This document shows positions 1-64,000 of a stretch of 64,000 nucleotides of DNA, piece after piece. The notes below the pieces were generated by a model. That model was given only the letters and a program-made list of their open reading frames with translations, did no database searches and was not told where the DNA came from. The position numbers and the translations under genes were made by a program. The stretch comes from Bacteroidota bacterium (lineage in GTDB: Bacteria > Bacteroidota > Bacteroidia > UBA4408). Numbering within the stretch: the first letter of the stretch is position 1; every line of letters starts with the position of its first letter. The DNA is taken from positions 146,005 through 210,004 of the forward strand of contig CAUJCU010000015.1 in the NCBI GenBank assembly GCA_963169745.1, read 5' to 3'.

Positions 1-1
1 A

Positions 2-580
2 GTATGGTTAGGAAAATACAGTCATGGCATTGATATTCGAGACTTTGGCAGTGGAAATGCTGGAGCTACTAATACTTTTCGAATTTTTGGAAAAAAAATG
101 GGCATAATAGTGTTGATTGTAGATATATTGAAAGGGTGGATTGCTGTAAAGCTATTTTACGTATTGTATGAGAGCGGGCAAAATATGGATGAATTATTTA
201 ATTTAAAAATTCGCTTAGGAATAGCCGCTCTATTAGGCCATGTTTTTCCCATATATGTTGGCTTTAAAGGCGGCAAAGGGGTGGCTACTCTTTTAGGCAT
301 TATTCTGGCCCTAAATCATCAGGCTGCTTTGGTATCAATAGGTGTGTTTTTATTAGTATTGCTAACTACACATTATGTTTCTTTAAGTTCTATGATTGCC
401 GGTTTGTTTTTTCCGGTGGTGGTTATGGTTATATTTAAAACAACCCAACCAATTATGGTTGTTTTTTCATTAATGATTAGTGTTGCAGTAATTATAACAC
501 ATCAGAAAAATATAGAACGCTTATTAAAAAATAAAGAAAGCAGAGCGCAACTATTTAAAAAAAAGAAAAACGTTGACTAA
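2..580 (+). CDS. plsY: glycerol-3-phosphate acyltransferase PlsY (5' end cut by window edge)
   Basis: Frame-2 translation from the first base reads ...DFGSGNAGATNTFRIFGKKMGIIVLIVDILKGWIAVKL..., i.e. the GSGNxGATN and DxLKG signatures of PlsY. The rest is a polytopic membrane protein of the expected size. The listed ORF (98..580) is just the first in-frame Met. Confidence 0.8.
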   Translation, partial: VWLGKYSHGIDIRDFGSGNAGATNTFRIFGKKMGIIVLIVDILKGWIAVKLFYVLYESGQNMDELFNLKIRLGIAALLGHVFPIYVGFKGGKGVATLLGIILALNHQAALVSIGVFLLVLLTTHYVSLSSMIAGLFFPVVVMVIFKTTQPIMVVFSLMISVAVIITHQKNIERLLKNKESRAQLFKKKKNVD

Positions 581-634
581 AGAAATGGGTTTCGTAAATG
601 AAAATAAAGCAAAATATTAGCTAATACATAATTA

Positions 635-3600
635 ATGAAAAGAAAAACGCTGTGCTTAATATTTTCTACCGTGTTAGCTGTGTTTATTGTTAACTTTACT
701 CAAGCCCAGACTGATTTTGGTTCTGAAAAAGAACTTCGAAAACAAGCCGAAAACTATTTTAAAGATGATAAACACTCAGAAGCCTTACCTCTTTTTTCAC
801 AGTTATTGAGCTTATATCCCAAAGACCCCAATTATAATTATAAGTATGGGGTTTGCCTCTTATTTGCTAAAGCCGATAAAGAGAAGCCCTTGGCATACTT
901 AACTTTCGCTTTGGGGAAAGAAGGGGTTGATGATGATATTTATTATTATTTGGGAAAGGCGTACCACTTAAATTATCGATTTGATGATGCCATAGTACAA
1001 TATCAGCTATTCAAGCAAAAGAAAAGCAGAAGTTCAACTAAATTAGAAGTTGATTTGCAGATAAAACAGTGTGAAAATGGAAAGCTGTTACTTAAAAATA
1101 TTACTGATTTAACAGTAATTGACCGTAAAGAAATGAATAGTTCTGAATATTTCAGAGCTTATGATCTTACACAAATTGGGGCAAAACTAGTTGTAAAACC
1201 AGATGAACTTAAGACACCTTTTGACATCAAGAAAAAAGAACAATCTAATGTAGTTATTCGTCAAACCAGTCAGGAAATTTACTTTAGTAGTTATGGAAAT
1301 GACGGCAAGAATGGTCGTGATATATACAAGGTAACCAAGCTACCAAATTTCACATGGGGAAAGCCTGAAAATATTGGAGCAATAGTTAATACCCCGTATG
1401 ACGAGGATTTTCCTTATATCACACCAGATGGAAAGACCTTGTATTTTTGTAGCAAAGGGCATAATAGTATGGGGGGCTACGATGTGTTTCGTTCAGAATT
1501 ACAGCCATCAGGAGCATGGGGGAAGCCCCAAAATCTTGATTTTGCCATTAATACCCCCGATGATGACATTCAGTTTGTAACTGAGGCAGAGAGTGATTTT
1601 GCCTATTTCTCATCTAAAAGAAATAGTCCGGAAGGGAAAATTACCGTTTTCAAAATCAGAACGGTACGCGTTCCGGTAACGATTGCTGCCATAAGTGGTA
1701 AGTTTTATAATGATGACGATCCGAAAAGCAAAAAAGCAAAAATTTCAATTCGTAACATTCAAACAGGAAAATTTTTGGGAGTTTTTGCCAGTTCTGAAAA
1801 AGATGGTGCCTATAGGTTAAATTTAAACAATGGTACAAAGTACGAATATACGGTTGAGCAACCAGGATTACCGCCTCTTACACAAACAGTAGAAATACCG
1901 CCTTTAAAAGAGTTAAGACCTCTAAAACAAGAAATTCATTTGAAAAAGAATGATGGTTCTGCAAGTATGGTAATCTATAACTTTTTTAGCGATACTTTAG
2001 AAAATAACGCACTAGCTACGGCTGAATTGTTTAAAGAGAAAGCCAACTTGGAAGTAAATTATGAAGAGCAAATTCAAGCCGGAATAATTACAGAGGCTAT
2101 GACCAAGTCGCCTCCTGTGGTTGATAACAAAGTACTATCAAATAGAAATGCATATCAGGAAAGTACAGACTCAAGCAATGAGGTAAAAGATACAAGCAAC
2201 TCACTTGCTAATAACCATATAACTAATCAAGTAACTACCGATAAGAAAACCTCTATAACCAAGGAGCCCAACTCTGAAAACAAAAATAACAAGACATCAA
2301 AAACAGGAATAAATAACAATGAATTGTTAGCTATTGCCTTTGAAGATACTAAAGACACTCAAAAAGAAGCAGACGATTTAAGAGATAAAAGCAGACAAGC
2401 ATATTCCTTTGCTCATATAAAAAACAATGCGGCACTAAAAAAGCAAAAAGAAGCTGAAGATAAAGAAGAGTTAGCCGAAAACCGGACTAACCCAAAGGAA
2501 AGACAACAACAACTTGAGGAGGCCGATAATTTGAAAAAGGAGGCCGAACCTCTTCGCCAGCAAGCTGTTGTTGCTTACAATTTAGCAAAAAGTTTAGAGA
2601 GTGAAGCCGATAGTAAGCAAATAGAAGCCCGCCAGGCCGAACAGTATGCGCAAGACTTAGAAAAAGCCATTCAATCTAACTCAGCTGAGGCTATATTAAA
2701 CCTGGAGAAACAAAATAAGGAGCTTGAAAAAAATGACACAACTAAGAAAAATAGCGAATATGATAACTTAATGGCTTTGGCTGATCAAAAAAATAATGAA
2801 ACGCAACAAAAAGAACAGGAAAAAGAAAAAGTAAAATTGCAAATTGAAGAGTCGCTTCTTGAAGAAAAGAAAACAAGAGAGTTAGTCTTAAAAACAAATG
2901 ATGAAAAGGCGAAAGAACAGTACGATAGTCGTATTAGTGCTATTTTAGTAGAAAGAAAAGATAAAGAGACCACTTTGACTGCTATCGAAAATGAAATAAC
3001 CCGATTAAAAAGAGAAACCGAAAATATTACCGAAGAAGCACAAATTAATAAGCAAATATTAGCCGAAATTTCGAGTGGTAACAGTACAACATACACTCAA
3101 CTTGGGCAAGCAGAATTAAAAGCATTAGACAACCACTTGGGGGCAGAACAACAGCATAAACAAACCGGATCCCAGGTAACCCAAGTGTCACAAAAAAACA
3201 CGCCTAATAATTCAACTCCTAAAGAACCAATCACGGCTCCTTCGCTATCTAAATTAGAACAACCTGAAAACTACGAGATATATAAAAACTCTAAAGATGA
3301 AAACCAAAGAGAAAAACTTCTTGCCGAAGCGTTAATGTTCAACAACCGAGCTGACTCCATTTCCGATTTGCTGAAAACAACTTCAGAGGTGTCTGAAAAT
3401 GAGGCATTAACTATAAAGCAAAAACAATTTGAAAATATTGCAGCAAGCAAACAAGTAGCAGCCGGAATAATTTCTTACAATATATTACAGAAAGAATACG
3501 ATGCTAATAGAGATGCTTTATTGCGTAAACAAAAAGAATTACAAGAGTCAGATTTGGCCAACTTTAACAATAGCTTAAGCCAAATTGAAAATGATTATCA

Positions 3601-6600
3601 AAAAGCTGTTGATAGTAAAGAGGCAGCTCTTGCTATAACAAATACTAAAGAGCAACAAGAAGCCTTGAATGTTACTTTAAACACTCAAAATGTCGCTTTA
3701 GTGCGTCAAAGGCAATTACTGGAGCAAGCCAATAGCAGCATTATCCTAAATAAAGGTGAAACCAAAATAGCTCAAGACTTTAAAGGTTTTGAGAAAGATA
3801 GAAATATTAATGCAACTGAGGCGGTAAATAGCCTTAGACCCGATTATTTGAATTATAACTCAACGGTAAAGTTAAGCCCAGAAGAGGCTAACGAACTAAG
3901 AAAGAGTAAAGAATTTATAGAGTTTAGTACACTGATTAAACAAGCTAAAACGTATGAGGAAAATGCAGACAAAAAAGCTATTTCCTATAACACCATAAAA
4001 GAAGAAGGACAAAATAAAATTATTGAGTCTCAACAATTAATAGACTTGGCAGCAGAGGAGAAGAAGAAGGCCAAAAAACAAGCTATGGTAGAGGAAGCAG
4101 TAAGAATAGATAATGAAGGGCAAAATCAACTTGCAATGGCCGATACGGTTAAAATTCAGGCACAAAAAGAAATGCTGAAAGCTGTTGCAGTTAAGGAAGA
4201 AGCTGACAAATACATTGCTGCAATTGAAAAGGAGAGAGCAAATAAAATACTAGCATTATTTAATAATCAAATTGAAGAAAAGCAAGTAACAGAAACAAGA
4301 ACATCTTCTGTTGAAAGCAAGGAAAAAGAACCTCTTACTGTAGATATTACGAAAACATCACAACAAACAAGTTCTACAAATACAAATTCTACGCAACAAA
4401 CTATAGTAACTGCTCCAAAATCTCAGGAAACAACTCCTCCGGAAACAGCAAATCAACTTAAGAATAACAATAATAATAGTACACCTTCTGATATCCAGTC
4501 GGTTCAAATAAAAACTAAAGACCAAATATTGACTGAAATTAAGTCAGATAATGACTATAAAGCATATGCCCAAATAAAAGATGAATCTGAGACCCTTAAA
4601 AAGGCTTCACAGCGTAAAAAATTAGAGGCAGATTCTGCTAGAATACAGGCCGAAAGGGAAGCTATTAACAGCAACGACTTATTTGAATTTGCTGCTGCAC
4701 AACCAAAGAAAAAAGATAGAAAAGAGGCACAGTTAAAAGCAGAGCAATTAGACAAACAAGCTAAAGAAACGGCCTTTAGAGCAGACTCGCTTCAAAATGC
4801 AGCTACTGTTATGGAAAATCAGGCTCAGAGCAAGCAAAACGAAGCAGATGATTTTCTAAGAAAGTTTGATGAAATGAAGTCAAAGAAACTGCTTATGGCA
4901 TATAACAATACAGTCCCCGAAGAATTACTTAAAACGGAGACACCAATCATAGCTACAAAAGACATCAATCAAAATAAAGAAACTTTAATATCTCCAGATT
5001 TTCAAAAAAGCACCCAACAAAAGCAAGATACACTGTCAGTACCTACTAAACCGAAGCAGCCAAGTGTGAAAACTACTCCCGAGTACAACACTTATTTAAG
5101 CTTAAAACAAGAAACTGAAAAGGCCGATGAAACTGCTAAAAAATGGAAACAAACTGTAGATTCATTAAAAACACTAAGTGACGAAAAAGAAGATGCTTCA
5201 AATGCAAAATTAGAAGAAGTAGCAGGTCTTAATAAGAAAAAAAGAAAGCCTCTGGTAAAAGAAGCGGCTGATTTGGATTATCAATCTCAGGTTTTAAACA
5301 GACAAGCAGATTCTTTAAATACATTTGTTAACGAAGCAAACAAAATTGCCAAAGAGAAAAAAGCAGCAGAATCATCCTATATAAATGGCTTGGATAAGCA
5401 GTTGTCATTAAGAATAATGCGAGCTATAGAAGGTATTCCAGAACCTGAGGAGCGTATAGACACCAGCCGTATTCTGGCTCATACCCCACAAAATATTAGC
5501 ACATCATCTAAAGAGTCTTTTGTGGCACCAACAAAAACAAGTACTTCTAATGTATCTTTTACAACAAGAGGCATAACAGGGGCTCAGCCACATACTGCAC
5601 GAAACCCTATAAAAATGAATCCCCAAATGCCTGATGGTCTTGTATTTAAAGTTCAAATAGGTGCTTTCAATCGTCCGGTAGCTGATAACGCTTTTGGTAC
5701 CATAAGTCCGGTAACGGGCGAAACCATAGCCGGAAGTAACTTAATACGTTATACGGCTGGGTTATTTAATAATTTTAATGACGCTGCTGAAGCCCGTAAA
5801 GAGCTGAACCAATTAAATTATAAAGATGCCTTTGTTGTAGCCTACTGTTATGGAGTCAGAATCAGCGTTTCCGAAGCCCGAACCCTTGGAGCTGCTGGAA
5901 AAGATTGTAAAACCAATACACTACTAACACCAGATCAAAAAAGTGAATTGGCAGCACAGTTTAATACTTCTACATCTTCAAATTTGAATTCTGATCTATC
6001 TAAGGAGAGTCTAATTAGAGCATCACAGGCTAACATAAACCCTCCTTCGCAAATAAAAATAGGAGAACTATTACCTCAACAAGATTTAGAAACTATAAAA
6101 GGGTTACTTTATACCGTTCAAGTGGGCGTTTATAGCAAACCCGTAAAAGCCGGACAGCTATATAATATTACACCATTGTATTTTGAATTAAATCAAAAAG
6201 GACAATACCGATACACCAGTGGAATTTTTAATGAATTAAAAGAAGCTTTAAAAGCCAAAGATGTTATTGTGCAAATAGGTGTATCTGATGCCTTTGTTTC
6301 GGCTTATGTAAACGGAAAACGAATACCTATGGAAGAGGCAGCGGCTATGGAACTCCAGAAGGGGAAAACAGTTTTTGCTCAAGTTCCGGGTGTCAATGTG
6401 CAACCAAAAATAATTCCTATGGACAATACTGCTATTACATCGGAAATTACCATGCAAACGTCTCAAACAAAAGAGACCGAGATACTTAATAAAGCAGCAA
6501 ATATTGTTTATAAGGTGCAGTTGGGAGCTTTTAGAAAAGAAGTTTCTGTTGAGATTATGAACAAATTTTTAAGTATTGCCGATAAAGGAATAGCCAACTA

Positions 6601-6772
6601 TAAGAATGGAGATTTAACGATTTATACACTCGGTAATTTTAGTAGCATTACAGATGCTGAAAAATTAAGGGCTGAGGTTATTGCCTTAGGAATTACTGAC
6701 GCCTTTATTGTTGCCTTTAACAAAGGACAAAAAATAACAATTGAGGAAGCTAAGAGTATGGGTGGAAACTAA
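635..6772 (+). CDS. giant secreted envelope protein: signal peptide, TPR-like region, TolB/PD40-like beta-propeller, CarboxypepD_reg-like domain, ~1100-aa K/E/Q-rich coiled-coil spacer, 3 C-terminal SPOR domains
   Basis: Single 2045-aa ORF with an N-terminal signal peptide (MKRKTLCLIFSTVLAVFIVNFTQAQ). There are TPR-like YYYLGKAYHLNYRFDDAIVQYQLF motifs. PD40/TolB blades follow (IYFSSYGNDGKNGRDIYKV; PDGKTLYFCSKGHNSMGGYDVFRS; INTPDDDIQF). Then comes a very long low-complexity helical region. Three SPOR-type repeats follow (FKVQIGAFNRP..., YTVQVGVYSKP..., YKVQLGAFRKE...). The N-terminal ~430 aa are clearly paralogous to CDS 20454..22529. Confidence 0.85.
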   Translation: MKRKTLCLIFSTVLAVFIVNFTQAQTDFGSEKELRKQAENYFKDDKHSEALPLFSQLLSLYPKDPNYNYKYGVCLLFAKADKEKPLAYLTFALGKEGVDDDIYYYLGKAYHLNYRFDDAIVQYQLFKQKKSRSSTKLEVDLQIKQCENGKLLLKNITDLTVIDRKEMNSSEYFRAYDLTQIGAKLVVKPDELKTPFDIKKKEQSNVVIRQTSQEIYFSSYGNDGKNGRDIYKVTKLPNFTWGKPENIGAIVNTPYDEDFPYITPDGKTLYFCSKGHNSMGGYDVFRSELQPSGAWGKPQNLDFAINTPDDDIQFVTEAESDFAYFSSKRNSPEGKITVFKIRTVRVPVTIAAISGKFYNDDDPKSKKAKISIRNIQTGKFLGVFASSEKDGAYRLNLNNGTKYEYTVEQPGLPPLTQTVEIPPLKELRPLKQEIHLKKNDGSASMVIYNFFSDTLENNALATAELFKEKANLEVNYEEQIQAGIITEAMTKSPPVVDNKVLSNRNAYQESTDSSNEVKDTSNSLANNHITNQVTTDKKTSITKEPNSENKNNKTSKTGINNNELLAIAFEDTKDTQKEADDLRDKSRQAYSFAHIKNNAALKKQKEAEDKEELAENRTNPKERQQQLEEADNLKKEAEPLRQQAVVAYNLAKSLESEADSKQIEARQAEQYAQDLEKAIQSNSAEAILNLEKQNKELEKNDTTKKNSEYDNLMALADQKNNETQQKEQEKEKVKLQIEESLLEEKKTRELVLKTNDEKAKEQYDSRISAILVERKDKETTLTAIENEITRLKRETENITEEAQINKQILAEISSGNSTTYTQLGQAELKALDNHLGAEQQHKQTGSQVTQVSQKNTPNNSTPKEPITAPSLSKLEQPENYEIYKNSKDENQREKLLAEALMFNNRADSISDLLKTTSEVSENEALTIKQKQFENIAASKQVAAGIISYNILQKEYDANRDALLRKQKELQESDLANFNNSLSQIENDYQKAVDSKEAALAITNTKEQQEALNVTLNTQNVALVRQRQLLEQANSSIILNKGETKIAQDFKGFEKDRNINATEAVNSLRPDYLNYNSTVKLSPEEANELRKSKEFIEFSTLIKQAKTYEENADKKAISYNTIKEEGQNKIIESQQLIDLAAEEKKKAKKQAMVEEAVRIDNEGQNQLAMADTVKIQAQKEMLKAVAVKEEADKYIAAIEKERANKILALFNNQIEEKQVTETRTSSVESKEKEPLTVDITKTSQQTSSTNTNSTQQTIVTAPKSQETTPPETANQLKNNNNNSTPSDIQSVQIKTKDQILTEIKSDNDYKAYAQIKDESETLKKASQRKKLEADSARIQAEREAINSNDLFEFAAAQPKKKDRKEAQLKAEQLDKQAKETAFRADSLQNAATVMENQAQSKQNEADDFLRKFDEMKSKKLLMAYNNTVPEELLKTETPIIATKDINQNKETLISPDFQKSTQQKQDTLSVPTKPKQPSVKTTPEYNTYLSLKQETEKADETAKKWKQTVDSLKTLSDEKEDASNAKLEEVAGLNKKKRKPLVKEAADLDYQSQVLNRQADSLNTFVNEANKIAKEKKAAESSYINGLDKQLSLRIMRAIEGIPEPEERIDTSRILAHTPQNISTSSKESFVAPTKTSTSNVSFTTRGITGAQPHTARNPIKMNPQMPDGLVFKVQIGAFNRPVADNAFGTISPVTGETIAGSNLIRYTAGLFNNFNDAAEARKELNQLNYKDAFVVAYCYGVRISVSEARTLGAAGKDCKTNTLLTPDQKSELAAQFNTSTSSNLNSDLSKESLIRASQANINPPSQIKIGELLPQQDLETIKGLLYTVQVGVYSKPVKAGQLYNITPLYFELNQKGQYRYTSGIFNELKEALKAKDVIVQIGVSDAFVSAYVNGKRIPMEEAAAMELQKGKTVFAQVPGVNVQPKIIPMDNTAITSEITMQTSQTKETEILNKAANIVYKVQLGAFRKEVSVEIMNKFLSIADKGIANYKNGDLTIYTLGNFSSITDAEKLRAEVIALGITDAFIVAFNKGQKITIEEAKSMGGN
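5641..6760 (+). repeat. three tandem SPOR (sporulation-related repeat, septal peptidoglycan-binding) domain units inside the 635..6772 CDS
   Basis: Protein-level triplication of a ~80-aa unit beginning VQIGAF / VQVGVY / VQLGAF with the downstream YR/YT, GxF and DAF motifs typical of SPOR domains. DNA starts near 5641, 6110 and 6508. Confidence 0.6.
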
Positions 6773-6819
6773 CACTATCTTTGCAACAAAAAACATTAAA
6801 CCGGTAGCTGAAAATAAAT

Positions 6820-7674
6820 ATGACTTACGCAGAGTTGAAATTACTTTGGCGCAACAAGTTGAGCGCTGTTTATGATGAAGATGAATGTGACAATCTATTT
6901 TATTTAACGTGCTATTTTTTAAAAGAATGGGGACGCTCAAGAGTGCTTTTTGAAAAAGACACTGTTTTGAATCAAGACGACAAAAAGCACTTTAATGAAA
7001 TATTAAAATCTCTGGTTACCAATAAGCCTATACAATACATTTTTGGTGAAACAGAGTTTTACGGCCTTAAATTTAAGATAGATGACGATGTGCTTATTCC
7101 AAGACCAGAAACAGAAGAGTTGGTTGATTGGGTTGTAAAAGATTATATGGGAAAACGTAATATTAAGTTTTTAGATATAGGTACAGGTAGTGGCTGTATT
7201 GCGGTTTCTTTAGCCAAAAATATGATTCACCCAGAGGCATACGCAATGGATATTATGCCACAGGCCCTAACCGTGGCCGAGATAAATGCCAGAGAACTAA
7301 ATGTAAACTTAAACTTACTTAAAGCTGATATTTTTGAACTGGCCGATGTCGTTGTTGACGAACAATTTGATTTAATTATAAGCAATCCGCCCTATATCTT
7401 AGAGTCAGAGTCTGCTACTATGCATCCTAATGTGTTGTTTTTTGAACCCCATTCTGCTTTGTTTGTAACCAATAACGACCCTTTACAGTTTTATAAATCT
7501 ATTGCAGATTTTGCACTACTAAATTTAAAGAACGGAGGATGGTTGTATTTTGAAACACATGAAATTTACAATGAAAAAGTAAAACAATTATTAGAAAGCA
7601 AAGGCTTTTTTAAGGTAGAAATAAAAAAAGATTTACAAAATAAACCCAGGTTTATTAAAGCTTTATTACAGTAA
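6820..7674 (+). CDS. prmC: peptide chain release factor N(5)-glutamine methyltransferase (PrmC/HemK)
   Basis: Class I SAM-MTase motifs (LDIGTGSGCIAVSLA) and the N5-glutamine MTase NPPY motif (ISNPPYI); 284 aa. Confidence 0.85.
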   Translation: MTYAELKLLWRNKLSAVYDEDECDNLFYLTCYFLKEWGRSRVLFEKDTVLNQDDKKHFNEILKSLVTNKPIQYIFGETEFYGLKFKIDDDVLIPRPETEELVDWVVKDYMGKRNIKFLDIGTGSGCIAVSLAKNMIHPEAYAMDIMPQALTVAEINARELNVNLNLLKADIFELADVVVDEQFDLIISNPPYILESESATMHPNVLFFEPHSALFVTNNDPLQFYKSIADFALLNLKNGGWLYFETHEIYNEKVKQLLESKGFFKVEIKKDLQNKPRFIKALLQ

Positions 7675-7693
7675 TCTATAGCGGTAAAATGGA

Positions 7694-9703
7694 TTGAAGA
7701 AAAATCGGATAATATTTGCTTTATTATTAGTCACTATTGGTGTTATATTTTTTAGTGTTGAATGCCAATCTCCTAAAAAACAAAATGGCAGCGAAAATTT
7801 GGAAACACCTCATTATCTAAATCATGCTGATTCTGCCCGTTATGTAGGTATCAACGCTTGTAAAACATGCCATTATGAAATTTACACATCGTTTATTGAA
7901 ACCGGCATGGGGCAGTCGTTTGATATTGCTAGTAAAAAGAAGAGTGCTGCTTTATTTGGACCAAGTAATGTAATTTACGATTCTTATTCAGATTTTTATT
8001 ACCATCCTTATTTTTCTGGAGATACTATGAAAATATTGGAATTCCGTATCAATGGTAAAGATACTGTTTACAAGCGTACCGAAACGGTAAACTATATTAT
8101 TGGTTCGGGGCAACATACCAATTCACACATGATGATTCGAGATGGTTTTGTTACCCAAATGCCAATGACCTTTTATACCCAAAAAAAACAATGGGATTTA
8201 CCCCCCGGTTTTGAAAATGGATACAATTCACGGTTTAGCCGGAAAATTGGCTTAGAATGCATGAGCTGCCATAATTCATACCCTGATTTTGTTTTAGGAT
8301 CTGAAAACAAGTTTAATGCTATACCTCATGGAATAGGGTGTGAACGATGCCATGGACCAGGCTCTATTCATGTTGATTTAAAAACAAAAAACCAAATAGT
8401 AGATACCGCTAAAAACATTGATTACAGCATTGTGAATCCGGCTAAATTAGCACCTAATTTACAATTTGATATATGCCAAAGATGCCATCTCCAGGGAAAC
8501 ACTATTTTAAAAGATAATTATTCTTTTTACGATTTTAAACCGGGAAAAAAACTATCTGATTTTATGACTGTTTTTTTGCCTAAATTCAGCCATGCTGATG
8601 ATGAATTTATTATGGCTTCACATGCTGATAGACTCAAGCAAAGCCAATGCTTTATACAAAGTCAGAAATATGTTGACTCCTCTTCCTTAAAACCATATAA
8701 AAATACGATGACATGCGTAACTTGTCATAACCCACATAAAAGTGTAAAGTTTCAGAAAGATGAATTTTTTAATGCAAAATGCAACTCATGTCATGCCGAA
8801 AAACAAGTAGCCACTTGTTCCGAAACTAAATCGAAAATTGATTTGCAAAAGAATAATTGTGTAAGTTGCCACATGCCCAACTCCGGATCTATTGATATTC
8901 CCCATGTTACTGTTCATGATCATTATATTAGAAAACCCAAGCCTGCTACTGAACTTAAAAAGGCTAAAGAGTTCCTAGGATTGATTGCCATTAACGAGTT
9001 AAACCCTAACCATAAAACCAAAGCCCAAGCCTATATTAACCAATACGAAAAATTCGATAAAGTAGCCTATTATCTTGATTCGGCAGAAGTTTATACAAAT
9101 ATTTTACGAAAACAATCATTGACACTCTTCTTGGATGTAATTGTCCATTTGAATTTTCTAAAAGGAAACTACTCACAAATTATTGCTGATGTTGAGAAGA
9201 TTGGTCAGGTAAAACTTATTAACGACATCCTTGTCCATCCTTCTTATAACAATAAGGATGCCTGGTTGTGTTATAGAATTGGAGAAGCCTATCAAACCCA
9301 AATGGAATACACTAAAGCCATGGTTTATTATGCTCAGGCTAACAAGCTTGCACCATACTATCCAGATTTTTTAAACAAGTATGCCGGTGCCTGTCTTAAC
9401 AACAACCAATTGCCACAAGCTCAATCATTATATATAAAACTGACACAAAATTTTCCTGAATTTGCACCGGGTTTTTCAAATTTAGGTTTTATCTATTTAA
9501 CCCAAAATGATAAAGTCAATGCACATAAATACATTACCAAGGCTTTACAATTGGATCCCGATTATGAGTTGGCTCTGATGAACAAAGTAAGTCTTTTATT
9601 GTACGAAAATAACATCAAAGAAGCTCAAAAAATATTAAAGAAAATTATTAAACGAAACCCCAAACAAGAAAAAGCAAAAGAGCTTTTACTGCAGCTTCAT
9701 TAA
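7694..9703 (+). CDS. multihaem c-type cytochrome (7 CXXCH motifs) fused to C-terminal TPR repeats; N-terminal signal/anchor
   Basis: Seven haem-binding motifs read directly from the translation: CKTCH, CMSCH, CERCH, CQRCH, CVTCH, CNSCH, CVSCH. An N-terminal hydrophobic segment is present (IIFALLLVTIGVIFF). The C-terminal ~200 aa are TPR-like (AYQTQMEYTKAMVYYAQANKL..., LGFIYLTQNDKVNAHKYITKALQLDP...). Confidence 0.8.
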   Translation: MKKNRIIFALLLVTIGVIFFSVECQSPKKQNGSENLETPHYLNHADSARYVGINACKTCHYEIYTSFIETGMGQSFDIASKKKSAALFGPSNVIYDSYSDFYYHPYFSGDTMKILEFRINGKDTVYKRTETVNYIIGSGQHTNSHMMIRDGFVTQMPMTFYTQKKQWDLPPGFENGYNSRFSRKIGLECMSCHNSYPDFVLGSENKFNAIPHGIGCERCHGPGSIHVDLKTKNQIVDTAKNIDYSIVNPAKLAPNLQFDICQRCHLQGNTILKDNYSFYDFKPGKKLSDFMTVFLPKFSHADDEFIMASHADRLKQSQCFIQSQKYVDSSSLKPYKNTMTCVTCHNPHKSVKFQKDEFFNAKCNSCHAEKQVATCSETKSKIDLQKNNCVSCHMPNSGSIDIPHVTVHDHYIRKPKPATELKKAKEFLGLIAINELNPNHKTKAQAYINQYEKFDKVAYYLDSAEVYTNILRKQSLTLFLDVIVHLNFLKGNYSQIIADVEKIGQVKLINDILVHPSYNNKDAWLCYRIGEAYQTQMEYTKAMVYYAQANKLAPYYPDFLNKYAGACLNNNQLPQAQSLYIKLTQNFPEFAPGFSNLGFIYLTQNDKVNAHKYITKALQLDPDYELALMNKVSLLLYENNIKEAQKILKKIIKRNPKQEKAKELLLQLH

Positions 9704-9713
9704 AAATTAATTT

Positions 9714-10802
9714 ATGACTCGTAAAAGAAAATCAAGTAAAGAAACTTCGAAAAAGAAAAGCTCAGGTTTTTTCAGAAAAGTACTCATATCTTTATTCTTT
9801 ATTCTTATAATAATTGGAGGCGGAACCGTATATTTTACATACACTGCAGTTTATAAGCCCAATATTAAATTACAGGGAAAAGAAAATACATTTTTATACA
9901 TTAATACAGGGAGTACTTTTAATGAAGTTTTAAAAACCTTGGTTGACAGTCAAATTATAAATAATCAAAGTTCATTTAAATGGGTGGCCGAGCATAAGGG
10001 ATATATAAATAAAGTAAAGCCCGGAAGATATAAAATAAAGAAAGGAATGAGCAACAACGAACTCGTTAATCTGTTACGCAGTGGAGTTCAAGAGCCGGTT
10101 AAACTTATTTTTAATGAAGCTCGAACTAAAAATGATTTTACCGAAATTATTTCAAAACAAATTGAGGCAGAAAAAATAAGTATTGAAAAATTACTTGAAG
10201 ATAATGACTTTTTAAATCAATATCAGGTAAACAACAAAAATGTTTTGACTTTATTTATCCCCAATACCTATGATTTTTTTTGGAACACCAATGCCCAACA
10301 ATTTATAGAGCGAATGGCAGAAGAAAACAATAAATTTTGGACTAAAGAAAGATTAAAGAAAGCTGCCCGATTAAATTTATCAAAAACAGAGGTAAGTATA
10401 TTGGCAAGTATTGTACAGCAAGAGAGCAAGGTGGTTGATGAACAACCTGTAGTTGCCGGAGTTTATCTGAATAGACTTAAAAAAAAGATGTTGCTACAAG
10501 CTGATCCAACTGTGATTTTTGCAGTTGGTGATTTTTCAATCAGAAGAGTACTGAATACACATTTGAATTATGATTCTCCATACAATACCTATAAATATTT
10601 GGGCTTACCACCCGGCCCAATATGTATGCCTTACTCAAACACTATTGATGCGGTATTGAACAGTAAACCCCACAACTATCTTTATTTTTGTGCAAAAGCA
10701 GATTTTAGTGGACGACACAGTTTTGCCAGCACATTGGCACAACACAATAGAAATGCCGAAGCATTTAGAAAGGCCTTAAACAATAAAAAAATTTTTAAAT
10801 AA
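9714..10802 (+). CDS. mltG: endolytic murein transglycosylase MltG (YceG family)
   Basis: N-terminal basic tail plus a single TM anchor. YceG-like domain (…PGRYKIKKGMSNNELVNLL…, …LQADPTVIFA…, YNTYKYLGLPPGPICMP); 362 aa. Confidence 0.85.
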   Translation: MTRKRKSSKETSKKKSSGFFRKVLISLFFILIIIGGGTVYFTYTAVYKPNIKLQGKENTFLYINTGSTFNEVLKTLVDSQIINNQSSFKWVAEHKGYINKVKPGRYKIKKGMSNNELVNLLRSGVQEPVKLIFNEARTKNDFTEIISKQIEAEKISIEKLLEDNDFLNQYQVNNKNVLTLFIPNTYDFFWNTNAQQFIERMAEENNKFWTKERLKKAARLNLSKTEVSILASIVQQESKVVDEQPVVAGVYLNRLKKKMLLQADPTVIFAVGDFSIRRVLNTHLNYDSPYNTYKYLGLPPGPICMPYSNTIDAVLNSKPHNYLYFCAKADFSGRHSFASTLAQHNRNAEAFRKALNNKKIFK

Positions 10803-10845
10803 GTACCCTTAATAATAAGGGGGCTAGTATGCAAACTATGCAATC

Positions 10846-11115
10846 TTGTTATCAAAAAAAATGTTTCCGGTATATCTAAAATATAAAGGCCACTTAACCT
10901 ATTTTAAAATTGAATCTTACCATCAATTTTTGGAGCTAAAAATCTTAGGGCAGTACTTTTGCCTTACCCTGAATACCGCAAAAATATTACCCGACCGTGT
11001 TTTTATTGCCGACCTTCTCGAAGATCAGGGTAAACATGTAGAACGAATTACCCAGTCCGAGTTTGAGGAAATTTTGAAGACCTGTTATCAGACTCGAACA
11101 GAAACTTCTTTTTAA
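10846..11115 (+). CDS. hypothetical small protein (89 aa), function unknown
   Basis: Only an ORF in the 400-bp gap between mltG and cphA, on the same strand. No recognisable motifs. Confidence 0.3.
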   Translation: MLSKKMFPVYLKYKGHLTYFKIESYHQFLELKILGQYFCLTLNTAKILPDRVFIADLLEDQGKHVERITQSEFEEILKTCYQTRTETSF

Positions 11116-11207
11116 GCAGTAATGTACACTTTTTAGAGGTTTTTAATAAAAGTAATTTTTTTTTTATATTGCACCTGATAAGAGTAAAAACGAACTAATT
11201 TTTCCCT

Positions 11208-13859
11208 ATGAACATTATTGATATAAAGGCCATGCGTGGCCCCAATTACTGGAGTATCAGACGACATAAGCTAATTGTTATGAAAATTGATTTGGAAGAA
11301 ATGGAAGAATTTCCTTCCAATAAAATCGATGGCTTTGCCGACCGGTTAGAAAAAATGTTCCCAAGTATGTATGAACACGAATGCAGTGAAAATAAGCCGG
11401 GAGGCTTTTTTTCTCGTGTACGGGAGGGCACCTGGATGGGGCATGTGATTGAACATATAGCTCTTGAAATTCAAACCTTAGCAGGAATGGATACCGGCTT
11501 TGGCCGAACCCGAACAACAGGCGAACATGGGGTGTATAATGTCGTTTTTAGCTATCAGGAAGAAAAAGTAGGAATATATGCTGCAAAGGCTGCTGTGCGT
11601 ATTTGTGAGGCCCTTGCAAAAGACACACCTTATGATTTAGGAGAGGATATTCAAAAAATGCGAGAAATACGTGAAGATGAAAGACTGGGGCCAAGTACAG
11701 GTTCAATTGTAGAGGAAGCTCAGGCACGTGGTATTCCATGGATACGTTTAAACCGTTATAGCCTGGTGCAGTTGGGATATGGCGTTAACCAAAAAAGAAT
11801 ACAAGCTACTGTAACGAGCAACACCAGTAATATTGCAGTTGAAATTGCTTGCGACAAAGAAGAAACTAAAAATTTGCTTGAAGCAGCTTCAATCCCAGTC
11901 CCACGTGGCACCATAATCTATGATGAAGAGGACATGGAACGTGCCGTAAGAAGAATAGGTTACCCTTTAGTGTTTAAACCGGTTAATGGAAATCATGGAA
12001 GAGGTGCTACCATAAATATTCAAAATTGGGATGCGGCTGTTGAAGCTTTGACTCTAGCAAAAAAAGTAAGCCGAGGCGTGATTTGTGAAAAGTTTATCAC
12101 CGGTTTTGACTTTCGTCTTTTAGTAATTAATTATCAGTTAATAGCTGCTGCCAAAAGAACTCCAGCTTGTGTAACAGGAAATGGCAAATCAACTATAAAG
12201 CAGCTTGTTGAGGAGGTAAATAATGACCCCCGCAGAGGTTATGGACACGAAAAAGTACTTACGGCTATTAAGCTAGATGAAATGACATTAAATATTTTGA
12301 AGGATAAAAATCTCAGTATTGATGATGTATTGCCTGATGGTGAAGTGCTTTACTTAAAAAAAACAGCAAACTTAAGTACTGGAGGAACCAGCACAGATGT
12401 TACTGATTTGGTGCACCCTGATAACGTTTTTATGGCCGAAAGAATTGCTCGCATTATTGGTCTTGATATTTGTGGTATTGATATTATGGCCTCCGATTTG
12501 AGTACTCCAATTAGTCAAAATGGTGGAGCTGTTCTGGAAGTGAATGCCGCCCCGGGTTTTAGAATGCATATTGCTCCTGCCGAGGGCTTGCCACGAAATG
12601 TAGCCGAACCAGTCATTGATATGCTATATCCGCCCGGCAGCTCAGCTCGTATTCCAATAATTGCCGTAACAGGAACCAATGGAAAAACAACTACAACCCG
12701 ACTTATGGCTCACATTGTGAAAACAATGGGGCATAAGGTTGGATTTACCACAACAGATGGTATTTATGTGCAAAATCGTATGTTGGAACAAGGAGATTGT
12801 ACGGGGCCGGTTAGTGCCGAGTTTATTTTAAAAGATCCAACGGTTGATTATGCCGTATTGGAATGTGCCCGTGGAGGAATTTTAAGAGCCGGCTTAGGCT
12901 TTCATAAATGCGACATAGCTATTGTAACAAACGTAGCAGCCGACCACTTAGGATTAAAAGATATTAATACTTTAGAAGACATGGCTCGTGTAAAGGGCGT
13001 TGTGCCTGAAAGTGTTATGCCCGAAGGTTATGCCATATTAAATGCAGACGATGATTTGGTGTATAATATGCGTAAAGGCTTAGAGTGTAATGTGGCCTTA
13101 TTCAGCTTAAACGAAAATAATCCACGTATAGTTGAACACTGTAATAAAGGCGGATTAGCAGCTATTGTTGAAAACGGCTATGTTACAATATGCAAAGGCA
13201 CCTGGCGCATTCGTGTGGATAAAGTTGTAAATATTCCACTCACGTTTAGCGGTAAAGCAATCTTTATGATTCAGAATGTTTTACCTGCCATACTTGCCGG
13301 GTTTATTAGAAATTTTAAGACAGAAGATATCAGATTGGCTTTGGGCACTTTTATTCCTTCGCCAACGCAAACTCCAGGACGTATGAACTTATTTCACTTT
13401 AAAAACTTTCAAGTTATGGTGGATTACGCCCATAATACAGCCGGATTCCAGGCCATTGGTAAGTTTTTAGAAAAAATTGAGGCGAAACCTAAAATTGGGA
13501 TTATTGCCGGTGTAGGCGATAGAAGAGATGAAGATATTTACAATTTGGGGAAACAAGCAGCCCAGATGTTTGATAAAATAATCATCAGACAAGATAAAAA
13601 TTTAAGAGGCCGAACAGAGCAGGAGATTATAGATTTAATGAAGAAAGGAATTAATGAAGTAGATGCATTACGATTAGAAAAAATAATTCCAACAGAAAAA
13701 GAAGCCATTGAGTATGCTATTAAAAATGCCCAAAAGGGTTCTTTTATTACAATTTGCAGCGATGTTGTACCTGACGCCTTAGATCAAATTATGAAATACA
13801 AAGAACGAGAAGATAAGTTTGAAATAACTGTTGAAGATATTCAGGACTTACATAAATAA
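11208..13859 (+). CDS. cphA: cyanophycin synthetase CphA1 (N domain + ATP-grasp + Mur-ligase-like domain)
   Basis: N-terminus MNIIDIKAMRGPNYWSIRRHKLIVMKIDLEE matches the conserved CphA N-domain start. An ATP-grasp region (GYPLVFKPVNGNHGRGATINI) follows. A Mur-ligase P-loop (IIAVTGTNGKTTTTRLMAHI) follows and the C-terminal region is Mur-ligase-like. The 883-aa length is typical of CphA1, not the shorter CphA2. Confidence 0.9.
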   Translation: MNIIDIKAMRGPNYWSIRRHKLIVMKIDLEEMEEFPSNKIDGFADRLEKMFPSMYEHECSENKPGGFFSRVREGTWMGHVIEHIALEIQTLAGMDTGFGRTRTTGEHGVYNVVFSYQEEKVGIYAAKAAVRICEALAKDTPYDLGEDIQKMREIREDERLGPSTGSIVEEAQARGIPWIRLNRYSLVQLGYGVNQKRIQATVTSNTSNIAVEIACDKEETKNLLEAASIPVPRGTIIYDEEDMERAVRRIGYPLVFKPVNGNHGRGATINIQNWDAAVEALTLAKKVSRGVICEKFITGFDFRLLVINYQLIAAAKRTPACVTGNGKSTIKQLVEEVNNDPRRGYGHEKVLTAIKLDEMTLNILKDKNLSIDDVLPDGEVLYLKKTANLSTGGTSTDVTDLVHPDNVFMAERIARIIGLDICGIDIMASDLSTPISQNGGAVLEVNAAPGFRMHIAPAEGLPRNVAEPVIDMLYPPGSSARIPIIAVTGTNGKTTTTRLMAHIVKTMGHKVGFTTTDGIYVQNRMLEQGDCTGPVSAEFILKDPTVDYAVLECARGGILRAGLGFHKCDIAIVTNVAADHLGLKDINTLEDMARVKGVVPESVMPEGYAILNADDDLVYNMRKGLECNVALFSLNENNPRIVEHCNKGGLAAIVENGYVTICKGTWRIRVDKVVNIPLTFSGKAIFMIQNVLPAILAGFIRNFKTEDIRLALGTFIPSPTQTPGRMNLFHFKNFQVMVDYAHNTAGFQAIGKFLEKIEAKPKIGIIAGVGDRRDEDIYNLGKQAAQMFDKIIIRQDKNLRGRTEQEIIDLMKKGINEVDALRLEKIIPTEKEAIEYAIKNAQKGSFITICSDVVPDALDQIMKYKEREDKFEITVEDIQDLHK

Positions 13860-13988
13860 TATCCCTTTTTCATAAAGTTCTAATTTCCAATTCTCAACTT
13901 GCTGCATCATGATGATTTTAAGAAAAATAGTGTTTTGTTAAAACAGGGTAGAACGTAAAAAGCGTTTTATTGCTTAAAAAAAGTACCT

Positions 13989-15590
13989 TTGCAGGCTTAT
14001 TTTTTTAAAATGACCACGCTACAAGAGATAGAGAGAAGAAGAACTTTTGGGATTATTAGCCATCCGGATGCCGGAAAAACAACCCTTACCGAAAAGTTGC
14101 TGCTTTTTGGAGGTGCTATTCAAACCGCAGGAGCGGTAAAAAGTAATAAAATTAAAAAACACGCTACTTCCGACTTTATGGAAATAGAAAAGCAGCGGGG
14201 AATATCTGTTGCTACCTCGGTGATGGGTTTTGAGTATAAAAACAAAAAAATTAATTTATTGGATACTCCCGGTCACGAAGATTTTGCAGAGGATACTTAC
14301 CGTACTTTAACCGCTGTTGATAGCGTCATTATGGTTATAGACTGTGTTAAAGGGGTTGAGCCACAAACACGAAAGCTATTGGAAGTTTGTCGTATGAGGA
14401 ATACGCCTGTTATTGTTTTCATTAACAAGCTTGATCGTGAAGGACGTGATCCATTCGATTTGTTGGATGAAATTGAAAAAGAACTCAAAATAAAAGTTCG
14501 TCCGCTTAGTTGGCCCATTGGTATGGGAAAGCAGTTTAAAGGAGTGTACAGTTTATACGAGAAAAGTTTAATATTATTTGATGCAGGAAATAAACAAAAA
14601 CCCGAATCGTCACTTAAAATTGACGATGTAAATGCACCTGAAATTGAAACTAACATTGGAGCTCGTTTTGCAGAAAAACTACGTGAAGAAGTTGAAATTA
14701 TTGAATCTGTATATCCTCAATTTAATCCTGCAGAATACCTGAAGGGAAATATATCGCCAGTCTTTTTTGGTAGTGCCGTAAATAATTTTGGAGTTCGTGA
14801 GTTGTTGGATTGTTTTGTTGACATAGCACCGGTTCCTCAAAGCCGTGAAACAGAACAAAGAGAAGTACAACCAACGGATAAAGATTTTTCAGGTTTTGTT
14901 TTTAAAATACATGCCAATATTGATCCCAAACATCGTGACAGAATAGCTTTTTTACGCATCTGTTCAGGAGTGTTTGAACGAAATAAAAACTACTTTCATG
15001 TACGTGAAAACCGACAATTGAAATTCAGTAACCCTACTGCATTTATGGCTGCTGAAAAAAATGTAATAGATGAAGCCTTCCCGGGCGATATAATAGGACT
15101 ATACGATACTGGCGTGTTTAAAATTGGAGATACGCTTACCGAAGGCTCTAAGGAGTCTTTTAAAGGCATACCCAGTTTTTCTCCCGAAATATTTAGGTAT
15201 GTAAATAATACTGATCCTATGAAGACCAAACAACTAAACAAAGGGTTGGAACAACTTACTGATGAAGGTGTGGCACAGTTGTTTACAAAAACACTGAATA
15301 ACCGAAAAATATTAGGAACCGTAGGTGCCCTTCAGTTTGAAGTTATTCAACATCGTTTAAAAAGTGAATATGGTGCCAGTTGTACTTTTGAAAATATTAA
15401 TTTGTATAAAGCTTGTTGGATAAGCAGCATAGATAAAAACAAATTGAAAAGTTTTATTCAAGAGAAATCGCACCACATGGCTATTGACAAAGATAATAAA
15501 CCTGTATTCTTAGCAGAATCGGCTTGGTCTTTACAAATGGCTCAGGAAAAAAATCCTGAAATAGCGTTTCATTTCAAGTCTGAATTTTAA
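13989..15590 (+). CDS. prfC: peptide chain release factor 3 (RF3)
   Basis: Translational GTPase G1 motif [38 protein letters not shown]; 533 aa. Confidence 0.9.
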
Positions 15591-15621
15591 TATTCATTTT
15601 TCATTCTATTAATCAGCAAGT

Positions 15622-16803
15622 ATGTATCCTAAAGTTATTCTGAGTTCCGGAAAAGACCAGTCAGTTCGGAGGTTTCATCCCTGGATATTTTCAGGAGCAA
15701 TAAAAAAAATAAAAGGTGAAGTAGCCGAAGGAATGATTGTTCAGGTAGTGAGCAATCATGATGAACCTCTAGGCATTGGGCACTATTCAAACGGCAGTAT
15801 TGCGGTTCGTATTTTTAGTTTTGAGAATACTGAAATAAATCAAGATTTTTGGACACAGAAAATAAAAAAAGCCTATGACTTCAGAAATAACATGGGTTTA
15901 ATCAATAATCCAAATACCACTGTTTATCGTTTGGTTCATGCCGAAGGTGACGGATTACCCGGTCTGATTATTGATGTGTATGATGATACGGCTGTAATAC
16001 AGACTCACAGTACGGGTATGCATTTAATAAAGCAAAGTATTACTGAAGCTCTAAAAGAGGTTTATGCATTTCGGTTAAAAGCCATATATGATAAAAGTGC
16101 AGAAACAATGCCGGCTATTTCCGGCTTAGAAATAAGGAACCAATTGTTGTGGGGTAACCCCGAATCAACATACGTTATTGAGCATGGCTTAAAATTTCGC
16201 ATTGATTGGGAGCAAGGACAAAAAACTGGTTTTTTTATTGATCAGCGCAAGAATAGAAAATTACTCCAAAAATACTGTTTCGGAAAAAAAGTACTGAATA
16301 CATTCTGCTATAGTGGTGGTTTTTCTGTTTATGCTTTAGCCGCACAAGCCGCATTAGTTCATTCTGTTGATAGTTCCAAAAAGGCTATTGCTCTTACTGA
16401 TGCTAATGTAGCTTTAAATTTTCCGGAGGCAAATCACCATCAATCATTTGCACAGGATACTTTTTCTTTTTTAGAACAAAGTCAAGAAAAATACGATGTA
16501 ATTATATTAGACCCTCCGGCATTTGCCAAGCATCATCATGTAAAACACAATGCTGTTCAAGGTTATAAAAGATTAAATGCTGAAGCCATACGCAGAGTTA
16601 ATACGGGTGGAGTTATTTTTACTTTTTCATGCTCGCAAGCAGTAGATAAATATTTATTTCAAAATACTGTAATGTCCGCTGCTATTCAAGCTGGGCGCGA
16701 AGTTCGTATATTAGAATATATGTCACAACCGGTGGATCATGCACCAAGTATTTTCCATACCGAAGGAGAATATCTAAAGGGAATAGTGCTAAAAGTTTAT
16801 TAG
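15622..16803 (+). CDS. class I SAM-dependent 23S rRNA (cytosine-C5) methyltransferase, RlmI/RlmK-like, with N-terminal PUA-like domain
   Basis: N-terminal MYPKVILSSGKDQSVRRFHPWIFSGAI is the RlmI family start. The central/C-terminal region is a Rossmann MTase (VLNTFCYSGGFSV, IILDPPAF). Confidence 0.8.
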   Translation: MYPKVILSSGKDQSVRRFHPWIFSGAIKKIKGEVAEGMIVQVVSNHDEPLGIGHYSNGSIAVRIFSFENTEINQDFWTQKIKKAYDFRNNMGLINNPNTTVYRLVHAEGDGLPGLIIDVYDDTAVIQTHSTGMHLIKQSITEALKEVYAFRLKAIYDKSAETMPAISGLEIRNQLLWGNPESTYVIEHGLKFRIDWEQGQKTGFFIDQRKNRKLLQKYCFGKKVLNTFCYSGGFSVYALAAQAALVHSVDSSKKAIALTDANVALNFPEANHHQSFAQDTFSFLEQSQEKYDVIILDPPAFAKHHHVKHNAVQGYKRLNAEAIRRVNTGGVIFTFSCSQAVDKYLFQNTVMSAAIQAGREVRILEYMSQPVDHAPSIFHTEGEYLKGIVLKVY

Positions 16804-16819
16804 GCAAAATTTTCTTTCT

Positions 16820-18154
16820 ATGTTTAGAAACAAAACCTATCGATACATTTGGGCGGTATCTTATCCTATTATCATAGGAGGCATTGGGCAAACCATTATT
16901 AATGTAACCGATTCTGCCTTTTTAGGCCGAATTAGTGAAGTGGCTTTAGGAGCAAGTGCTATTGCAGGTTTGTTTTACGTTACATTTAGTATGTTGGGTT
17001 ATGGATTTGGAGTTGGCATTCAAATTATTATTGCCCGTCTCAATGGTGAGAAAAAATATCATGAAATGGGGAACGTTCTAGACCACTCACTTTACTTTTT
17101 AATGAGTTTATCCGTTCTTTTATTTTGTATTCTGTATTGGGGAGGCCCTTATTTATTACAACATTTTGTACAATCAAAACCTATTCTTGATGCAAGTGTT
17201 AGTTTTATTAAAATAAGAAGTTTTGCAATTTTCTTTTCCTTTCTGGTATTTGTTATTAGAGGTTTTTTTGTGGGTATAGCACAAACTAAAATAGTTATGT
17301 ACACTACTGCTTTAGTAGCAGTTCTAAATATTTTATTCAATTATATTTTTGTATTTGGGCATTGGGGTTTTCCTCGTATGGAGATAGCTGGGTCAGCCTG
17401 GGCTAGTACTTTAGCTGAATTTATTGCCGCAATTTATGCTATTGCTTACACTTTTAAAAAAGTAGATATAAAGAAGTACCGCTTATTTACCTTTCACACT
17501 TTTCGGTACAGCTATTTAAAAGATGTGCTGTACACTGCTGCACCCGTTATGTTGCAAATGTTTATTTCTTTAACCTCATGGTTTATTTTTTTTATGATTG
17601 TTGAGAAAATGGGAGAACGCCCTTTAGCAATAAGCAACATTATTCGTAATGCCTATATGATTTTAATGATTCCGATGGTAGGTTTTAGCTCTGCTACAAA
17701 CACTCTTGTAAGTACGCTAATAGGGGAGCGAAAGCCCGAAAAGGTATTTGATATGATCAAAAAGGTTTGTTTCCTTAGCTTTAGTATCACACTCGTTTAT
17801 ATGCTAATACTGAATATTTCACCCGAAATAATGTTGCGTATTTTTACCGGTGACAACGAGTTAATTAAAGCCACTATTCCATCGCTGCGTGTTATTGATG
17901 GCTCGCTTTTGTTATTCTCTGTTTCGGCTGTGTTACTTAGTGCAGTTTCTGGATCTGGAAACACCCTAGTGTCATTGATTATTGAAATAATAACTATTTT
18001 GTTTTACTTATTTGCAACCTATTTGGTGGCCGTAAATTTACAATTATCAATAGCTTGGGTGTGGAGTGTAGAATATGTTTACTTTATATTTATGGCAACC
18101 GTGTCTTTGTTCTATTTAAAGCATTTAGCCAAACAAAATTGGTCTATAAAATAG
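16820..18154 (+). CDS. MATE family efflux transporter
   Basis: 444 aa, ~12 predicted TM helices, internal two-fold repeat. MATE-like start (YRYIWAVSYPIIIGGIGQTIINVTDSAFLGR). Confidence 0.8.
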   Translation: MFRNKTYRYIWAVSYPIIIGGIGQTIINVTDSAFLGRISEVALGASAIAGLFYVTFSMLGYGFGVGIQIIIARLNGEKKYHEMGNVLDHSLYFLMSLSVLLFCILYWGGPYLLQHFVQSKPILDASVSFIKIRSFAIFFSFLVFVIRGFFVGIAQTKIVMYTTALVAVLNILFNYIFVFGHWGFPRMEIAGSAWASTLAEFIAAIYAIAYTFKKVDIKKYRLFTFHTFRYSYLKDVLYTAAPVMLQMFISLTSWFIFFMIVEKMGERPLAISNIIRNAYMILMIPMVGFSSATNTLVSTLIGERKPEKVFDMIKKVCFLSFSITLVYMLILNISPEIMLRIFTGDNELIKATIPSLRVIDGSLLLFSVSAVLLSAVSGSGNTLVSLIIEIITILFYLFATYLVAVNLQLSIAWVWSVEYVYFIFMATVSLFYLKHLAKQNWSIK

Positions 18155-18195
18155 GAGTGCCCTTCGGTTTTTATTATATGCTTTCTATTTATTTT

Positions 18196-18750
18196 CTACT
18201 TACGAGCTCGCCAAGGAATTTCAGGAACTTGAAGTATGAAACCGGTATAGCGTGCCAACATAAATAAATAGTCGCTTAACCTATTTATATATTTAATAAT
18301 TAACTCGTTTACGTATTCGTTCTCGGCCAAATGTATTATGTTCCTTTCAGCTCTACGACACACACAGCGTGCTAAATGGCAATAACCTACAAGAGTGTGC
18401 CCTCCGGGTAAAATAAAAAAACGCATTTCAGGAAGCTGCTCGTTCATCACGTCTATTTGCTTTTCAAGAAGCTCAATATCACTTTCATGTAAATCAGGAA
18501 TTTTCATTTTACTCTTTTCAGGATCTGAGGCTAAGTTTGACCCAATGGTAAACAATCGATCTTGAATTTCACTTAGCGTATTTCTCGTATCTTCGGGGAG
18601 CTCAGCTACTTTTAACATGCCTACCCAAGAATTCAACTCATCAATGGTGCCATAGGCTTCAATACGTATGTGAAATTTAGGAACACGGGTGCCACCTATC
18701 AATGATGTTTGACCTTTATCACCGGTTTTGGTATAAATTTTCATAGTCAT
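18196..18750 (-). CDS. ATP:cob(I)alamin adenosyltransferase, PduO type
   Basis: MKIYTKTGDKGQTSLIGGTRVPKFHIRIEAYGTIDELNSWVG is the canonical PduO/MMAB N-terminus; 184 aa. Confidence 0.85.
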   Translation of the reverse strand: MTMKIYTKTGDKGQTSLIGGTRVPKFHIRIEAYGTIDELNSWVGMLKVAELPEDTRNTLSEIQDRLFTIGSNLASDPEKSKMKIPDLHESDIELLEKQIDVMNEQLPEMRFFILPGGHTLVGYCHLARCVCRRAERNIIHLAENEYVNELIIKYINRLSDYLFMLARYTGFILQVPEIPWRARK

Positions 18751-18784
18751 AATTTTGGCATTAAAGTTAATAAATAAAAAGTGT

Positions 18785-19495
18785 TTAATTCTCTCGAATG
18801 GGCTGGTTTTTAAAAGGACCGAAATGATAAGTAAAGCCTAATCCAAATGTGATAAATTGATTGAATTTTTCAATATCATCTTTTACTACATTCTTGTTTA
18901 TTATGTTAAAATTATAGGTAAAGGGGTCGAAACTATATTGTTGATAATGATAGCTGATTTGAAGGCTAAAAGATAAATTTTCATCGGTAAAAAAACTCAA
19001 ATAGGTATTTAGTGCATATTCATTAAACTGCTGATTAAGGCTTGGTTTCTGTGTTACAGTATCGGGAAGCATACTTTTACTAAATCGGCCAAATGATTTA
19101 TGGTATGCAAACTCAAGGCCTATATTAAAAGGGCTTCCATCAAAATATTGATACCCTACAAAAATATTAGGCGACAGGATATGGTGCTTAACCTCTAGTG
19201 ACCCAATGTTAAAATTTCGACTATTTGCTGTTTTGTTTTGCTGGTAATAAAATCCTGATCCTGCAAATAATCCTTTCTTACTATAAAAAACAAAGGAAGG
19301 GTTGATGGCAATTACACCACTAAAGGTTTTCTTATAGGCTGCACTACCTTGCAGTGTTGGTATCGAAAAATTAGACTTAATACTATATTTATAAATAGGT
19401 ATTTGAGCCTGAATACACGGGGTAATGAACAACAATAACAGAAAAAAAGATACTCTTTTTTTGCTATTCTTTTCTGCTGTCATTATTAGGTACAC
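18785..19495 (-). CDS. small outer-membrane beta-barrel protein (porin-family/PorT-like), hypothetical
   Basis: Signal peptide (LLLLFITPCIQAQ). Alternating aromatic/hydrophilic beta-strand pattern. C-terminal aromatic-rich end, 236 aa. Confidence 0.5.
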   Translation of the reverse strand: MYLIMTAEKNSKKRVSFFLLLLFITPCIQAQIPIYKYSIKSNFSIPTLQGSAAYKKTFSGVIAINPSFVFYSKKGLFAGSGFYYQQNKTANSRNFNIGSLEVKHHILSPNIFVGYQYFDGSPFNIGLEFAYHKSFGRFSKSMLPDTVTQKPSLNQQFNEYALNTYLSFFTDENLSFSLQISYHYQQYSFDPFTYNFNIINKNVVKDDIEKFNQFITFGLGFTYHFGPFKNQPIREN

Positions 19496-19504
19496 ATTGT
19501 AAAT

Positions 19505-20326
19505 CTATTGATTAGCTTTATTAAAATCTTCAATCATTGCCGTTGTAATTCCGGTACTGGAATAGCCTCCATCATGATATAGATTTTGCATAGTTACCAT
19601 ACGTGTAAGGTCACTGAAAAGGGTTATACAGAAATTGGCGCAGTCTTCGGCACTGGCATTTCCTAATGGCGATTGTTTACCGGCAAAGTTATAAAATGAA
19701 TCAAAACCTTTAATTCCTGAACCGGCAGATGTTTTGGTAGGCGATTGAGAAACCGAGTTAATACGTGTTTTGTTTTTTAAACCATAATGATAACCAAAGT
19801 TGCGGCAAATGGATTCTAACATTGCTTTAATATCAGACATATCTGTATAAAAAGGATATACTCTTTGAGCAGCAATATAAGTAAGAGCTACAACAGAACC
19901 GTAATCGTTTATTGCATCCATTTTATAGGCAACACTTAGCAATTTATGTAATGATAGAGCACTTACATCTATACCTTTGGCAAAATATTCATAATTGGAC
20001 TCCGTATAGGGAACCTTTTTACGAATATTTACAGACATTCCAATAGAATGCAATACAAAATCAATTTTACCTCCCAAAATGTCCATAGATTGGGTGTATA
20101 AATTTTCTAAATCATCAGTTGAGGTTGCATCAGCAGGTATAATCTTGGCCTGACATTGCTCGGCAAGTTTATTTATTTCTCCCATTCTCATAGCAATAGG
20201 AGCGTTAGTTAAAGTAAAAGTAGCTCCTTGCTCATAAGCTTTTTCTGCCACTTTCCAAGCTATAGAGTTACTGTCTAATGCTCCTGTAATAATTCCTCTT
20301 TTCCCTTTTAGTAAATTGTTGCTCAT
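19505..20326 (-). CDS. fabI: enoyl-[acyl-carrier-protein] reductase (NADH), FabI
   Basis: SDR fold with FabI-type N-terminus (LKGKRGIITGALDSNSIAWKVAEKAYEQGA) and internal SIGMS..., YxxxxxxK region; 273 aa. Confidence 0.8.
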   Translation of the reverse strand: MSNNLLKGKRGIITGALDSNSIAWKVAEKAYEQGATFTLTNAPIAMRMGEINKLAEQCQAKIIPADATSTDDLENLYTQSMDILGGKIDFVLHSIGMSVNIRKKVPYTESNYEYFAKGIDVSALSLHKLLSVAYKMDAINDYGSVVALTYIAAQRVYPFYTDMSDIKAMLESICRNFGYHYGLKNKTRINSVSQSPTKTSAGSGIKGFDSFYNFAGKQSPLGNASAEDCANFCITLFSDLTRMVTMQNLYHDGGYSSTGITTAMIEDFNKANQ

Positions 20327-20453
20327 TTGTAAAAAAAATTTCTTTAGGTAGCCAAATGTACTAGTTTTTTTGTAATGCTGTAGTGCTAATAAATTAAGTT
20401 TTAAACATGGTTTTTATTAGTTAATTACTTATAATTCCTAACCAATAAACAAA

Positions 20454-22529
20454 CTAACGACTTAAAATTTTAAATTCGGTTCTCCGGTTTAACTGGCGCC
20501 CTTCATCGGTGTCATTTCCTGCAATAGGTTGTGTTAAGCCATAGCCCTTGTATTCTAATCGATCTTTTGATATTCCATTGCTTACCAAATATTCTACTAC
20601 TGATTTGGCTCTGCTTTCCGATAAGGTTTGATTATATTGGGCTGCTCCTTTGTTGTCGGTATGCCCACTAATTTCTATTTTTAGTGTAGGTACATCGTTA
20701 AGCAATTTGGTTAAACGCTCTAGTTCATTGTTTGACTCAGGCCTTAAAGTGGCTTTATCAAAATCAAAGAAAATATTACGCAATACAATTTTTTGACCCA
20801 CTTGTACATTTTTAAGTAGAACGTCTTTAACCACTTCCTGATAACCACTTGACGAAGGAATATCAAAGTTTTCGGAATGAAATAAATAACCCTCAGCTTT
20901 AACGGCAATCCCATAATTCTTTCCAGATGGCAGGGTAACCAAGTATTTACCTGTTTTATTATTTGATTTAAAGGTAGCTAGTTCCACGTTTTGAGTATTG
21001 TCCACCAATACAATTTCTGCACTAAGTGGTTTGTTTGAAATGGCATCTGTAATAACACCCTTTAAAAGAGTTACCGAATTCGATTCAATTTTTGCCGGAG
21101 GTGCAATAAAAACTTCACTTACAGGGGCTTCAATATTGGCAAAAAGATTGTCCTCATTACTTAACTGAACAGGTTTTTCGGGACCTAAAAAGGTTATCAT
21201 ATAGATGTCCTTATCACCTATGCCTTCATTCTTTATTGAGGCGTAATAACCATGCTTACCGCTTGCCGAAATAACAAAGAAAACATCATCATCCGGGGTA
21301 TTTATCGGATATCCTAAATTTACAGGTTCACTCCATACTCCATTTTTAAGTTCACACTTAAAAATATCAAATCCTCCCATACTGCTGTGTCCTTCTGAGC
21401 TGAAGTATAGAGTCTTACCATCGGGAACAATAAATACTCCCTCTTCATTATATTTTGTATTTATAGTAGTTCCAATGTTTACAGCCTCGCTCCATTTGTC
21501 TTTTTGATTTTTATCTACATACCAAATATCACGGCCACCTAAACTGCCATCCTTGCGGTCGCTTACAAAAAATAAGGTCTTTCCATCGTATGAGATAGAG
21601 GCCGATGATTCATGATCACTACTGTTTATTGATTTGGCCATTTTTTCGGGTTCAGTCCATTTGTCTCCTTTCAATATGCTCTCATAAATATTTCCATATC
21701 CCTTATCATCACGGTACGTATAGAGTGTTTGCCCATCGGGCGATAGGTTCACGGTTGCATCATGCCCAGGCGTATTAATAGGAGGGCCAATATTGGTAGG
21801 TACACCCCATTCTTCATTAAATTTATAGGTAACAAAAATATCCTCAAAGTATTCATCATAGTTTTCATCTATTTTACCACCGGTTGTTGTGTTTCTACGT
21901 GAGGTAAACATTAAAATATCTTCATCAGCAGAAATTACCGGTCCATAATCAGGATAAGTTGAGTTTACTTTATTCCCTAAATTATCAATAAAAACCCTTA
22001 CCGGAGTTTTTACCAGTATTTTCCCATGATTACATTCGGCTATTTTTTTGTTTACATCCTCAATTAAAAAAACTTGATCCTTTTTCTTTGGGTCTAATCC
22101 ATTACGAAACAATTGATACTCTTCAATAGCCTTATCCCACTCCATATTTAAATGATGGCCGCGTCCCAAATAATAGTGTATTTCAGCATCTACTTGAGGG
22201 TTTAGACTGTAGGCACGTTCAAAAAACTCTTTAGCTTTATATTTAAAGTTACCATTGATGTAACATACTCCAATTCTGAAATTTAGTTCCGAATTATTAG
22301 GGTTAAATGCTTGAGCCCTTAAATAGGGTTCTAACGCAAACTTATATTTTCCCGGGCGCTTGCCTAAAAACTCTTCATTCCCCATATCTAAAGCACTTTT
22401 GGCATCTCGAAGTTGATCTTTTTGTCCCGGAAAATTACTTTTTTCAAAAGGAATATCTTTTGCATTTTGAGCATTTGTTTGTATAGCGTAGTAGCTTACT
22501 AGTAACAGTATGAGGATAATTTTTTTCAT
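20454..22529 (-). CDS. TPR / TolB-like beta-propeller / CarboxypepD_reg-like / OmpA_C peptidoglycan-binding domain envelope protein (TolB-Pal-like fusion)
   Basis: Signal peptide. TPR-like N-terminus. PD40 blades (PDGKTLYFSSEGHSSMGGFDIFKCEL, INTPDDDVFFV). C-terminal OmpA_C (NIFFDFDKATLRPES…ISGHTDNKGAAQYNQTLSESRA…NRRTEF). Paralog of the N-terminal third of CDS 635..6772. Confidence 0.85.
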   Translation of the reverse strand: MKKIILILLLVSYYAIQTNAQNAKDIPFEKSNFPGQKDQLRDAKSALDMGNEEFLGKRPGKYKFALEPYLRAQAFNPNNSELNFRIGVCYINGNFKYKAKEFFERAYSLNPQVDAEIHYYLGRGHHLNMEWDKAIEEYQLFRNGLDPKKKDQVFLIEDVNKKIAECNHGKILVKTPVRVFIDNLGNKVNSTYPDYGPVISADEDILMFTSRRNTTTGGKIDENYDEYFEDIFVTYKFNEEWGVPTNIGPPINTPGHDATVNLSPDGQTLYTYRDDKGYGNIYESILKGDKWTEPEKMAKSINSSDHESSASISYDGKTLFFVSDRKDGSLGGRDIWYVDKNQKDKWSEAVNIGTTINTKYNEEGVFIVPDGKTLYFSSEGHSSMGGFDIFKCELKNGVWSEPVNLGYPINTPDDDVFFVISASGKHGYYASIKNEGIGDKDIYMITFLGPEKPVQLSNEDNLFANIEAPVSEVFIAPPAKIESNSVTLLKGVITDAISNKPLSAEIVLVDNTQNVELATFKSNNKTGKYLVTLPSGKNYGIAVKAEGYLFHSENFDIPSSSGYQEVVKDVLLKNVQVGQKIVLRNIFFDFDKATLRPESNNELERLTKLLNDVPTLKIEISGHTDNKGAAQYNQTLSESRAKSVVEYLVSNGISKDRLEYKGYGLTQPIAGNDTDEGRQLNRRTEFKILSR

Positions 22530-22552
22530 TGGTAACTTGTTTTTGTCCTTGA

Positions 22553-23632
22553 TTACTTACAGTCTTCAGTATATTTGCCGGCTAATTCGATACCCAGATT
22601 TTTAGCTTTTTCCCAATCTGTACAAGCCCCTTTAGGGTCGCGAAGCATTTCTTTTGCAATACCTCTGTTTAAATAAGCTACGGCATAATCGCTGTTTAAT
22701 TGTATAGCTTTTGTTGCATCATCTACCGAACCGTTGTAATCTTTTATCTTAAATTTAGCAGCCGATCGGTTGTTATATGCATAAGTGTAATCTCCTTTTA
22801 TTTTAATGGCATTTGAAAAGTCGTCAATAGCTCCTTTGTAATCACCTAAATCAAACCGGGCGCTGCCCCTGTTATTCAAAGCAATGTAACTGTCAGGTTT
22901 GGAGGCAATGGCTTTACTGTAACTTTCAATGGCACCTTTTAAATCGCCACTTTTTCGTTGGGCTGAGCCTAAGTTGTTATAAGTAAAAGTCATATCAGGG
23001 TTAAACTGTAATGCTTTTAAATAGTCACTAATAGCACCGTTATAATCTTCCATTTGCCTTTTGGTGCTACCTCGGTCATTGTAGGCATAAGCAAAATCGG
23101 GTTTTAAAACAATGGCTTGTGAAAAATCATCTATTGCCTCTTTGTATTTCTTTAAATTAAGGTAAACACTGCCTCTATGGTAATAAGCTTGGCTCTTGTT
23201 TTCGTTTCGCTCAATAGATTTTGTATAATAGGATATTGCTTTTTCATTTTCTTTTAATAATTCAAAAGTTTGTGCCATGTTGTACATAACATCCTGCAAG
23301 GAGTCGGTTAAAGATAGGCACTTCTCAAAATCTTGAATAGCTGCTCCATATTGTTTATTCTCTTTTTTAGCTACCCCCCGGTTAAAGTATGATTTTCCCC
23401 AATCGGGTTTTATGGCCAATGATTGAGTAAAAAAATCAATAGCCGCTTTATAATCACCAATTTTCATTTTTTCAATGCCCTCGTTATAGGCTTTTTCGGC
23501 CTCTTGAGAAGGAATTAAATTAATGATACTGTCTTTACTTTCAGATTGTGGAGTAGGGGAGTCGTTATTTTGTGCTTGCAATACTCCATATAAACAAGCA
23601 AGAAAAGCACAACAGCTTAGAATTTTTTTCAT
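22553..23632 (-). CDS. TPR-repeat lipoprotein/secreted protein
   Basis: At least 8 TPR-like repeats (AYYHRG…, AYNDRG…, TYNNLG…, ALNNRG…, AYNNRS…, AYLNRG…). Likely start at the internal MKKILSCCAFLAC signal/lipobox rather than the upstream MTIK. Directly upstream and co-directional with 20454..22529. Confidence 0.75.
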   Translation of the reverse strand: MKKILSCCAFLACLYGVLQAQNNDSPTPQSESKDSIINLIPSQEAEKAYNEGIEKMKIGDYKAAIDFFTQSLAIKPDWGKSYFNRGVAKKENKQYGAAIQDFEKCLSLTDSLQDVMYNMAQTFELLKENEKAISYYTKSIERNENKSQAYYHRGSVYLNLKKYKEAIDDFSQAIVLKPDFAYAYNDRGSTKRQMEDYNGAISDYLKALQFNPDMTFTYNNLGSAQRKSGDLKGAIESYSKAIASKPDSYIALNNRGSARFDLGDYKGAIDDFSNAIKIKGDYTYAYNNRSAAKFKIKDYNGSVDDATKAIQLNSDYAVAYLNRGIAKEMLRDPKGACTDWEKAKNLGIELAGKYTEDCK

Positions 23633-23865
23633 AAAAATGATAATTACTTTAATTGTCAAATTTAATTTCTTCTGTTAAATAATGAAAAAAAAATTAATAA
23701 TTGTTCATATTGTAGCAAGCTGCTTTATAAAGTGGGTAAAAAAGCTTTAAAATCCTACCCAACTTTAAAGCCCACTACTGTGTGAAGTATAAACTATAAT
23801 TACAGGTACACTTTTTGATTCTTTTAAAGTTAAATAGGATATTTGATAAGTATAAATCAATTTAA

Positions 23866-24348
23866 ATGAAGAGACTTTTTTTAATAAGACACGCAAAAGC
23901 CGAACCACCAAGTTTTCAAAAAAATGATTTTGATCGTGAACTAACAGATAAAGGAAAAGCAGATGCCGAAAAAATGGCTGTATTTATTAAGAATATACAA
24001 CCTTGTCCGGATCTAATTTCCACTAGTACAGCAAAAAGATCCTGGAGTACTGCTAAGCGCTTTGCAAATGCATACAAAATTGATAAAGCAAAAATACATT
24101 TAGCGCCTGAAATATATCAGGCATCGTCAGATTCTCTTTTGGAATGGATAAGGAGTATGAATAATGAGCACGAAACCCTAATGCTTTTTGGTCATAATCC
24201 ATCTTTAAGTCAATTAGCGTCTTTTCTGAGTCAGAATATGGACATCGAAATGGCTCCTTGTGGCGTATGTATGCTCCAATTTGAATTAGAGAAATGGGAA
24301 TATTTAGCCTATCAAAATGGGAAATTAAAATTATATTATTGTCCTTAA
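23866..24348 (+). CDS. histidine phosphatase superfamily protein, SixA-like phosphohistidine phosphatase
   Basis: LIRHAKAE catalytic RHG-type motif at the N-terminus, LFGHNPSL second His motif, 160 aa. Confidence 0.7.
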   Translation: MKRLFLIRHAKAEPPSFQKNDFDRELTDKGKADAEKMAVFIKNIQPCPDLISTSTAKRSWSTAKRFANAYKIDKAKIHLAPEIYQASSDSLLEWIRSMNNEHETLMLFGHNPSLSQLASFLSQNMDIEMAPCGVCMLQFELEKWEYLAYQNGKLKLYYCP

Positions 24349-24742
24349 AGTCTTACCATTTTTTTTGAAGAAACTATAAAAGGAGATTTTATTTTTCCCT
24401 TTACTTAATTTCTTCTATGTCTATTCTGAATTTAAGGGATTATACCTATTATTTCTACTAAATTATTCTTTATAAAAATGGGTAATCCTTATCTTTTAAT
24501 GATCTTAATGAAAACACATTTAAACAAACTTCCTTCTTTACTTTCTCAGTACCTATAATTAGATTCTATTTGATGTGTGTTTTTAGAAGAAAATGAATAA
24601 TAACTCCTAACAAGTCAATTTCGTTCATGATAGTACCGGGTATTAGATCTACAGCTTTTAAGTTTGTATATAAATAGAAACTGTATCTGATGTATGTTAA
24701 CCCAAAAGAATTCTGACTAACGTAAATAATATCTACTGTATA

Positions 24743-26105
24743 TCAATTAGTTATAATCCCCAATTCTTCATTAGTCAGTCCAAATTTAGTAATTTGTTTT
24801 TGTATTCTTTTTACTATTCCCAACTTTCTTTTCTGGTCTAAAAATAAATAACCTTCCGGGTTGATGTATTGCACATTTTTTACAACCATGTTCCATATAA
24901 TTACTCCAAATTTTCGGGCAGTAGCACTTATTGCAGAAACTCTACCTTTTCTAAAATTTATTCTTTGGAAAAAGTCTCTTAAAGGTGTTGAGTCTTTAAG
25001 ATTTCCTATGGCATTAGCAGCATTTCGAAATGCTATTTTCAGTCTGTTACTCCCTTTAGGCACTTTACTTGAAAGTACTTTGCCACCACTAACTTTGTTG
25101 TTTGGAGCAAGTCTGAGCCAGGAGCAAAAGTGTTTTGCAGTTGGAAACTTTTTTATTCCTTCTATACCTACTTCACTCATTATGGCAAGCACTGTAGCGT
25201 GACTCATGCCTTCTATTGCCAGCAAATCTGTACTTTCAAACATTTGATACGATTTTAGATTAAGATCTATGTCTTTGGGCGTATTTTTATTGATTCGCTT
25301 ATGCGGTTTTGAATCTATGTGGTGCTGTTTTTTATTTTCATCATTGTTAATGATTTCATCGAGCATTAATGCAATCATCTTGTCACATTCCATCATTTTA
25401 TTTTGGATGTGGTCATAAGTATCGAGTTCCTGCTGGAGTGTAAATAAATAATCTGTTCTTCCATTGCTTTGTAAAGCTTTGGCAATTTCCTCTTCACTCT
25501 TGCGACAGTTGGCATGTCGAAGTGCTGCAAGCTTTTGAGGATTTGCTTCTCCATCGCAGATAGCTCTGATAATGCGTAGTCCGGTAAGTCCACAAACATC
25601 ATTGACCACCACATCTAAGCGCAAATTTAAGAGTCTCAAATATTTCTGCATTTTTTTGCTTGTAGAAGCTGCATTGTGCAAGAGATTGGCTCTGTGTCGG
25701 CAAAAGGTTCTGAGTTGCTCTGTTTTTCCGTCTAGGAGGAAACTACTGCTCAAAAGTCCTAAGCTGTGCAACATTTGAATCCATTGGCAATCTTTAATAT
25801 CGGTCTTTTTGCCCTTGATGTTTTTGGTAAACTTTCCATTGCAAAGGATAACATGGAATCCCTTTGAGATTAAAACGGCATAAAGATTTTTGCCAGTAAG
25901 TACCGGTGCTTTCCATGGCTATGGTTCTAATCTTGTGCTCGTGAAGCCAATCGGCCATTTCATAAAGGTCTTGGTTAAATACGCCAAACGCTCTCACATC
26001 ATTTTCATGTTGCCCTACAGCTACCCAGTGGGAGCGACTACCAACATCAATTCCTGCGGCTAAAGGATTGACAATGTCCATTGGTATTTTTTCTTCTTCT
26101 ACCAT
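24743..26105 (-). pseudogene. IS110-family DEDD recombinase/transposase disrupted by a 1-nt frameshift in a homopolymer (two ORFs 25794..26105 and 24743..25774)
   Basis: The N-terminal ORF ends ...ESTGTYWQKSLCRF... The overlapping frame continues ...NLYAVLISKGFHVILCNGKFTKNIKGKKTDIKDCQWIQMLHSLGLL..., which is the conserved IS110 sequence. Removing one A from the A5 run (minus-strand caaaaatc; plus-strand T5 at 25887..25891) restores ESTGTYWQNLYAVLISKGF. Confidence 0.75.
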
Positions 26106-26446
26106 AAAATAATATTTTATTAAAAATGCTCTACGAAGATGTGCTTTTGGCTAAGTAAATATTCTGAACGGGGTTGTTCTGTTTTCACAAAACACCGCCA
26201 CTGAAGTCATCGCAAACATCTCAACCAGGATTGCGCCCCTACTCGAGGTAACAGTTCTAAAATCGGCCTTGCAAAGAGCAAGTCAAATATAAGGATTTGT
26301 AATTTTTAAATAACTCCCTACGTTAGCTTGAGAAGTCAATGGAGGCGGTATAGGGAGGATTGCTGGTAACACTTTATTAAAGCAAAGTAGGATGTCATTA
26401 CGTATTTGTTACCATACAGAATGATGATTGCGAAACTATTTTTTTA
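26106..26446 (-). ncRNA. candidate IS110 bridge-RNA (seekRNA)-encoding 5' leader of the recombinase
   Basis: Inference only. A 340-bp non-coding region lies immediately upstream of the recombinase start. Its composition is distinctly more GC-rich and less homopolymeric than the surrounding intergenic DNA (26161..26400). It contains potential stems (e.g. CTCCCTA…TAGGGAG, CCGCC/GGCGG). IS110-group elements are known to encode their bridge RNA in exactly this position. Confidence 0.25.
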
Positions 26447-27424
26447 CTAACTAAATTGTCGGTGTTCGGTTTTGAATAATTCTTCTTTAGGTAGTGACTT
26501 AAAATACTCATACGTAATTTTTAAACCCTCACTACGGTTAACTTTTGGCTCCCAACCTAGTATTTCTTTGGCTTTTGTAATGTCTGGCCTTCTTTGTTTA
26601 GGATCATCTGCTGGTAAAGGCAGGCTTATTAATTTTTGTTTAGCTCCGGTTAATTTTAATATTTCCTCACCAAATTCCTTAATGGTTATTTCACTTGGAT
26701 TGCCAATATTAACAGGTAATGTATAATCACTTAAAAGCAAACGGTATATCCCTTCAACCAAATCTGAAACGTAACAAAATGAGCGCGTTTGCGAGCCATC
26801 TCCAAACATGGTTAAATCTTCGCCTCTTAAAGCCTGTCCAATAAATGCCGGCAAAACCCTGCCATCATTTAGACGCATACGGGGGCCATATGTGTTAAAT
26901 ATACGAACTATACGGGTTTCAAGATGGTGCACATTTTGGTAGGCCATAGTAATGGCTTCCATAAATCGTTTGGCTTCATCATAACAACCGCGCGGGCCAA
27001 CCGGGTTAACATTCCCCCAATATTCTTCGGGTTGGGGATGTACGGCAGGGTCGCCATAAACTTCTGATGTGGAGGCAACTAAAACTCTTGCTTTTTTTAC
27101 CCTTGCTAAGCCAAGTATATTATGTGTCCCCAATGAGCTTACTTTTAGAGTTTGAATGGGAATCTTTAAATAATCAATGGGGCTGGCAGGGGAAGCAAAA
27201 TGCAAAATATATTTGAGTTCACCCGGCACATGAACATATTTAGAAACATCGTGATGATAAAACTCAAAATGTTCCAGTTTCATTAAATGTTCAATATTTT
27301 TCATATCACCGGTTACTAAGTTGTCCATCCCAATAACATGATATCCGGCCTGTATAAATTTGTCGCACAAATGCGAACCCAAAAAACCGGCTGCTCCGGT
27401 TATCAATACTCTTTCTTTACTCAT
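26447..27424 (-). CDS. UDP-glucuronate decarboxylase (UDP-xylose synthase, UXS; SDR family)
   Basis: [14 protein letters not shown] Rossmann motif, [15 protein letters not shown] catalytic motifs. Near-colinear with eukaryotic/bacterial UXS over 325 aa. Confidence 0.85.
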
Positions 27425-27435
27425 TCTTTAAGGAA

Positions 27436-28845
27436 TTAATTACCCAATAATACTTTTTTAGCTGCATCTAAAATTGCAAATGCTTTTTCTTTGGTCTCGG
27501 CCTCGGCATAGGTTCGTAAAACAGGCTCAGTGCCTGAGGCTCTTATCATCAGCCATTCATGATCTGAGAAAAAGAATTTCCATCCATCTAAATCTTCTAT
27601 TCTTTGAACTTTATAGGCTCCAAATTCTTTGTAAACATTGTTTTTGCAATTAGCTACTATAGTGTTTTTAAGTTCTTCTTTTAAATGAAGGTCGTTTCGC
27701 TCAAACCAAAAAGGACCAGTAATTTCATATACTTCCTGAATAAGTTCTTTTAAAGATTTTCCTGTTTTTGCCATATATTCCCAAATAACCAATCCCATCC
27801 ATATACCATCTCGCTCAGGTATATGTCCTTTTATAGCAATTCCACCTGATTCTTCACCCCCAATCAGCACATCTTCAGTAATCATTAGGCCGCAAATATA
27901 CTTAAAGCCAATCTTTACAACCTCTAAATCAAGATTGTAATGACGGCACATATCTTTAATTTTTACGGTTGTTGAGAAGGCGGTACAAACTTTTCCGCTA
28001 TATTTTTTATACTTTACCAAGTAATGGGTTAAAAGCAAAATGATGTGGTGTGAATCTACAAAGTCGCCATCGCTATTATATAAACCAATTCGGTCGGCAT
28101 CACCATCTGTTACCAAGCCGCAATCAATTTCACCGCTCATTTTTATTAATTCCGAAAACTCGGTTAAATTTTTATGAATAGGTTCTGGTGCTTGACCATC
28201 AAAGGAAGGGTTATAGTCACAATGTAAAAAAGTAATATCTGGAAATAACCTTCTCATTACATTTTGACCAGCTCCAAACATGGCATCATAAGCAAACTCC
28301 ATTTTAGAGTTTCTAATGGCTGCTAAATCAAAATTCTTCTCTACATGCTCTACATACAGCGTTTCAAGGTCAATATATTTTATTTTTCCTTCTTGAACTA
28401 AATCTTCTATGGTTTTAGAACGGATATTAAGGGAGCATGAGTCAGTAATCATGTCCTCAATTTCCTGTACTTTATCGGGCATTAATGGGCCACCATAATT
28501 TCCTTTTATTTTAAACCCATTATAAGCCGGAGGATTATGACTTGCCGTAATAATAATTCCAATATCGGCTCCTTGCTTTACAGTGCCTAAAGAAATCATT
28601 GGGGTAGAAACAAAGCCTTTTGCCAAATAAACCTGAATCCCATAATGAGCCATTACAAAGGCACATGTTTCAGCAAAAAGCTCTCCGGCAAAGCGACAAT
28701 CGTGCCCTAGAACTACGGACTTATTTTTCCCATTTTTTAATATCCACTTTGCTGTAGCTTCAGAAACTCTAGCCACATTGTTTACAGTAAAATCTTCAGC
28801 AATAATGGCCCGCCATCCATCTGTTCCAAATTTAATTTTCGTCAT
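27436..28845 (-). CDS. alpha-D-phosphohexomutase (phosphomannomutase/phosphoglucomutase family)
   Basis: FGTDGWRA N-terminus, active-site TASHNPPAYNGFK, Mg-binding DGDADR; 469 aa. Confidence 0.8.
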   Translation of the reverse strand: MTKIKFGTDGWRAIIAEDFTVNNVARVSEATAKWILKNGKNKSVVLGHDCRFAGELFAETCAFVMAHYGIQVYLAKGFVSTPMISLGTVKQGADIGIIITASHNPPAYNGFKIKGNYGGPLMPDKVQEIEDMITDSCSLNIRSKTIEDLVQEGKIKYIDLETLYVEHVEKNFDLAAIRNSKMEFAYDAMFGAGQNVMRRLFPDITFLHCDYNPSFDGQAPEPIHKNLTEFSELIKMSGEIDCGLVTDGDADRIGLYNSDGDFVDSHHIILLLTHYLVKYKKYSGKVCTAFSTTVKIKDMCRHYNLDLEVVKIGFKYICGLMITEDVLIGGEESGGIAIKGHIPERDGIWMGLVIWEYMAKTGKSLKELIQEVYEITGPFWFERNDLHLKEELKNTIVANCKNNVYKEFGAYKVQRIEDLDGWKFFFSDHEWLMIRASGTEPVLRTYAEAETKEKAFAILDAAKKVLLGN

Positions 28846-29136
28846 AATTAACTATTATTTGAATAAGGATTGCAAAGATACAATTTACAAAGAAATTATT
28901 ATAAATAAAATATAAATTAAATTCTAAATCAAGGCTTTCACAATACTTATTCTAATTTATTTCTAGCCTATCAGATCTATTAATACGATGATAGCAAAGC
29001 GGCTCTTAATAGACTTTAGATAAGATTTAATAAAGCGAATATTGGGTTGTTTTTTCACTTTAGGCAGTGCCCATAATTTTTATGAATCATTATAAAGCTG
29101 TAAAAAAAAAGTTATATTAGCTGCTCAATTTGTTTA

Positions 29137-32100
29137 GTGAAAAACTTAGAACAAAAATCAAAAGATGAATTAATTGAATACATCAAATTGCTGCAAAGCA
29201 AGATTGATAATGTAAATCTATACTTCCCCGGCTTTGGTGTAATCAATAAGTATGAGAAAATCAATACACAAACTATTGATAAGTATCGACTTATGTTTCA
29301 AAAATCTAATGATGCCATTCTGGTTCTTAAAAAAAATATAGTTACCGAATGCAATTTTAAAAGCGAAAGTGTTTTTGGAATACACAAAGAGCATATTATT
29401 GGAAAATTTCTTTATGACTTTACACCCATGATTCAGCCTGATGGGTCAAATAGTAAAGAGAAAATTCACCAGTTTTTAAAAGAGAGTAACTCCAAGCACC
29501 AACAAATTCCATTACAAATTAAGATGTTGAAAAATGGGCTCAATTTGTTTGATGCAGAACTAAATTTTTCTGAATTTACAATTGATGAAGATACCTTTGT
29601 TTATCTCGTAATTAGAGATGTTTCAGAACGGATGGAGTTAAGCCGCCAGCTTAAAGATGAGTATGAAAAACGAATTGAAGAGCAAGATTTAACCCAAAGT
29701 GGAAATTGGGAATTTAATGCCAATAATTTTGATGTTTATTGGTCACCATCAGCCTATGCCATACATGACCTTTCACGCCATATAAAAGCACCCACATTAA
29801 ATGAATATTTTGCTCAATATGTGCACCCCGATGAGCATGATATTTTGTTTCAGGCAATTCAGGAAAGTATTAGAACGGGCCATAATTTTAGTATGGACTA
29901 CAAAATTAGGACCAAAAATCAAAAAATGAAATACCTGCATGTTAAGGGCAAAGCGGTATATCAGTTAAATGGTGAGGTTGATAAAGTTGTTGGTACAGTT
30001 GTAGATATTACAGAAAGAAAATTATTGGAAATTAAACTAAATGATAGTAAAGAGCAATATCAGAATTTGATTGAAAAATTGCCTGAAGGGGTAATTATCT
30101 ACAACCTCCAAAAAATACTGTATGCCAATATTAGTGCTTTTCAAATACCTAAGGTTAACTCTCTAAAAGAAGATTGTTCAGCATATTCAATTTTTGATTT
30201 TATTTTACCTCAATATAAAAATGAAGTTGAAAGAAAAATAAAGTTCCTAATTGAAGGCAAATCATTGGGAACTGTAGAAATGAGAATAAAAAATGCAGAG
30301 GGCAAAATTATAGATATTGAGGTTAGAAGTAACCCTGTGGTTCATAATGGAGAAGTGGCCATACAGGCTATTTTTTCAGAAATAACCTATAGAAAATATG
30401 TGGAACGGAAACTTCGTGAAAGTGAGCGCAGATTGAGTACCTTAATTGGTAATTTACAAGGAATGGTGTATAGGTGCAAAAATGATCCCTCTTGGACTAT
30501 GGAGTTTGTTAGCGATGGCTGTTTAGAGCTTACAGGTTATGATAGAGAAGCCATGTTAAATAATACATCTATACATTATAGCGAATTAATTCTTGATGAA
30601 GATAGGGAATCTGTTTGGCAAAAAGTACAAGAGGCGGTTTCAGAACGAAGAGTATTTACTCTTTCTTATCGTATTAGAACAAAAAATGGAACCATAAAAT
30701 GGCTCCACGAACAGGGTAAAGGTATTTTTGATGATCAAAATAAACTTTTGGCATTGGAGGGCTTTATTACCGATGTGTCAAGAGAAAAATATGCCGAAAT
30801 TGCCTTAAAGGAAAGATATAACGATTATAAGAATATTGTTGACTTTGTACCTGAAGGAATGCTTATACATAAGCACGGAACTATTGTTTTCGCAAATCAG
30901 GTAGCGCTCGGTATTTTTGGCTATAATACCAATGATGAGTTAAAAGGCCTTTCCATGATGAATTTTATTCTTCCGGAATTCCATGAAAAAGTTAAAAAGC
31001 GTGTTGAAGGCTCTTATAAAGGAATGCCTCAAACCTTTACTGAAATTAAGGTTTATACTCGAAATGGGGGGGTATTGGAAGTAGAAACTCGAAGTATTCC
31101 ATTTGTGTATGAAAACGAACAATGTGTTTTAGTTGCAGTTCACGCTATTGATGCTCAGAAACAGCTTGCAAAAGAAACTATAAGAGCAAAATTAGCTGAG
31201 GAAGCAAATGAAGCTTTAAAAAAGGAAATAGAGCAAAAAGTGATTGCTCAAAATGAATTAATTACTTCTCAGAACTATGTAAAGAATATCATTAATAGTT
31301 CGTTGGATATGATTATTGCCTCTGATAGGAACAATAAAGTAACGGAATTCAATAAAGCTGCGCAGATTGTTTATGGCTATAAAGAAAGTGAAATTATTGG
31401 ACAAGAGTTAAGTGTTTTAACATCTGCTCCTGAGGTGCTTTTGAAGGTTCAAGATGTACTGCATAAAGAAGGATACTTCTCAGGAGAGGTACTCAATATC
31501 AGAAAAAATGGGGAATTGTTCGATTGCTTCTTAACGGCTACTTTACTGCTCAACGAAAAAGGAGAGGTAATAGGAAGCATGGGGGTTTCGCGAGATTTAA
31601 CGAAACTAAAAAAAGATCGCGAACGCTTCCATCTAAGTGAAGAAAGATATAAAGCTATTTTCAACCAAGTTTTTGTTGGAATAGCTCGTTTAGACATATC
31701 CGGAAAGTTTACCCAGGTTAACCAAAGATTTTGTACTATATTAGGATATACAGAAGAAGAATTGTTAGAGCTTTATTTTCAAGATAAAAGCGTTGAGCAT
31801 ACTGTTAATGGCTTTGAGAATTTATTGGATTATTTAATTAGGAAAAAAATCAATGACTATACATTCGAGCAAAATTATTATCATAAAGATGGTCATATTG
31901 TAAATACCCAAATAAACATTTCATTAGTATTAAGTGCCAATAACAGCCCTATGTACTTTGTATTGGTTTGTGCTGATATTACTGAAAATAAGCGAAACCA
32001 TGAATTAGCCTTAAAACAAACGGCCAAGCTAAATTCATTAATTGAGAGCAGCAATTATATGGTAATGGCAATTGATAAAAAAGAAAGGCTAACAACATTT

Positions 32101-33417
32101 AATTCCAATACCACTAAATTCATAAAAGAATTTTATGGCATAGAGGCTCTAGTGGGTTTAGAAATGACCAAAGGCTCTTTAGTATCAAGTGTTAAAGCAA
32201 ACCAGTTTTGGATTAAGAGAGTTAAAGAAACATTAAAGGGAAAATCACAGTTTTTTGAATATGTTGCTTTTGATAAAGAAGGGCAACAAAAAAACTTTGA
32301 GTTCTATCTAACCCCTGTTAGAAGTGCAGAGAACATTATTAATGAAGTTGCTATTGTTGGTTACGATATTACTGAAAAGAAAAAAATCGAAGAAAAAATT
32401 ATTAACCAAGGAGCCAAATTAAGTGCAATTTTTGAAAACAGTTCACACCAAATTTATACCATTGACAAACTTTTTAAACTAACATCTTTTAATGAGCTTT
32501 TTGCTAAAACGTTGTATAAAGATTACGGTTTGGAAGCTACACTTGGAATGAATTTAAAAAAAGAGGCTCAAGTCCAAATGCCGGTATCGTATTTTAAGAA
32601 TTTTGTAAAATTACATAAGTCTGCTTTAAAAGGGAATGCCATACGTGTAGAATCAAAAGTGAAGGATACTAAAGAGCGCACTTCATATTATATGTTTTAC
32701 TTAGATCCCATTGTTTTGCCTGATGGAAAGATCAACGAAGTTTCATATATAGCACATGATATCACAGATAAAAAATTAGCCGAAAAGAGTATTGTAGAAT
32801 CTTTAAAAGAGAAAGAAATATTACTTAAAGAAGTACATCATAGAGTTAAAAATAATTTACAAGTAATTTCGAGCATACTTAATTTGCAAAGCGCTTATCA
32901 TAAAGATAAAAATACCGTTAATTTGTTTCGCGAATTACAAAATCGGGTCAGAACCATGAGTTTTATCCATGAAAGCCTCTACCAAACGAGTGACTTTAGT
33001 AACTTGAATTTTAGAGTTTATTTGGAGAATCTCATTGCCAATTTGATGCATAGTTATATGATTGACAATAATCAAATTGAAGTACAATTTGATTGCGATA
33101 ACTTATTTCTAAATTTAGATTTTTCAATTCCATGTGGATTAATAATCAATGAGCTGATTTCAAATGCTCTAAAATATGCATTTAACGATAATCAGAAAGG
33201 GGTGATACGCATATCTGTAAAAAAGTTGAAAAATAAAGTTACGTTTGTTGTAGCCGATAACGGAAAAGGGATTGCTCCTGAAATAGATATAAGAAACACA
33301 GAAACCTTAGGGTTACAATTAGTTGTATCTCTTGTTGACCAAATTTATGGTAAACTTTTTTACAAAGATTTGAATCCCGGAACCAAAATTAAGTTTACCT
33401 TTGAACTAAAAAGCTAA
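29137..33417 (+). CDS. cytoplasmic multi-PAS/PAC sensor histidine kinase with HisKA_2-type phosphoacceptor domain and HATPase_c
   Basis: 1426 aa, no TM segments, at least 7-8 PAS/PAC-like modules (repeated ...TDITERK..., ...ITDVSREK..., ...DITEKKK..., ...DITDKKLAEK... PAC ends). The kinase core has HHRVKNNLQVISSILNLQS (HisKA_2 H-box) and the N/G boxes (NELISNALKYAF, VADNGKGI, ETLGLQLV). Confidence 0.85.
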   Translation: MKNLEQKSKDELIEYIKLLQSKIDNVNLYFPGFGVINKYEKINTQTIDKYRLMFQKSNDAILVLKKNIVTECNFKSESVFGIHKEHIIGKFLYDFTPMIQPDGSNSKEKIHQFLKESNSKHQQIPLQIKMLKNGLNLFDAELNFSEFTIDEDTFVYLVIRDVSERMELSRQLKDEYEKRIEEQDLTQSGNWEFNANNFDVYWSPSAYAIHDLSRHIKAPTLNEYFAQYVHPDEHDILFQAIQESIRTGHNFSMDYKIRTKNQKMKYLHVKGKAVYQLNGEVDKVVGTVVDITERKLLEIKLNDSKEQYQNLIEKLPEGVIIYNLQKILYANISAFQIPKVNSLKEDCSAYSIFDFILPQYKNEVERKIKFLIEGKSLGTVEMRIKNAEGKIIDIEVRSNPVVHNGEVAIQAIFSEITYRKYVERKLRESERRLSTLIGNLQGMVYRCKNDPSWTMEFVSDGCLELTGYDREAMLNNTSIHYSELILDEDRESVWQKVQEAVSERRVFTLSYRIRTKNGTIKWLHEQGKGIFDDQNKLLALEGFITDVSREKYAEIALKERYNDYKNIVDFVPEGMLIHKHGTIVFANQVALGIFGYNTNDELKGLSMMNFILPEFHEKVKKRVEGSYKGMPQTFTEIKVYTRNGGVLEVETRSIPFVYENEQCVLVAVHAIDAQKQLAKETIRAKLAEEANEALKKEIEQKVIAQNELITSQNYVKNIINSSLDMIIASDRNNKVTEFNKAAQIVYGYKESEIIGQELSVLTSAPEVLLKVQDVLHKEGYFSGEVLNIRKNGELFDCFLTATLLLNEKGEVIGSMGVSRDLTKLKKDRERFHLSEERYKAIFNQVFVGIARLDISGKFTQVNQRFCTILGYTEEELLELYFQDKSVEHTVNGFENLLDYLIRKKINDYTFEQNYYHKDGHIVNTQINISLVLSANNSPMYFVLVCADITENKRNHELALKQTAKLNSLIESSNYMVMAIDKKERLTTFNSNTTKFIKEFYGIEALVGLEMTKGSLVSSVKANQFWIKRVKETLKGKSQFFEYVAFDKEGQQKNFEFYLTPVRSAENIINEVAIVGYDITEKKKIEEKIINQGAKLSAIFENSSHQIYTIDKLFKLTSFNELFAKTLYKDYGLEATLGMNLKKEAQVQMPVSYFKNFVKLHKSALKGNAIRVESKVKDTKERTSYYMFYLDPIVLPDGKINEVSYIAHDITDKKLAEKSIVESLKEKEILLKEVHHRVKNNLQVISSILNLQSAYHKDKNTVNLFRELQNRVRTMSFIHESLYQTSDFSNLNFRVYLENLIANLMHSYMIDNNQIEVQFDCDNLFLNLDFSIPCGLIINELISNALKYAFNDNQKGVIRISVKKLKNKVTFVVADNGKGIAPEIDIRNTETLGLQLVVSLVDQIYGKLFYKDLNPGTKIKFTFELKS

Positions 33418-33428
33418 CAATATTCAAA

Positions 33429-34187
33429 ATGAGTAAAACAAATATCTTAATAGTTGAGGACGAAAGCATAGTTGCCAAAGATATTCAACACAGCCTGAAA
33501 AACCTTGGATATAATGTAGTTGGCATTGTGCCAACCGGTGAAGGTGCTGTTGCTACAGCCGTAGAAAAAACGCCAGACTTGGTGCTTATGGACATTATGT
33601 TGAAGGGCACAATGAGCGGCATAGATGCTGCCCAAGAGATAAAGGAAAAGCTTAATATCCCGGTTATATTTTTAACTGCTTATGCCGATCAAATTACTTT
33701 TAATAAAGCTAAAATTACCGAGCCTTATGGGTATCTTATTAAGCCATTTAAAGAAATTGATTTGCATACTTCAATCGAGATGGCTATTTATAAACATGAG
33801 AAAGTTAGTGATGTAGAGAAAGAAAGGGATTTTTTATATTCTCTTGTTGAAAATAAAGAATCGTCTGTAAAAGATAGTATATTTATTAGAGCCAATAGCA
33901 GATTAACAAAAGTAAAAAATAAGGATATTGTTTTTATTGAAGCCCTAAAGGATTACGTAACAGTAAATGCTATTAATACACGCTATACCATTCATAGCAC
34001 AATGAAAGATATATTAGTGAAACTTCCACCTACCGAGTTTATCAGAATTCATCGCTCTTTTATTGTACGTATTGACCGTATTGCAGCTATCGAATACCCA
34101 AATCTAATTTTAGATATAGATAAAAAGGTATTGCCTATAGGTGGCTCATACAGAAACGATTTGCTGAATAAAATTAACTTGATCTAA
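33429..34187 (+). CDS. two-component response regulator, receiver + LytTR DNA-binding domain
   Basis: Receiver motifs (ILIVEDE, DLVLMDIML, phospho-Asp in LMD, FLTA). C-terminal LytTR (FIRIHRSFIV…). 11 bp downstream of the kinase. Confidence 0.85.
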   Translation: MSKTNILIVEDESIVAKDIQHSLKNLGYNVVGIVPTGEGAVATAVEKTPDLVLMDIMLKGTMSGIDAAQEIKEKLNIPVIFLTAYADQITFNKAKITEPYGYLIKPFKEIDLHTSIEMAIYKHEKVSDVEKERDFLYSLVENKESSVKDSIFIRANSRLTKVKNKDIVFIEALKDYVTVNAINTRYTIHSTMKDILVKLPPTEFIRIHRSFIVRIDRIAAIEYPNLILDIDKKVLPIGGSYRNDLLNKINLI

Positions 34188-34191
34188 CTTC

Positions 34192-34758
34192 TTGTTACAC
34201 CTATTTGCTCTCTTCTTTAAACTAAAGGGATGGAAACTAAATGGCTTTATTCCTACGCACATAACCAAATGTGTAATTATAGCAGCACCTCATACAAGTA
34301 ATTGGGATTTTGTTTACTCTTTAGGAGCCCTCAAAATATTGGGTTATAAAGTAAGTTATATGGTAAAAAGTGAACTGTTTTTTTTCCCTTTTTCTATTCT
34401 CCTAAAAAAATCTGGAGCTATTGCTGTAAATAGAAAATCAAGCAATAATGTTGTTGATCAAATGGTAAAACAAATCAAAGATGCTGATTCTATATACTTA
34501 ATGCTTTCGGCCGAAGGAACAAGGAAAAGAGTAGATAAGTGGAAATCTGGTTTCTATTATGTAGCACAAAAGGCACAGGTTCCTGTTTGCACAGGATATT
34601 TAGATTATAAAAAAAAAGAAGCAGGTTTTGGACCCGTAATTTCATTAACCGGTAATGTAACTCATGATATGGGAAAAATCAAGGATTTTTATAGTACAAT
34701 TACACCCCATACCCCTGAAAATTTTAATCAAGATGGAATTATTATTAAAACACAATAA
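34192..34758 (+). CDS. 1-acyl-sn-glycerol-3-phosphate acyltransferase-like (PlsC-family) acyltransferase
   Basis: HxxxxD acyltransferase motif (HTSNWD), AEGTR motif (LSAEGTRKR); 188 aa. Starts 4 bp after the response regulator stop. Confidence 0.65.
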   Translation: MLHLFALFFKLKGWKLNGFIPTHITKCVIIAAPHTSNWDFVYSLGALKILGYKVSYMVKSELFFFPFSILLKKSGAIAVNRKSSNNVVDQMVKQIKDADSIYLMLSAEGTRKRVDKWKSGFYYVAQKAQVPVCTGYLDYKKKEAGFGPVISLTGNVTHDMGKIKDFYSTITPHTPENFNQDGIIIKTQ

Positions 34759-34779
34759 AAATTACCTAAAGAATTAATT

Positions 34780-36276
34780 TTATTGTGTGCCGCTAATACG
34801 ATTTGCATTTTCTAAAATGACAAATCCATTTTCTTGATAAATTTCTTTTAAAGAGCTAAAGTTGTAGCCCATATAATCAGTTATAGGTTTCTTTTTAGAA
34901 AGTACTATATAAGCAATTTGTCCATTGTTATAGGCTTGTTTATATTTACTGTAATTAAATGGAGATAAGCGAGGTACAATTTCCTTATTTGGAATTACTA
35001 TATGACGAGCTAACATAGCGTTAATGTGGGGGTCAAAACAGAGAAAGTAGTTTCCTAGAGCAAGTTTCTTAGCCATAATTTGAGCTACCTTTTGCTTTTC
35101 ATTATATTCTTTCTTACTGGCTCTTATATTGTAATAGTACTCATGAAAAAAGCCTTGCATTAGGGCATTTCCCATTAGTGATATGATCACTACAGCAATG
35201 AATAATAATGCTGTTTGTGCAATATTCTTTCCCACATTATGAAGTGATATTTTATTCATTTGCTGGGCTGCTAATATAATTACAGCAACAATAAATTCAT
35301 TGTAGTAATTAACCCATGAACCCTCTTTAGCACTTGTAACTAGGGCAAAAACAAATAATCCAATGATATTAAAACTTAAAAATCGAACACGATCAGAACT
35401 TTCTTTTTTAAAATACAAATAAGAAAGAAAAAAGCCGCAAATAAATAGAAGCTGTGATCTAAAATACAAATTTGAGAATACTTCATAAGTACGTATCAAA
35501 GAAAAACCATTGCGAAGCCCTCTTGTGGTATTAACGAAAAAATTTTCACCATAAACACCATAAAAGGTCAAATATACAAAGCCAAATAAAAACGCTTGCA
35601 TAATACAAACTTTCAGAAATAATTTATACTCTCTGTTTAGAAGTATAAAAAAAGGTATGATAATTATAAACTGAAGCCCACTTTGCTTGACAAAAAAAGA
35701 TAGTGTTGCGAATAGCACTCCTAAATACAAGAAAATGTTTTTTTTAGGCAGACTAAAGTAGGCTATAAAACAGTACAGATATAAAACAGAAAAAAGACTG
35801 AATAGGGCATCTGGCCGAACTGCAAAATGAACTTTAGTGAGACTTATAAAATAGATTATACTAGCTATAAATGCTATTTCGTACCTTGTTTTTAGGACAG
35901 AAAACAATAGTTTATAAATAAAAATTACAGTCAGTATGTTGAACAACAGGCTTACAATTCTCCCGGTCAAATAAATCTCGTGTAAATGGTATAATGGTTT
36001 TAATCCCATTAGCTTACAAAGTAATATCGGTAAATAGTATGATAAAGGAGTATATTGTGTAATTGCAAAATTCTCAGCTTCAGGATTACTGTATAATTTC
36101 CCCCCTTCAAGCACATTGCATATACTATACACAACATTGTTTTCAACACCTCCAATATCAGCCGAATAAGAAGTAATGAGACCAATTACTAAAATTACAA
36201 ATAAAAAGGCTATGGCTTTACTATAACCTGTTATCCATTTTAATAATGGGAAGTTCTTATGCTCAGGTACTTTCAA
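34780..36276 (-). CDS. polytopic membrane protein, putative GT-C fold glycosyltransferase (ArnT/PMT/GT39-83-like)
   Basis: 498 aa, ~11-13 predicted TM helices with a loop-rich N-terminal third and a C-terminal soluble tail. Architecture resembles lipid-linked-sugar transferases. No diagnostic motif confirmed by eye. Confidence 0.4.
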   Translation of the reverse strand: MKVPEHKNFPLLKWITGYSKAIAFLFVILVIGLITSYSADIGGVENNVVYSICNVLEGGKLYSNPEAENFAITQYTPLSYYLPILLCKLMGLKPLYHLHEIYLTGRIVSLLFNILTVIFIYKLLFSVLKTRYEIAFIASIIYFISLTKVHFAVRPDALFSLFSVLYLYCFIAYFSLPKKNIFLYLGVLFATLSFFVKQSGLQFIIIIPFFILLNREYKLFLKVCIMQAFLFGFVYLTFYGVYGENFFVNTTRGLRNGFSLIRTYEVFSNLYFRSQLLFICGFFLSYLYFKKESSDRVRFLSFNIIGLFVFALVTSAKEGSWVNYYNEFIVAVIILAAQQMNKISLHNVGKNIAQTALLFIAVVIISLMGNALMQGFFHEYYYNIRASKKEYNEKQKVAQIMAKKLALGNYFLCFDPHINAMLARHIVIPNKEIVPRLSPFNYSKYKQAYNNGQIAYIVLSKKKPITDYMGYNFSSLKEIYQENGFVILENANRISGTQ

Positions 36277-36378
36277 GATACTGAAATATGGTTTAAATAC
36301 AAAGCAAATGTATAATAAATACGATGAAAAATTAAGTCTTAAATAAGACTGTCAACTTGTAAAGCAAGTTCCACAACT

Positions 36379-36954
36379 TTACATACTATGCTCTATACCT
36401 TGCACCAGTAAATGAATTATTTTAATGTGTATTTCTTGTGCCCTGTCAGAATATTTTGAGTAGGGTGCCCTAATTTCAATATCAGCCATCTCAGAAAGTT
36501 GCCCTCCGTTTTTTCCGGTAAGGGCTATTATTTTCATTTGTTTTTTTCGGGCGCATTGAACAGCTTTAAGTACATTGGCCGAGTTGCCACTAGTACTTAT
36601 AGCTAACAATATATCTCCGCTAACGCCAACTCCATCAATATAACGCGAAAAAACAGAATCAAACCCATAGTCATTGGCTGTACAAGTAATATACGCTGGG
36701 TCAGATATGGCAATAGCCGGCCACGGTTGACGGTCATCTCTGTACCGACCGGTTAGTTCTTCGGCAAAATGCATGGCATCACTCATGCTACCCCCGTTGC
36801 CACAACTAATTATTTTTTTTTGATCTTTTAATGCAGCTACCATTAAATTAACAGCATCCTCTATCAATGAAATGTTTTTAGGTTCATTTATAAAAATATT
36901 TAACAGGGCAGATGCTTCTTGTAGTTCAGTGAGTATCTGTTGTTTGATAGGCAT
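36379..36954 (-). CDS. gmhA: D-sedoheptulose-7-phosphate isomerase (GmhA, SIS domain)
   Basis: SCGNGGSMSDAMHFAEEL matches the GmhA SIS motif (GNGGSxxDAxHFAxEL); 191 aa. Confidence 0.8.
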   Translation of the reverse strand: MPIKQQILTELQEASALLNIFINEPKNISLIEDAVNLMVAALKDQKKIISCGNGGSMSDAMHFAEELTGRYRDDRQPWPAIAISDPAYITCTANDYGFDSVFSRYIDGVGVSGDILLAISTSGNSANVLKAVQCARKKQMKIIALTGKNGGQLSEMADIEIRAPYSKYSDRAQEIHIKIIHLLVQGIEHSM

Positions 36955-36967
36955 AAGAAGAAATTAA

Positions 36968-38008
36968 TTAATTTTTCATAACCCAAGCATCAGAACCTTG
37001 GGCTTTAATATTTTGAATGGTTTGTTGTGCGTCATTAAAACTATTGAAACGACCACAAGAAACTCGATACAAACCACTTGGAGAACGCTCCATTAACTGT
37101 GCTTGAATATTTTTAGTCTCCAATATTTGGATTTGCCGTTCGGCATTTTCTAATATAGAAAAACAACCCGAAATAACTATAAAATTTCCAAGTTCATTAA
37201 AAGTATTGTGTGTTGTAATAGGGGCATTCAATTGTTCAACTGCGTTTTTAGAGACATTTTCTAAATTATTTATAGCTGCGTTTGAATGTTCTGAAGTTAC
37301 AGCTTCAGCCATTTGCAAGGGCACAATTAAGGCTTCTTGAAGTTGAAACTGATGCGCATTTGGGGTGTATAACTTAACTTCTTCAGAACTATTGAAATAA
37401 CCCGATGTTTGAATGGCAATTCTGTTCTTTAAATCGGAGCCAAAAGGAGCTAAATACAATGCTAGGGCAATTGGAATCATTAATAAAGGCACAAGATACT
37501 TTTGATATACTTTTGTTTTTGACTTCTCTTTTTTAGTAGGCCGATCAATAAAAGTCTTTTCAACTTTTAAGCGTGTAGCTTCACGTTTTATAGTAGCTGA
37601 CTGAAAATTGAAGAGTCCAAATGACTCGGTATTATAGTTAACACTGTTAGATGGGAAAAATTGAATGTTTTTTTCAACATCTAACTTTAAAAAACCTGTT
37701 GAATTAATTGTAACTTTTTCACCGGTAGCAAGTAGATGCTTTATTTTAAAAACTTCTTTTTCAATAAATTCTAAAGCTTCAGGATAAGCTATAGATTCTT
37801 TTTGAGCGATATAATTAGCCAGTAAACCATCATTAACTGTGAGGCTTTTATTAAATGCAATTTGTTTGCAGGGGGCAGTAAATATATGTTGTGTAGGATG
37901 AATCTCAGCCCCTTTGTAATTTCCAACAAAACCACCAAAAGCAGGAATAATAACACAGTTGTGCTCATAAAGCAATTCGTGAATATAACTATCTATTTTT
38001 AATTCCAT
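36968..38008 (-). CDS. HU-like (HU-CCDC81-type) N-terminal domain + C-terminal SPOR domain protein
   Basis: N-terminus ELLYEHNCVIIPAFGGFVGNYKGAEIHPTQHIFTAP… resembles the HU/IHF-like DNA-binding fold found fused to SPOR in Bacteroidota. The middle has a TM/basic linker (TKKEKSKTKVYQKYLVPLLMIPIALALYL). The C-terminal SPOR is YRVSCGRFNSFNDAQQTIQNIKAQGSDAWV. Start assumed at the internal MELKID. Confidence 0.6.
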   Translation of the reverse strand: MELKIDSYIHELLYEHNCVIIPAFGGFVGNYKGAEIHPTQHIFTAPCKQIAFNKSLTVNDGLLANYIAQKESIAYPEALEFIEKEVFKIKHLLATGEKVTINSTGFLKLDVEKNIQFFPSNSVNYNTESFGLFNFQSATIKREATRLKVEKTFIDRPTKKEKSKTKVYQKYLVPLLMIPIALALYLAPFGSDLKNRIAIQTSGYFNSSEEVKLYTPNAHQFQLQEALIVPLQMAEAVTSEHSNAAINNLENVSKNAVEQLNAPITTHNTFNELGNFIVISGCFSILENAERQIQILETKNIQAQLMERSPSGLYRVSCGRFNSFNDAQQTIQNIKAQGSDAWVMKN

Positions 38009-38313
38009 ACTCCAAATATAGGTATTAATTACCAATTACAGGCTAAGAAAAAAAAGGTAGCCACCTTAACTATATGAATGGCAATAAAAACAAAAAAAAA
38101 TCGTTTTTACAATGAGGTCTATTTGTTTTAAATTTTATGATTTTGATAAAATTTTTAAACAGATGAAAGTGAGAAAAAGTGGATACGTTAAAAAAATGCA
38201 ATTTCTTTTATTTAAAGAAACAATTTTTTAAATTTGATAGTAACATTAACTAGAAAGAATAATACTTATTAGAGTATATAAAATATTTTTAACTAACCTA
38301 AAAATAAATCATC

Positions 38314-38517
38314 ATGTCAAAAATGTTAGAACTCAGCAAAAAAATTTTGACTAAGGTAAGTTTTGATAAATCGCTGTTCAAAAAGGAATTAATAAAAGCA
38401 CAGAATTTGTTGGTAGCTGAAGAAAAAATTATGCTTAAAATATGGTGTCTGGCTACCTTTGGATATGTGTATCGCGATGTTATTATGCACGTATTCCGAA
38501 ATGTTTCTAAGACCTGA
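38314..38517 (+). CDS. hypothetical small protein (67 aa)
   Basis: Isolated ORF on the opposite strand between two minus-strand genes. Overlaps the queG stop by 11 nt. No motifs. Confidence 0.2.
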
Positions 38518-39439
38518 TAAATTTTAGATTCCGAATCAGTCCTTTATACTTGGTGCGTTTAACCGCTGATTTTTTGAAAATAGTTTGAAAAATATCTTCA
38601 GTTATTTCCATCCATTCTGCCTCATTTAAATTGAGCATAGCCTCATTAGGTTTGAATGCATCATTTTGATGCGCTTTAGAAAATCGGTTCCACGGACACA
38701 CATCTTGGCAAATATCGCATCCAAAAGCCCAATCTTCAAACTGCCCTTTAAATGATTCGGGTATCTCATCTTTTAATTCAATAGTAAGGTAACTTATACA
38801 CTTTGATGCATCAAGTTGATACGGTGCTATTATGGCATCGGTAGGGCAAGCATCAATACATCGGGTACACGTTCCGCAGTAGTCTTTAATGGCATGGTCA
38901 GGTTCTAATACCAAGTCAGTAATTAGCTCAGCAATAAAATAAAATGAGCCATGATTTTTATTGATAATAGTTGTGTTTTTTCCCATCCATCCTAAACCCG
39001 ATTTTTTTGCCCATACTTTATCCATTACCGGAGCCGAGTCAACAAATACACGACCTTCAATTGGACCAATTTTTTCTTTTAAAACGCTCATGAGTTCAAA
39101 CAACTTGTCTTTGATAAGCTCATGGTAATCATCACTAAAAGCATATTTACTTATTTTTGGCGCATTGGGGTCGGTTTGTTTTTTGGAGGGGTAATAATTT
39201 TGCATCAAAGAAATAACACTTTTAGCACCTGGAACTAGAATTCTGGGGTCAAGTCGTTTGTCAAAGTAATTCGCCAGATAGCCCATTGAACCATGATAGT
39301 TTTGGGTTAACCAATTTTCAAGATAGCGGGCTTCATCTTCCAAGAAGCTAGCTTGTGATATTCCACAAAAATCAAAACCCAATCGTGCGGCCTCCTGTTT
39401 AACAATAAAAGTATTTTTCTGAATGTTACTGTATGACAT
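38507..39439 (-). CDS. queG: tRNA epoxyqueuosine(34) reductase QueG
   Basis: Two 4Fe-4S ferredoxin motifs ([23 protein letters not shown]) in the QueG arrangement, 310 aa. Confidence 0.85.
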
Positions 39440-39458
39440 GAATTAAAAGAATCCCATA

Positions 39459-41735
39459 CTATTCAAATACTTTGTTTTTTACCTGAGCATCGGCTGCTGC
39501 TAAAGTTACCATATTTACAATTTCACGAACACTACTTCCTAATTGTAGTATATGAACCGATTTGTTTAACCCTAACAACACCGGCCCAATAGCCTCCATT
39601 CCCATTTGTTGCATTAGCTTATAGGCTATATTGCCTGACGATAAATTTGGGAAAATTAAAGTATTCACATTACCATCTTTTAGCGGAGTAAACGGAAATT
39701 GTTCAGATAGTAAATCTTTGTTCATTGCAAAATTAGCTTGCACTTCGCCATCAACAATTAAATCAGGATAATCATGATGTAATATTTGAATAGCTTCTCT
39801 AAGTACCTTAGTTTCGGCATTATCAATAGAACCAAAGTTAGAGTACGAGAGTAACGCAATGCGGGGAACAATATTCATAAGCCTTACAGCATTGGCCGTG
39901 AGCAAAACAATTTTAACCAGTTGCTCTGCTGTAGGCGATACGTTTATGGTTGTGTCAGCTAAAAAGAATGGGCCTTTCTTAGTAATCATAATGTACATTC
40001 CGGCTACCATACCAATTTCTTTTTGAACACCTATAATTTGTAATGACGGCCTTATGGTATCTGAGTATTTTCTGGTTAAACCACTAATCATGGCATCAGC
40101 TTCTCCGGCTTCAACCATCATGGCTCCATAATAGTTTCGTTCTAGCATGGCCTTATGTGCCTCAAATAAAGTATAGCCTCTTCGACCTCGTTTTTCAAAG
40201 AAAATATTGCCAAATGCAATTCTTTTCTCTTCATATTTTTTTTGTCTGATATCTATTATCTGAATATCATTTAAACTTAAATTGTTTTCTTTAATCAAGG
40301 CGGCTATTTTTTCTTGATCTCCTAATAAAATAGGAATGGCAATCCCCTCATCGCGTACCTGCTGTGCAGCCTTCAAAACTTTGTAATGATCAGCTTCAGC
40401 AAAAACAACACGTTGCGGTTTTTGTTTAGCCCTTATGGTAATATTCTTAATCAGTTTATTATCTAAATCCAAACGTTGAATAAGCTCGTTTTCATAGGCC
40501 TCCCAGTCGGTAATAATTTTTCGTGCTACTCCCGAATCAATAGCTGCTTTGGCAACTGCCGGGGCTACTTTATAAATTAAACGATTATCAACCGGTTTGG
40601 GAATAATGTAATCTTTCCCGAAAATTATATTTTTTTTATTGTAGGCTAAATTTACATTATCCGGAACAGTCTCTTTTGTTAATTCTGCTAACGCATATAC
40701 TGCAGCAAGCTTCATTTCCTCATTAATTTTGGTGGCTCTTACATCAAGAGCGCCTCTAAAAATGTATGGAAATCCTAAAACATTGTTTACTTGGTTGGGA
40801 TAATCACTTCTGCCGGTCGCTACTATGGCATCGGGTCGGGCTTCTACAGCATCAGGAAAAGATATCTCTGGAACCGGGTTTGCCAATGCAAATATAATAG
40901 GATTGGGAGCCATTGTGGCAAGCATTTCTTTACTTACTACGTTGCCTTTTGATAAACCTAAAAAAACATCAGCTCCTATTAATGCTTCTGAAAGAGTGTG
41001 TATATCACGATTGGTGGAAAAAAATGATTTGATAGAATCTAAGTTTTCACGATCGTCTCGAATAACACCGTTACTATCGAGCATTACAATATTTTCTTTT
41101 TGGGCCCCTAAAGTCAAATATAATCGGGTGCATGAAATAGCCGAAGCACCGGCTCCATTCACCACAATTTTTACTTCCTCAATCTTTTTGTTTGAAATTA
41201 ACAAAGCGTTTAACAAGGCTGCACTCGATATAATAGCTGTACCATGCTGATCATCGTGCATTATGGGAATATCCAAATCTTCTTTCAAGCGTCTTTCAAT
41301 TTCAAAGCATTCTGGTGCTTTAATATCTTCTAAATTTATACCTCCAAAAGTTGGACTTATTGCTTTAACTGTTCTAACAAAAGCATCAATGTCTGTTTCG
41401 GCAATTTCAATATCAAAAACATCAATATCAGCATATATCTTAAAAAGTAAGCCCTTACCCTCCATTACCGGTTTTGAAGCCTCGGGCCCAATATTACCAA
41501 GGCCCAAAACAGCGGTACCATTACTTATTACAGCTACTAAATTTCCTTTGGCAGTATATTTATATACATCTTCCGGGTTTTTTTCTATTTCTATACATGG
41601 TTCTGCTACCCCCGGAGAGTATGCTAAACTTAAGTCACGTTGGGTGTTATAGGGTTTTGTAGGAGTTACTTCGATTTTACCGGGTCTTCCCTCGGAGTGA
41701 TAGTCAAGAGCGTCTTGCTTAGCAATTTTTACCAT
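39459..41735 (-). CDS. maeB: NADP-dependent malic enzyme (malic enzyme domain + phosphotransacetylase-like C-terminal domain), MaeB type
   Basis: 758 aa. N-terminal malic enzyme region ([10 protein letters not shown]…[12 protein letters not shown]…). Rossmann region GAGASA. C-terminal PTA-like domain. Confidence 0.9.
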
Positions 41736-41904
41736 AATAAATTTCAGTATTTAAAACAAGACACAAAGGTAATTTTTTGAAAACCAATTGCAATGAAACT
41801 TGAATTAATTGTATGTCTTTAGCGATACCACGAAAATAGTAAATCATTTTTCCTAATTTTGTTTTTTCATTTCAATATCAATTAAAGTAAGAATTAATCA
41901 ATTA

Positions 41905-42825
41905 ATGATTAGAAATTTTCTATTCCATAGAGTAAACCCCAAACGCGATGCGCTATGGGATCCTATGGATGTGTCCCTTTTCGATAAGTGTGTGAAGCAT
42001 ATTTCAAATAAATATGAAACAATATTATTTGAAGAATTAGCTTTTTCGGATAACATAAATACGGCTAACCGCTATGCTACGATTATGTTTGATGATGGCT
42101 TTAAAGATAATATGGAATACGCCATTCCTATTCTTGAAAAATATAGATGCAAAGCCTCTTTTTATGTAGTTACCGATTGCATTGATAAAAATATCCCAAC
42201 ATGGACCTTCATTTTGGAGTTCTTATTCCAGTTCTCGGAAAACGAGGACTTAATACTTGATTTTGAATTTTTACTTCCTGAGCTGCGTATTAAGAAATTA
42301 GTTGGGAAAGAGGCCAAATTGAATTATGTAAAAAAATTAAAACCTTTTTTAAAGAAATTATCTGACCATGAAAGAGATAAAGTAATTAATTGCATTACTG
42401 CTTCATTTTCTGATGTTGAGCTGCCAAGAATTATGATGAATTGGGATGATTTAAAGGAAATACAAAACGCAGGGCACTACATAGGTTCTCACACACTAAG
42501 CCATCAAATGCTTGGAACCATGTCTAACTCGACCGAAATAAAAAATGAATTGCTTGGCTCCGGAAATAGAATTAAAGAAATGCTGGGCTACTTTCCACTA
42601 ACTATTTCATATCCTGTAGGGAGTTACAACGAAACCACTAAGAAAATTGCACAAGAAACAGGATACAAAATTGGATTGGCTGTAAAACAAAATATTTTCA
42701 ACCCTCAAAAGGATGATATGTTTGAAATACCAAGAATTGAACTTTATAACGAATCATGGTTTAAAACCAAATTAAGAATATCCAATACTTTAGAAAATAT
42801 AAAATCTCTAATTCGTTACAGATGA
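41905..42825 (+). CDS. polysaccharide deacetylase family (NodB-homology/CE4-like) protein
   Basis: MFDDGFKDN (TFDDG-type Asp motif), …GSHTLSHQML… His motif; 306 aa. Confidence 0.7.
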   Translation: MIRNFLFHRVNPKRDALWDPMDVSLFDKCVKHISNKYETILFEELAFSDNINTANRYATIMFDDGFKDNMEYAIPILEKYRCKASFYVVTDCIDKNIPTWTFILEFLFQFSENEDLILDFEFLLPELRIKKLVGKEAKLNYVKKLKPFLKKLSDHERDKVINCITASFSDVELPRIMMNWDDLKEIQNAGHYIGSHTLSHQMLGTMSNSTEIKNELLGSGNRIKEMLGYFPLTISYPVGSYNETTKKIAQETGYKIGLAVKQNIFNPQKDDMFEIPRIELYNESWFKTKLRISNTLENIKSLIRYR

Positions 42826-43631
42826 AAATTGTTCTTTGGATTGGAAGCCATTCGTACCAGCGGGCTTTAGCGAATAAAGTAAATGCTGATTTTGATGTTT
42901 GCGGAATAATTGTTGAAAGCAAGGCCACTCATAATAAAATTACATTTAGGAAAATCATTGATAAGCTCATTGAAAGAATATTTTTTAGTGCATTGCATAA
43001 ATCATGGACCAATTTAATCACATATTTTGATAAGCAGTTTTCGGATTATCCTGATGTGCCCATTTTGCATGTTGAGAACATTAATTGTAAAGAGGCATTT
43101 GATTTCTCATCCAACTTAAATCCCGATTTAATATTAGTTTCAGGAACAAGAATTATTAAAGAAAAAATGTTATCAGTTCAGTCCAATATTGGAATTTTAA
43201 ATTTGCATACAGGGCTCTCTCCTTATGTAAAAGGGGGGCCTAACTGCACCAATTGGTGTATTGCCACCCAGCAATTTCATTTAATAGGAAATACAATAAT
43301 GTGGATTGATGCCGGAATTGACTCGGGAAATATATTAACAACAGAGTTTACTGAGCTAAATGGCAATGAAGATTTCAGTCAAGTACATATAAAAGTAATG
43401 AACCATGCTCATGAACTATATCTCAAGGCTATTCAATATTTGGCCAAAGGGAATAAACAAAGCTTTTCTCAAAGTGTTGTAGGACATGGTAAAACCTATT
43501 ATTCAAAGAATTGGGATCTGCAAAAAAAGTTTGCTCTTATTCAAAATTTTAGTGCTTTTAAGGAATATTATAAATTAAAAAAACAAGAGCAAGAGAGACA
43601 ACTTGTTAAGGTATTTAAAATTCAGGAATAA
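42822..43631 (+). CDS. formyltransferase-family protein (Fmt/ArnA-N/sugar N-formyltransferase-like, N10-formyl-THF dependent)
   Basis: ILNLHTGLSPYVKGG corresponds to the NxHxSLLPxxRG catalytic loop. WIDAGIDSGNIL carries the conserved Asp. Overlaps the deacetylase gene by 4 nt (ATGA). Confidence 0.65.
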   Translation: MKIVLWIGSHSYQRALANKVNADFDVCGIIVESKATHNKITFRKIIDKLIERIFFSALHKSWTNLITYFDKQFSDYPDVPILHVENINCKEAFDFSSNLNPDLILVSGTRIIKEKMLSVQSNIGILNLHTGLSPYVKGGPNCTNWCIATQQFHLIGNTIMWIDAGIDSGNILTTEFTELNGNEDFSQVHIKVMNHAHELYLKAIQYLAKGNKQSFSQSVVGHGKTYYSKNWDLQKKFALIQNFSAFKEYYKLKKQEQERQLVKVFKIQE

Positions 43632-43749
43632 TACTTACCATATACTTATTCAGGAATGTTTAAGGTTTATATTATAAATGTGTTAAATATTCTAATATTG
43701 AAATCTTTTAAGAAGCTCCAAATAGAGAAACATTTATCTTTGCGCCCGA

Positions 43750-44055
43750 ATGAACGATAAGAGTACAATTATTATTATGAAATCAGCACTTATGTTGCTG
43801 ATTCTGTTTTCTATTTCATATATAACAATTGGAAAACTTTTGCCATCAAAAGCGCTTATAACCCACACTACATCTGCTGAAGCTACTTTAGCGGTTGAAA
43901 ATGCTGAAGTTAAAATTACAGAATCTTCTTTTGTTGATTATTTCATAACACCAAGCAGTTCGGTTCAATTTATTTCTCAATTTATTTTCTTTACCCATAG
44001 CGTAATTATTTCTTCCTTACCTCGAGAAGTTGAGTTTCCTCCTCCCGAATTTTAA
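43750..44055 (+). CDS. hypothetical ORF (101 aa) with one N-terminal hydrophobic segment; may be non-coding
   Basis: Only ORF in the 510-bp gap before the RND operon. Weak coding character. Confidence 0.2.
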   Translation: MNDKSTIIIMKSALMLLILFSISYITIGKLLPSKALITHTTSAEATLAVENAEVKITESSFVDYFITPSSSVQFISQFIFFTHSVIISSLPREVEFPPPEF

Positions 44056-44140
44056 GGCTGCGCCCTCTCAATTTTTTATTTTTAAATAACCATAATAGTC
44101 GCAACGATTATTATACATTTTCTATTCCATTTTAATCAAG

Positions 44141-45247
44141 ATGAAACAAATTTCGTTTGTAATAACAGCTATCTTATTTAGCATTACAACTGCATGTACA
44201 ACCCAAGAAAAACCGGAAAGTCCGGATACTTATAAAGTAGTAAAGCCCATTATAAGGGATACAGTTTACACACATGAATATATTGCTGAAATTCATGCCC
44301 TACAAAACGTTGAATTGAGAAGCAGAATAGCCGGTTTCGTTGAAAAAAATATTGCTGACGAAGGACAATCTGTTAAAGAAGGACAAGTTTTATTTATTAT
44401 CAGTGGTAGGAAGTATCAACAGGAACTTTTAAAAGCAGAAGCTGCAACTAAAAGTGCTATGGCTGAATTAAAATCAGCCGAAATTGAACTTGAAAATACG
44501 CAAAGGTTATTTGATAAGAATATTATATCAAAATCAGAACTAGAATTGTCAAAGGCTAAAATTGAAATGCGAAAAGCATCTGTTATTGAGGCCGAGGCTA
44601 ATGAAGCTCAGGCCGAATTAAATCTTTCGTACACTAAAGTTCAAGCCCCTTTTGCGGGTATAATTAATCGAATTCCAAATAAAACAGGAAGCTTGGTAGA
44701 GGAAGGAACATTACTTACCTCCATTTCTGACAGTAAGGATATGCTTGCTTATTTCAACATTTCGGAGAAAGATTATATTGATTATCTCAAAACAAAAGAT
44801 AAAAAGGAGTCGAAAGAAGTGGCTCTTGTTTTGGTAAATGGTGATGAATACGACCACTTAGGAGCAGTAGAAACAGTTGAAAGCGAGTTCGATAAATCAA
44901 CTGGGAATATTGCATTTAGAGCAAAGTTCCCTAATCCCAAAGGAATCCTTAAACATGGCTCAAGTGGCAAGATTATAGAAAAAAAACATATAAATAAGGC
45001 GCTTATTATTCCTCAAAAGTCAACATTTGAAATTCAAGATAAACTTTATGTTTTTGTTTTAAATAAAAATAATGAATTAGAGCAACGAAATATAATACCT
45101 CAAATGCGATTACCACATGTTTATATTCTTGAATCGGGCTTATCGCCTGAGGAAACAATTTTGTTTGAAGGCATACAACATGTTAGAGCCGGAGATAAAA
45201 TTATACCGGATTTTGTCAGCAATTGGCTTTTAAATATTAACCAATAA
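44141..45247 (+). CDS. RND efflux periplasmic adaptor (membrane fusion protein, HlyD family)
   Basis: Lipoprotein-type signal (ITAILFSITTACTTQ). Coiled-coil hairpin region. Beta-barrel/MP domains; 368 aa. Confidence 0.85.
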   Translation: MKQISFVITAILFSITTACTTQEKPESPDTYKVVKPIIRDTVYTHEYIAEIHALQNVELRSRIAGFVEKNIADEGQSVKEGQVLFIISGRKYQQELLKAEAATKSAMAELKSAEIELENTQRLFDKNIISKSELELSKAKIEMRKASVIEAEANEAQAELNLSYTKVQAPFAGIINRIPNKTGSLVEEGTLLTSISDSKDMLAYFNISEKDYIDYLKTKDKKESKEVALVLVNGDEYDHLGAVETVESEFDKSTGNIAFRAKFPNPKGILKHGSSGKIIEKKHINKALIIPQKSTFEIQDKLYVFVLNKNNELEQRNIIPQMRLPHVYILESGLSPEETILFEGIQHVRAGDKIIPDFVSNWLLNINQ

Positions 45248-45261
45248 TTGGGAGCAAACGT

Positions 45262-48200
45262 ATGACTTCAAAATTTATTCATCGACCCGTACTATCTATT
45301 GTAATTTCAGTTCTAATTACCCTTATAGGTTTAATTTCTCTTTCGCAACTCCCGGTTACTCAATACCCCGATATAGCTCCTCCCGAAGTTAATGTAACTA
45401 CACGCTTTGTTGGTGCTAATGCTGATGCTTGTGTTAAAGCTGTTGTAATGCCTTTGGAAAGAGCCATTAACGGTGTGCCGGGTATGGCTTATATGTCTTC
45501 GGTTTCTGGAAACGATGGAACAAGTGTTATCCAAATAATATTTAAATCTGGTACAAATCCTGAAATTGCTGCCATCAACGTTCAGAACCGAGTTTCGTCT
45601 GCTCTCGATGAGCTCCCTGAAGAAGTTATAAAGCAAGGAGTTATTGTTGAAAAAGTGCAAAACAGCATGTTGCTCTATCTTAATATTTTAACTACCGACT
45701 CAACAATGGACGAAAAATTCCTTTACAATTTTGTTGATATTAATATTCTTAAAGAACTTAAACGCGTTGAAGGAGTGGGTTTTGCCGAACTACTTGGAGC
45801 ACGAGATTATGCCATGAGGGTTTGGCTAAAACCTGATAAGATGACGATGTATAACATCTCTGCAAGCGAAGTTATAGATATTCTTCGTAAACAGAATGTT
45901 GAGGCAGCTCCCGGAAAAATAGGAGAGAGTTCGGGCAAAGATGCACAAACGTTACAATATGTATTAAAATATACGGGAAAATTTAAAACTGAAGAGGCCT
46001 ATGAAAATATTGTAATTAGAAGCAATGAAACTGGTGATATACTTCGGCTGAAAGATATTGCTGAAATTGATTTTGATTCTAAAGATTATAATGTTGTTTC
46101 AAAAGAAAATGGCCGCCCTTCAGCAGCTATATTATTGAAGCAACGCCCGGGGAGTAATGCCAAAGAAGTTATTAAAAATGTGAAAGACAAAATTGCTGAA
46201 ATTAAGCAAGCTTCATTCTTACCCGGAATGGATTATACCATCAGTTATGATATTTCCCAGTTTTTAGATGCCTCTATATACGAAGTTTTGAAAACCTTAA
46301 TTGAAGCCTTTATACTTGTAGCTCTTGTTGTATTCTTGTTTCTTCAAGATACACGTTCCACTATAATTCCCATTCTTGCCGTTCCTGTTTCTCTTATTGG
46401 GACTTTCTTTTTTATGCAGCTCATGGGGTTTTCTCTAAACTTAATTACACTTTTTGCATTAGTGTTGGCAATTGGAATTGTAGTTGATAATGCTATTGTA
46501 GTAGTAGAAGCTGTGCATGCTAAAATGGAACATTCTAAACTAAACGCAAGGAGGGCAACCGAACAGGCCATGAGAGAGATTAGTGGGGCTATTATTGCAA
46601 TTACCCTGGTTATGTCGGCAGTATTCATTCCGGTAGCTTTTTTAGATGGCCCAACAGGTGTTTTTTATCGTCAGTTTTCATTAACAATGGCTGTTGCAAT
46701 TGTGTTGTCGGGGGTAACGGCTTTAACTTTAACACCTGCTCTTTGTGCCTTGTTTTTAAAAAATATGCATACTAAGGAAAAAGGGCGTAAAAATAAGTTG
46801 ACTATCTTCTTTGATAAATTTAATAATTCATATTCAAAAATTTCTGAAAAGTACCAAAAGTTGATTGCTTTAATTGCCAATCGCAGAGTGATAACATTAG
46901 GATTATTATTGGCTTTTAGTATAGGAACTGGTTTAACAAGTAGTTTTGTTCCATCTGGTTTTATCCCCGAAGAAGATCAGGGGGCTATTTATGCCAATAT
47001 TACGGCACCGCCAGGGGCTACCTTAGAACGTACTGAAAAAGCTGTTGATGAGGTGCAGAAAACGGCCTCTTCATTAGAAGCTGTTAACTCTGTTTCTGGA
47101 TTAGCCGGATTTAGTATCCTCTCAGAAGGTAACGGGGCTATTTATGGAATGAATCTTATTAACCTAAAAAACTGGAAAGAACGTAAAGAATCGGATAAAG
47201 AGATTATCCAAATATTAGAGGAAAAAACAAAGTATATTAAAGATGCTAAAATTGAATTTTTTACACCACCGCCAGTGCCTGGATATGGAAATTCAAGTGG
47301 GTTTGAATTGCGCCTCCTCGATAAGTCGGGTGTAGATGACCTTACTAAGCTTCAGAAAGTTGCTGATGATTTTGTAAGGGTTTTAAATAAACGTCCTGAA
47401 ATTAATAATGCTTTTACCACATATAACGCAAACTTTCCACAGTATTTGTTACATATTGACAAAGACAAAGCAGCTCAAAAAGGGATAACATCCGAAAATG
47501 CTATGAGTACGCTGCAAACATTAATTGGAAGTGAATATGCTACTAATTTTATTCGCTTTGGTCAAATGTATAGAGTAATGGTGCAAGCCCTTCCTGAGTA
47601 CCGCAGGCAACCGGAAGACATCTTGAAGCTCTATATAAAGAATGATTATGGAGAGATGATTCCTTTCTCCTCATTTTTAAGAATGGAAAAGGTTTATGGG
47701 GTGGAACAAATTATGCGCTATAATATGTACACAGCCGCCATGATTAATGGTCAACCCGCCCCGGGATATAGCAGCGGACAAGCTATTCAGGCAATAAAAG
47801 AAGCCGCAAAAGAAGCCCTGCCTAAGAGTTATGGTTATGATTGGTCAGGATCATCGCGCGACCAAGCAAATACGGGCAATCAAGCTATTGGTATTTTTGC
47901 AATATGCCTGTTATTTGTTTATTTATTGTTGGCTGCACAATACGAAAGTTTTTTATTGCCATTTGCTGTAATACTTTCTTTACCGGCAGGGATATTTGGC
48001 TCTTTCCTTTTTCTTATGCTGTTAGGACTCGAAAACAACATCTACGCCCAAATTGCTATGATTATGCTCATTGGTATTTTAGGTAAAAATGCTATCCTAA
48101 TTATCGAATTTGCAATTATGAAAAATCAAGGCGGTGCTTCCATATTACAGGCAACTATGTCAGGAGCTGCTGAGCGGCTAAGGCCTATCTTAATGACTTC

Positions 48201-48420
48201 TTTTGCATTTGTTGCAGGACTTATTCCCTTAATGATTGCAAATGGGGCCGGAGAAATAGGAAATAATACCATTGGCGCAGCTGCTGTTGGAGGAATGCTT
48301 CTTGGAACCATTTTTGGAGTTGTTATCATTCCGGGCTTGTATTTTATTTTTGCTTCAATTGCTGAAAAGTTAAATAAAAGAAAACGCAAAAAATTAAAAC
48401 CTTACTCAGAAACAATTTAA
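45262..48420 (+). CDS. RND efflux transporter permease, AcrB/HAE1 family
   Basis: 1052 aa, 12 TM helices with two large periplasmic loops. Classic start MTSKFIHRPVLSIVISVLITLIGLISL. Confidence 0.9.
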   Translation: MTSKFIHRPVLSIVISVLITLIGLISLSQLPVTQYPDIAPPEVNVTTRFVGANADACVKAVVMPLERAINGVPGMAYMSSVSGNDGTSVIQIIFKSGTNPEIAAINVQNRVSSALDELPEEVIKQGVIVEKVQNSMLLYLNILTTDSTMDEKFLYNFVDINILKELKRVEGVGFAELLGARDYAMRVWLKPDKMTMYNISASEVIDILRKQNVEAAPGKIGESSGKDAQTLQYVLKYTGKFKTEEAYENIVIRSNETGDILRLKDIAEIDFDSKDYNVVSKENGRPSAAILLKQRPGSNAKEVIKNVKDKIAEIKQASFLPGMDYTISYDISQFLDASIYEVLKTLIEAFILVALVVFLFLQDTRSTIIPILAVPVSLIGTFFFMQLMGFSLNLITLFALVLAIGIVVDNAIVVVEAVHAKMEHSKLNARRATEQAMREISGAIIAITLVMSAVFIPVAFLDGPTGVFYRQFSLTMAVAIVLSGVTALTLTPALCALFLKNMHTKEKGRKNKLTIFFDKFNNSYSKISEKYQKLIALIANRRVITLGLLLAFSIGTGLTSSFVPSGFIPEEDQGAIYANITAPPGATLERTEKAVDEVQKTASSLEAVNSVSGLAGFSILSEGNGAIYGMNLINLKNWKERKESDKEIIQILEEKTKYIKDAKIEFFTPPPVPGYGNSSGFELRLLDKSGVDDLTKLQKVADDFVRVLNKRPEINNAFTTYNANFPQYLLHIDKDKAAQKGITSENAMSTLQTLIGSEYATNFIRFGQMYRVMVQALPEYRRQPEDILKLYIKNDYGEMIPFSSFLRMEKVYGVEQIMRYNMYTAAMINGQPAPGYSSGQAIQAIKEAAKEALPKSYGYDWSGSSRDQANTGNQAIGIFAICLLFVYLLLAAQYESFLLPFAVILSLPAGIFGSFLFLMLLGLENNIYAQIAMIMLIGILGKNAILIIEFAIMKNQGGASILQATMSGAAERLRPILMTSFAFVAGLIPLMIANGAGEIGNNTIGAAAVGGMLLGTIFGVVIIPGLYFIFASIAEKLNKRKRKKLKPYSETI

Positions 48421-48427
48421 ATATCAG

Positions 48428-49858
48428 ATGAAGAGAGTTTATAAAACCATTTTTACATTATTTTTCGTACAGTCAATCTTAGCTTGTAAAACGCCAAAGC
48501 CGGGAGTAGTAAATGCTAAGATAAAATTGCCATCAAATTATGAACTGCTTCCTGATTCAAATAACATCTCAAAAATTAATTGGAGAAGTTATCTAGGAGA
48601 TCCTATATTAATTAGTCTTATTGATACTGCAATAAAAAATAATCTGGACCATAAAATTGCTATGCAGAGAATTGCAATAGCCCAATCATGGGTTCGTATG
48701 GCAAAAGGAGAAATGTTCCCCAAGGTGTATGGCAATGTAGGTATAGGTAGCAACAAGTATGCTCAATACACACAAGAGAATTTAGGAAATTCAAGTACCG
48801 AATACCAGCCCGGAAAAACAATTCCTAATCCTTTACCCGATATTTATACAGGATTAGCATCAAGTTGGGAAATAAACTTATGGGGCAAAGTACGCAGTAA
48901 ACGAAAAGGATTTCAACAACGCTTTTGGGCAAGTATTGAAGGGAAAAAGCTTGTACTATCTAATGTAATTGAAGAATTAACATTGAATTACTTTGAGTTA
49001 CTTGCATTAGACAGAGAGCAGGCTATAATAAACCAAACACTCTTAAAGCAAGAAGAAGCATTAGAAGTAGTGAAGATTCAGAAAGAAACAGGACGCACAA
49101 ATGAGTTAGCTGTACAGCAATTTAATGCCCAGCTCCTAAGTACTCAAGCTTTAGAGAAGGAGATTTCACAAAAGATTATAGAAACAGAAAACAGAGTAAA
49201 CTTTTTATTGGGTAGGTTGCCTCAGAAAATAGAGAGAACAAGTACTTCTTTATTTCAAGATAACTCTGAATTGGTGCTGTCTGGTGTTCCTGCTCAACTA
49301 CTCGTAAACCGCCCCGACATTAAAGAAGCAGAATATGCACTTAATGCAACATACTTTGATTTACAAGTAGCCCGATCGGCTTTTTTTCCTACAATTAATT
49401 TAGCAAGTGCCATCGGTTTTCAATCATTTAATCCACAGTTCTTGTTAAACGTTCCTGCATCTCTTGGCTATTCTATATCTGGAGCTCTTCTAGCTCCTTT
49501 GGTTAATAGAAGTGCTATACAATCTCATTTTAAAACTGCCCAGTCTGAACAACTTACGGCTCTGTACCAATACCAAAAAACGATTATTTATGCCTATGCA
49601 GAAGTACTTTCTGAGCTCTCAAATAAAAAACATTTAGAGACAATTTTTGAACTTAAAAAGGAGCAAAATAGAATACTAGAAAATGCTGTGCAAACTTCAA
49701 GCGAGCTATACCGAACCGTTAAGGCAAATTATCTTGAGGTATTATTAGCCCAGCAAAACTCCTTACAGGCAGAAATTGAACTTATAGAAGTTGCAAAACG
49801 AAAGAAGGTAGCAACAATTAAACTATATAAAGTTTTGGGCGGTGCATGGGTAAATTAA
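48428..49858 (+). CDS. efflux outer-membrane factor (TolC/NodT family)
   Basis: Signal peptide, two-repeat TolC-like helical/barrel pattern, 476 aa. Third gene of the adaptor-pump-OMF operon. Confidence 0.85.
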   Translation: MKRVYKTIFTLFFVQSILACKTPKPGVVNAKIKLPSNYELLPDSNNISKINWRSYLGDPILISLIDTAIKNNLDHKIAMQRIAIAQSWVRMAKGEMFPKVYGNVGIGSNKYAQYTQENLGNSSTEYQPGKTIPNPLPDIYTGLASSWEINLWGKVRSKRKGFQQRFWASIEGKKLVLSNVIEELTLNYFELLALDREQAIINQTLLKQEEALEVVKIQKETGRTNELAVQQFNAQLLSTQALEKEISQKIIETENRVNFLLGRLPQKIERTSTSLFQDNSELVLSGVPAQLLVNRPDIKEAEYALNATYFDLQVARSAFFPTINLASAIGFQSFNPQFLLNVPASLGYSISGALLAPLVNRSAIQSHFKTAQSEQLTALYQYQKTIIYAYAEVLSELSNKKHLETIFELKKEQNRILENAVQTSSELYRTVKANYLEVLLAQQNSLQAEIELIEVAKRKKVATIKLYKVLGGAWVN

Positions 49859-50045
49859 TGGGAATTAAAATGTAATTTTTTTCTCAACAAAAAATTTGGA
49901 ATAGAAATATTATTTGTATCATTGCAGCAACAAATTCTTGTTTAAAGGGCAATTTCAGTGCCTAAAAATTTCTATATTAATGTATTTTAATTTCCAATGC
50001 TTGATTTCTTCAGGCCATTTTTTGTAATAAACCAGTTGTTATTAT

Positions 50046-51734
50046 ATGTACACCGAAAACGAACTTAGTGATAAGCTTGTAGGAGAGCTTAAAAGTATAG
50101 CTGCTTCTTTGAATATCGAAAAAGCTGAATCCCTAACAAAAAAAGATCTTGTTGCTGCAATAATGTCTAAAAATGAGATGCGTATCCCAAACAATGAAGA
50201 TACCCCCAGAAAAAGAACCAGAAAACCTAAAATTGCTGCAAGAGAATCAGTTGACCCTATTTTGGACATTACCGAGAATACAGCCTTTGAACAGGCCCGA
50301 GAAAGAGAAATTATTCTTGAAACAGAACCACAAACTCCTTTAATTCAGGATGAAGCAACACAAATACTTGAAAGTAGTATTGAACCAGCTAATACTGAAC
50401 CTGCTGCTGTATTGGAACTTACTCCAGTAAATTCAAGTGAAACAGGAACTAATGAGTCGCTTACTTTTGAGCCACCCTCAGACGAAATGCGGCAAACACA
50501 ACAAGGACATACGCGCGACCCATTAAAAAATCAGGAGTATCGACAAAAAGGGAATGAGCAAAACTTTCATAGAAAGTATCCACAACAAGAACGTAAACCT
50601 GAAAATAATTTTAATTTTGATGGCATCGTTCTAAGCGAGGGTGTACTTGAGATTATGCCTGATGGGTATGGCTTTTTACGCTCCTCTGACTATAATTACT
50701 TAAACTCCCCTGATGACATTTATGTGTCGCAATCACAAATTAAATTATTTGGGTTAAAAACAGGAGATACTGTAAAAGGCGCTATACGACCGCCACGTGA
50801 AGGCGAAAAATATTTTCCATTAATTAAAGTTGACAATATTAACGGGCGCGAACCTTCTTATATTAGAGACCGGGTGCCTTTTGATTTTTTAACCCCCTTG
50901 TTTCCATACGAAAAATTTAAACTTACCGGTCATGCTCAAAATAATATGAGCACCCGTATTTTTGATTTGGTTACACCAATTGGAAAGGGGCAACGTGCTT
51001 TAATAGTTGCACAACCTAAAACGGGTAAAACAGTATTGCTGAAAGATATTGCTAATGCTATTGCTGCAAATCACCCGGAGGTATATTTAATTATTTTATT
51101 GATAGATGAACGACCGGAAGAGGTTACAGATATGGCTCGGAGTGTTAAAGCCGAAGTTATTGCCTCAACCTTTGATGAACCGGCCGACAGACATGTAAAA
51201 ATTGCCAATATTGTACTCGAGAAAGCTAAAAGAATGGTTGAATGTGGCCATGATGTAGTTATCTTGTTAGATAGTATAACTCGCTTAGCACGTGCCTACA
51301 ATACAGTACAGCCTGCATCAGGTAAGGTTTTAAGCGGTGGTGTAGATGCCAATGCTTTACACAAACCGAAACGATTTTTTGGCTCAGCTCGAAAAATTGA
51401 AAACGGTGGCTCTTTAACCATCATTGCAACAGCGTTAACCGAAACAGGCTCTAAAATGGATGAAGTTATTTTTGAAGAATTTAAAGGTACAGGCAATAGT
51501 GAATTACAACTTGAAAGAAAAATTGCCAACAAACGTGTGTTCCCTTCAATTGATATTGTGGCTTCAAGTACCCGAAGAGACGACTTATTGTTAGATAAAG
51601 AAACCTTGCAGCGCTTGTGGGTATTACGAAAGTATTTGGCTGATATGACACCTTTAGAAGCTATGGAGTTTTTACAAGAACGTTTGCGTAATACGCAAAG
51701 TAATGATGAATTTTTGCTGGCTATGAACAGTTAG
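50046..51734 (+). CDS. rho: transcription termination factor Rho with extended low-complexity N-terminal insertion
   Basis: Rho N-terminal helix-bundle start ([18 protein letters not shown]). ~150-aa polar insertion. RNA-binding OB ([14 protein letters not shown]). RecA-type ATPase with Walker A ([17 protein letters not shown]). Confidence 0.9.
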
Positions 51735-51751
51735 TCAAAACACCCCACACT

Positions 51752-52411
51752 GTGAACACTGAAGCATACTGGAACATAAAGAAAACCATTCCGGAATTAG
51801 TTACTCTTGTGGCTGTTTCTAAAACAAAATCAATTGATGATATTTTGAGTGTTTACAACTGCGGTCAAAGGGTTTTTGGCGAAAATAAAGTTCAGGAGCT
51901 GTGCCAAAAACAGGAACAATTGCCTAAAGATATTCACTGGCACATGGTTGGTCATTTACAAACCAACAAGGTAAAATATATAGCTCCATTTGTAACACTA
52001 ATCCATGGAGTTGACAGCTTAAAACTACTAAAAGAAATAAACAAACAAGCTTTGCAAAACAAAAGAACTATTAACTACTTGTTACAAATTGATATAGCTC
52101 GTGAAGAAACAAAGTTTGGCTTAAGTTATACAGCTGCAAAACAGCTTTTATTAAGTCAGGAATTAAAAGTCTTGAATAATATAAATCTTATGGGATTAAT
52201 GGGTATGGCAACCAACACTGATGATCAAAATATTGTATCAGGTGAATTTACCCGACTTCATAATTTTTTTGATGAAATGAAAAAGATCGTTATCGAAAAT
52301 TACCCAAATTTTTCGGTTTTAAGTATGGGGATGAGCAATGATTATCAATTGGCCATAACATGCGGAAGTACTATGGTACGTGTAGGCAGTTCTATTTTTG
52401 GAAGTAGGTAA
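51752..52411 (+). CDS. yggS: YggS-family pyridoxal-phosphate homeostasis protein
   Basis: LVAVSKTKS (PLP Lys), HMVGHLQTNK, MGMSNDY motifs; 219 aa. Confidence 0.85.
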   Translation: MNTEAYWNIKKTIPELVTLVAVSKTKSIDDILSVYNCGQRVFGENKVQELCQKQEQLPKDIHWHMVGHLQTNKVKYIAPFVTLIHGVDSLKLLKEINKQALQNKRTINYLLQIDIAREETKFGLSYTAAKQLLLSQELKVLNNINLMGLMGMATNTDDQNIVSGEFTRLHNFFDEMKKIVIENYPNFSVLSMGMSNDYQLAITCGSTMVRVGSSIFGSR

Positions 52412-52416
52412 GTTAT

Positions 52417-53370
52417 ATGAGCGGTGAGTTTTATGGACTTTTAACCGCCTTATTGTGGGCAGTAGGAATATTCCCTTTTGCACACAGCACTAAATATTTC
52501 AGTGCAAACGATATCAATGTTCTAAGATTGTTCATAGCAGTTTTGATGTTGAGCCCATTTATTCCGTTACATGAAGGCTTATCATTAACGGATTTATTTA
52601 CTACTGTTCATCTTAACCAGTGGCTTTGGTTAGGTCTTTCGGGTTTGGTTGGTTTGGCTCTGGGTGATTATTTTTCTTTTTCGGCATTCAAACACATTGG
52701 TGCCCGTAATTCCAGTATATTTTCTACTTTAGCCCCTGGAGCAGCCTTGTTTTTCGGATTTTTTGTAACAAACGAATCACTAAACTTTATCGGTATTTTT
52801 GGAATATTGGTAACACTTTTGGGACTAATCTTTATGAGTTTGCAAAAAAAAGACCACCAAGAACCTATTAATTTCATTGGTATTACTCATGCTGTGGGGG
52901 CAGCCGTATGTCAAGGAATAGGTATTGTATTGGCAAAAAAGGCATATATAAATGAAGCCATCAGTATTTCACCATTTCATGCAGCATGGATAAGAATTAC
53001 AGTGGCACTTTGTGCTTTATTATTTTATTATGTATTAAGTATGCAAATTAGACCCCTGCTACGCAATACATTCAAAAGACAACAAACAAAGGGTTGGATG
53101 TTTCTTTTAACAGGGACGCTGATTGGGACTGTTTTAGGCTTGGCTTTTGCAATGCAATCAGTGTCAAAAATTAATTCGGCACTAGCTCAAACTATTTTCT
53201 CATTAGTGCCTGTACTTGCCATCCCATTAGCTTATTTATTTCACCGAGAGCGCATAACACGTAACGTGCTTTCAAGTGCCTTGGTAGCTGTTGCAGGCGT
53301 TATTATCCTAATTTGGCGCGAGGCTGTTGAACAGTTTATGAGGAGTACTGCTTCATTTCTACCATACTAA
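52417..53370 (+). CDS. DMT superfamily (EamA-type) transporter
   Basis: 317 aa, 10 TM helices in two homologous halves. Confidence 0.65.
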   Translation: MSGEFYGLLTALLWAVGIFPFAHSTKYFSANDINVLRLFIAVLMLSPFIPLHEGLSLTDLFTTVHLNQWLWLGLSGLVGLALGDYFSFSAFKHIGARNSSIFSTLAPGAALFFGFFVTNESLNFIGIFGILVTLLGLIFMSLQKKDHQEPINFIGITHAVGAAVCQGIGIVLAKKAYINEAISISPFHAAWIRITVALCALLFYYVLSMQIRPLLRNTFKRQQTKGWMFLLTGTLIGTVLGLAFAMQSVSKINSALAQTIFSLVPVLAIPLAYLFHRERITRNVLSSALVAVAGVIILIWREAVEQFMRSTASFLPY

Positions 53371-53426
53371 ATTAAATTATTTTTGTAACTTTGTGCCATT
53401 CAAATAATTTCATATTTTTAAAACCT

Positions 53427-53861
53427 ATGGCCATGTTTAATAAAAACAACTCCAACTTTATGACCAAAAACCAGGATATTGATACTGGAAGTATTAATCT
53501 TATAGGTGTTGGTACAAGTATTAACGGAGATATTAAATCTAACGGAGATGTTCGAATTGATGGTACCTTAGTAGGATCTGTAAATACAAAAGGTAAAGTG
53601 GTAATTGGCGGTACTGGTAACGTTGAAGGAGAAATATTTTGTCAAAATGCCGATATTTCGGGAGCTATACAAGGAAATATTACCGTTGCTGAACTGCTCT
53701 CTTTGAAATCAACTGCCAATTTAAAAGGTGAAATAATAACGAACAAACTTTCTATTGAACCGGGAGCAAATTTTAGTGGTTCATGTAGTATGGGCGGTGT
53801 TGTAAAAGACCTGAAACATGCCGAGCAAGGAAGAGATAAAAAAATCGAAAAAACAGCCTGA
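53427..53861 (+). CDS. bactofilin (polymer-forming cytoskeletal protein)
   Basis: Repetitive beta-helix pattern …IGVGTSINGDIKSNGDVRIDGTLVGSVNTKGKVVIGGTGNVEGEIFCQNADISGAIQGNITV… typical of the bactofilin DUF583 domain. Start taken at the internal MAMFNKNN rather than the upstream MCHS. Confidence 0.8.
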   Translation: MAMFNKNNSNFMTKNQDIDTGSINLIGVGTSINGDIKSNGDVRIDGTLVGSVNTKGKVVIGGTGNVEGEIFCQNADISGAIQGNITVAELLSLKSTANLKGEIITNKLSIEPGANFSGSCSMGGVVKDLKHAEQGRDKKIEKTA

Positions 53862-54060
53862 CTTTAAATCGGGAAACAACCTATTACGCTATAGTGGTAT
53901 GGGCTTTCAAATGGGAGCCATTATTTTTTTAGGAGCATGGGTAGGTTTAAAACTTGATGCCTGGCTTCACATCACAAACAAATTATTTACCGCTGTACTA
54001 ACCATATTGGCTGTGTTTGTTGCACTTTACTTTTCCATTAAAGATTTCATAAAAAAGTAG
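53818..54060 (+). CDS. AtpZ/AtpI-family small membrane protein (putative)
   Basis: …LRYSGMGFQMGAIIFLGAWVGLKLDAWL… resembles the AtpZ two-TM signature. The annotated start overlaps the bactofilin end by 44 nt. The true start may be the internal Met at ~53899. Confidence 0.45.
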   Translation: MPSKEEIKKSKKQPDFKSGNNLLRYSGMGFQMGAIIFLGAWVGLKLDAWLHITNKLFTAVLTILAVFVALYFSIKDFIKK

Positions 54061-54068
54061 CCTCTCTT

Positions 54069-54446
54069 ATGCTTAAACGATACCTCTTGTGGTTTGTGCT
54101 ATTTAATCTTTTTTTTGTAGCAATACTATACCTAACCGGAACATATATTGCTGCTTTACCTTTATCAAAAATAACTTGGTTTATTTATGTTGTTTTTGTG
54201 TTCTCAACCTTGCTCATGCATTTATTTCTGACTTCAGACAAAGAGGAATATTCACAGGCTTTTATTCGAAAATTTATGCTGGCCACAAGCCTTAAGCTAT
54301 TTTTGTATTTAGGCATAATAGTGCTTTTCTTTTTGCTGTATAAGTCAAAAGCTAAAGAATTTATTCTTTGGTTTTTGATGCACTATGTTTGTTTTACAGC
54401 ATTTGAAACTTTAATGCTGTATTCAAGAAATAGAAAACAACCTTAG
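54069..54446 (+). CDS. hypothetical 4-TM membrane protein (125 aa)
   Basis: Four hydrophobic segments. Followed by a strong intrinsic terminator. Confidence 0.5.
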   Translation: MLKRYLLWFVLFNLFFVAILYLTGTYIAALPLSKITWFIYVVFVFSTLLMHLFLTSDKEEYSQAFIRKFMLATSLKLFLYLGIIVLFFLLYKSKAKEFILWFLMHYVCFTAFETLMLYSRNRKQP

Positions 54447-54456
54447 GTTGTTTTTT
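54434..54456 (+). terminator. rho-independent terminator overlapping the stop codon of 54069..54446
   Basis: AAAACAACC-tta-GGTTGTTTT perfect 9-bp stem with 3-nt loop followed by TTTTAATT. Confidence 0.6.
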
Positions 54457-54667
54457 AATTCAAATTCAAAAGAATCGTTTTTCCGTCCTGAAATTTGGTA
54501 ACTTCCAATGATTTGGAATAATTGAGCAATAATTCTACAATGTGTTTTCGGGGCTTGATACCCTGTATTTGGGACTTACTTGTAGGAACTAATTTTTCAT
54601 TTTTAGAGTAAATTTTTTGCATTCAAATAAATTAAGGGTTCACCATATCAACGAACCTATTTTCAAT

Positions 54668-55270
54668 TTATTGTGCAGTAAGCTCAAAATATTTTTTTAA
54701 ATCGTCAGAATCATGGTAGTGTTTCCGTAAATGCTTTAAAGCATTGTGCATTCTTCCTAGTGCCGTATTAATTCCTACCGATTGAACTTGTGCTATTTCA
54801 TTAAAACTCATATCAAAGTAGGTGCGCAAAATAACTACTTCACGCATTTCTTTTGGAAGTTTCATAATAACATTACGAAGCTTTTTTCTTTCCTTTCTTC
54901 TGTCAAATTCCTCTTCACGATCATTCTCAACAGCAATTACCACATCAAACACATCAAAATCTTCTGTTCCGCTGTACGTATGTATTTTTCCGTGATCTCT
55001 AAAATAGTCCATTAAATGATTTCGGGCTACTCTAATTATCCAACTGCTAAACTTTCCCTCTTCCTGGTACTTTTTAAGTTTTAAAGAGTTTATAACTTTA
55101 ATAAATATATCCTGAAATAAATCTTCAGCTAATTCCTGATTCTTTACTTTTTTAAAGATAAAAGAAAATAATTTTTGCTGATGTCGGTTAATAAGCTCGG
55201 TTAAACAAGCTTCATTTCCGTTAATGTATAATCTTACTAATTCAGCATCTTCGATTAAAGCGAACAACAT
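54668..55270 (-). CDS. RNA polymerase ECF-type sigma-70 factor
   Basis: Region 2 (…LAEDLFQDIFIKVINSL…SWIIRVARNHLMDYFR) and region 4 (…REVVILRTYFDMSFNEIAQVQSVGINTALGRMHNALKHLR). 200 aa with an acidic/basic insert between them. Confidence 0.8.
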   Translation of the reverse strand: MLFALIEDAELVRLYINGNEACLTELINRHQQKLFSFIFKKVKNQELAEDLFQDIFIKVINSLKLKKYQEEGKFSSWIIRVARNHLMDYFRDHGKIHTYSGTEDFDVFDVVIAVENDREEEFDRRKERKKLRNVIMKLPKEMREVVILRTYFDMSFNEIAQVQSVGINTALGRMHNALKHLRKHYHDSDDLKKYFELTAQ

Positions 55271-55663
55271 TGTTTACAATTTATAATTTAACAAAAAATT
55301 AATTAAAAGTAAATATGTTTTATAGGCTTAATCGATTTAAAAAGTGTGAAAATAATTAAAAATTTATGTCAAAATTTTCCCCAAAGATATATTTTGAAAT
55401 TAATAATCAAAAAAAATATTTTCTTTATTTCCCAAATGTTAAAATTATAGGCACTTAAAATTTCCTACGTTAAGTTTTTAAGAAAAAACGCATTCAATTT
55501 CACTATTCAATCCAATCTCTTTATAAAACAACACTTTAAAACACATAAATCCTGTTTTACTAGGTGCCATTTTTAGAATAATCAATCAATAAATATATAT
55601 AATGTTACTGATAAACAATATATTAGAATGAAAAAAACTTTTTTTTATCAGTTCATATTTCTA

Positions 55664-55695
55664 TTTGGTAAAATTTAATTGTTATTCTATATTTG
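55664..55695 (+). promoter_or_regulatory. candidate Bacteroidota sigma-A-type promoter for secDF (-33 TTTG … 20 bp … -7 TATATTTG)
   Basis: TTTG at 55664..55667 and TAtaTTTG at 55688..55695 match the TTTG/TAnnTTTG consensus with 20-bp spacing, ~85 bp upstream of the secDF ATG. Confidence 0.3.
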
Positions 55696-55778
55696 CGGGC
55701 TTTAAAAAAGAATAAAATTTTGATAAAAGCCTCTCAACAAATTACGAGGCCATTTGTGAAAGAATAACAATTTAAATT

Positions 55779-58700
55779 ATGCAAAATAAAGGAGCCATTA
55801 AATTTTTTGCAATTGCGTTAGCGGTTGTATGTATTTTTCAGTTGTCATTTACATTGATTACATATCGTGTAGAAAGCAAAGCAAATGACTATGCAGCCGA
55901 AAAATTAGCTAAAAGCAAATCAGCATCAACCAACAAAGATTCTCTTCTTGCAGTTTACAACAAACATTTTTTAGACTCTGTAGCAACTGTTCCGGTTTAT
56001 AACATATTGCTGAAAAATTATACCTACAAGGAGTGCAAGGAAAAAGAAATTAACTTGGGCTTAGACTTACGTGGTGGTATGAACGTAATTTTAGAGGTGT
56101 CTATTGCAGACATAGTGCGCTCCATGAGCAATTACAGTACAGATAGCACTTTTAACAAAGCATTAAATAGAGCATTAAAAGATCAAACAAACAGTCAAAA
56201 AGATTTTGTGAGCTTGTTTTATGAAGAATTTCAGAAAATAGACCCCAATGCAAAATTAGCACCTATTTTCAGCACACTTGATTTAAAAGACAAAATCAAA
56301 TTTGAAAGTACAAATGACCAGGTTATTTCAGTAATTAAAAAGGAGGCTTCTGATGCAGTTGATCGCTCTTTCAATATTTTAAGAACACGTATCGATAAAT
56401 TTGGTGTAACACAGCCCAATATTCAAAAATTAGGCATTTCAGGACGTATTTTAATTGAACTACCGGGTGTAAAAGATAAAGAACGTGTTAGAAAATTATT
56501 ACAGGGTACGGCAAATCTTGAATTTTGGGAAACATACGATAATAAGGACATTGCTGGAAAACTAATTGAAGCTGATAAAAAGCTGGCTATTTTAATAGGC
56601 GGGAAAGTAGATACTGCGAAAACAACTCTAACTGAAACCACGGATACTTCAAAAACTACCGTACTGGCACAGGCTGATACTACGCATCAAAACACCGAAG
56701 AGTCTTCTTTATTAGATGCTGCCAAAAAAGATAGTGCTTCAAATAAATTAGCTGCAAACGACTCATTAAACAAAAAAGAAGCAAGCCCTTTATTCGAAAT
56801 TCTTCAGCCTATGTTGAATAGAACTAAGGATGGTTATTTCCCTTCTGAAGGACCTGCAGTGGGAATTGCTGCTGTTAAAGATACTGCTAAAGTTATGGCT
56901 ATGTTAAGAATGCCACAGGTAAAATCCTTGTTCCCTCGCGATTTGCGTTTACTATGGACAGTAAAATCTTTTGATGGTGCCGGAAAATTTTTACAGTTGG
57001 TAGCTATTAAATCAAAAGGACGCGATGGTCGTGCACCATTAGGTGGCAATGTAATTACCGATGCCAGTGGAGATTTTGCTCAAAACAGCTCCAAAGCCGA
57101 AGTAAGCATGACCATGAACCCTGAAGGTGCCGAAACCTGGAGAAAACTAACCAAAGAGAATATTGGAAAAAGCATTGCTATTGTATTAGATGATTATGTA
57201 TATTCATTCCCAACAGTACAAGGTGAAATTGGAGGCGGACGCTCATCTATTACCGGAAACTTTGATATAACTGAGGCTAAAGACTTAGCCAACATATTAA
57301 AGGCCGGAAAAATGCCTGCAAGAGCTAAAATTGTTCAGGAAGATATCGTAGGTCCTTCTTTAGGACAAGAAGCTATCAATGCCGGTCTAATTTCTTTTGT
57401 GATTGCCTTAATTATGGTTCTTGGTTTTATGGCCTTTTACTATAGTAAAGCCGGACTTGTTGCCGATATTGCATTGTTTGCCAACGTATTTTTCTTAATG
57501 GGCATTTTATCCTCATTAGGTGCTGTGTTAACTCTACCGGGTATTGCAGGTATCGTTCTAACCATCGGTCTGTCAGTTGATGCCAATATCCTTATTTTTG
57601 AACGTGTACGCGAAGAAATTGACTTAGGTCATAATATGAAGTCGGCCGTTAGAGAAGGTTTTCATAATGCGATGTCATCTATTATAGATTCAAACATCTC
57701 AACTTTAATTTTGGGTATTATCCTTTATGTATTTGGAAATGGTCCTATACAAGGTTTTGCTACCACTTTAATTATAGGTATTTTAACCTCTCTTTTCTCA
57801 GCTATATTTATTTCTCGTTTAGTTTTTGAATATTTATTTGATAAAAACAAAAACGTAACTTTTAGCACTAAACTTACAGAGCACGCTTTCAAAAATATTA
57901 ATATCAACTTCGTAGGGAATCGTAGAAAGTTTTATGCTGTTTCAGCATCCATCATTTTACTGGGAGTTATTTTCTTTATAAAAGGAGGCCTAAACTTTGG
58001 GGTTGATTTTAAAGGAGGTAGAAGTTATATTGTTCGCTTTGACCGTGATATGACAACTACTGAAGTAAGAGATGCACTTACAGAAAGCTTTGGCTCGGCT
58101 CCCGAAGTGAAAACTTTTGGGAAAAGCAATCAGCTAAAAATAACAACCGCATATAATATTGAAAGTAATGCCGATGATGCCGATGAGAAAGTAGAACAAA
58201 AATTGGAGGAAGGCTTGAGTAAAATACCAAGTATCAAAGAGCATCAGATAATGAGTTCACAAAAAGTTGGTGAAAATATTTCTGATGACATTAAGCAATC
58301 TTCTGTTTGGGCTATTTTCTTCTCTTGTGTGCTAATTTTCTTGTATATTTTTATACGATTCAAAAAATGGCAATTTGGCTTAGGTGCAGTGGTAGCCTTG
58401 ATGCATGATGTTTTAGTATTATTATCTGTTTTCGCTATCTTTAATGGAGTATTACCTTTCTCTTTAGAAATAGATCAACATTTTATAGCTGCTGTTTTAA
58501 CAGTAATGGGCTACTCTATGACCGATACTGTTGTGGTATTTGACCGGATACGGGAATATTTGAATAAGAGTAAAAAGTCCGATTTGGTTGGATCGGAAAG
58601 AGTACATGTTATTAATACTGCTGTAAACGCAACATTAAGTCGTACTATTAATACTTCACTTACATTATTCTTTGTGTTGTTATCTATCTTTATTTTTGGT

Positions 58701-58838
58701 GGTGAAGTTATTAGAGGTTTCTCTTTTGCTTTATTATTAGGAGTAATTTTTGGAACTTATTCTTCAATTTGTATAGCTACTCCTATTGTGCTTGATTTCG
58801 ACAGAAAAAATAATGTTGACCAACACCATGCAAAATAG
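55779..58838 (+). CDS. secDF: protein translocase subunit SecDF (fused SecD-SecF)
   Basis: 1019 aa. N-terminal TM, large periplasmic domain, and two 6-TM bundles with the SecD/SecF conserved stretches (…LDLRGGMNVILEV…, …GLSVDANILIFERVREE…, …LTVMGYSMTDTVVVFDRIRE…). Confidence 0.9.
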   Translation: MQNKGAIKFFAIALAVVCIFQLSFTLITYRVESKANDYAAEKLAKSKSASTNKDSLLAVYNKHFLDSVATVPVYNILLKNYTYKECKEKEINLGLDLRGGMNVILEVSIADIVRSMSNYSTDSTFNKALNRALKDQTNSQKDFVSLFYEEFQKIDPNAKLAPIFSTLDLKDKIKFESTNDQVISVIKKEASDAVDRSFNILRTRIDKFGVTQPNIQKLGISGRILIELPGVKDKERVRKLLQGTANLEFWETYDNKDIAGKLIEADKKLAILIGGKVDTAKTTLTETTDTSKTTVLAQADTTHQNTEESSLLDAAKKDSASNKLAANDSLNKKEASPLFEILQPMLNRTKDGYFPSEGPAVGIAAVKDTAKVMAMLRMPQVKSLFPRDLRLLWTVKSFDGAGKFLQLVAIKSKGRDGRAPLGGNVITDASGDFAQNSSKAEVSMTMNPEGAETWRKLTKENIGKSIAIVLDDYVYSFPTVQGEIGGGRSSITGNFDITEAKDLANILKAGKMPARAKIVQEDIVGPSLGQEAINAGLISFVIALIMVLGFMAFYYSKAGLVADIALFANVFFLMGILSSLGAVLTLPGIAGIVLTIGLSVDANILIFERVREEIDLGHNMKSAVREGFHNAMSSIIDSNISTLILGIILYVFGNGPIQGFATTLIIGILTSLFSAIFISRLVFEYLFDKNKNVTFSTKLTEHAFKNININFVGNRRKFYAVSASIILLGVIFFIKGGLNFGVDFKGGRSYIVRFDRDMTTTEVRDALTESFGSAPEVKTFGKSNQLKITTAYNIESNADDADEKVEQKLEEGLSKIPSIKEHQIMSSQKVGENISDDIKQSSVWAIFFSCVLIFLYIFIRFKKWQFGLGAVVALMHDVLVLLSVFAIFNGVLPFSLEIDQHFIAAVLTVMGYSMTDTVVVFDRIREYLNKSKKSDLVGSERVHVINTAVNATLSRTINTSLTLFFVLLSIFIFGGEVIRGFSFALLLGVIFGTYSSICIATPIVLDFDRKNNVDQHHAK

Positions 58839-58863
58839 ATAGAATATAAACTTATATACAAAA

Positions 58864-58890
58864 GCGCTCTTCTTTGAAGGGCGTTTTTAT
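58864..58890 (+). terminator. rho-independent terminator after secDF
   Basis: GCGCTCTTC-ttt-GAAGGGCGT (one G·U wobble) followed by TTTTATTTTTG. Confidence 0.55.
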
Positions 58891-58953
58891 TTTTGTTTTA
58901 TTACTTTTATATAAAAACAAGGCATTATATTTGTTTCATTAATTAAACAAAAA

Positions 58954-59676
58954 ATGAAAAAACTAACACCACTATTACTTCTTTTTACCGTACTTATTTT
59001 TCTGCAAAGCTGTACTCCTGAGGAAACACCAACAAAACTTGCTATGCAAGGCAATTGGGAACTGGTTTCGGCAGTGGACGCATCAGGTAATGATATCACT
59101 TCACAAATTGCATTTCCTGTAACTGCCATTCAACTTACAGACGATAACGGCATGTTGGGAACTCAAGGGCCTATGTTTACACGAATTGTATATGGTGATA
59201 GCAAGTGGATAGAAGTATCAGGAAAAATTAAACAAGTTTTTGACTACGCAAATCTACGTTTAAATACCGGTGAGTTTTTTGTTGGAGAAAATGTACAGCC
59301 GATTTTTACAGTTGAAGCAAAGCTTCAGGCTACAGCAGCAGCAGGAGGGGTGCTTTCTGATATATTACAGTTAGTAGGAGTTAATTCCAGTTATTTCCAG
59401 CAAGTTATTTATCACAAGTTTACTAATGTAAAAGTTAGTTTTCCGAATAAAGCAAAAAATGAAAGCTTTCTTAACCCTGATAAAAATAAGAGTGACCGCT
59501 ATAATACGATGGTTTGGGAGTTCACAAATGAAACACAGGCATTTTATAATTATAAAGATGCCAATGGAAACAGTGTAGTATGGAACGGCTTTCCGGTTGC
59601 CGATTTTAAAAAAGGAACCTACACATTTAAGAAATTCACTACGGGGCTCAATGATTTTGTAAAATCGAAGCAATAA
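58954..59676 (+). CDS. hypothetical lipoprotein (240 aa)
   Basis: Signal peptide with lipobox-like LFLQSC. No recognised domain. Confidence 0.55.
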   Translation: MKKLTPLLLLFTVLIFLQSCTPEETPTKLAMQGNWELVSAVDASGNDITSQIAFPVTAIQLTDDNGMLGTQGPMFTRIVYGDSKWIEVSGKIKQVFDYANLRLNTGEFFVGENVQPIFTVEAKLQATAAAGGVLSDILQLVGVNSSYFQQVIYHKFTNVKVSFPNKAKNESFLNPDKNKSDRYNTMVWEFTNETQAFYNYKDANGNSVVWNGFPVADFKKGTYTFKKFTTGLNDFVKSKQ

Positions 59677-59698
59677 CCCTACTTAATACTAAGAAAAA

Positions 59699-60943
59699 TT
59701 GCTTGTAACCGAAATAGTTGTTGAGAGTGTTAAGTTTGCTTGGCATTCATTTTCAGCTAATAAGTTACGTACTTTTTTATCAATGTTGGGTATTACCATT
59801 GGTATTTTCTCAATCATTATTGTTTTTACGGTGGTTGATTCGTTAGAGGCAAACATCCGTAAATCTGTTGCCTCTTTAGGCGAAAATGTAATTTTTATTC
59901 AAAAATGGCCTTGGGAGTTCACAAATGACTTTCCTTGGTGGAAGTATATGAATCGCCCGGTTCCTATAGTTGAAGAATTACCCGTGATTACTCAAAAAAG
60001 TACCTTGGCCGCAAGCACCGCTTTTGTTGCATCCACATCAAAAACTGTAAAATATCGCAACAATAGTATGGAGCAAGTTGAAGTGAAATGTGTTTCATTC
60101 CATTTTGATGAAGTAAAATCATTTGAAATAACAGATGGACGATATTTTACCGAACAAGAAAGCCAAAGCGGAAAAAATAAAACACTAATTGGCTTTGCAA
60201 TAGCACACAACCTGTTTGGAAGTATAAGTCCTATAGGGAAACAAATACAAGTACTTGGACGAAAATATGAAGTAATTGGTGTTTTTGCAAAAGAAGGGAA
60301 TAGTGTTACCGGAAACTCTATGGACAATGTAGTGCTGATTCCAATTAACAATGCCCGCAACTTACTTGATTTACGAAGTGAAAGATTAGATCCTACAATT
60401 TACGTTAAAGCCAAAAACGGAGTTTCTATTGAGGCTCTTAAAGATGAAATAACCGGAATTATGCGAAATGTTCGTAAACTAAAGCCTAGTGCTGAGGTTG
60501 ATTTTTCACTAAATGAAATTAGCATGTTGACTAAAGGATTTGATGGTATTTTTTTAGTGATAGGAATAGCCGGTTGGATAATAGGTGGCTTTTCTATTAT
60601 TGTAGGAGGGTTTGGTATAGCCAATATTATGTTTGTTTCGGTAAAGGAGCGAACATCACAAATTGGAATTCAAAAAGCTCTTGGGGCAAGAAATATTTTT
60701 GTTCTTTCACAATTTCTTGTAGAGTCTGTTTTTCTTTGTTTACTTGGTGGCATAATAGGCTTATTACTTGTACTGGCAGTTTTATATGGTGTAAACACTT
60801 GGTTAGATTTTTCGATTACATTAACGTATTCAAACATCATTTTGGCCTTAACCATATCTGTTTTAATTGGCATTATATCAGGTTTTGTTCCGAGTTATAC
60901 AGCCTCGCAACTTGATCCTGTTGAAGCAATGCGTTCTGTTTAA
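59699..60943 (+). CDS. ABC transporter permease, FtsX/MacB-like (4 TM with large periplasmic domain)
   Basis: TM1 (LSMLGITIGIFSIIIVFTVV), ~230-aa periplasmic MacB-PCD-like region, then three C-terminal TMs of the FtsX fold. No ATPase gene adjacent. Confidence 0.8.
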   Translation: MLVTEIVVESVKFAWHSFSANKLRTFLSMLGITIGIFSIIIVFTVVDSLEANIRKSVASLGENVIFIQKWPWEFTNDFPWWKYMNRPVPIVEELPVITQKSTLAASTAFVASTSKTVKYRNNSMEQVEVKCVSFHFDEVKSFEITDGRYFTEQESQSGKNKTLIGFAIAHNLFGSISPIGKQIQVLGRKYEVIGVFAKEGNSVTGNSMDNVVLIPINNARNLLDLRSERLDPTIYVKAKNGVSIEALKDEITGIMRNVRKLKPSAEVDFSLNEISMLTKGFDGIFLVIGIAGWIIGGFSIIVGGFGIANIMFVSVKERTSQIGIQKALGARNIFVLSQFLVESVFLCLLGGIIGLLLVLAVLYGVNTWLDFSITLTYSNIILALTISVLIGIISGFVPSYTASQLDPVEAMRSV

Positions 60944-60977
60944 TTATGCTTATTCCTATCTTTTATAAGAACCCACT

Positions 60978-61550
60978 TCATGAAGAAGTTAACCAGTTTT
61001 GCAAAATTAAATCACCATAAGGTGTCATAACTGATTCCGGATGAAATTGAATGCCATAAATGGCATACTTTTTATGCTTAAAAGCCATAATACCACCCTG
61101 TTTATTTTGTGCCAAAATACGCAAACATGTCGGAAAGTTTTGTTTGCTGAGTACCCATGAATGATAATGACCGGTTAATATTGTAGGCGGTACATGGGTA
61201 AAAATTGCTTCTGAGTTTGTGATTTGCGTACTTAACTGAACTCCATGTAGGACTTTGGGTACAGGAATAAGCTGCGCCCCAAAAAAAGAGCCTAGCGCCT
61301 GATGACCAAGACATATTCCTAAAATTGGAACTTTTTGGTAATACGTTTCGATAAAGGACATTAACTGCCCGGCCTCACTGGGCAACCCGGGACCTGGTGA
61401 TAGAACAACCTTACAAAAATCAAATTCCTGAACTTGATGTAATAAATCGTTTCTTACAACACAAACTTCAATATCCGAAACTTTTTCCAAGCTGTGAAGC
61501 AGGTTGTATGTAAATGAATCGTAATTATCAATGAGCAATACCTTTTTCAC
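60978..61550 (-). CDS. glutamine amidotransferase component II of anthranilate/aminodeoxychorismate synthase (TrpG/PabA type)
   Basis: MKKVLLIDNYDSFTYNL…, catalytic Cys in GICLGHQAL, His-Glu at the C-terminus (QFHPES); 190 aa. Confidence 0.8.
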   Translation of the reverse strand: MKKVLLIDNYDSFTYNLLHSLEKVSDIEVCVVRNDLLHQVQEFDFCKVVLSPGPGLPSEAGQLMSFIETYYQKVPILGICLGHQALGSFFGAQLIPVPKVLHGVQLSTQITNSEAIFTHVPPTILTGHYHSWVLSKQNFPTCLRILAQNKQGGIMAFKHKKYAIYGIQFHPESVMTPYGDLILQNWLTSS

Positions 61551-61568
61551 AAATTAAATAGATGTTTT

Positions 61569-62285
61569 CTAATCGTCAATCCGCATATTGTGATATACGG
61601 CTTGAACATCTTCGTCTTCTTCAAACTTTTCAATTAAAGCCAAGAGCTTTTCTTTTTGCTCAGAGCTTACTTCAGCATAGCTTGTAGGAATTCGTTGAAG
61701 TTGAGAACTGATAACGTTAAGGTTTCTGTCTTCTAAGGCTTTTTGCAAGTTCCCAAATTCTGTAAATGGGGCAGTTACAACTATTTCTTCATCATCACCT
61801 TCCACTTCCTCAGCGCCATAGTCAATAAGCTCAAGCTCTAGTTCATCTTTATTAATTCCTGCCGCTGAAAGGTGAAACACTGCTTTACGTTCAAACATAA
61901 AGTCTAGTGAGCCGGTTTTTCCTAATGTACCTTCGTTACGGGTAAAATACATTCTAATATTGGCTACAGTACGTGTGGGATTATCGGTGGCACATTCACA
62001 CAATATACCCACTCCGTATGGTCCGTAGCCCTCATACACAACTTCTTCATAATCTTTTTCGTCTTTACTGCTGGCGCGTTTAATAGCCGCTTCAACACGG
62101 TCTTTTGGCATATTGGCACCTTTTGCATTTTGAATTACTACCCGTAACTTGGCATTGTTAGCCGGATCTGGTCCACCAGCTTTTACAGCAATTACTATAT
62201 CGCGTCCTATTCGGGTAAAAATACGGGCCATATTACCCCATCTTTTCAGTTTTCTAACTTTTCGAAATTCAAATGCTCTTCCCAT
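61569..62285 (-). CDS. yebC: YebC/PmpR-family DNA-binding transcriptional regulator
   Basis: N-terminus MGRAFEFRKVRKLKRWGNMARIFTRIGRDIVIAVKAGGPDPANN is the family hallmark; 238 aa. Confidence 0.9.
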   Translation of the reverse strand: MGRAFEFRKVRKLKRWGNMARIFTRIGRDIVIAVKAGGPDPANNAKLRVVIQNAKGANMPKDRVEAAIKRASSKDEKDYEEVVYEGYGPYGVGILCECATDNPTRTVANIRMYFTRNEGTLGKTGSLDFMFERKAVFHLSAAGINKDELELELIDYGAEEVEGDDEEIVVTAPFTEFGNLQKALEDRNLNVISSQLQRIPTSYAEVSSEQKEKLLALIEKFEEDEDVQAVYHNMRIDD

Positions 62286-62464
62286 ATAATTTTATATTTT
62301 TCTCTGCAAAAGTAAAAGCATTCAAAAAATATTAAAAATTATTTTATTATATTTTTAACACGATAATAAGCTTTAAAAACTATTTTACTTCTCTAAAATG
62401 AAGAGTTAAATAATTCGAATTCTCAGCCTATTTTGCTACCTTTGTATTTAAATTTAATAGAAAA

Positions 62465-63697
62465 ATGGCTATTTTAATGAATGATTATAAGAAATCCTCA
62501 CATTTTATAGAACTTGAAGATAAGTTTGGGGCACACAATTACCATCCTATTCCGGTTGTATTAGAGCGTGGGGAAGGTGTATTTTTATGGGATGTGGATG
62601 GTAACAGGTATTACGATTTTTTGTCAGCCTACTCTGCTGTAAATCAAGGGCACTGTCACCCTAAAATTATTGAAGCGCTTACTACGCAAGCGCAACAACT
62701 TACATTAACTTCCAGAGCATTTTACAACAATGTTTTAGGTGAATATGAAAAATATATTACCCAATACTTTGGTTACGATAAGGTGTTACCTATGAATACA
62801 GGTGTAGAAGGGGGTGAAACAGCAGTGAAATTAGCCCGCAAATGGGGGTACACGATTAAAAATATACCTGAAAATGAGGCTAAAATCGTTTTTGTTCAAG
62901 GAAATTTTTGGGGACGTACCATAGCGGCAATATCTTCAAGTACTGACCCCACTAGTTATAGTGGTTTTGGCCCCTTTGTGTCCGGTTATGAAATAATTCC
63001 TTATAACGATTTAGTTGCCCTTGAAAATGCCCTGAAAAACCCTCATGTATGTGCGTTTATGTTTGAACCTATACAAGGAGAGGCCGGAGTAATAGTACCG
63101 GATAATGGCTATATTGCTGCTGCCAAAGCACTTTGTGAAAAATACAATGTTTTGATGATTGCCGATGAGGTACAAACTGGGCTTGGAAGAACAGGAAAAA
63201 TGTTAGCCTGTGACCATGAAAACGTGAAGCCGGACATACTCATTTTAGGGAAAGCACTTTCGGGTGGTGTTCTCCCCATATCGGCTGTACTCTGTAATAA
63301 TGAAATTATGCTTACCATAAAACCCGGTGAGCATGGCTCAACATTTGGTGGTAACCCATTAGCTTGTTGTGTTGCCATGGCGGCTCTAAAAGTGCTTAAA
63401 GAAGAAAAATTAGCTGATAATGCCGCTCGGCTTGGTTTAATTTTACGCAGAGAATTAAGTGAGATACAAAGCGATATGATTACTGCTGTTAGAGGAAAGG
63501 GGTTGTTAAATGCCATTGTTATAAAGCCTAAAAATGGAAAAGATGCTTGGGACGTTTGCCTGGCTTTAATGAAAAATGGACTATTAGCTAAACCAACTCA
63601 TGGCGATATTATACGTTTTGCCCCTCCTTTGGTTATGAATGAAGAACAACTGATGGAATGCATTGGCATCATTAAAAGAACTCTGGCTCAGTTTTAA
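62465..63697 (+). CDS. rocD: ornithine--oxo-acid aminotransferase (class III PLP aminotransferase)
   Basis: Near-colinear with OAT (…[48 protein letters not shown]…; PLP Lys region [12 protein letters not shown]). Confidence 0.85.
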
Positions 63698-63843
63698 AAA
63701 ATGTTATTATTGATTTTTTTAATTAATCGAGCACAATAATTGTTCTTATTGAAACGTTATTAATAACTTAAAAAATTAAAGATCCTATCAACCTTTACAA
63801 GAAAAGGTTGGTTGAATAATTATTTTACGTCTAGTTACATAGA

Positions 63844-64000
63844 ATGATATTAAAAAATAGATTCCTTTTCATTTTCCTATCCTTGCTATTTGCCGGTAAA
63901 CTTTATGCACAGGATACTAAAAAACAAAGAAACTATATTGTTGAAGGTAGTGTTACTGTTGATGGAAAGTCTCCGGCTGTGGATGGCGTAATTTTAGTGG
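63844..64000 (+). CDS. N-terminus of a SusC/TonB-dependent receptor-like outer-membrane protein (3' end beyond window)
   Basis: Signal peptide (FLFIFLSLLFAGKLYAQ) followed by a carboxypeptidase-regulatory-like opening (YIVEGSVTVDGKSPAVDGVILV) typical of Bacteroidota TBDRs. Confidence 0.45.
   Translation, partial: MILKNRFLFIFLSLLFAGKLYAQDTKKQRNYIVEGSVTVDGKSPAVDGVILV

What the first reader, a model, noticed from the sequence alone, without database searches (positions are those of the whole stretch)
24650..26446. IS110-family element inserted in a convergent intergenic 'safe site'; recombinase split by a single-base homopolymer frameshift
The DEDD recombinase is encoded as two overlapping ORFs. 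Translation shows ESTGTYWQ then a frame change, and the conserved LYAVLISKGFHVILCNGKF…KTDIKDCQWIQMLH continuation lies in the -1 frame. Deleting one A from the A5 run (plus-strand T5 at 25887-25891) restores an intact ~450-aa IS110 transposase. This is either a recently inactivated copy or a homopolymer sequencing error. IS110-family enzymes are not known to use programmed frameshifting. The element has no inverted repeats, consistent with the family, and sits between the 3' ends of two convergent genes.
Basis: seen in the sequence. Interest (0 to 1): 0.5.

Follow-up and report, generated by a model that had tools for sequence, protein, structure and literature searches.

The report
Frameshifted IS110 bridge-RNA insertion sequence
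This is one dead copy of a common jumping gene of the IS110 family, with its guide-RNA gene still attached, in an uncultured Bacteroidota genome; one extra base really has broken its recombinase gene, so the finding is correct but ordinary.

Summary
On the minus strand, a DEDD/IS110 recombinase gene (start 26105, stop 24743) is split by one extra A in an A-run (plus-strand T5 at 25887-25891). Removing one base gives a 453-aa protein that aligns colinearly with more than 100 intact 452-453-aa homologues, which all read TGG CAA AAT at that point.

The frameshift is not a sequencing error. The same A5 allele is present in independent Logan assemblies of at least 12 sequencing runs, one from a strain that differs by 2 SNPs. 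It is not programmed either, because the relatives have no shift. dN/dS is 0.06, the same as for intact pairs, so the inactivation is recent.

The 254-nt 5' end encodes a roughly 150-nt bridge RNA (26279-26128). A covariance model built on it finds the same RNA upstream of the recombinase gene in 94 related loci, and 28 of its 34 base pairs show compensatory changes. Its loops match the left flank and the right end of the element. The window's RNA also carries a private stem-breaking mutation.

The verdict is a decaying member of a known kind, of low interest. One side observation remains unexplained: one donor-loop guide consistently matches a site inside the left end, not its terminus.

The parts
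24711..26359 (-). The whole IS110-group insertion sequence (1,649 bp, counting the AA core at the right end). A second AA core copy sits just outside, at 26361-26360.
   Evidence: DNA similarity to more than 50 related loci starts and stops at these positions. Multi-copy genomes share sequence only inside them: L018/L019/L021 and L010-L016/L031.
24743..26105 (-). Recombinase (transposase) pseudogene, 453 codons if one A is removed. The catalytic residues D20, E65, D102, D105 and the conserved Ser339-Gly-Gly motif are still encoded, but they are split between two frames.
   Evidence: The frameshift falls between E65 and D102. ORF2 starts at M111, so neither product carries a full DEDD site.
25887..25891 (-). 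The frameshift site: A5 on the coding strand (plus-strand T5), where intact relatives have A4 (TGG CAA AAT).
   Evidence: The same A5 is present in Logan contigs L059 (SRR7293745) and L060 (ERR10655375; the same contig occurs in 11 samples).
26128..26279 (-). Bridge-RNA gene: an outer helix P1 encloses two stem-loops, each with an internal loop.
   Evidence: RNAalifold on 20 elements. Covariance model R1 hits this position at 156 bits and hits 93 other loci, always just 5' of the recombinase gene. Of the paired cells, 95.9% are paired and 28 of 34 pairs show compensatory changes; 0 of 500 shuffles reach this, and slid controls give 34-45%.
26228..26236 (-). 3' side of loop 1 (GCGCAAUCC). It has the same sense as the left flank GC, the core AA and the first 3 nt of the element (TCC). 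I read it as the target guide plus handshake-like bases.
   Evidence: It covaries with the junction across elements, for example GCGUCAUUC, CUUCAACUC and AAUAGAUCC. Cognate pairs match 6.68 of 8 positions against 5.86 +/- 0.08 when permuted, 0 of 5000.
26254..26263 (-). 5' side of loop 1 (AUUUUAGAAC), antisense to the right flank in many relatives. In the window only TTCT matches.
   Evidence: L057 matches 8 of 8 (TTCTAAAA). The family-wide signal is weak: 4.92 against 4.64, 18 of 5000. Suggestive only.
26160..26168 (-). 3' side of loop 2 (GUUCAGAAU), same sense as the right end of the element (GTCAGAA). This is the donor guide.
   Evidence: It covaries with the right end: TCAGAA, TTAGAA, TTATAA and TTAGGA each sit with the matching end. 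All 10 elements with non-consensus guides match 6 of 6.
26200..26215 (-). 5' side of loop 2 (UUGCGAUGACUUCAGU). It matches the internal left-end site S, not the left terminus.
   Evidence: Cognate pairs match 6.46 of 8 against 5.21 +/- 0.09, 0 of 5000. The control against the junction region gives 4.90 against 4.87.
26321..26341 (-). Site S (CATTGAC-TT-CTCAAGCTAACG), 19-39 nt inside the left end. It contains the sub-terminal inverted repeat GCTAACG. Its role is unknown.
   Evidence: GCTAACG is invariant in the 28 close elements, and the part upstream of it covaries with the 5' guide of loop 2.
26239..26239 (-). Private C->G change in hairpin P2 of the bridge RNA. It turns a conserved G-C pair into G-G.
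   Evidence: the pair at columns 29/45 is G-C in 19 of 20 sequences, and the window is the exception. C is invariant in the other 27 sequences.
26284..26291 (-). TAtaTTTG, a match to the Bacteroidota -7 promoter consensus TAnnTTTG, 5 nt upstream of helix P1. It is a candidate bridge-RNA promoter (inferred).
   Evidence: The motif is conserved at this position in the alignment. The consensus itself is from my own knowledge. There are no expression data.
24711..24723 (-). Right end, ACGTTAGTCAGAA, ending in the AA core.
   Evidence: Conserved in essentially all relatives; similarity stops after AA.
26360..26375 (-). Left target half, AAAGTGTTACCAGC + AA. It resembles the family's preferred left target, CGTTAnnnGCAA.
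   Evidence: Left flanks of about 60 elements share CGTT-N5-(G)C-AA.

Best explanation
This is a single, recently inactivated copy of an IS110-group insertion sequence from an uncultured Bacteroidota/Bacteroidia bacterium. These elements are RNA-guided 'bridge recombinase' elements. The copy has the normal two-gene layout: a roughly 150-nt bridge RNA encoded in the 254-nt left end, followed by a DEDD/Ser recombinase gene.

The steps by which such elements move are established for the family (IS621), not shown for this copy. The RNA's two internal loops pair with the target and with the element's own joined ends. The recombinase then exchanges strands at a 2-nt core, which here is AA and is present at both junctions. 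The element therefore landed where the DNA matched its guide (..GCAA|), not in a 'safe site' chosen for any other reason.

After insertion, replication slippage added one A to an A4 run in codon 73. Translation now stops 31 codons later, and the four catalytic acidic residues are split between two frames, so this copy cannot make an active enzyme. The mutant allele is fixed in the natural population that was sampled.

Further small lesions are consistent with the start of neutral decay. They are a broken pair in the RNA, a cluster of SNPs in the left end in some samples, and a Cys171Phe change in one strain.
For: Family assignment and colinearity.

Exact site of the insertion, against A4 in the relatives.

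Real allele, not an error:
- The 103-aa frameshifted ORF1 is found exactly in the collection.
- It occurs in Logan assemblies of SRR7293745 and ERR10655375, and the latter contig recurs in 11 samples.
- Both contigs read GGCAAAAATC.
- L059 differs from the window by 2 SNPs, so it comes from another strain.
- Contigs from both flanks in still more runs all contain the IS junctions.

Recent inactivation: there are no other stops or indels. dN/dS against relatives is 0.058-0.071, compared with 0.070-0.091 among intact pairs.

Ends and core. Logan contig L069 carries a right-end/left-end junction, GTCAGAA|TCCTCCC, in a 94%-identical relative.

Bridge RNA. Guide-DNA covariation. The canonical rules for how the guides pair come from PMC11208160 and PMC11208158.

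Decay marks:
- G at 26239 breaks a pair in hairpin P2.
- Seven SNPs lie at 26276-26317 in L061 and L063, against 0 differences in L061's roughly 7 kb of flank.
- C171F falls on an invariant Cys in L059.
Against: - No reads were inspected directly. The Logan contigs are assemblies, so a minority A4 allele would not be visible.
- No empty site was found, so the insertion event itself is inferred from comparing copies elsewhere.
- The rest of this genome could not be searched for intact sister copies that might supply the enzyme in trans, because it is absent from the genome collection.
- The excess of private replacements at conserved positions (8, against a mean of 1.4) is confounded by the window copy having no close sister in the set. 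dN/dS shows no relaxation. 'Decay' therefore rests on a few individual lesions.
- One of the four expected guide-DNA matches is not canonical (see Noticed in passing).
Confidence: 0.88

Rival explanations
1. The extra A is a homopolymer sequencing or assembly error, and the gene is intact in the real genome.
For: The shift sits in a homopolymer, everything else in the gene is intact, and dN/dS is as low as for functional copies.
Against: The identical A5 sequence was assembled independently from at least 12 runs in different accession series, including a strain variant with 2 SNPs. A 5-base run is short for a systematic error. The contigs are exact over 979 nt, which is typical of short-read data.
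Confidence: 0.04
2. The shift is programmed: +1 ribosomal frameshifting or transcriptional slippage on the A-run restores a full-length recombinase at low level, as a form of regulation.
For: The shift is at a run of A. Some other IS families (IS1, IS3) use A-runs in this way (my own knowledge).
Against: More than 100 homologues at 82-94% identity are single uninterrupted ORFs of 452-453 aa, and their DNA has A4 in frame. The correction needed is +1, not the -1 used by IS1 and IS3. A5 is shorter than the A/T runs I know to support efficient transcriptional slippage. No conserved stimulatory element is present, because the feature is unique to this copy.
Confidence: 0.02
3. The A-run is a reversible on/off (phase-variable) switch for transposase expression.
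For: Homopolymer length changes are reversible in principle.
Against: Every assembly that covers the site shows A5, and no relatives with variable run length were seen. Five bases slip rarely. Additional lesions in the RNA and the C171F change suggest loss of function, not switching.
Confidence: 0.03
4. The truncated products, or the still-encoded bridge RNA, have been kept for a host or regulatory function, for example an RNA or C-terminal fragment that interferes with related active elements.
For: The RNA gene is still 156 bits against the family model, and the guide segments still match this copy's own ends. ORF2 keeps the whole C-terminal domain.
Against: There is no evidence of selection on the split state. 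The RNA carries a private stem-breaking change, and a second haplotype damages helix P1. The frameshift looks too recent for domestication.
Confidence: 0.03

Closest known systems
IS621 and other IS110-group bridge-recombinase elements (Durrant et al. 2024, PMC11208160; Hiraizumi et al. 2024, PMC11208158)
   Same: It has a DEDD RuvC-like N-terminal domain and a Ser-containing Tnp C-terminal domain. The acidic residues fall in the same pattern (D20, E65, D102, D105 here; D11, E60, D102, D105 in IS621). A long left end upstream of the gene encodes a roughly 150-nt RNA with two internal-loop stem-loops. The guides covary with the flank and with the element's end. A 2-nt core is present at both junctions. 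There are no terminal inverted repeats. A relative shows a joined right-end/left-end junction.
   Different: - The core is AA, not CT.
- The protein is about 450 aa, at the upper end of the published 300-460 range.
- The guide that has the same sense as the right end lies on the 3' side of its loop, whereas from memory IS621's left-donor guide is on the 5' side. The site polarity therefore appears flipped relative to the gene. This comparison was not verified against the IS621 sequence.
- The other donor-loop guide matches an internal site, not the left terminus.
- The candidate promoter is of the Bacteroidota type and lies inside the left end.
- This copy is frameshifted.
IS1111-group elements and their seekRNA (Siddiquee et al. 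2024, PMC11187229)
   Same: The transposase superfamily and RNA-guided target choice are the same. This element has sub-terminal inverted repeats (GCTAACG and CGTTAGC/T) with asymmetric terminal extensions, reminiscent of the IS1111 sub-terminal repeats.
   Different: The non-coding RNA region is upstream of the gene, which is the IS110-type layout. The repeat is only 7 nt. The left extension is 32 nt, against 6-7 nt in IS1111.
IS1/IS3-type programmed -1 frameshifting
   Same: A run of A lies at the join between two overlapping ORFs.
   Different: The shift needed here is +1. It is unique to this copy and absent from all relatives, so it is a mutation and not a recoding signal.

Membership tests
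IS110 family (IS110 group), RNA-guided transposase | N-terminal DEDD (RuvC-like) domain, PF01548 | tested here: met
   E = 2.8e-21, residues 17-158 of the repaired protein, in one stretch across the frameshift. D20, E65, D102 and D105 are invariant columns.
IS110 family (IS110 group), RNA-guided transposase | C-terminal Transposase_20 domain (PF02371) with a conserved Ser | tested here: met
   E = 2.7e-11, residues 294-367. S339-G340-G341 are invariant. Equating this Ser with the catalytic Ser241 of IS621 is an inference.
IS110 family (IS110 group), RNA-guided transposase | Scores above the curated cut-off of NCBIfam NF033542 (equivalog) | tested here: met
   202.7 bits, cut-off 140.
IS110 family (IS110 group), RNA-guided transposase | Long non-coding end upstream of the gene encoding a structured bridge RNA with two internal loops | tested here: met
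   No Rfam family matches it, so the structure was derived here from covariation.
IS110 family (IS110 group), RNA-guided transposase | Loop guides complementary to the target (left and right) and the donor (left and right) around a shared core | tested here: inconclusive
   Two guides covary clearly with the left flank plus core and with the right end plus core. The right-flank guide is only suggestive. The fourth guide matches an internal site S instead of the left terminus.
IS110 family (IS110 group), RNA-guided transposase | No terminal inverted repeats, and no target duplication beyond the core | tested here: met
   One search finds no terminal inverted repeat. AA is present at both junctions.
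IS110 family (IS110 group), RNA-guided transposase | Circular or tandem junction of right end to left end | tested here: inconclusive
   Seen only in relatives: L069 (GTCAGAA|TCCTCCC) and L007/L008 (right end followed by a degenerate left end). Not observable for this copy.
Functional (autonomous) IS copy | Uninterrupted recombinase reading frame | tested here: not met
   The +1 frameshift at codon 73 is reproduced in independent assemblies.
Programmed frameshift or transcriptional slippage site | The shift is conserved among homologues at the same position | tested here: not met
   All close homologues are single ORFs with A4.
IS1111 group | Non-coding RNA region downstream of the gene, and 11-13-bp sub-terminal inverted repeats with 6-7 bp and 3 bp extensions | tested here: not met
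   The RNA region is upstream. The repeat is 7 nt, with extensions of 32 nt and 6 nt. The criteria are from PMC11187229.

The most novel reading that the evidence does not exclude
Across about 70 related elements, with recombinases down to about 45% identity, the 5' guide of the donor-binding loop never matches the left terminus. Instead it covaries with a site S about 20-30 nt inside the left end. S has the form half-site-TT-(N6)-CTAACG. That makes it an inverted, donor-like copy of the right end (CGTTAG-N4-AA). The 25-bp terminal stub is thus bracketed by inverted core dinucleotides (AA...TT).

If this is real biology and not yet described, this Bacteroidota clade would use a donor architecture different from IS621. 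The possibilities I can see are a second recombination site, an invertible stub, or a decoy in cis that controls activity. This is a property of the family, not of the frameshift, and I could not find a mechanism that fits all the matches.
Probability: 0.25. Interest if true: 0.5.

Novelty: new member of a known kind. Interest (0 to 1): 0.15.

Why it matters
For genome annotation, the locus should be recorded as one IS110-family pseudogene plus a bridge-RNA gene, not as two small ORFs, with the ends at 24711 and 26359.

Biologically it is a routine case of a mobile element dying in place. The family it belongs to is very widespread in Bacteroidota metagenomes, with thousands of homologues at more than 80% identity, and it is not in Rfam. 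The RNA model and guide map derived here could help annotate it. Bridge recombinases are being developed as genome-editing tools, so the unexplained internal guide match may interest people working on them.

Tried and rejected
- **Rfam scan of the locus:** it returned only a sub-threshold MS2-hairpin hit at 24476-24505, which I treat as chance.
- **Genome collection scan:** the window's own genome is not there, so other copies in the same genome could not be examined.
- **Search for an empty site:** every contig that carries either flanking gene also carries the IS junction. In the nearest related genome (phosphoglucomutase 86% identical), synteny ends exactly at the UXS stop codon. No empty site was found.
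- **Look-up of a hypothetical intact (A4) allele as partial proteins:** this was uninformative, because even the partial ORFs known to be on Logan contigs are not indexed.
- **Relaxed-selection tests:** the private-replacement count is the highest of 116 sequences, but it is confounded by the window copy lacking a close sister. dN/dS shows no relaxation. I therefore rejected the idea of a long-dead copy.
- **Inversion products:** a search for sequences joining the left part of S to the right end found only ordinary right junctions.
- **The conserved GGCCGAUU segment as the missing right-donor guide:** rejected, because it does not covary with the left terminus (alignment, by eye).
- **Sigma-70 promoter and terminator scan:** fewer hits than in shuffled sequence, and not informative for a Bacteroidota host.
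- **Single-sequence folding of the RNA with and without the private G:** it did not reproduce the consensus structure and was not used.
Full report
**1. The observation**

On the minus strand there are two adjacent ORFs: 25794-26105 (103 aa) and 24743-25774 (343 aa). Translating all three frames shows ...IAMESTGTYWQ followed by 31 out-of-frame codons and a stop. The conserved continuation NLYAVLISKGFHVILCNGKFTKNIKGKKTDIKDCQWIQMLH... runs in another frame. Removing one base yields a 453-aa protein.

That protein matches PF01548 (DEDD_Tnp_IS110) over residues 17-158 in a single stretch that crosses the shift. It also matches PF02371, and NCBIfam NF033542, 'IS110 family RNA-guided transposase', at 202.7 bits against a cut-off of 140.

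A database search returned more than 7,000 homologues. The best four are 93-94% identical and exactly 453 aa long, and the listed top 120 range from 426 to 490 aa, mostly 452-453. In an alignment of 12 sequences the segment ESTGTYWQ-LYAVL is invariant, and the repaired window protein fits without a gap. At the DNA level the relatives read TGG CAA AAT/AAC CT., while the window reads TGG CAA AAA TCT.

The lesion is therefore an A4->A5 insertion in codon 73. It is +1, because one base has to be skipped.

**2. A real mutation or an error?**

The exact 103-aa ORF1, including its frameshifted tail, and the exact ORF2 are in the public protein collection. ORF1 is encoded on Logan contigs assembled independently from run SRR7293745 and from run ERR10655375, and the second contig was seen in 11 samples. 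Both contigs read GGCAAAAATC. One is identical to the window over 979 nt. The other differs at two positions, so it comes from a different strain. Contigs carrying the left or right flanking gene, from still more runs (the ERR10655363/72 and ERR10643345/48 series, and SRR30163056), all run into the IS.

An error private to one assembly is thus excluded, and both the insertion and the frameshift appear fixed in the sampled population. I did not see reads, so a minority allele cannot be excluded.

The shift is not programmed. It is absent from every relative, it needs a +1 correction, and the run has only five bases.

**3. How old is the lesion?**

There is no other stop or indel. Pairwise dN/dS between the repaired gene and its four nearest relatives is 0.058-0.071, the same as among intact pairs (0.070-0.091), at dS of about 0.5. 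Almost all of this copy's history was therefore spent under purifying selection, and the inactivation is recent.

Three small marks of decay do exist:
- A private C->G change at 26239 breaks an otherwise conserved G-C pair in the RNA.
- The SRR7293745 strain has Cys171Phe at an invariant Cys.
- Contigs from ERR10655372 and ERR10655363 carry seven SNPs within 26276-26317, two of them in RNA helix P1, while L061's roughly 7 kb of flank is identical to the window.

The window protein also has the most private replacements at columns that are at least 97% conserved: 8, against a mean of 1.4 and a maximum of 7 among 115 others. This count is inflated because the window copy has no close sister in the set, so I give it little weight.

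**4. Where the element ends**

BLAST of the region against 58 related loci shows that similarity begins near 26370 and ends near 24708. Genomes with several copies fix the ends. In L018/L019/L021, and in L010-L016 with L031, the copies are identical from TCC... through ...ACGTTAGTCAGAA and unrelated beyond that. In window coordinates the element is 24711-26359, and AA is present on both sides: 26361-26360 in the left flank and 24712-24711 at the right end. This is the behaviour expected of an IS110 core dinucleotide (PMC11208160).

A Logan contig of a 94%-identical relative, L069, contains the joined ends GTCAGAA|TCCTCCC. That indicates either a circular intermediate or a tandem copy.

There are no terminal inverted repeats. 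There is a 7-nt sub-terminal pair: GCTAACG, 33-39 nt inside the left end, and CGTTAGT, at positions -12 to -6 from the right end.

Only one copy, and no fragment, is present in the 64-kb window.

**5. The second gene: a bridge RNA**

The 254-nt left end is conserved far beyond what spacer DNA would show. RNAalifold on 20 distinct elements predicts the following helices:
- an outer helix P1;
- a first stem-loop, with the stem GGCCG/CUGGU and an inner hairpin P2;
- a second stem-loop, with helix P3 and a variable hairpin.

A covariance model built from this alignment finds the RNA immediately 5' of the recombinase gene, on the same strand, in 94 of 99 sources. These include elements whose proteins are only 45-60% identical. 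The window hit is 26280-26127 at 156 bits. On that alignment 95.9% of cells are paired and 28 of 34 pairs show compensatory changes. None of 500 shuffles reaches these values, and sliding the partners by 1-3 columns drops pairing to 34-45%. The alignment is fitted to the model, which favours the structure, but the variable hairpin and P3 show many independent pair types.

A TAnnTTTG box, the Bacteroidota -7 promoter consensus as I know it, is conserved 5 nt upstream of P1. That suggests an internal promoter, but this is an inference.

**6. What the loops read**

In IS621, each internal loop pairs with one strand of the left half-site plus the core, and with the other strand of the core plus the right half-site. 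Short 'handshake' bases next to the right guides pair with the partner DNA after strand exchange (PMC11208160, PMC11208158). The four loop sides in this family behave as follows.

- **3' side of loop 1 (GCGCAAUCC).** It has the same sense as the left junction: flank GC, core AA, and the first three bases of the element, TCC. It covaries with the junction across elements, for example GCGUCAUUC, CUUCAACUC and AAUAGAUCC. Cognate pairs match 6.68 of 8 positions against 5.86 +/- 0.08 in permutations, 0 of 5000. The trailing UCC/UUC tracks the element's first bases and behaves like a handshake guide.
- **3' side of loop 2 (GUUCAGAAU).** It has the same sense as the right end and covaries with it: TCAGAA, TTAGAA, TTATAA and TTAGGA each occur with the matching end. 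All 10 elements with non-consensus guides match 6 of 6.
- **5' side of loop 1 (AUUUUAGAAC).** It is antisense to the right flank in many elements; L057 matches 8 of 8. Family-wide, the signal in this A/T-rich segment is weak: 4.92 against 4.64, 18 of 5000.
- **5' side of loop 2 (GAUGACUUC).** This is the odd one. It never matches the left terminus (control: 4.90 against 4.87). It consistently matches a site S, 22-28 nt inside the left end, at 6.46 of 8 against 5.21 +/- 0.09, 0 of 5000. More than 25 different variants follow this rule.

These permutation figures ignore shared ancestry among the elements, so they overstate independence.

The window copy keeps all of its own matches: GCAA|TCC at the left junction, TCAGAA at the right end, and TGACTTC at S. 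Its target matches the family's preferred site only partly, at GCAA on the left and TTCT on the right.

**7. Context**

Named homologues of the neighbouring phosphoglucomutase come from Bacteroidota/Bacteroidia metagenome-assembled genomes, the best at 86% identity. The host is therefore an uncultured member of that phylum.

The element lies 87 nt beyond the stop of the epimerase/UXS-like gene and 362 nt beyond the stop of the His_Phos_1 gene, and the two genes are convergent. In the nearest related genome, synteny stops exactly at the UXS stop codon, so no empty site is available.

**8. Verdict**

The open question is resolved in favour of a real, recent, non-programmed inactivating mutation. 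The ends needed trimming, and the bridge-RNA gene had been overlooked. The object is a new, decaying member of a well-understood kind, and its interest is low. The only thing a specialist might want to follow up is the family-wide match between a donor-loop guide and an internal left-end site, which I could document but not explain.

Noticed in passing
window 26321-26341 (site S) and 26200-26215 (5' side of RNA loop 2); the same in L001-L151: The 5' guide of the donor loop matches an internal left-end site (CATTGAC-TT-CTCAAGCTAACG) instead of the left terminus. The two covary in more than 25 variants. S looks like an inverted copy of the right-end site, and the 25-bp terminal stub is bracketed by AA...TT. 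No known role was found in the papers read.
   Followed up: partly
window 26276-26317, compared with L061 and L063: Logan contigs from ERR10655372 and ERR10655363 carry 7 SNPs within 42 nt of the left end (26317, 26313, 26307, 26288, 26282, 26277, 26276). L061's roughly 7 kb of flank is otherwise identical to the window. Two of the SNPs weaken RNA helix P1. Possible causes are gene conversion from another copy or a local hotspot.
   Followed up: partly
window 25593 and 25782, compared with L059 (SRR7293745): A second strain with the same frameshift has two further SNPs. One of them changes the invariant Cys171 to Phe.
   Followed up: partly
window 26240-26269, 25291-25321 and about 24865: Independent Logan assemblies all break at the same three points inside the element. 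That suggests other sequences sharing 31-mers with it, either sister copies or related elements, in the same samples.
   Followed up: no
left flanks of L009, L019, L041, L058, L072, L079, L087, L107, L112, L118, L126, L131, L146 and others: Insertions in unrelated genomes sit in one of a few conserved sequences of about 45 nt, for example AAATCCGCCACnnCGCCAAGCnGCAAAACGTTAnnnGCAA| or ..CATAGCCnnGGTCGTTA... The family thus seems to target a conserved repeat of unknown nature. In L126 a group II intron (Rfam RF02001, 58-234 on the minus strand) lies about 260 nt from the junction.
   Followed up: partly
L007 and L008 (right end followed by TTCCCCCTATACC...), and L069 positions 1-30: Relatives show a right end joined directly to a left end: a degenerate second left end in L007/L008 and a clean junction in L069. 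Either tandem insertion at the left junction or circular forms would explain this.
   Followed up: no
one search hit list (P0006, P0051) and L007: Recombinases 79-87% identical to the window protein are attributed to genomes labelled Fervidobacterium, Caldisericia and Atribacteria as well as Bacteroidota. This means either very recent horizontal spread or mis-binned contigs.
   Followed up: no
window 24349-24710: A 362-nt stretch with no ORF lies between the His_Phos_1 gene and the element, and has no match in any fetched relative. Together with the synteny break against L153 at the UXS stop, it suggests the element sits at a rearrangement boundary.
   Followed up: partly
window 59841 and 61934 (plus strand), 8996 (minus strand): Three further matches to the left-target motif CGTTRnnnGYAA carry no insertion. 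About two are expected by chance.
   Followed up: no

What the first reader, a model, noticed from the sequence alone, without database searches (positions are those of the whole stretch)
26106..26446. GC-rich 340-bp leader upstream of the IS110 recombinase: candidate bridge RNA (seekRNA)
IS110-group elements are known to encode a structured non-coding bridge RNA in the 5' non-coding end, immediately upstream of the recombinase. Its loops specify target and donor DNA. The stretch 26161-26400 stands out compositionally from all other intergenic DNA in this window, which is AT-rich and homopolymeric. It contains self-complementary segments (CTCCCTA/TAGGGAG; CCGCC/GGCGG; GGTAACA/TGTTACC). If it is a bridge RNA, its loops would reveal the target motif of this IS. 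The element could also be a compact programmable recombinase candidate once the frameshift is repaired.
Basis: partly seen in the sequence, partly recalled or inferred. Interest (0 to 1): 0.6.

Follow-up and report, generated by a model that had tools for sequence, protein, structure and literature searches.

The report
Bridge RNA of a Bacteroidota IS110 element
The stretch upstream of the frameshifted IS110 transposase does encode a conserved, folded guide ("bridge") RNA whose loops match the element's own ends and its insertion site; this is an expected feature of the family, here in a little-described lineage with some unusual wiring.

Summary
The insertion sequence spans 24711-26360 on the minus strand (1650 bp). 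26361-26446 is host DNA, and the GGTAACA/TGTTACC hairpin lies there.

Inside the 255-nt left end, a covariance model places a roughly 158-nt RNA at 26122-26279. It has a closing stem and two stem-loops, each with a large internal loop. In 43 independent metagenomic copies, 97% of cells pair (32-53% in slid controls) and 14 pairs show compensatory changes. Three conserved G·U pairs fix the RNA strand.

- Loop 1, 3' strand (GCAAUCC) copies the left junction and covaries with it.
- Loop 1, 5' strand is complementary to the right flank, weakly.
- Loop 2, 3' strand (UCAGAA) copies the right end tip, with covariation.
- Loop 2, 5' strand copies left-end positions 22-29. This polarity is not predicted by the IS621 model.

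The core is AA, and the target is roughly CGTTAnnnGC-AA-TTCTAAAA. A Bacteroidota-type TAnnTTTG promoter box sits just upstream of the RNA.

This copy carries an extra A in the transposase gene and one broken stem pair. It is a new member of a known kind, of moderate interest.

The parts
24711..26360 (-). Whole IS110-family insertion sequence, 1650 bp. An AA core dinucleotide is present at both junctions (26361/26360 and 24712/24711).
   Evidence: Multi-copy genomes share sequence only from ATCC... to ...GTCAGAA. The closest relatives L177 and L178 align exactly between these points. The tandem junction in L007 reads GTCAG-AA-TTCC.
26347..26360 (-). Left-end tip, ATCCTCCCTATACC (the right donor half-site). 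Positions 2-4 (TCC) are copied in the loop 1 3' strand.
   Evidence: Left-end position 3 (C or T) is identical to RNA position 132 in 100% of 56-61 distinct pairs, MI 0.59-0.60.
26332..26339 (-). Left-end positions 22-29, TTGACTTC. This subterminal site is identical in sequence to the 5' strand of loop 2.
   Evidence: 6.52 of 8 identities for own pairs versus 4.73 for shuffled pairs, 0 of 5000 shuffles as high. Columns 5-8 are 92-100% identical, with MI up to 1.41. These are the top signals of the unbiased MI scan.
26320..26326 (-). CTAACGT, the left arm of a 7-bp subterminal inverted repeat. Its partner is ACGTTAG near the right end.
   Evidence: GCTAACG is invariant in alignment A1. ACGTTAG is invariant in right ends.
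26284..26291 (-). TATATTTG, a match to the Bacteroidota housekeeping -7 promoter element (TAnnTTTG). It ends 4 nt before stem P1.
   Evidence: At least 5 of 6 positions match at this fixed location in 84% of 74 distinct leaders, against 7% after shuffling. That TAnnTTTG is the Bacteroidota -7 consensus is from my own knowledge.
26122..26279 (-). Bridge RNA core: stem P1 (GCUCU/AGAGC), stem-loop 1, stem-loop 2, then AUUUUU. The 5' and 3' ends are inferred, not mapped.
   Evidence: Covariance model R1 gives a single hit in the window, 26120-26282 on the minus strand, 160.8 bits, E = 1.2e-39. Consensus structure with covariation.
26254..26263 (-). Loop 1 (target-binding loop), 5' strand AUUUUAGAAC. 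[quoted passage not shown]
   Evidence: 8 of 8 match to the right flank of the closest relative L177. The family mean is 4.0 of 8 at the predicted register, against about 2.2 background. In the window only TTCT matches.
26229..26237 (-). Loop 1, 3' strand GGCGCAAUC(C). It is identical to the left flank GC + core AA + left-end TCC, that is a left-target guide plus a handshake-like extension.
   Evidence: Identity at left-flank positions -3 to -1 is 0.79-0.90, and at left-end positions 1-4 it is 0.92-1.00. Variant guides (AAUAG, CUUCA, GUGUA, CCA) match their own flanks.
26200..26215 (-). Loop 2 (donor-binding loop), 5' strand UUGCGAUGACUUCAGU.
   Evidence: Covaries with left-end positions 22-29 by identity.
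26143..26169 (-). Loop 2, 3' strand GUUCAGAAUAUUUACUUAGCCAAAAGC. UCAGAA equals the right-end tip including the core.
   Evidence: 100% identity to right-end positions -6 to -1 in 34 distinct pairs. Variants TTAGAA, TTATAA, TTAGGA and TCAGGA are mirrored in the RNA.
24743..26105 (-). IS110-family recombinase gene, disrupted by one extra A. The plus-strand T5 run at 25887-25891 replaces the T4 run seen in relatives.
   Evidence: The repaired 453-aa protein is 94% identical to the intact proteins P0001 and P0002. The alignment shows the single-base insertion.
24711..24742 (-). Right end, 32 nt. The tip is ACGTTAGTCAGAA, with the ACGTTAG repeat arm at 24717-24723.
26361..26446 (-). Host left flank. 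It holds a hairpin, TGGTAACA (26407-26414) with TGTTACCA (26364-26371). The last bases GTGTTACCAGCA form the left target half-site.
   Evidence: The same flank plus the same insertion is present in three other samples.
24701..24710 (-). Host right flank TTCTTTTGGG, the right target half-site.
26239..26239 (-). G where the family has C. This breaks a G-C pair in the hairpin of stem-loop 1.
   Evidence: The pair is G-C in 21 of 22 and 42 of 42 sequences and is flagged as non-canonical. Contigs from other samples end exactly before this base.

Best explanation
**What it is.** 26106-26360 is the left non-coding end of a 1650-bp IS110-family insertion sequence. It encodes a roughly 158-nt bridge RNA (seekRNA) on the transposase strand.

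**Inferred expression.** Transcription starts at a Bacteroidota-type promoter inside the left end and gives an RNA closed by stem P1.

**Inferred guide logic.**
- Loop 1 reads the target. [quoted passage not shown] - Loop 2 reads the donor. [quoted passage not shown] Its 5' strand matches left-end positions 22-29, next to a 7-bp subterminal repeat (CGTTAG). That repeat also occurs in the left target half-site and is probably read by the protein.

**Inferred reaction.** The DEDD/Ser recombinase, loaded with this RNA, would recombine the circle junction (..GTCAG-AA-TCC..) with sites of the form CGTTAnnnGC-AA-T...

**Shown here:** element boundaries, RNA structure with covariation, and guide-DNA covariation.

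**Inferred only:** transcription, RNA ends, protein binding, and strand chemistry.

**This copy.** It is probably not autonomous, because it has a frameshift and one broken stem pair.
For: **Protein family**
- PF01548 + PF02371.
- NF033542 'IS110 family RNA-guided transposase', 202.7 bits.

**Boundaries**
- Multi-copy genomes and close relatives.
- AA core from the tandem junction.

**RNA structure**
- RNAalifold: 34 pairs, 21 with compensatory changes.
- Independent metagenomic set: 97.2% of cells paired versus 32-53% in slid controls, 14 pairs with double changes, 0 of 500 shuffles as high.
- Three near-invariant G·U pairs in stem GGCCG/CUGGUU would be C·A on the other strand, so the RNA strand is fixed.
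- The same architecture is detected upstream of 36-41%-identical transposases in other phyla. The stems are kept by compensatory changes and the loops differ.
- Segment identity to L177:

| Segment | Identity |
|---|---|
| RNA core | 94% |
| Transposase CDS | 90% |
| Left-end positions 41-81 | 51% |

**Guides**
-, as listed under parts.

**Promoter**
- Promoter box conserved at a fixed position.

**Literature**
- Architecture and guide logic of IS110 bridge RNAs (PMC11208160, PMC11208158).
- Reversed guide order in IS1111-type seekRNAs (PMC11187229).
Against: - There is no expression, binding or activity data.
- No Rfam family matches.
- The protein is only marginally similar to IS621 and ISCro4 (E about 0.003).
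- Right-flank pairing is weak: 4.0 of 8 on average, and own versus shuffled pairing gives 280 of 5000 shuffles as high.
- The loop 2 5' strand is identical, not complementary, to the top strand of left-end positions 22-29. Both loop 2 strands would then pair with the same DNA strand, 20 nt apart, which the IS621 model does not predict.
- Nothing in the RNA covaries with the strongly conserved CGTTA of the left flank.
- A junction-spanning promoter, typical of the family, is not conserved here (right-end sequences).
- Alignment A4 was fitted to the model, which inflates the pairing counts.
Confidence: 0.85

Rival explanations
1. The conserved structure is only a cis-acting 5' leader of the transposase mRNA, controlling translation or stability or attenuating transcription. 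It is not a trans-acting guide.
For: The RNA lies directly between a promoter box and the start codon, and a U-run follows P1. In ISPpu10 and IS621, leader elements do regulate expression (preprint 10.64898/2026.03.19.712850).
Against: A purely regulatory leader would not need loop strands that copy the flanking target and both element ends and covary with them. The terminator scan finds no canonical terminator.
Confidence: 0.07
2. The conservation reflects DNA-level features, such as transposase-binding sites or inverted repeats of the left end, and not an RNA.
For: Left-end positions 1-41 behave as a cis-acting end. They are kept in the natural mini-element of L007 and contain the subterminal repeat.
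Against: Helices are maintained by compensatory changes and by strand-specific G·U pairs. The minus strand folds better than shuffles and the plus strand does not. The mini-element lacks positions 82-239 yet keeps both ends, so the core is not needed in cis.
Confidence: 0.03
3. The RNA gene is real for the family, but this particular copy is a dead relic. The transposase is frameshifted and the RNA carries a destabilising substitution, so nothing functions at this locus except perhaps in trans.
For: The extra A at 25887-25891 splits the ORF. The G at 26239 breaks a pair conserved in 21 of 22 and 42 of 42 sequences. The insertion is fixed at this locus in three other samples.
Against: A homopolymer length error or a collapsed repeat assembly could produce both changes. 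Contigs from other samples break exactly before 26239, which suggests several slightly different copies. The RNA otherwise scores as high as intact copies (160.8 bits).
Confidence: 0.5

Closest known systems
IS621 bridge RNA (IS110 group; Durrant et al. 2024, PMC11208160; Hiraizumi et al. 2024, PMC11208158)
   Same: - The RNA is encoded in the long left end, upstream of a DEDD/Ser recombinase.
- It has two stem-loops, each with an internal loop.
- One loop matches the target and the other matches the donor ends.
- A dinucleotide core is included in the guides.
- A 3' extension of a guide matches the other DNA (handshake-like).
- The size is 150-180 nt.
   Different: - The protein is barely alignable (E about 0.003; 453 aa versus 328).
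- Guide order is inverted: here the top-strand-pairing strand is 5' in loop 1.
- The core is AA, not CT.
- There is no 5' stem-loop.
- The promoter is a host-type box inside the left end, rather than one rebuilt across the circle junction.
- The loop 2 5' strand copies left-end positions 22-29 instead of complementing the left-end tip.
- A 7-bp subterminal repeat replaces the 2-3 bp one.
IS1111-type seekRNAs (ISEc11, ISPa11, ISKpn4; Siddiquee et al. 2024, PMC11187229)
   Same: - The top-strand match lies 5' of the bottom-strand match.
- Subterminal inverted repeats of at least 7 bp are present.
- Target choice is very specific.
   Different: - Those RNAs lie downstream of the transposase gene, and their proteins are 330-350 aa.
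- Here the RNA is upstream, the right end is only 32 nt, and the protein is 453 aa.
- The paper notes rare IS1111-like exceptions with an upstream non-coding region.
ISEc21 seekRNA (IS110 type, upstream non-coding region; PMC11187229)
   Same: - The non-coding region is upstream.
- Short ends suffice in cis (left end 29 bp, right end 16 bp), comparable to the natural mini-element seen in L007.
   Different: In ISEc21 the top-strand match is 3' of the bottom-strand match. Here the order is the opposite.
ISPpu10 bridge RNA (preprint 10.64898/2026.03.19.712850)
   Same: - It lacks the IS621 5' stem-loop.
- Its guide polarity is reversed relative to IS621.
- It inserts next to genomic hairpins.
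- The window copy likewise sits in the 3' arm of an 8-bp hairpin.
   Different: - The ISPpu10 RNA is driven by the junction promoter.
- In this family the left half-site is not generally part of a hairpin: 5.83 versus 5.95 matches in the control.

Membership tests
IS110-family bridge RNA / seekRNA | Encoded in the long non-coding end next to a DEDD (PF01548) + PF02371 recombinase gene | tested here: met
   for the protein. Left end 255 nt, right end 32 nt. RNA at 26122-26279, on the same strand as the transposase gene.
IS110-family bridge RNA / seekRNA | Conserved secondary structure with two stem-loops carrying internal loops, supported by covariation | tested here: met
   21 of 34 pairs compensatory; 97.2% paired versus 32-53% in slid controls, 0 of 500 shuffles as high. 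Deep relatives keep the stems.
IS110-family bridge RNA / seekRNA | [quoted passage not shown] | tested here: met
   The left half is strong and covarying. The right half is weaker: 8 of 8 in L177, family mean 4.0 of 8 versus 2.2 background.
IS110-family bridge RNA / seekRNA | The other loop carries strands matching both donor half-sites next to the core, on opposite strands | tested here: inconclusive
   The right-end tip is matched perfectly, with covariation. The left-end tip is not matched by loop 2. Instead the 5' strand is identical to left-end positions 22-29, implying pairing to the same DNA strand.
IS110-family bridge RNA / seekRNA | Handshake-type bases: a guide extended by bases matching the other DNA partner | tested here: met
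   The loop 1 3' strand continues as UCC, equal to left-end positions 2-4, with perfect C/T covariation. The loop 2 3' strand continues with U, equal to right-flank position +1 in 62% of cases.
IS110-family bridge RNA / seekRNA | Promoter rebuilt across the right-end/left-end circle junction drives the RNA | tested here: not met
   The would-be -35 hexamer in the right end (TTTACG, AAAACG, TAAACA, TTGACG...) is not conserved. A TAnnTTTG box inside the left end is conserved instead. This concerns expression and does not affect the guide mechanism.
IS110-family bridge RNA / seekRNA | The RNA binds the recombinase and is required for recombination | not testable with these tools
   Needs RNA sequencing, RNP purification and recombination assays.
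IS110 group (as opposed to IS1111 group) | Long left end, short right end, RNA upstream; bottom-strand match 5' of top-strand match; subterminal repeat absent or 2-3 bp | tested here: inconclusive
   The location criterion is met. The guide order is the IS1111 one (compared with PMC11187229). There is a 7-bp repeat ACGTTAG/CTAACGT. No phylogeny with ISfinder references was possible.
Rfam families (release 15) | Match to a curated covariance model | tested here: not met
   No hit in the leader at E up to 10. No hit at gathering score in eight related loci.

The most novel reading that the evidence does not exclude
This very abundant lineage would be a distinct wiring variant of bridge recombination. 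It occurs in Bacteroidota and, more distantly, in Chloroflexota and Cyanobacteria.

Its features would be:
- a 5'-located RNA with IS1111-like guide order;
- a constitutive host-type promoter instead of a junction promoter;
- a CGTTAG motif shared by the left target, the right end and (inverted) the left end, read by the enlarged 453-aa protein;
- a donor loop whose two strands both pair with the same DNA strand (the right-end tip and left-end positions 22-29).

The last feature could mean that the donor is recognised subterminally or as a single-stranded or copy-out intermediate.
Probability: 0.3. Interest if true: 0.6.

Novelty: new member of a known kind. Interest (0 to 1): 0.4.

Why it matters
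- It confirms that reading raw sequence can flag bridge RNAs.
- It corrects the boundaries of the element.
- It derives from sequence alone a full parts list: ends, AA core, target motif CGTTAnnnGC-AA-TTCTAAAA, four guide segments and a promoter.
- The recombinase family is far from the characterised IS621 and ISCro4 enzymes and is extremely common in Bacteroidota.
- Such a family could supply orthogonal programmable recombinases that work natively in Bacteroidota.
- The odd polarity of one donor guide is a concrete, testable deviation from the IS621 mechanism.
- As biology of this window, it is one decaying insertion sequence copy.

Tried and rejected
- **Rfam.** Scans of the region (E up to 10) and of eight related loci found no family.
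- **Plasmid collection.** The search returned only 67%-identical IS110 genes in Chondrinema, with no annotation of the RNA.
- **Right-donor guide at left-end 41-47.** I asked whether left-end 41-47 (TAGGGAG) is a right-donor guide, or forms a conserved hairpin with left-end 4-10. Rejected: own pairs give 3.64 nt and permuted pairs 3.57.
- **Hairpin gating of the target.** I asked whether the left target half-site is generally the 3' arm of a hairpin, as for ISPpu10. It is not a family feature (5.83 versus 5.95). It is true only for the window copy.
- **Sigma-70 junction promoter.** A promoter of the form TTxACG-17 nt-TATACC fits a few copies, but the -35 part is not conserved. The generic scan finds nothing relevant.
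- **Complement of the loop 2 5' strand elsewhere in the element.** Only non-covarying coding-sequence hits were found.
- **Alternative core inside GTCAG.** This is incompatible with the observed left junctions.
- **Empty site.** Contigs carrying the neighbouring epimerase gene all already contain the insertion, and they break inside it.
- **Boundaries in a distant relative.** The three Methylotuvimicrobium copies sit in repeated palindromes, so their ends are ambiguous.
- **Unbiased MI scan.** It found no RNA partner for left-end positions 5-12 or for the CGTTA of the left flank.

Full report
**1. The observation**

The minus strand carries an IS110-family gene split into two ORFs. ORF 26105-25794 matches PF01548 and ORF 25774-24743 matches PF02371. 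The upstream stretch 26106-26446 has no ORF of 40 aa or more.

It is not GC-rich in absolute terms:

| Region | GC |
|---|---|
| 26106-26446 | 0.367 |
| Whole window | 0.347 |
| 26161-26400 | 0.41 |
| RNA core | 0.44 |
| AT-rich spacer 24349-24710 | 0.26 |

About 3.5 inverted 7-mers are expected by chance in 340 nt (my estimate). The single-sequence fold is only mildly unusual: z = -1.97 on the minus strand and +0.62 on the plus strand.

**2. Boundaries of the element**

Removing one A gives a 453-aa protein. It is 81-94% identical to the best 120 proteins listed, nearly all 426-490 aa, mostly from Bacteroidota; 7159 proteins score E up to 1e-20. It scores 202.7 bits on NF033542, 'IS110 family RNA-guided transposase'.

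I fetched 56 genomic loci and 120 metagenomic loci. Copies within one genome, in different contexts, share sequence only from ATCC(T/C)CCCTATACC... to ...ACGTTAGTCAGAA. The two closest relatives align to the window exactly between these points.

In the window the element is 24711-26360 (1650 bp). The left end is 255 nt (26360-26106) and the right end is 32 nt (24742-24711).

26361-26446 is therefore host DNA.

In L007 a full copy is followed directly by a roughly 100-bp mini-element made of left-end positions 1-50 joined to the right end. The junction reads GTCAG-AA-TTCC. Together with left junctions (..GCA|ATCC) and right junctions (..CAGAA|T), this indicates a two-base AA core at both ends, analogous to the CT core of IS621 (PMC11208160).

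**3. The RNA**

An alignment of 22 distinct left ends is strongly conserved from position 82 onward. RNAalifold gives the following structure:
- a closing stem P1, GCUCU/AGAGC;
- stem-loop 1, GGCCG/CUGGUU, with an internal loop and a hairpin;
- stem-loop 2, GAGAUGU/ACAUCUU, with a larger internal loop and a variable hairpin.

Of 34 pairs, 21 show compensatory changes.

A covariance model built from 18 of these sequences hits the window once, at 26120-26282 on the minus strand, with 160.8 bits. It also finds 46 copies among 100 metagenomic loci that were not used for training.

On those copies:
- 97.2% of cells pair, against 32-53% when partners are slid;
- 14 pairs have double changes;
- no shuffle out of 500 reaches the observed values.

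That alignment is model-fitted, so the counts lean towards the structure.

Three near-invariant G·U pairs in stem GGCCG/CUGGUU would be C·A on the other strand. The transcript is therefore on the transposase strand.

The model also detects the same architecture just upstream of transposases only 36-41% identical, in Chloroflexota, a cyanobacterium and others. There the stems are rebuilt by compensatory changes and the loops differ.

Between the window and L177, identity by segment is as follows:

| Segment | Identity |
|---|---|
| RNA core | 94% |
| Transposase CDS | 90% |
| Left-end positions 41-81 | 51% |

**4. Guides**

I extracted 65 distinct junctions and compared each loop strand with the DNA it might read.

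*a) Loop 1, 3' strand (GCGCAAUCC).* It equals the left flank at -3 to -1 (identity 0.79-0.90), plus A, plus left-end positions 2-4 (0.92-1.00). Left-end position 3 (C or T) is mirrored perfectly. Lineages with variant guides carry matching flanks: AAUAG, CUUCA, GUGUA/GCGUA and CCA. [quoted passage not shown] It is extended by bases that match the donor, like the handshake guides of IS621 (PMC11208158).

*b) Loop 1, 5' strand (AUUUUAGAAC).* It is complementary to the right flank. The match is 8 of 8 in L177 (TTCTAAAA). The family mean is 4.0 of 8 at the predicted register, against about 2.2 elsewhere. This is only weakly specific.

*c) Loop 2, 3' strand (GUUCAGAAU).* It equals the last six bases of the right end in all 34 distinct pairs. 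Right-end variants are mirrored in the RNA.

*d) Loop 2, 5' strand (AUGACUUC).* It is identical to left-end positions 22-29 (TTGACTTC). Own pairs give 6.52 of 8 identities and shuffled pairs 4.73, with 0 of 5000 shuffles as high. The variants ATTTC, ATTAC, ATTTT, ACAAA, ACTAA, ACTCC and AGTTA are all mirrored.

An unbiased mutual-information scan recovers these signals as the top meaningful ones and nothing else convincing.

The target logo is (A/C)CGTT(A/G)nCnGC-AA-T(T/C)n(T/A)AAAA. CGTT is 86-98% conserved.

In the window the left half-site is GTGTTACCAGC-AA and the right is TTCTTTTGGG. This is a slightly off-consensus site.

**5. Comparison with known systems**

In IS621 and ISEc21 the strand that pairs with the bottom strand lies 5' in the loop. 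In IS1111-type seekRNAs the top-strand match lies 5' (PMC11208160, PMC11187229). Here loop 1 has the IS1111 order, although the RNA is upstream of the gene.

The element also has a 7-bp subterminal inverted repeat. ACGTTAG lies 6 nt from the right tip and CTAACGT lies at left-end positions 35-41. The same CGTTAG occurs in the left target half-site at the equivalent distance from the core. No RNA position covaries with it, so I infer that the protein recognises it.

The polarity of guide (d) is unexplained by the IS621 model. Both loop 2 strands would pair with the bottom strand.

**6. Expression (inferred)**

A TAnnTTTG box is the Bacteroidota housekeeping -7 element (my own knowledge). It sits at a fixed distance, ending about 4 nt before P1, in 84% of 74 leaders, against 7% after shuffling.

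The junction-spanning promoter typical of the family is not conserved here. A U-run follows P1, but no canonical terminator is found.

**7. State of this copy**

- The transposase gene has A5 where relatives have A4 (plus-strand T5 at 25887-25891).
- The RNA has G for C at 26239, breaking a pair conserved in 21 of 22 and 42 of 42 sequences.
- The same insertion at the same site is present in contigs from three other sequencing runs. All of them end just before 26239. This pattern suggests several slightly different copies and leaves room for assembly error.

**8. Verdict**

This is a member of the known class of IS110-family bridge RNAs (seekRNAs) in a lineage far from the characterised enzymes (IS621 and ISCro4, E about 0.003) and not covered by Rfam.

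Three features are departures worth testing: the guide order, the internal promoter, and the subterminal donor guide. None changes the kind of system. Confidence that it is a bridge RNA is 0.85, and interest is 0.4.

Noticed in passing
L007 2887-2989 (also L008): A roughly 100-bp mini-element sits in tandem right after a full copy and shares a single AA with it. It consists of left-end positions 1-50 fused to about 20-45 nt of the right end. It looks like a MITE-like non-autonomous derivative. It also shows that the element's own right tip (CGTTAGTCAG-AA) can serve as a pseudo-target.
   Followed up: partly
Left flanks of L010, L094, L115, L152, L158, L174 (30 nt before the element): Unrelated metagenomes share nearly the same left flank, (A/G)GGTTTTTAGAC(G/A)(A/G)ACTG(C/A)CGTTA... 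A second recurrent class reads ..CTGC(G/A)G..AGC(C/T)G..AAACGTTAGC(A/G)GCA. The element seems to home to one or two widespread repeated sequences of unknown nature. There is no Rfam match and no empty copy in the fetched loci.
   Followed up: partly
Protein search; loci L007, P0006, P0051: The transposase is unusually conserved: 81-94% identity over 453 aa in the best 120 proteins listed. Some of the bins are labelled Fervidobacterium, Caldisericia and Atribacteria. This indicates either very recent horizontal spread or binning contamination.
   Followed up: no
L027-L030, between stem P3a and the loop 2 5' strand: More distant relatives (59-69% identity) carry an extra hairpin of about 30 nt (AAAAGGACUUUCUGCUACAACAAAAAGUCCUU) inserted in the donor loop. 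L030 also has insertions in the left end and in the stem-loop 1 hairpin.
   Followed up: no
L034, L042, L033, L035, L045: The RNA model hits the leaders of 36-41%-identical transposases in Chloroflexota, a cyanobacterium and a contig binned as Nanohalarchaeota, at 59-63% GC in the Chloroflexota copies. The RNA architecture is therefore much older than the Bacteroidota lineage.
   Followed up: partly
L179-L181 versus window 26275-26320: Two of three other samples with the same insertion differ from the window in left-end positions 44-86. One difference is GCATT for GCTCT in the 5' strand of P1. All contigs stop at the same base, 207 nt after the epimerase stop codon.
   Followed up: partly
window 24349-24710: A 362-bp spacer at 26% GC lies between the element's right end and the histidine-phosphatase gene (23866-24348). 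Only chance-level Rfam hits fall there, for example an MS2-operator-like hit at 24476-24505, E = 0.09.
   Followed up: no
L039, L040, L043 (Methylotuvimicrobium buryatense 5G): Three copies of a 39%-identical relative sit inside palindromic repeats: ACCGTTCGCCCT on the left and AGGGTGAACGGT on the right. This is a REP-like target, and it makes the element's ends ambiguous.
   Followed up: partly
L177 1-2199: The closest intact relative of the element lies next to a D12-class methyltransferase gene and an AlwI-type restriction endonuclease gene.
   Followed up: no

Follow-up and report, generated by a model that had tools for sequence, protein, structure and literature searches.

A soluble nine-PAS HisKA_2 kinase and its probable REC-LytTR partner belong to a widespread family in Bacteroidota

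Introduction

LytS/BtsS-type kinases (PF06580) are the partners of one part of the LytTR response regulators. For another part, AgrC/ComD-type kinases (HATPase_c_5) are named as partners in a table of PMC8895600. HWE/HisKA2 kinases often signal to outputs without DNA-binding domains (PMC10359499), and for the best-studied members, those of Alphaproteobacteria, a pairing of such a kinase with a LytTR regulator is therefore atypical; this agrees with the original prediction for the locus described here, which had set the LytTR partner against the single-domain or PhyR-type regulators usual for HisKA_2 kinases. Full-text literature searches found no paper on a HisKA_2/REC-LytTR pairing or on a family of this kind.

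Results

A kinase, a response regulator and an acyltransferase in tandem

On the plus strand of the window, i.e. the whole 64-kb stretch of Bacteroidota DNA that was analyzed, three ORFs follow one another: a kinase of 1426 aa with a GTG start (29137..33417), a REC-LytTR response regulator of 252 aa (33429..34187) and an acyltransferase of 188 aa with a TTG start (34192..34758). In the ORF map they are spaced by 11 nt and then by 4 nt, the very gaps given in the original prediction, and independent assemblies yield identical gene calls. The intergenic region 5' of the kinase (28846..29136, plus strand, ORF map), which is common to a divergent phosphoglucomutase gene, is presumably the promoter site of the kinase operon. 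Envelope-related genes (PGM/PMM, an epimerase, a PMT_2-like protein and a SIS protein) are found in the neighborhood, and no matches were obtained when the window was scanned with Rfam and for tRNAs. All parts of the system represent known families and are already correctly annotated by automated pipelines.

The transmitter core of the kinase

The kinase contains a HisKA_2 DHp domain at aa 1232-1307 (32830..33057, plus strand; Pfam PF07568), which scores 96.8 bits (cutoff 22.3) and includes the H-box HHRVKNNLQ (aa 1234-1242), in line with the HisKA_2 type proposed earlier. This H-box is invariant across 73 orthologues, and H1235 within it is the predicted phospho-histidine. The HATPase_c catalytic (CA) domain is located at aa 1335-1424 (33139..33408, plus strand; 40.7 bits in Pfam) and has conserved N (NELISNALKY, 1338), G1 (DNGKG, 1374) and G2 (TLGLQL, 1390) boxes; as is the case for H1235, all three boxes are invariant across orthologues, among which identity amounts to 70% in the DHp and 51% in the CA domain. 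The nearest structures of the kinase core are those of EL346 (4r39/4r3a) and Brucella LOV-HK. Assignment to HWE_HK proper (PF07536) was rejected, as this profile is matched with 28.6 bits and at its positions 1-53 only, compared to 96.8 bits for HisKA_2, and the HWE signature is missing because aa 1221-1426 contain no Trp.

A receiver resembling those of HisKA_2 partners, joined to a LytTR domain

The regulator consists of a Response_reg domain (aa 6-116, 79 bits) and a LytTR domain (aa 158-249; PF04397, 64.4 bits vs. a cutoff of 22.6). The receiver has E10, D11, D55, T83 and K105, all of them invariant across orthologues; its helix alpha1 (I14-L23) is nearly invariant, and a long alpha5/linker helix extends over aa 109-133. 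In an AF2 model of the regulator (pLDDT 83.7), the LytTR part shows ten strands over aa 150-236 with pLDDT values of 84-93. Foldseek superposes the complete model on full-length ComE (4cbv, ~265 columns), and the REC domain with alpha5 on EutV and PdtaR with RMSD values of 1.4-2.1 Å at 34% identity; PhyR is also among the Foldseek matches. The top PDB sequence matches comprise 3cg0, PdtaR (1s8n), 2n9u and several PhyR entries. Likewise, the best NCBIfam match is the PhyR receiver, with 107.6 bits for REC alone, and the whole protein scores 64 bits for LytR and 50 bits for BtsR. The closeness to the PhyR, PdtaR and EutV receivers, the long alpha5 and the ComE superposition together make the protein read as a receiver of a HisKA_2 partner that is fused to a LytTR output.

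We also searched 1.84 billion representatives for related receivers and obtained 111,380 of them at E<=1e-3. The best 150 are mostly multi-receiver proteins with additive scores, so that only the few single-receiver matches are informative. Ten proteins among these 150, including all seven single-receiver matches, were scanned for domains, and the non-orthologous receivers found in this way (59-64% identity) belong to REC-PAS, REC-PAS-GAF-HisKA_2 and REC-PAS-DUF835 proteins, with two more consisting of REC only. By similarity ranking, which is not a phylogeny, the receiver thus reads as one of those that usually work with kinases of the HisKA_2/HWE type (PhyR, PdtaR, EutV-like). A PhyR-type anti-anti-sigma function of the regulator was considered and discarded: NF006623 is matched only at its receiver (positions 137-256), the 107.6 bits compare with a cutoff of 240, and the architecture is REC-LytTR.

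Kinase and regulator are adjacent across a widespread family

The pair of kinase and regulator has at least 425 genomic relatives, many of them in uncultured freshwater and soil Bacteroidota. It is also carried by a cultured organism, Cryomorpha ignava QSSC 1-22 (locus L032). The rarity that the original prediction had implied therefore gives way to a widespread family assembled from known parts. Among 80 species-level genomes, 78 have kinase and regulator adjacent and co-oriented; the remaining two loci are cut by contig ends. Nearly all of these 78 genomes have a distance of -17 to +44 nt from the end of the HisKA_2 kinase ORF to the regulator (+200 nt in locus L054). The regulators are 67-85% identical, and the orthologous loci examined contain no LytTR or HisKA_2 gene beyond the family itself. 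On the kinase side, a comparison of 73 sequences shows DHp helix alpha1 (E1225-Q1251) to be at least 97% invariant. Given the adjacency in 78 of 80 genomes and the near-invariance of both DHp alpha1 and receiver alpha1, the downstream REC-LytTR protein is very probably the cognate partner, as had been suggested from the gene order. To judge from the orthologues, the conserved core of the system comprises the DHp-proximal PAS, the DHp and the CA domain, together with the regulator. We estimate a probability of about 0.8 that kinase and regulator are cognate and constitute a cytoplasmic two-component system of a conserved Bacteroidota family.

The same synteny is compatible with a branched network, in which the kinase mainly serves unlinked receivers or acts mainly as a phosphatase, and the LytTR regulator is one of several partners. 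Diverse, often unlinked outputs of HWE/HisKA2 kinases are reported in PMC10359499 and PMC5964349, and the receiver class is, with the number of representatives given above, very abundant. Such an arrangement appears unlikely to us in view of the near-universal adjacency with short gaps or overlaps, the nearly invariant interface helices on kinase and regulator, and the window itself, whose 64 kb hold no second receiver and no other LytTR or HisKA_2 gene.

A plastic array of nine PAS domains

Upstream of the transmitter core, the cognate pair would receive its input through an extended sensor part. The complete kinase (29137..33417, plus strand, 1426 aa) is a soluble sensor histidine kinase composed of an N-terminal helix, nine PAS domains, the HisKA_2 DHp domain and HATPase_c. 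Its highest 19-residue Kyte-Doolittle mean is 1.49 and thus remains below the usual threshold of 1.6 for membrane segments, which supports the previously noted lack of such segments. A family HMM places the PAS domains at aa 45-173, 187-302, 303-427, 428-558, 559-683, 710-832, 833-959, 960-1089 and 1090-1220. When taken in isolation, eight of these nine segments match Pfam PAS models, and TIGR00229 also matches eight stretches of the kinase. Module 9 (aa 1090-1220) has no Pfam match on its own, yet it shares 34% identity with module 8 (E 4e-21), and among 37 equivalent segments, namely that of the window and 36 from related genomes, PAS_4 is matched by 33 and PAS_9 by 32. The multi-PAS architecture of the original prediction is therefore correct, whereas its count of about eight modules has to be raised to nine on the basis of the family HMM and the paralogy of module 9.

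The plus-strand segment 29269..31185, delimited by per-segment Pfam matches and the domain HMM, encodes modules 1-5, which make up the variable N-terminal region of the array. Modules 2 and 4 (E 4e-13) as well as 3 and 5 (E 7e-16) are paralogous pairs, which indicates a two-module duplication. Module 1 is present in only 14 of 72 orthologues and module 2 in 31 of 72. A helical linker of ~26 aa leads to module 6 (aa 710-832; 31264..31632, plus strand), the best-conserved sensor module in the family, and is followed beyond it by module 7 (aa 833-959; 31633..32013, plus strand; Pfam segment match and domain HMM). The next two modules, 8 (aa 960-1089) and 9 (aa 1090-1220), which are encoded by 32014..32796 on the plus strand, represent the DHp-proximal PAS in tandemly duplicated form; both of them match this domain, which is present in 71 of 72 orthologues and whose profile matches the PAS adjoining the kinase core in Brucella LOV-HK (6ph4). 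Across orthologues the number of PAS domains ranges from 2 to 14. The array is evolutionarily plastic, with N-terminal modules that have been gained, lost and duplicated between lineages and are evolutionarily dispensable. That the array integrates several cues, as the original prediction held, is plausible.

Comparison with solved structures allowed no cofactor to be assigned to any PAS domain, and a PDB search with the whole kinase for cofactor clues gave nothing but kinase cores and two PAS domains from structural genomics. The motif NCRFL is absent from the entire kinase, as stated earlier for the LOV signature. A LOV-type blue-light sensor was rejected: GxNCRFLQ does not occur, the adduct cysteine is missing, and the aligned stretch of PAS6 reads GQELSVLTS. 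PAS6 might instead bind flavin and act as a cytoplasmic redox sensor, with the variable N-terminal PAS domains serving as accessory inputs or spacers. It is present in 66 of 72 orthologues with a median identity of 47%, its nearest solved relatives in a PDB search (3lyx, MmoS 3ewk and NifL PAS1 2gj3, the last with E 3e-7) are flavin-type PAS domains, and it also matches the NifL, YtvA and DosP models of NCBIfam. NifL PAS1 and MmoS are FAD-binding sensors. However, the Trp of the NifL/MmoS motif (PWSG/IWQG) is replaced by F or Y in PAS6 and its orthologues, the LOV cysteine is absent, the best match 3lyx is annotated merely as a sensory box/GGDEF domain protein and is silent on a cofactor, and similarity between PAS sequences is no predictor of the cofactor. 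A flavin-binding PAS6 is thus a doubtful assignment.

Upstream regions and a MORN-repeat protein

The last ~45 nt before the kinase, comprising an A-run, GTTAYWTTAGC and ATTT, are conserved with loci L008 and L009 in an upstream alignment, and conservation among the nearest relatives is limited to this short promoter-proximal block. Neither an operator nor any direct repeats, the type of site expected for LytTR regulators, were found upstream of the operon (28846-29140). In most orthologous operons the first gene encodes a secreted MORN-repeat protein. When the regions upstream of 36 MORN genes were inspected by eye, promoter-like -7 boxes were noticed; in some relatives TGTTNWWTAA-like repeats are located 5' of the MORN gene, possibly a TGTT-rich repeat, which was likewise seen by eye only.

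By analogy, one may speculate that the MORN protein, the multi-PAS HisKA_2 kinase and the REC-LytTR regulator form the core of a Flavobacteriales-wide pathway for global cytoplasmic state or stress. This pathway would be the Bacteroidota counterpart of the alphaproteobacterial HWE/HisKA2-PhyR stress response, with a PhyR-class receiver rewired to LytTR instead of a partner-switching sigma mimic and with the PAS array (2-14 domains) as a lineage-specific integrator. We regard this extension of the cognate pair as rather improbable.

The acyltransferase is a lineage-specific neighbor

The third ORF matches Pfam Acyltransferase (PF01553, 43 bits) and contains the motifs HX4D (aa 34-39) and EGTR (aa 108), and with TIGR00530 (PlsC) it reaches 48.1 bits, below the cutoff of 102.95. 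It is thus a member of the LPLAT superfamily, so that the PlsC-type acyltransferase announced by the original prediction stands at the superfamily level. The 4-nt gap suggests that it is probably co-transcribed with the regulator in the window genome, and the same order, with gaps of 8-9 nt, recurs in the nearest relatives (loci L001-L003 and L008-L013), i.e. in the window's own clade, whose regulators are 83-85% identical. Only there does the acyltransferase adjoin the regulator; in the other ~70 orthologous loci it is absent from this position. The family is common in Bacteroidota (50-57% identity), and in two sampled distant lineages the orthologues follow polA with no two-component system nearby. 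On the basis of synteny, the acyltransferase was rejected as a component of the system, and the comparison of loci points to a housekeeping lipid enzyme that is a lineage-specific neighbor and not a conserved member. That it is the regulated output, through which the system would tune membrane lipid acylation, as proposed originally from its position, is very unlikely despite the operon-like spacing, the intact motifs and the envelope-related neighbors, given that the linkage is confined to one clade of a widespread family and that operon co-expression with a regulator need not make a gene its target.

Discussion

We propose that kinase and regulator act as a cognate pair whose mechanism is ordinary. 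Intracellular signals would be received by the nine-PAS array, which would control autophosphorylation at H1235, the phosphoacceptor of the HisKA_2 domain. From there the phosphoryl group would move to D55 of the regulator, its phosphorylation would promote dimerization via the receiver and the long alpha5 helix, and the LytTR domain would then bind DNA and alter transcription. In this scheme, the fusion of a PhyR/PdtaR/EutV-like receiver to LytTR would provide the HisKA_2 kinase class with a direct transcriptional output.

If the pairing is true, HisKA_2-type kinases, known mainly from alphaproteobacterial stress signaling via single-domain or PhyR regulators, drive transcription directly through LytTR, and LytTR regulators operate outside the quorum-sensing context of membrane kinases. 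Current concepts of two-component signaling are left unchanged by this pair. The orthologous kinases, with 2 to 14 PAS domains on an invariant transmitter and regulator, offer a natural series for studying how such arrays gain, lose and wire their domains.

Among described systems, the kinase is most similar to the alphaproteobacterial HWE/HisKA_2 kinases EL346, Brucella LOV-HK, PhyK and LovK, which are also cytoplasmic, contain PAS domains and have the H-box HRVKNNLQ. The resemblance to EL346 (4r39/4r3a) and LOV-HK (6ph4) concerns the kinase core and, for LOV-HK, also the core-adjoining PAS, which corresponds to the DHp-proximal PAS described here. Unlike these four kinases with their one or two PAS domains, the present kinase has nine, and it lacks both a LOV motif and the HWE Trp; moreover, its partner is linked and LytTR-bearing rather than a single-domain or PhyR protein, and it occurs in the phylum Bacteroidota. 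The third ORF shares PF01553, HX4D and EGTR with PlsC/LPLAT proteins, but it has only 188 aa and stays below the TIGR00530 cutoff. The receiver is like those of PhyR, PdtaR and EutV in sequence and predicted fold, the long alpha5 being common to EutV and PdtaR, whereas the output is LytTR, of the DNA-binding type, and neither the sigma-like anti-anti-sigma domain of PhyR nor the RNA-binding ANTAR domain of PdtaR and EutV. In its combination of REC with a C-terminal LytTR domain, the regulator equals ComE, AgrA, LytR, BtsR and AlgR, and its predicted fold matches that of ComE (4cbv). It differs from LytR and BtsR in that its PhyR-receiver score exceeds the scores for these two, and from all five regulators, whose kinases are membrane proteins, in having a soluble HisKA_2 kinase as its probable partner.

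Results

The operon consists of three forward-strand genes, which encode a kinase of 1426 aa (window 29137–33417, +, GTG start), a regulator of 252 aa (33429–34187, +) and an acyltransferase of 188 aa (34192–34758, +, TTG start), separated by 11 nt and 4 nt, respectively. These ORF calls bear out the positions and spacing of the original prediction, and independent assemblies contain identical genes with the same gene calls.

Strong comparative evidence at the sequence level supports the proposal that kinase and regulator are a cognate pair, because their adjacency is conserved, their α1 helices are almost invariant, and no further receiver, LytTR or HisKA_2 gene was found in the 64-kb window. 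Among 7415 scored matches to the regulator, the best 120 are all REC-LytTR proteins of about 250 aa, and at least 425 relatives occur in Bacteroidota contigs sampled at one genome per species. Synteny was analyzed in the best 80 of these genomes, which include Cryomorpha ignava and otherwise come mostly from uncultured Bacteroidia, Flavobacteriales and Cryomorphaceae. In 78 of the 80, the regulator is preceded by a HisKA_2 kinase ORF, which ends −17 to +44 nt before it in nearly all of them (+200 nt at locus L054); in the remaining two, the end of the contig truncates the locus. Across 72 full-length kinase orthologues, identity amounts to 70% in the dimerisation/phosphoacceptor domain (DHp) and 51% in the catalytic domain. 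Helix α1 of the DHp and helix α1 of the receiver are the contacting surfaces in kinase-regulator complexes, and it is these helices (E1225–Q1251 and I14–L23) that are almost invariant. We thus infer phosphotransfer from the kinase to the regulator.

In the kinase, many Pfam PAS matches precede the HisKA_2 domain (aa 1232–1307, 96.8 bits) and HATPase_c (aa 1335–1424), which agrees with the predicted architecture. The core contains the H box HHRVKNNLQ, with H1235 as predicted phospho-histidine, as well as N, G1 and G2 boxes; since it lacks Trp, it belongs to HisKA_2, and HWE proper was rejected. Among solved structures, EL346 and Brucella LOV-HK come closest to this core. The maximum 19-residue hydropathy mean is 1.49, so that no membrane helix is predicted, and a search of the kinase for the NCRFL motif found none; a kinase free of membrane segments and of a LOV signature had indeed been anticipated.

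The original prediction of about eight PAS modules was right as to a multi-PAS array, yet the count has to be raised to nine. When the kinase was cut wherever the PAC-end motif D[IV][TS]E+K recurs and the pieces were scanned one by one, eight modules gave PAS matches, whereas the piece aa 1090–1220 gave none when scanned alone. This piece, module 9, shares 34% identity with module 8 (E 4e-21). Furthermore, among 37 DHp-proximal modules (the window's own and 36 from related genomes), 33 match PAS_4 and 32 match PAS_9, and the profile of the DHp-proximal module matches the PAS adjoining the kinase core in Brucella LOV-HK. Together with a family-specific HMM, which places modules 1–5 at aa 45–173, 187–302, 303–427, 428–558 and 559–683 and modules 6–9 at aa 710–832, 833–959, 960–1089 and 1090–1220, this gives nine modules. 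Internal similarity between modules 2/4 (E 4e-13), 3/5 (E 7e-16) and 8/9 (E 5e-20) indicates one two-module duplication and one tandem duplication in the history of the array.

Module retention is uneven: the DHp-proximal PAS is present in 71 of the 72 orthologues and PAS6 in 66, PAS2 in 31 and PAS1 in only 14. The orthologues are between 476 and 2181 aa long, with 2 to 14 PAS modules (a 337-aa orthologue is probably a split ORF). Hence, the sensor array is evolutionarily plastic on an invariant transmitter, and these orthologues provide a useful natural series. The family's best-conserved sensor module is PAS6 (window 31264–31632, aa 710–832), whose nearest solved structures are 3lyx, MmoS (3ewk) and NifL PAS1 (2gj3, E 3e-7). 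The NifL/MmoS motif (PWSG/IWQG) contains a Trp, whereas the aligned PAS6 position is Phe or Tyr in the window and the orthologues, and flavin binding by PAS6 therefore remains a lead only. The solved relatives of the whole PAS array gave no cofactor hint.

The regulator matches Response_reg and LytTR in Pfam, as foreseen, and residues E10 and D11 (acidic pocket), D55, T83 and K105 are present and invariant across 81 orthologues. The receiver alone scores 107.6 bits against the PhyR-receiver model, the whole regulator 64 bits against LytR and 50 bits against BtsR; the top PDB sequence matches are 3cg0, PdtaR (1s8n), 2n9u and several PhyR entries. The AlphaFold2 model (pLDDT 83.7) comprises the receiver, a long α5 helix (aa 109–133) and an all-β C-terminal domain. 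In Foldseek, the full-length model aligns to ComE (4cbv), and receiver plus α5 align to EutV, PdtaR and PhyR at 1.4–3.3 Å. Helix α5 (window 33753–33827) is predicted to reach residue 133, and K131, E132, R133 and D134 are invariant. It resembles the extended α5 helices through which EutV and PdtaR form coiled coils, and may serve in dimerisation. When 1.84 billion representatives were searched with the receiver alone, multi-receiver proteins predominated, and 10 of the 150 listed matches, including all seven single-receiver ones, were scanned for domains. Among these 10, the non-orthologous matches in which extra domains were identified have the architectures REC-PAS, REC-PAS-GAF-HisKA_2 and REC-PAS-DUF835 (59–64% identity), and two further ones are REC-only. 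We read the regulator as a fusion of a LytTR output with a receiver of the class serving PAS/HisKA_2-type signalling proteins.

Immediately 5′ of the kinase, 63 of the 80 genomes encode a ~525-aa protein with MORN_2 repeats (94–148 bits) and, judged by eye, a signal peptide-like N-terminus (L014:1151–2677, L023:1178–2731, L032:2038–3630 and 60 other related loci). Since both genes share the strand in these genomes, with gaps of mostly −4 to +25 nt, the ancestral operon probably was MORN-kinase-regulator; this conserved operon is a useful by-product of our analysis. The gene is missing 5′ of the kinase in the window's clade, which has lost or moved it, and none was found across the whole 64-kb window. 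LytTR direct-repeat operators, suggested as a check, were searched for upstream of the window's operon and not found. By eye, two promoter-like blocks, CCCCTAAATTGTTTAAYTTTG and TGTTATTAACTTTGGA, each ending in a Bacteroidetes-type −7 box, lie 5′ of the MORN gene (L019, L022, L027, L030, L034, L036, L037, L048 and L028, L032, L045, L049, L071). A second TGTTNWWTAA-like copy is seen ~11 nt further upstream in L028, L032, L041 and L043, and such repeats, recognized by eye, may be the operator of the regulator.

The third ORF matches Acyltransferase in Pfam and contains HX4D and EGTR, with a score below the PlsC model cutoff. Only the window's own clade (L001–L003, L008–L013; regulator 83–85% identical) has it behind the regulator, and none of the other loci among the best 80 genomes does. 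The family is widespread in Bacteroidota (50–57% identity), and in two distant lineages orthologues lie directly 3′ of polA (L091:5001–5564, L093:5001–5576; 52–55% identical). The gene is a housekeeping-type LPLAT that seems to become appended, on the 3′ side, to any operon in front of it; the suggestion that it is the regulated output was therefore abandoned.

The operon flanks (window 34780–36276, 26447–28845 and 36379–36954, all −) carry envelope and sugar-metabolism functions, namely a 498-aa protein that matches PMT_2 weakly, PGM/PMM, an NAD-dependent epimerase and a SIS-domain protein, and are common to the window, L008 and L010, not to the wider family. Located 3 kb 5′ of the kinase operon, an IS110-family transposase sequence (24743–26105, −) is split in two: one ORF, of 343 aa, contains Transposase_20, and the other, of 103 aa, matches DEDD_Tnp_IS110 below threshold. 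It may represent a disrupted element or mark a rearrangement of the region. An RND efflux pair (44141–48420, +), consisting of a HlyD-type membrane-fusion protein and a 1052-aa AcrB-family transporter, is unrelated to the two-component pair.

Discussion

A full-text literature search yielded no publication dealing with a HisKA_2-LytTR pair or with this kinase-regulator family. LytTR regulators can be partnered by LytS-type PF06580 kinases. Partners of characterised LytTR regulators also include AgrC/ComD-type kinases with HATPase_c_5 (PMC8895600), and HWE/HisKA2 kinases are often soluble, with outputs that frequently have no DNA-binding domain (PMC10359499). For these reasons, the HisKA_2-LytTR pairing is atypical compared with studied examples. 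It is common in Bacteroidota, all its parts belong to known families, and pipelines already annotate the regulator correctly as 'LytTR family response regulator'.

Follow-up and report, generated by a model that had tools for sequence, protein, structure and literature searches.

The locus

In the 64,000-nucleotide stretch of Bacteroidota DNA that was analysed here (the window), both the ORF list and the sequence itself place two open reading frames on the forward strand. ORF1 (positions 41905-42825) encodes a CE4 deacetylase of 306 aa and ORF2 (42822-43631) a formyltransferase of 269 aa. The first-pass annotation had described two overlapping genes for a CE4/NodB-type deacetylase and a formyltransferase of about 270 aa, which agrees exactly with the ORF list and with the Pfam assignments. 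The genes are translationally coupled through an ATGA start/stop overlap on the same strand (42822-42825). Direct reading of the sequence places the stop codon TGA of ORF1 at 42823-42825 and the ATG of ORF2 at 42822-42824.

Using a pattern search, we found a candidate promoter, TAATTTTG, at positions 41854..41861 of the forward strand, 44 nt 5' of the deacetylase start codon. It matches TAnnTTTG, which we take to be the -7 promoter element of Bacteroidota. The motif is not enriched in the whole window (121 matches vs 105 +/- 10 expected), so that TAATTTTG is compatible with a promoter and is possibly that of the two-gene unit. The same search placed a second TAnnTTTG just 5' of a 101-aa ORF downstream of the pair. 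This would fit separate transcription units for the pair and for the 101-aa ORF/RND side, a weak indication given that the motif is unenriched. A scan for sigma-70 promoters and terminators gave no more sites than were found in shuffled sequence. Moreover, no Rfam family, no riboswitch or other RNA and no meaningful repeat was detected between 41500 and 44300.

The pair had been described as lying immediately upstream of an RND efflux operon. The operon does follow, with genes for the membrane-fusion protein (MFP, 44141-45247), the RND pump (45262-48420) and the outer-membrane factor (OMF, 48428-49858), but a gap of 509 nt holding the 101-aa ORF separates it from the transferase gene. On the other side, 5' of the pair and on the opposite strand, are the housekeeping genes for malic enzyme, QueG, a SPOR-domain protein and a SIS-domain protein. 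No aminotransferase or glycosyltransferase gene adjoins the pair in the window, as had been noted before. A search for plasmid homologs returned none.

The deacetylase

ORF1 carries the previously noted sequences MFDDGFKDN and HTLSH and matches Polysacc_deac_1 (PF01522) in Pfam with 93 bits vs a cut-off of 23.1 (E=1.8e-26). Motif 1 corresponds to FDDG (D63/D64) and motif 2 to HTLSH (H196/H200), and both align with PplD, PgaB and 6go1. These four residues are invariant across 22 homologs, as is H8 in the N-terminal FHRV, which by analogy with PgaB is presumably the catalytic acid. The residues expected of a CE4 enzyme are thus in place, with an Asp as catalytic base, an Asp-His-His metal-binding set and a His as putative acid; a loss of the catalytic Asp and His residues, named earlier as an argument against a deacetylase, is not observed. 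The fold is closest to the PgaB/IcaB/PplD subclass, including the arrangement of the N-terminal His strand, and we predict that ORF1 is a cytoplasmic CE4 (NodB-homology) N-deacetylase of this class.

PgaB, IcaB and PplD work outside the cytoplasm, as secreted or periplasmic enzymes, and their substrates are finished polymers. Unlike these, ORF1 has no signal peptide, contains an insertion of about 70 residues between motif 1 and motif 2, and has a cytoplasmic folate enzyme as its coupled partner. The protein starts with MIRNFLFHRV, and with the first barrel strand (strand 1) beginning at residue 2 there is no room for a signal peptide. The extracytoplasmic marks of the subclass, a signal peptide or lipoprotein and an exported polymer, are therefore not those of ORF1. 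The scores for the equivalog models of PgaB (39.7 vs a cut-off of 321.9) and IcaB (35.8 vs 248) are also low, and comparison with ArnD revealed no specific similarity in sequence or fold. The long-insertion cytoplasmic CE4 enzymes would form a subclass of their own.

The formyltransferase

ORF2 contains the catalytic loop NLHTGLSPYVKGG that had been recognised at first, and it matches Formyl_trans_N (PF00551, E=1.3e-9) in Pfam over residues 95-204 only. The putative catalytic triad Asn-His-Asp (N127/H129/D167) of PF00551 is conserved. ORF2 is accordingly predicted to be a stand-alone N10-formyl-THF-type formyltransferase of an uncharacterised family, and the triad together with an SLLP-like loop (GLSPY) points to N10-formyl-THF as the donor. 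The Rossmann-like half carries a two-helix insertion at about residues 33-75, and a short helical tail stands at the C-terminus where Fmt and ArnA have their C-domain. Two motifs, GPNCTNWC and Q217...G223..YY..W231, are invariant and specific to the family. From their sequences, both proteins of the pair appear to be cytoplasmic with intact catalytic residues.

When compared with ArnA-N, the sugar N-formyltransferases and Fmt, the classes between which the transferase had been left, ORF2 reached none of the equivalog cut-offs. It scored 39.7 bits against the Fmt model TIGR00460 (cut-off 201.5) and 38.9 against that of PurN (cut-off 150.1). The alignment to Fmt is limited to residues 87-226, not end to end as would befit a paralog, and Pfam finds no match in ORF2 to the tRNA-binding C-terminal domain, Formyl_trans_C. 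On the HMM cut-offs and the domain architecture, we reject ORF2 as an Fmt or PurN paralog.

Against the ArnA model PRK08125, ORF2 reached 35.9 bits (cut-off 777), and in PDB profile comparison its similarity to ArnA (E = 1e-4 to 1e-3) was weaker than that to Fmt, WlaRD and PurN. The equivalog similarity, the C-terminal subdomain and the fused decarboxylase by which the ArnA N-terminal domain would be recognised are all lacking in the 269-aa protein. On the basis of HMM scores, PDB profile comparison and fold comparison, we reject orthology of the pair to ArnD/ArnA.

Known sugar N-formyltransferases act on 3- or 4-amino-dideoxy sugars. The score of ORF2 against PRK07579, a dTDP-4-amino-4,6-dideoxyglucose formyltransferase, is 33.8 bits (cut-off 238); the E-values for characterised sugar N-formyltransferases in the PDB (about 1e-8) are no better than those for Fmt and PurN. 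ORF2 reaches no equivalog model of this group (WlaRD, FdtF, VioF, WbkC, PseJ and the dTDP-Qui3N N-formyltransferase 7n7a). It is set apart by the two-helix insertion in its N-terminal half and by its own GPNCTNWC, and its partner is a deacetylase, whereas theirs is a DegT aminotransferase.

Conservation of the gene pair in Bacteroidota

A genome scan identified 267 loci that encode relatives of the transferase, of which 80 were retained. All 80 are from Bacteroidota bins or isolates, namely Chitinophagales, Sphingobacteriales, Crocinitomicaceae, Cytophagales and some Flavobacteriaceae. Cultivable carriers of the pair are Ferruginibacter lapsinanis (P0173), Ferruginibacter sp. SUN106 (L046), Brumimicrobium aurantiacum N62 (L047) and Hymenobacter guriensis BT594 (L068). 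The deacetylase gene is located directly 5' of the transferase gene in 75 of the 80 loci. Of the remaining five, three are cut off by a contig end, and only L006 and L044 truly lack the deacetylase. Among the 67 loci where the overlap could be measured, 58 retain the identical 4 nt, in keeping with the coupling read in the window. With 75 of 80 loci paired and this overlap so often retained, the pairing is far beyond chance and the two genes are a conserved unit. In a mirror-tree comparison of pairwise distances, deacetylase and transferase gave r=0.71 (64 pairs).

The other neighbours in the window recur in just one or two of the 80 loci. Genes for MFP, RND and OMF proteins were found beside the pair in none of them, so that the adjacency to the efflux operon is incidental, and we reject a functional link between the pair and the pump. 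Pterin-synthesis genes and a gene for S-adenosylhomocysteine hydrolase are present near the pair in some loci. We searched for published accounts of such a pair in Bacteroidetes or in EPS clusters and found none.

Glycan genes around related pairs

Within 7 kb of the pair, 29 of the 80 loci have at least two recurrent genes of the GT1/GT2, AsnB-like, Wzx, epimerase, PglD-like or MBOAT type. Loci with the pair inside polysaccharide clusters are mostly deeper-branching, and in the crown clade containing the window the pair is mostly stand-alone with varied housekeeping neighbours. Altogether, more than half of the loci, that of the window among them, have a stand-alone pair. The recurrent gene order is GT2, a 254-aa protein of unknown function, deacetylase, transferase, AsnB-like protein, a 446-aa polytopic membrane protein, GT1 and epimerase. 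Further genes in these clusters encode PglD-like acetyltransferases, FkbM methyltransferases, Wzx flippases, ABC-2 exporters, MBOAT and acyltransferase-3 proteins, and UDP-galactopyranose mutase; a polyprenyl-P-type GT2 (cluster c55) occurs in three of the 80 loci. When the cluster partners (AsnB, the 446-aa membrane protein, GT1 and c13) were sought in the window, the sole match was an unrelated epimerase at 26447-27424.

The AsnB-like neighbour is best matched by TIGR03108 (eps_aminotran_1; E=9e-165, below the cut-off), a family in which the uronamide-forming WbpS has been placed (PMC7468200). A uronic-acid target was considered on this ground. A UDP-sugar dehydrogenase gene is present within 10 kb in only one of the 80 loci, which gives no linkage support, and such a target is for this reason not established.

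Genes for DegT sugar aminotransferases, searched with a probe that was validated by Pfam (E=3.7e-83), are present in only four of the 80 loci, at a distance of about 9 kb. The coupled deacetylase is thus the sole linked source of an amine for the transferase. The nonulosonic-acid genes NeuB, NeuA and NeuC are absent near the pair in all 80 Bacteroidota loci, and no association with arnB-, arnC- or arnT-type genes was seen among them.

Distant subfamilies and archaea

In an exhaustive profile search with the transferase, relatives clustered at 50% identity amounted to 96 clusters for E<=1e-30 and 1344 for E<=1e-10, and nearly all of them are about 265-285 aa long. Among the best 150 representatives there was no fusion of deacetylase and formyltransferase. 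The long proteins among them are a fusion of the transferase with a GT2 glycosyltransferase (P0387), one with an unknown partner, and a probable chimera with RNase HII.

We looked for the CE4 partner in five more transferase subfamilies, which are 26-32% identical to the transferase of the window. The P0351 group includes a Candidatus Nitrosotenuis genome. Six of its seven distinct contexts (L084-L088 and L091-L093) have the CE4 gene directly 5', at gaps of -22 to +2 nt, and in the seventh (L089/90) it is divergent with one gene between. The 4-nt overlap is also found in the archaeal relatives L087 and L093. Four of these seven archaeal contexts are nonulosonic-acid clusters with NeuB, CTP_transf_3 and Epimerase_2, that is, with genes for NeuB, a CMP-transferase and a hydrolysing 2-epimerase, along with 4,6-dehydratase-type enzymes and a nucleotidyltransferase; a DegT gene is visible at the edge of L087. 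In P0383 (L096), P0333 (L097) and P0357 (L098), the CE4 gene is directly upstream and the pair is located among glycosyltransferases, with a PMT_2 protein nearby in L097. In P0346 (L095), the CE4 gene is three genes away, within a Wzy/Wzx/AsnB/GT cluster.

Every directly coupled CE4 enzyme has a spacing of 111-144 residues between the two motifs (133 in the window) and carries the N-terminal His motif, whereas the unlinked CE4 of L095 has the canonical spacing of 54. The archaeal enzyme aligns with the deacetylase of the window through the insertion (26% identity, E=4e-14). The pairing thus appears to be much older than the Bacteroidota, and since pairing and spacing are kept across subfamilies, this CE4 subclass and the transferase family seem to have travelled together over very large evolutionary distances. 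In being located in glycan clusters, in 29 of the 80 Bacteroidota loci and in nearly all loci of the distant subfamilies, the transferase resembles the sugar N-formyltransferases.

A possible exchange of acetyl for formyl groups

Overall, the pair is most likely a member of an uncharacterised, widespread deacetylase-formyltransferase cassette for the editing of glycan N-acyl groups. Since the pair stands alone in most genomes, its two activities must make chemical sense together, and with two enzymes alone, a net chemical change results only if they act in sequence. We propose, with a probability of about 0.5, that the cassette swaps N-acetyl for N-formyl on a surface-glycan amino sugar. The cytoplasmic CE4 enzyme would first strip the N-acetyl group from a GlcNAc-derived sugar, either nucleotide-activated or undecaprenyl-linked, leaving a free amine; the fold class, the intact metal-binding and acid/base residues and the lack of a signal peptide suggest this step. 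The coupled transferase would then formylate the freed amine with N10-formyl-tetrahydrofolate, as the conserved Asn-His-Asp triad and formyltransferase fold indicate. The net outcome would be the exchange of an acetamido for a formamido group, and the formamido sugar could enter a polysaccharide, LPS or glycoprotein glycan via glycosyltransferases encoded elsewhere in the genome. In about one third of the related Bacteroidota, and in Thaumarchaeota, glycan genes adjoin the cassette. The analysis shows the genes and their coupling, the catalytic residues, the fold classes, how deeply the pair is conserved and that related pairs lie in glycan clusters, whereas reaction order, identity of the nitrogen, formyl donor and substrate are what we infer within this model; CE4 enzymes could in principle also hydrolyse a formamide, which would allow another order of action.

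A precedent comes from the Wbp/Vim pathway of Bacteroidota (Porphyromonas, Tannerella), for which it has been proposed that the cytoplasmic CE4 enzyme VimE takes off the 2-N-acetyl group, freeing the 2-amine before VimA re-acylates it (PMC7468200). The Wbp/Vim loci also contain an AsnB-like amidotransferase of the eps_aminotran_1 type and glycosyltransferases, as do the surroundings of related pairs. VimA, however, is a FemAB-like aminoacyl transferase, whereas the re-acylating enzyme of the pair is a formyltransferase, and the pair is not linked to Wbp genes, to a DegT aminotransferase or to a UDP-sugar dehydrogenase. A VimE-like role of the deacetylase would be an analogy with a proposed function. 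The same logic is known from NodB/NodA and from heparan sulfate NDST, where an N-deacetylase is followed by N-acylation or N-sulfation. These systems serve as an analogy only, since the second enzyme is a fatty-acyl or sulfo transferase unrelated to formyltransferases and the substrates are chito-oligosaccharides or heparan.

Several points speak against an exchange. The closest structural relatives of the deacetylase work extracellularly on polymers and not in the cytoplasm, and no glycan genes adjoin the pair in the window. To our knowledge, all characterised sugar N-formyltransferases use 3- or 4-amines made by aminotransferases and not 2-amines derived from deacetylation. On the other hand, 2-formamido sugars such as GalNFmA are constituents of O-antigens (PMC4773840).

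Alternative explanations

The legionaminic-acid cluster of Ca. Kuenenia stuttgartiensis contains adjacent deacetylase and formyltransferase genes, and N-formylated CMP-nonulosonic acids were detected by mass spectrometry, with one free amine and one formyl group; the authors concluded that editing occurs at the nucleotide-sugar level (bioRxiv 10.64898/2026.04.20.719630). This pair, which we liken to ours by gene names only, is placed in a nonulosonic-acid cluster as are the archaeal relatives, but the Bacteroidota pairs lie outside such clusters, and the Kuenenia product retains a free amine. We count this cluster as a precedent for an exchange, but its product would fit equally well with two enzymes acting on different nitrogens, which counts against one. 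In such an editing of a diamino sugar at two sites, the transferase would formylate an amine made by an unlinked aminotransferase, replacing an N-acetyltransferase, and the deacetylase would free the other amine from the GlcNAc-derived acetyl group. One N-formyl group and one free, positively charged NH2 would result, which matches the Kuenenia composition exactly (bioRxiv 10.64898/2026.04.20.719630).

An aminotransferase is required by the nonulosonic-acid pathways in whose clusters archaeal relatives occur, and the DegT gene at the edge of L087 agrees with this. PseJ, WbkC and similar sugar N-formyltransferases act on aminotransferase-derived amines, which we also count in favour of two sites. 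In the Bacteroidota, however, DegT genes are found within 10 kb in only those four loci and NeuB, NeuA and NeuC in none, and most pairs, like that of the window, stand alone. Moreover, two successive reactions at a single nitrogen would account more readily for the strict 1:1 coupling and the co-evolution. Hence we regard editing at two sites as unlikely overall, although it is plausible for the archaeal nonulosonic-acid clusters and less so for the Bacteroidota.

A substrate other than a glycan (a lipid, a peptide or a small metabolite such as an N-acetylated amine that is formylated for RND export), or a role as a one-carbon, Fmt or PurN paralog, is suggested by incidental neighbours only, namely the RND operon and, in some loci, the pterin-synthesis and S-adenosylhomocysteine hydrolase genes. 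We consider this quite improbable. RND genes never accompany the pair among the 80 loci, and in the window the gap and the separate TAnnTTTG motif stand between pair and operon. Every informative context in six divergent subfamilies is one of glycan biosynthesis, and P0387 joins the transferase to a GT2 glycosyltransferase in a single protein. A paralog is contradicted by the Fmt and PurN scores given above and by the missing Fmt C-domain.

In the lipid A aminoarabinose pathway, ArnA and ArnD combine, as the pair does, a formyltransferase and a CE4 fold that act on one amino sugar at the cytoplasmic side, and it was this logic that the first-pass annotation had seen in the pair. The transferase would in that case formylate an amino sugar nucleotide, pulling an unfavourable transamination, and the CE4 enzyme would deformylate it after transfer to a lipid carrier to give a free amine. 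A 498-aa membrane protein encoded 5.6 kb upstream in the window (34780-36276) has a weak match to PMT_2 (ArnT-like GT-C; E=5e-4, below the cut-off), and a PMT_2 protein is also near the pair in L097; we rejected the 498-aa protein as an ArnT-like partner, as its match is sub-threshold and it is linked to the pair in none of the 80 loci. With the intervening steps and partners missing, transient protection would be a futile cycle, and given the PRK08125 score, the lack of ArnD similarity and the lack of arn-type genes, we consider it similarly improbable. Of the first interpretation, the deacetylase/formyltransferase pair has thus been retained and an amino-sugar substrate is favoured, while the Arn logic and the link to efflux have been abandoned.

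Significance

The enzyme kinds of the pair are known. New are their obligatory coupling, the insertion-bearing cytoplasmic CE4 subclass and the proposed aminotransferase-independent route to formamido sugars. Two uncharacterised families would thereby be defined, a transferase family of about 96 clusters (50% identity, E<=1e-30) and the long-insertion CE4 subclass. Members of both are found in Bacteroidota that are abundant in fresh water and soil, and also in ammonia-oxidising archaea of the sea.

O-antigens, capsules, and flagellin or S-layer glycans carry formamido sugars as antigenic determinants. We know of no assigned biosynthesis for those that derive from N-acetyl precursors. If an exchange of acetyl for formyl groups is true, the coupling of a formyltransferase to a deacetylase would open a second route to formamido sugars, one that needs no aminotransferase, and the two enzymes would be candidates for the formation of GalNFmA-like residues and N-formyl nonulosonic acids. 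More tentatively, and with some doubt, the insertion-bearing CE4 enzyme and the transferase of about 265 aa may be an ancient, mobile and hitherto unrecognised module of Bacteria and Archaea that provides a general route from N-acetyl precursors to formamido sugars, with 2-formamido hexoses and uronic acids and 5-N-formyl nonulosonic acids as products. Stand-alone pairs such as that of the window would then edit a GlcNAc-derived housekeeping precursor of the envelope, and an N-formylglucosamine-type residue would be a constitutive, unnoticed part of the LPS, an O-glycan or the cell wall.

Genomic context of related pairs

In five loci from Sphingobacteriaceae bins (L012, L013, L039, L040 and L049), the deacetylase-formyltransferase pair stands alone, and we considered its flanks over about 4 kb on the upstream side and 2 kb on the downstream side. 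The upstream flank encodes GTP cyclohydrolase I together with one or two 6-pyruvoyl-tetrahydropterin synthases; four of the five loci have two copies of the latter gene. A class-V aminotransferase whose N-terminus resembles a Tat signal lies on the downstream side in the same loci. Moreover, S-adenosylhomocysteine hydrolase adjoins the pair in three further loci. These neighbours could tie pterin and one-carbon supply to the folate-dependent enzyme, or could reflect mere synteny within the lineage.

A different setting was found on archaeal-type contigs. In four Thaumarchaeota-like metagenome contigs (L084, L087, L091 and L093) the cassette lies inside complete nonulosonic-acid clusters, which comprise NeuB, a CMP-transferase, a 2-epimerase, dehydratases and methyltransferases. 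On two others, L086 and L088, it is instead paired with an MptE-like protein and a B12-binding radical SAM enzyme.

The deacetylase gene does not appear intact in every locus. In L026 it is divided into two ORFs, with the break around the HTxxH motif, and in L017 and L079 it is present solely as a C-terminal fragment at a contig end. Frameshift pseudogenes could explain these forms, as could sequencing errors in the metagenome bins.

Surroundings of the pair in the window

On the 5' side of the pair, neighbouring genes on the minus strand (34780-36954) encode a 498-aa polytopic membrane protein and a 191-aa SIS-domain protein, which we take to be phosphoheptose-isomerase-like. The sole family match of the membrane protein was PMT_2 (ArnT/GT-C-like), at a sub-threshold E-value of 5e-4. 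The two genes may represent a separate envelope-glycan module, and none of the 80 related loci links them to the pair.

A 101-aa ORF (43750-44055, plus strand) whose N-terminus is hydrophobic separates the formyltransferase gene from the RND operon; it is annotated as a gene on contigs of the same species. A pattern search placed a TAnnTTTG motif at 43735, 5' of this ORF. Family searches with Pfam and HMM models gave zero matches for the ORF, and no counterpart was found across the 80 related loci.

Further upstream in the window, a sugar-nucleotide gene pair consists of an epimerase/dehydratase gene (26447-27424) and a phosphomannomutase-like gene (27436-28845). An IS110/IS116/IS902-family transposase ORF (24743-25774, minus strand; Transposase_20, E=1.5e-11) sits between this gene pair and the upstream genes. 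At 29137-34187 on the plus strand, a LytTR-type response regulator comes after a very large multi-PAS histidine kinase of 1426 aa. Two SPOR proteins are encoded as well, namely a giant ORF of 2045 aa (635-6772, plus strand), in which only a PD40 repeat and the C-terminal SPOR domain were recognised, and a protein with CCDC81-like HU domains (36968-38035). The lowest GC content of the window (0.286 vs about 0.35) was found at 54001-56000, a stretch containing an ECF-type sigma factor gene (54668-55270).

A fused relative of the formyltransferase

The exhaustive profile search also returned P0268, a 960-aa protein that is closely related to the formyltransferase (244 bits) and carries the NLHTGLSPYVKGAPNCTNWC motif. 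Its formyltransferase part is fused to about 700 residues without a Pfam match; the family thus has an uncharacterised fusion partner. The Ala/Arg-rich sequence of P0268 suggests a high-GC source organism, and such an origin would mean that the formyltransferase family reaches past Bacteroidota and Archaea.
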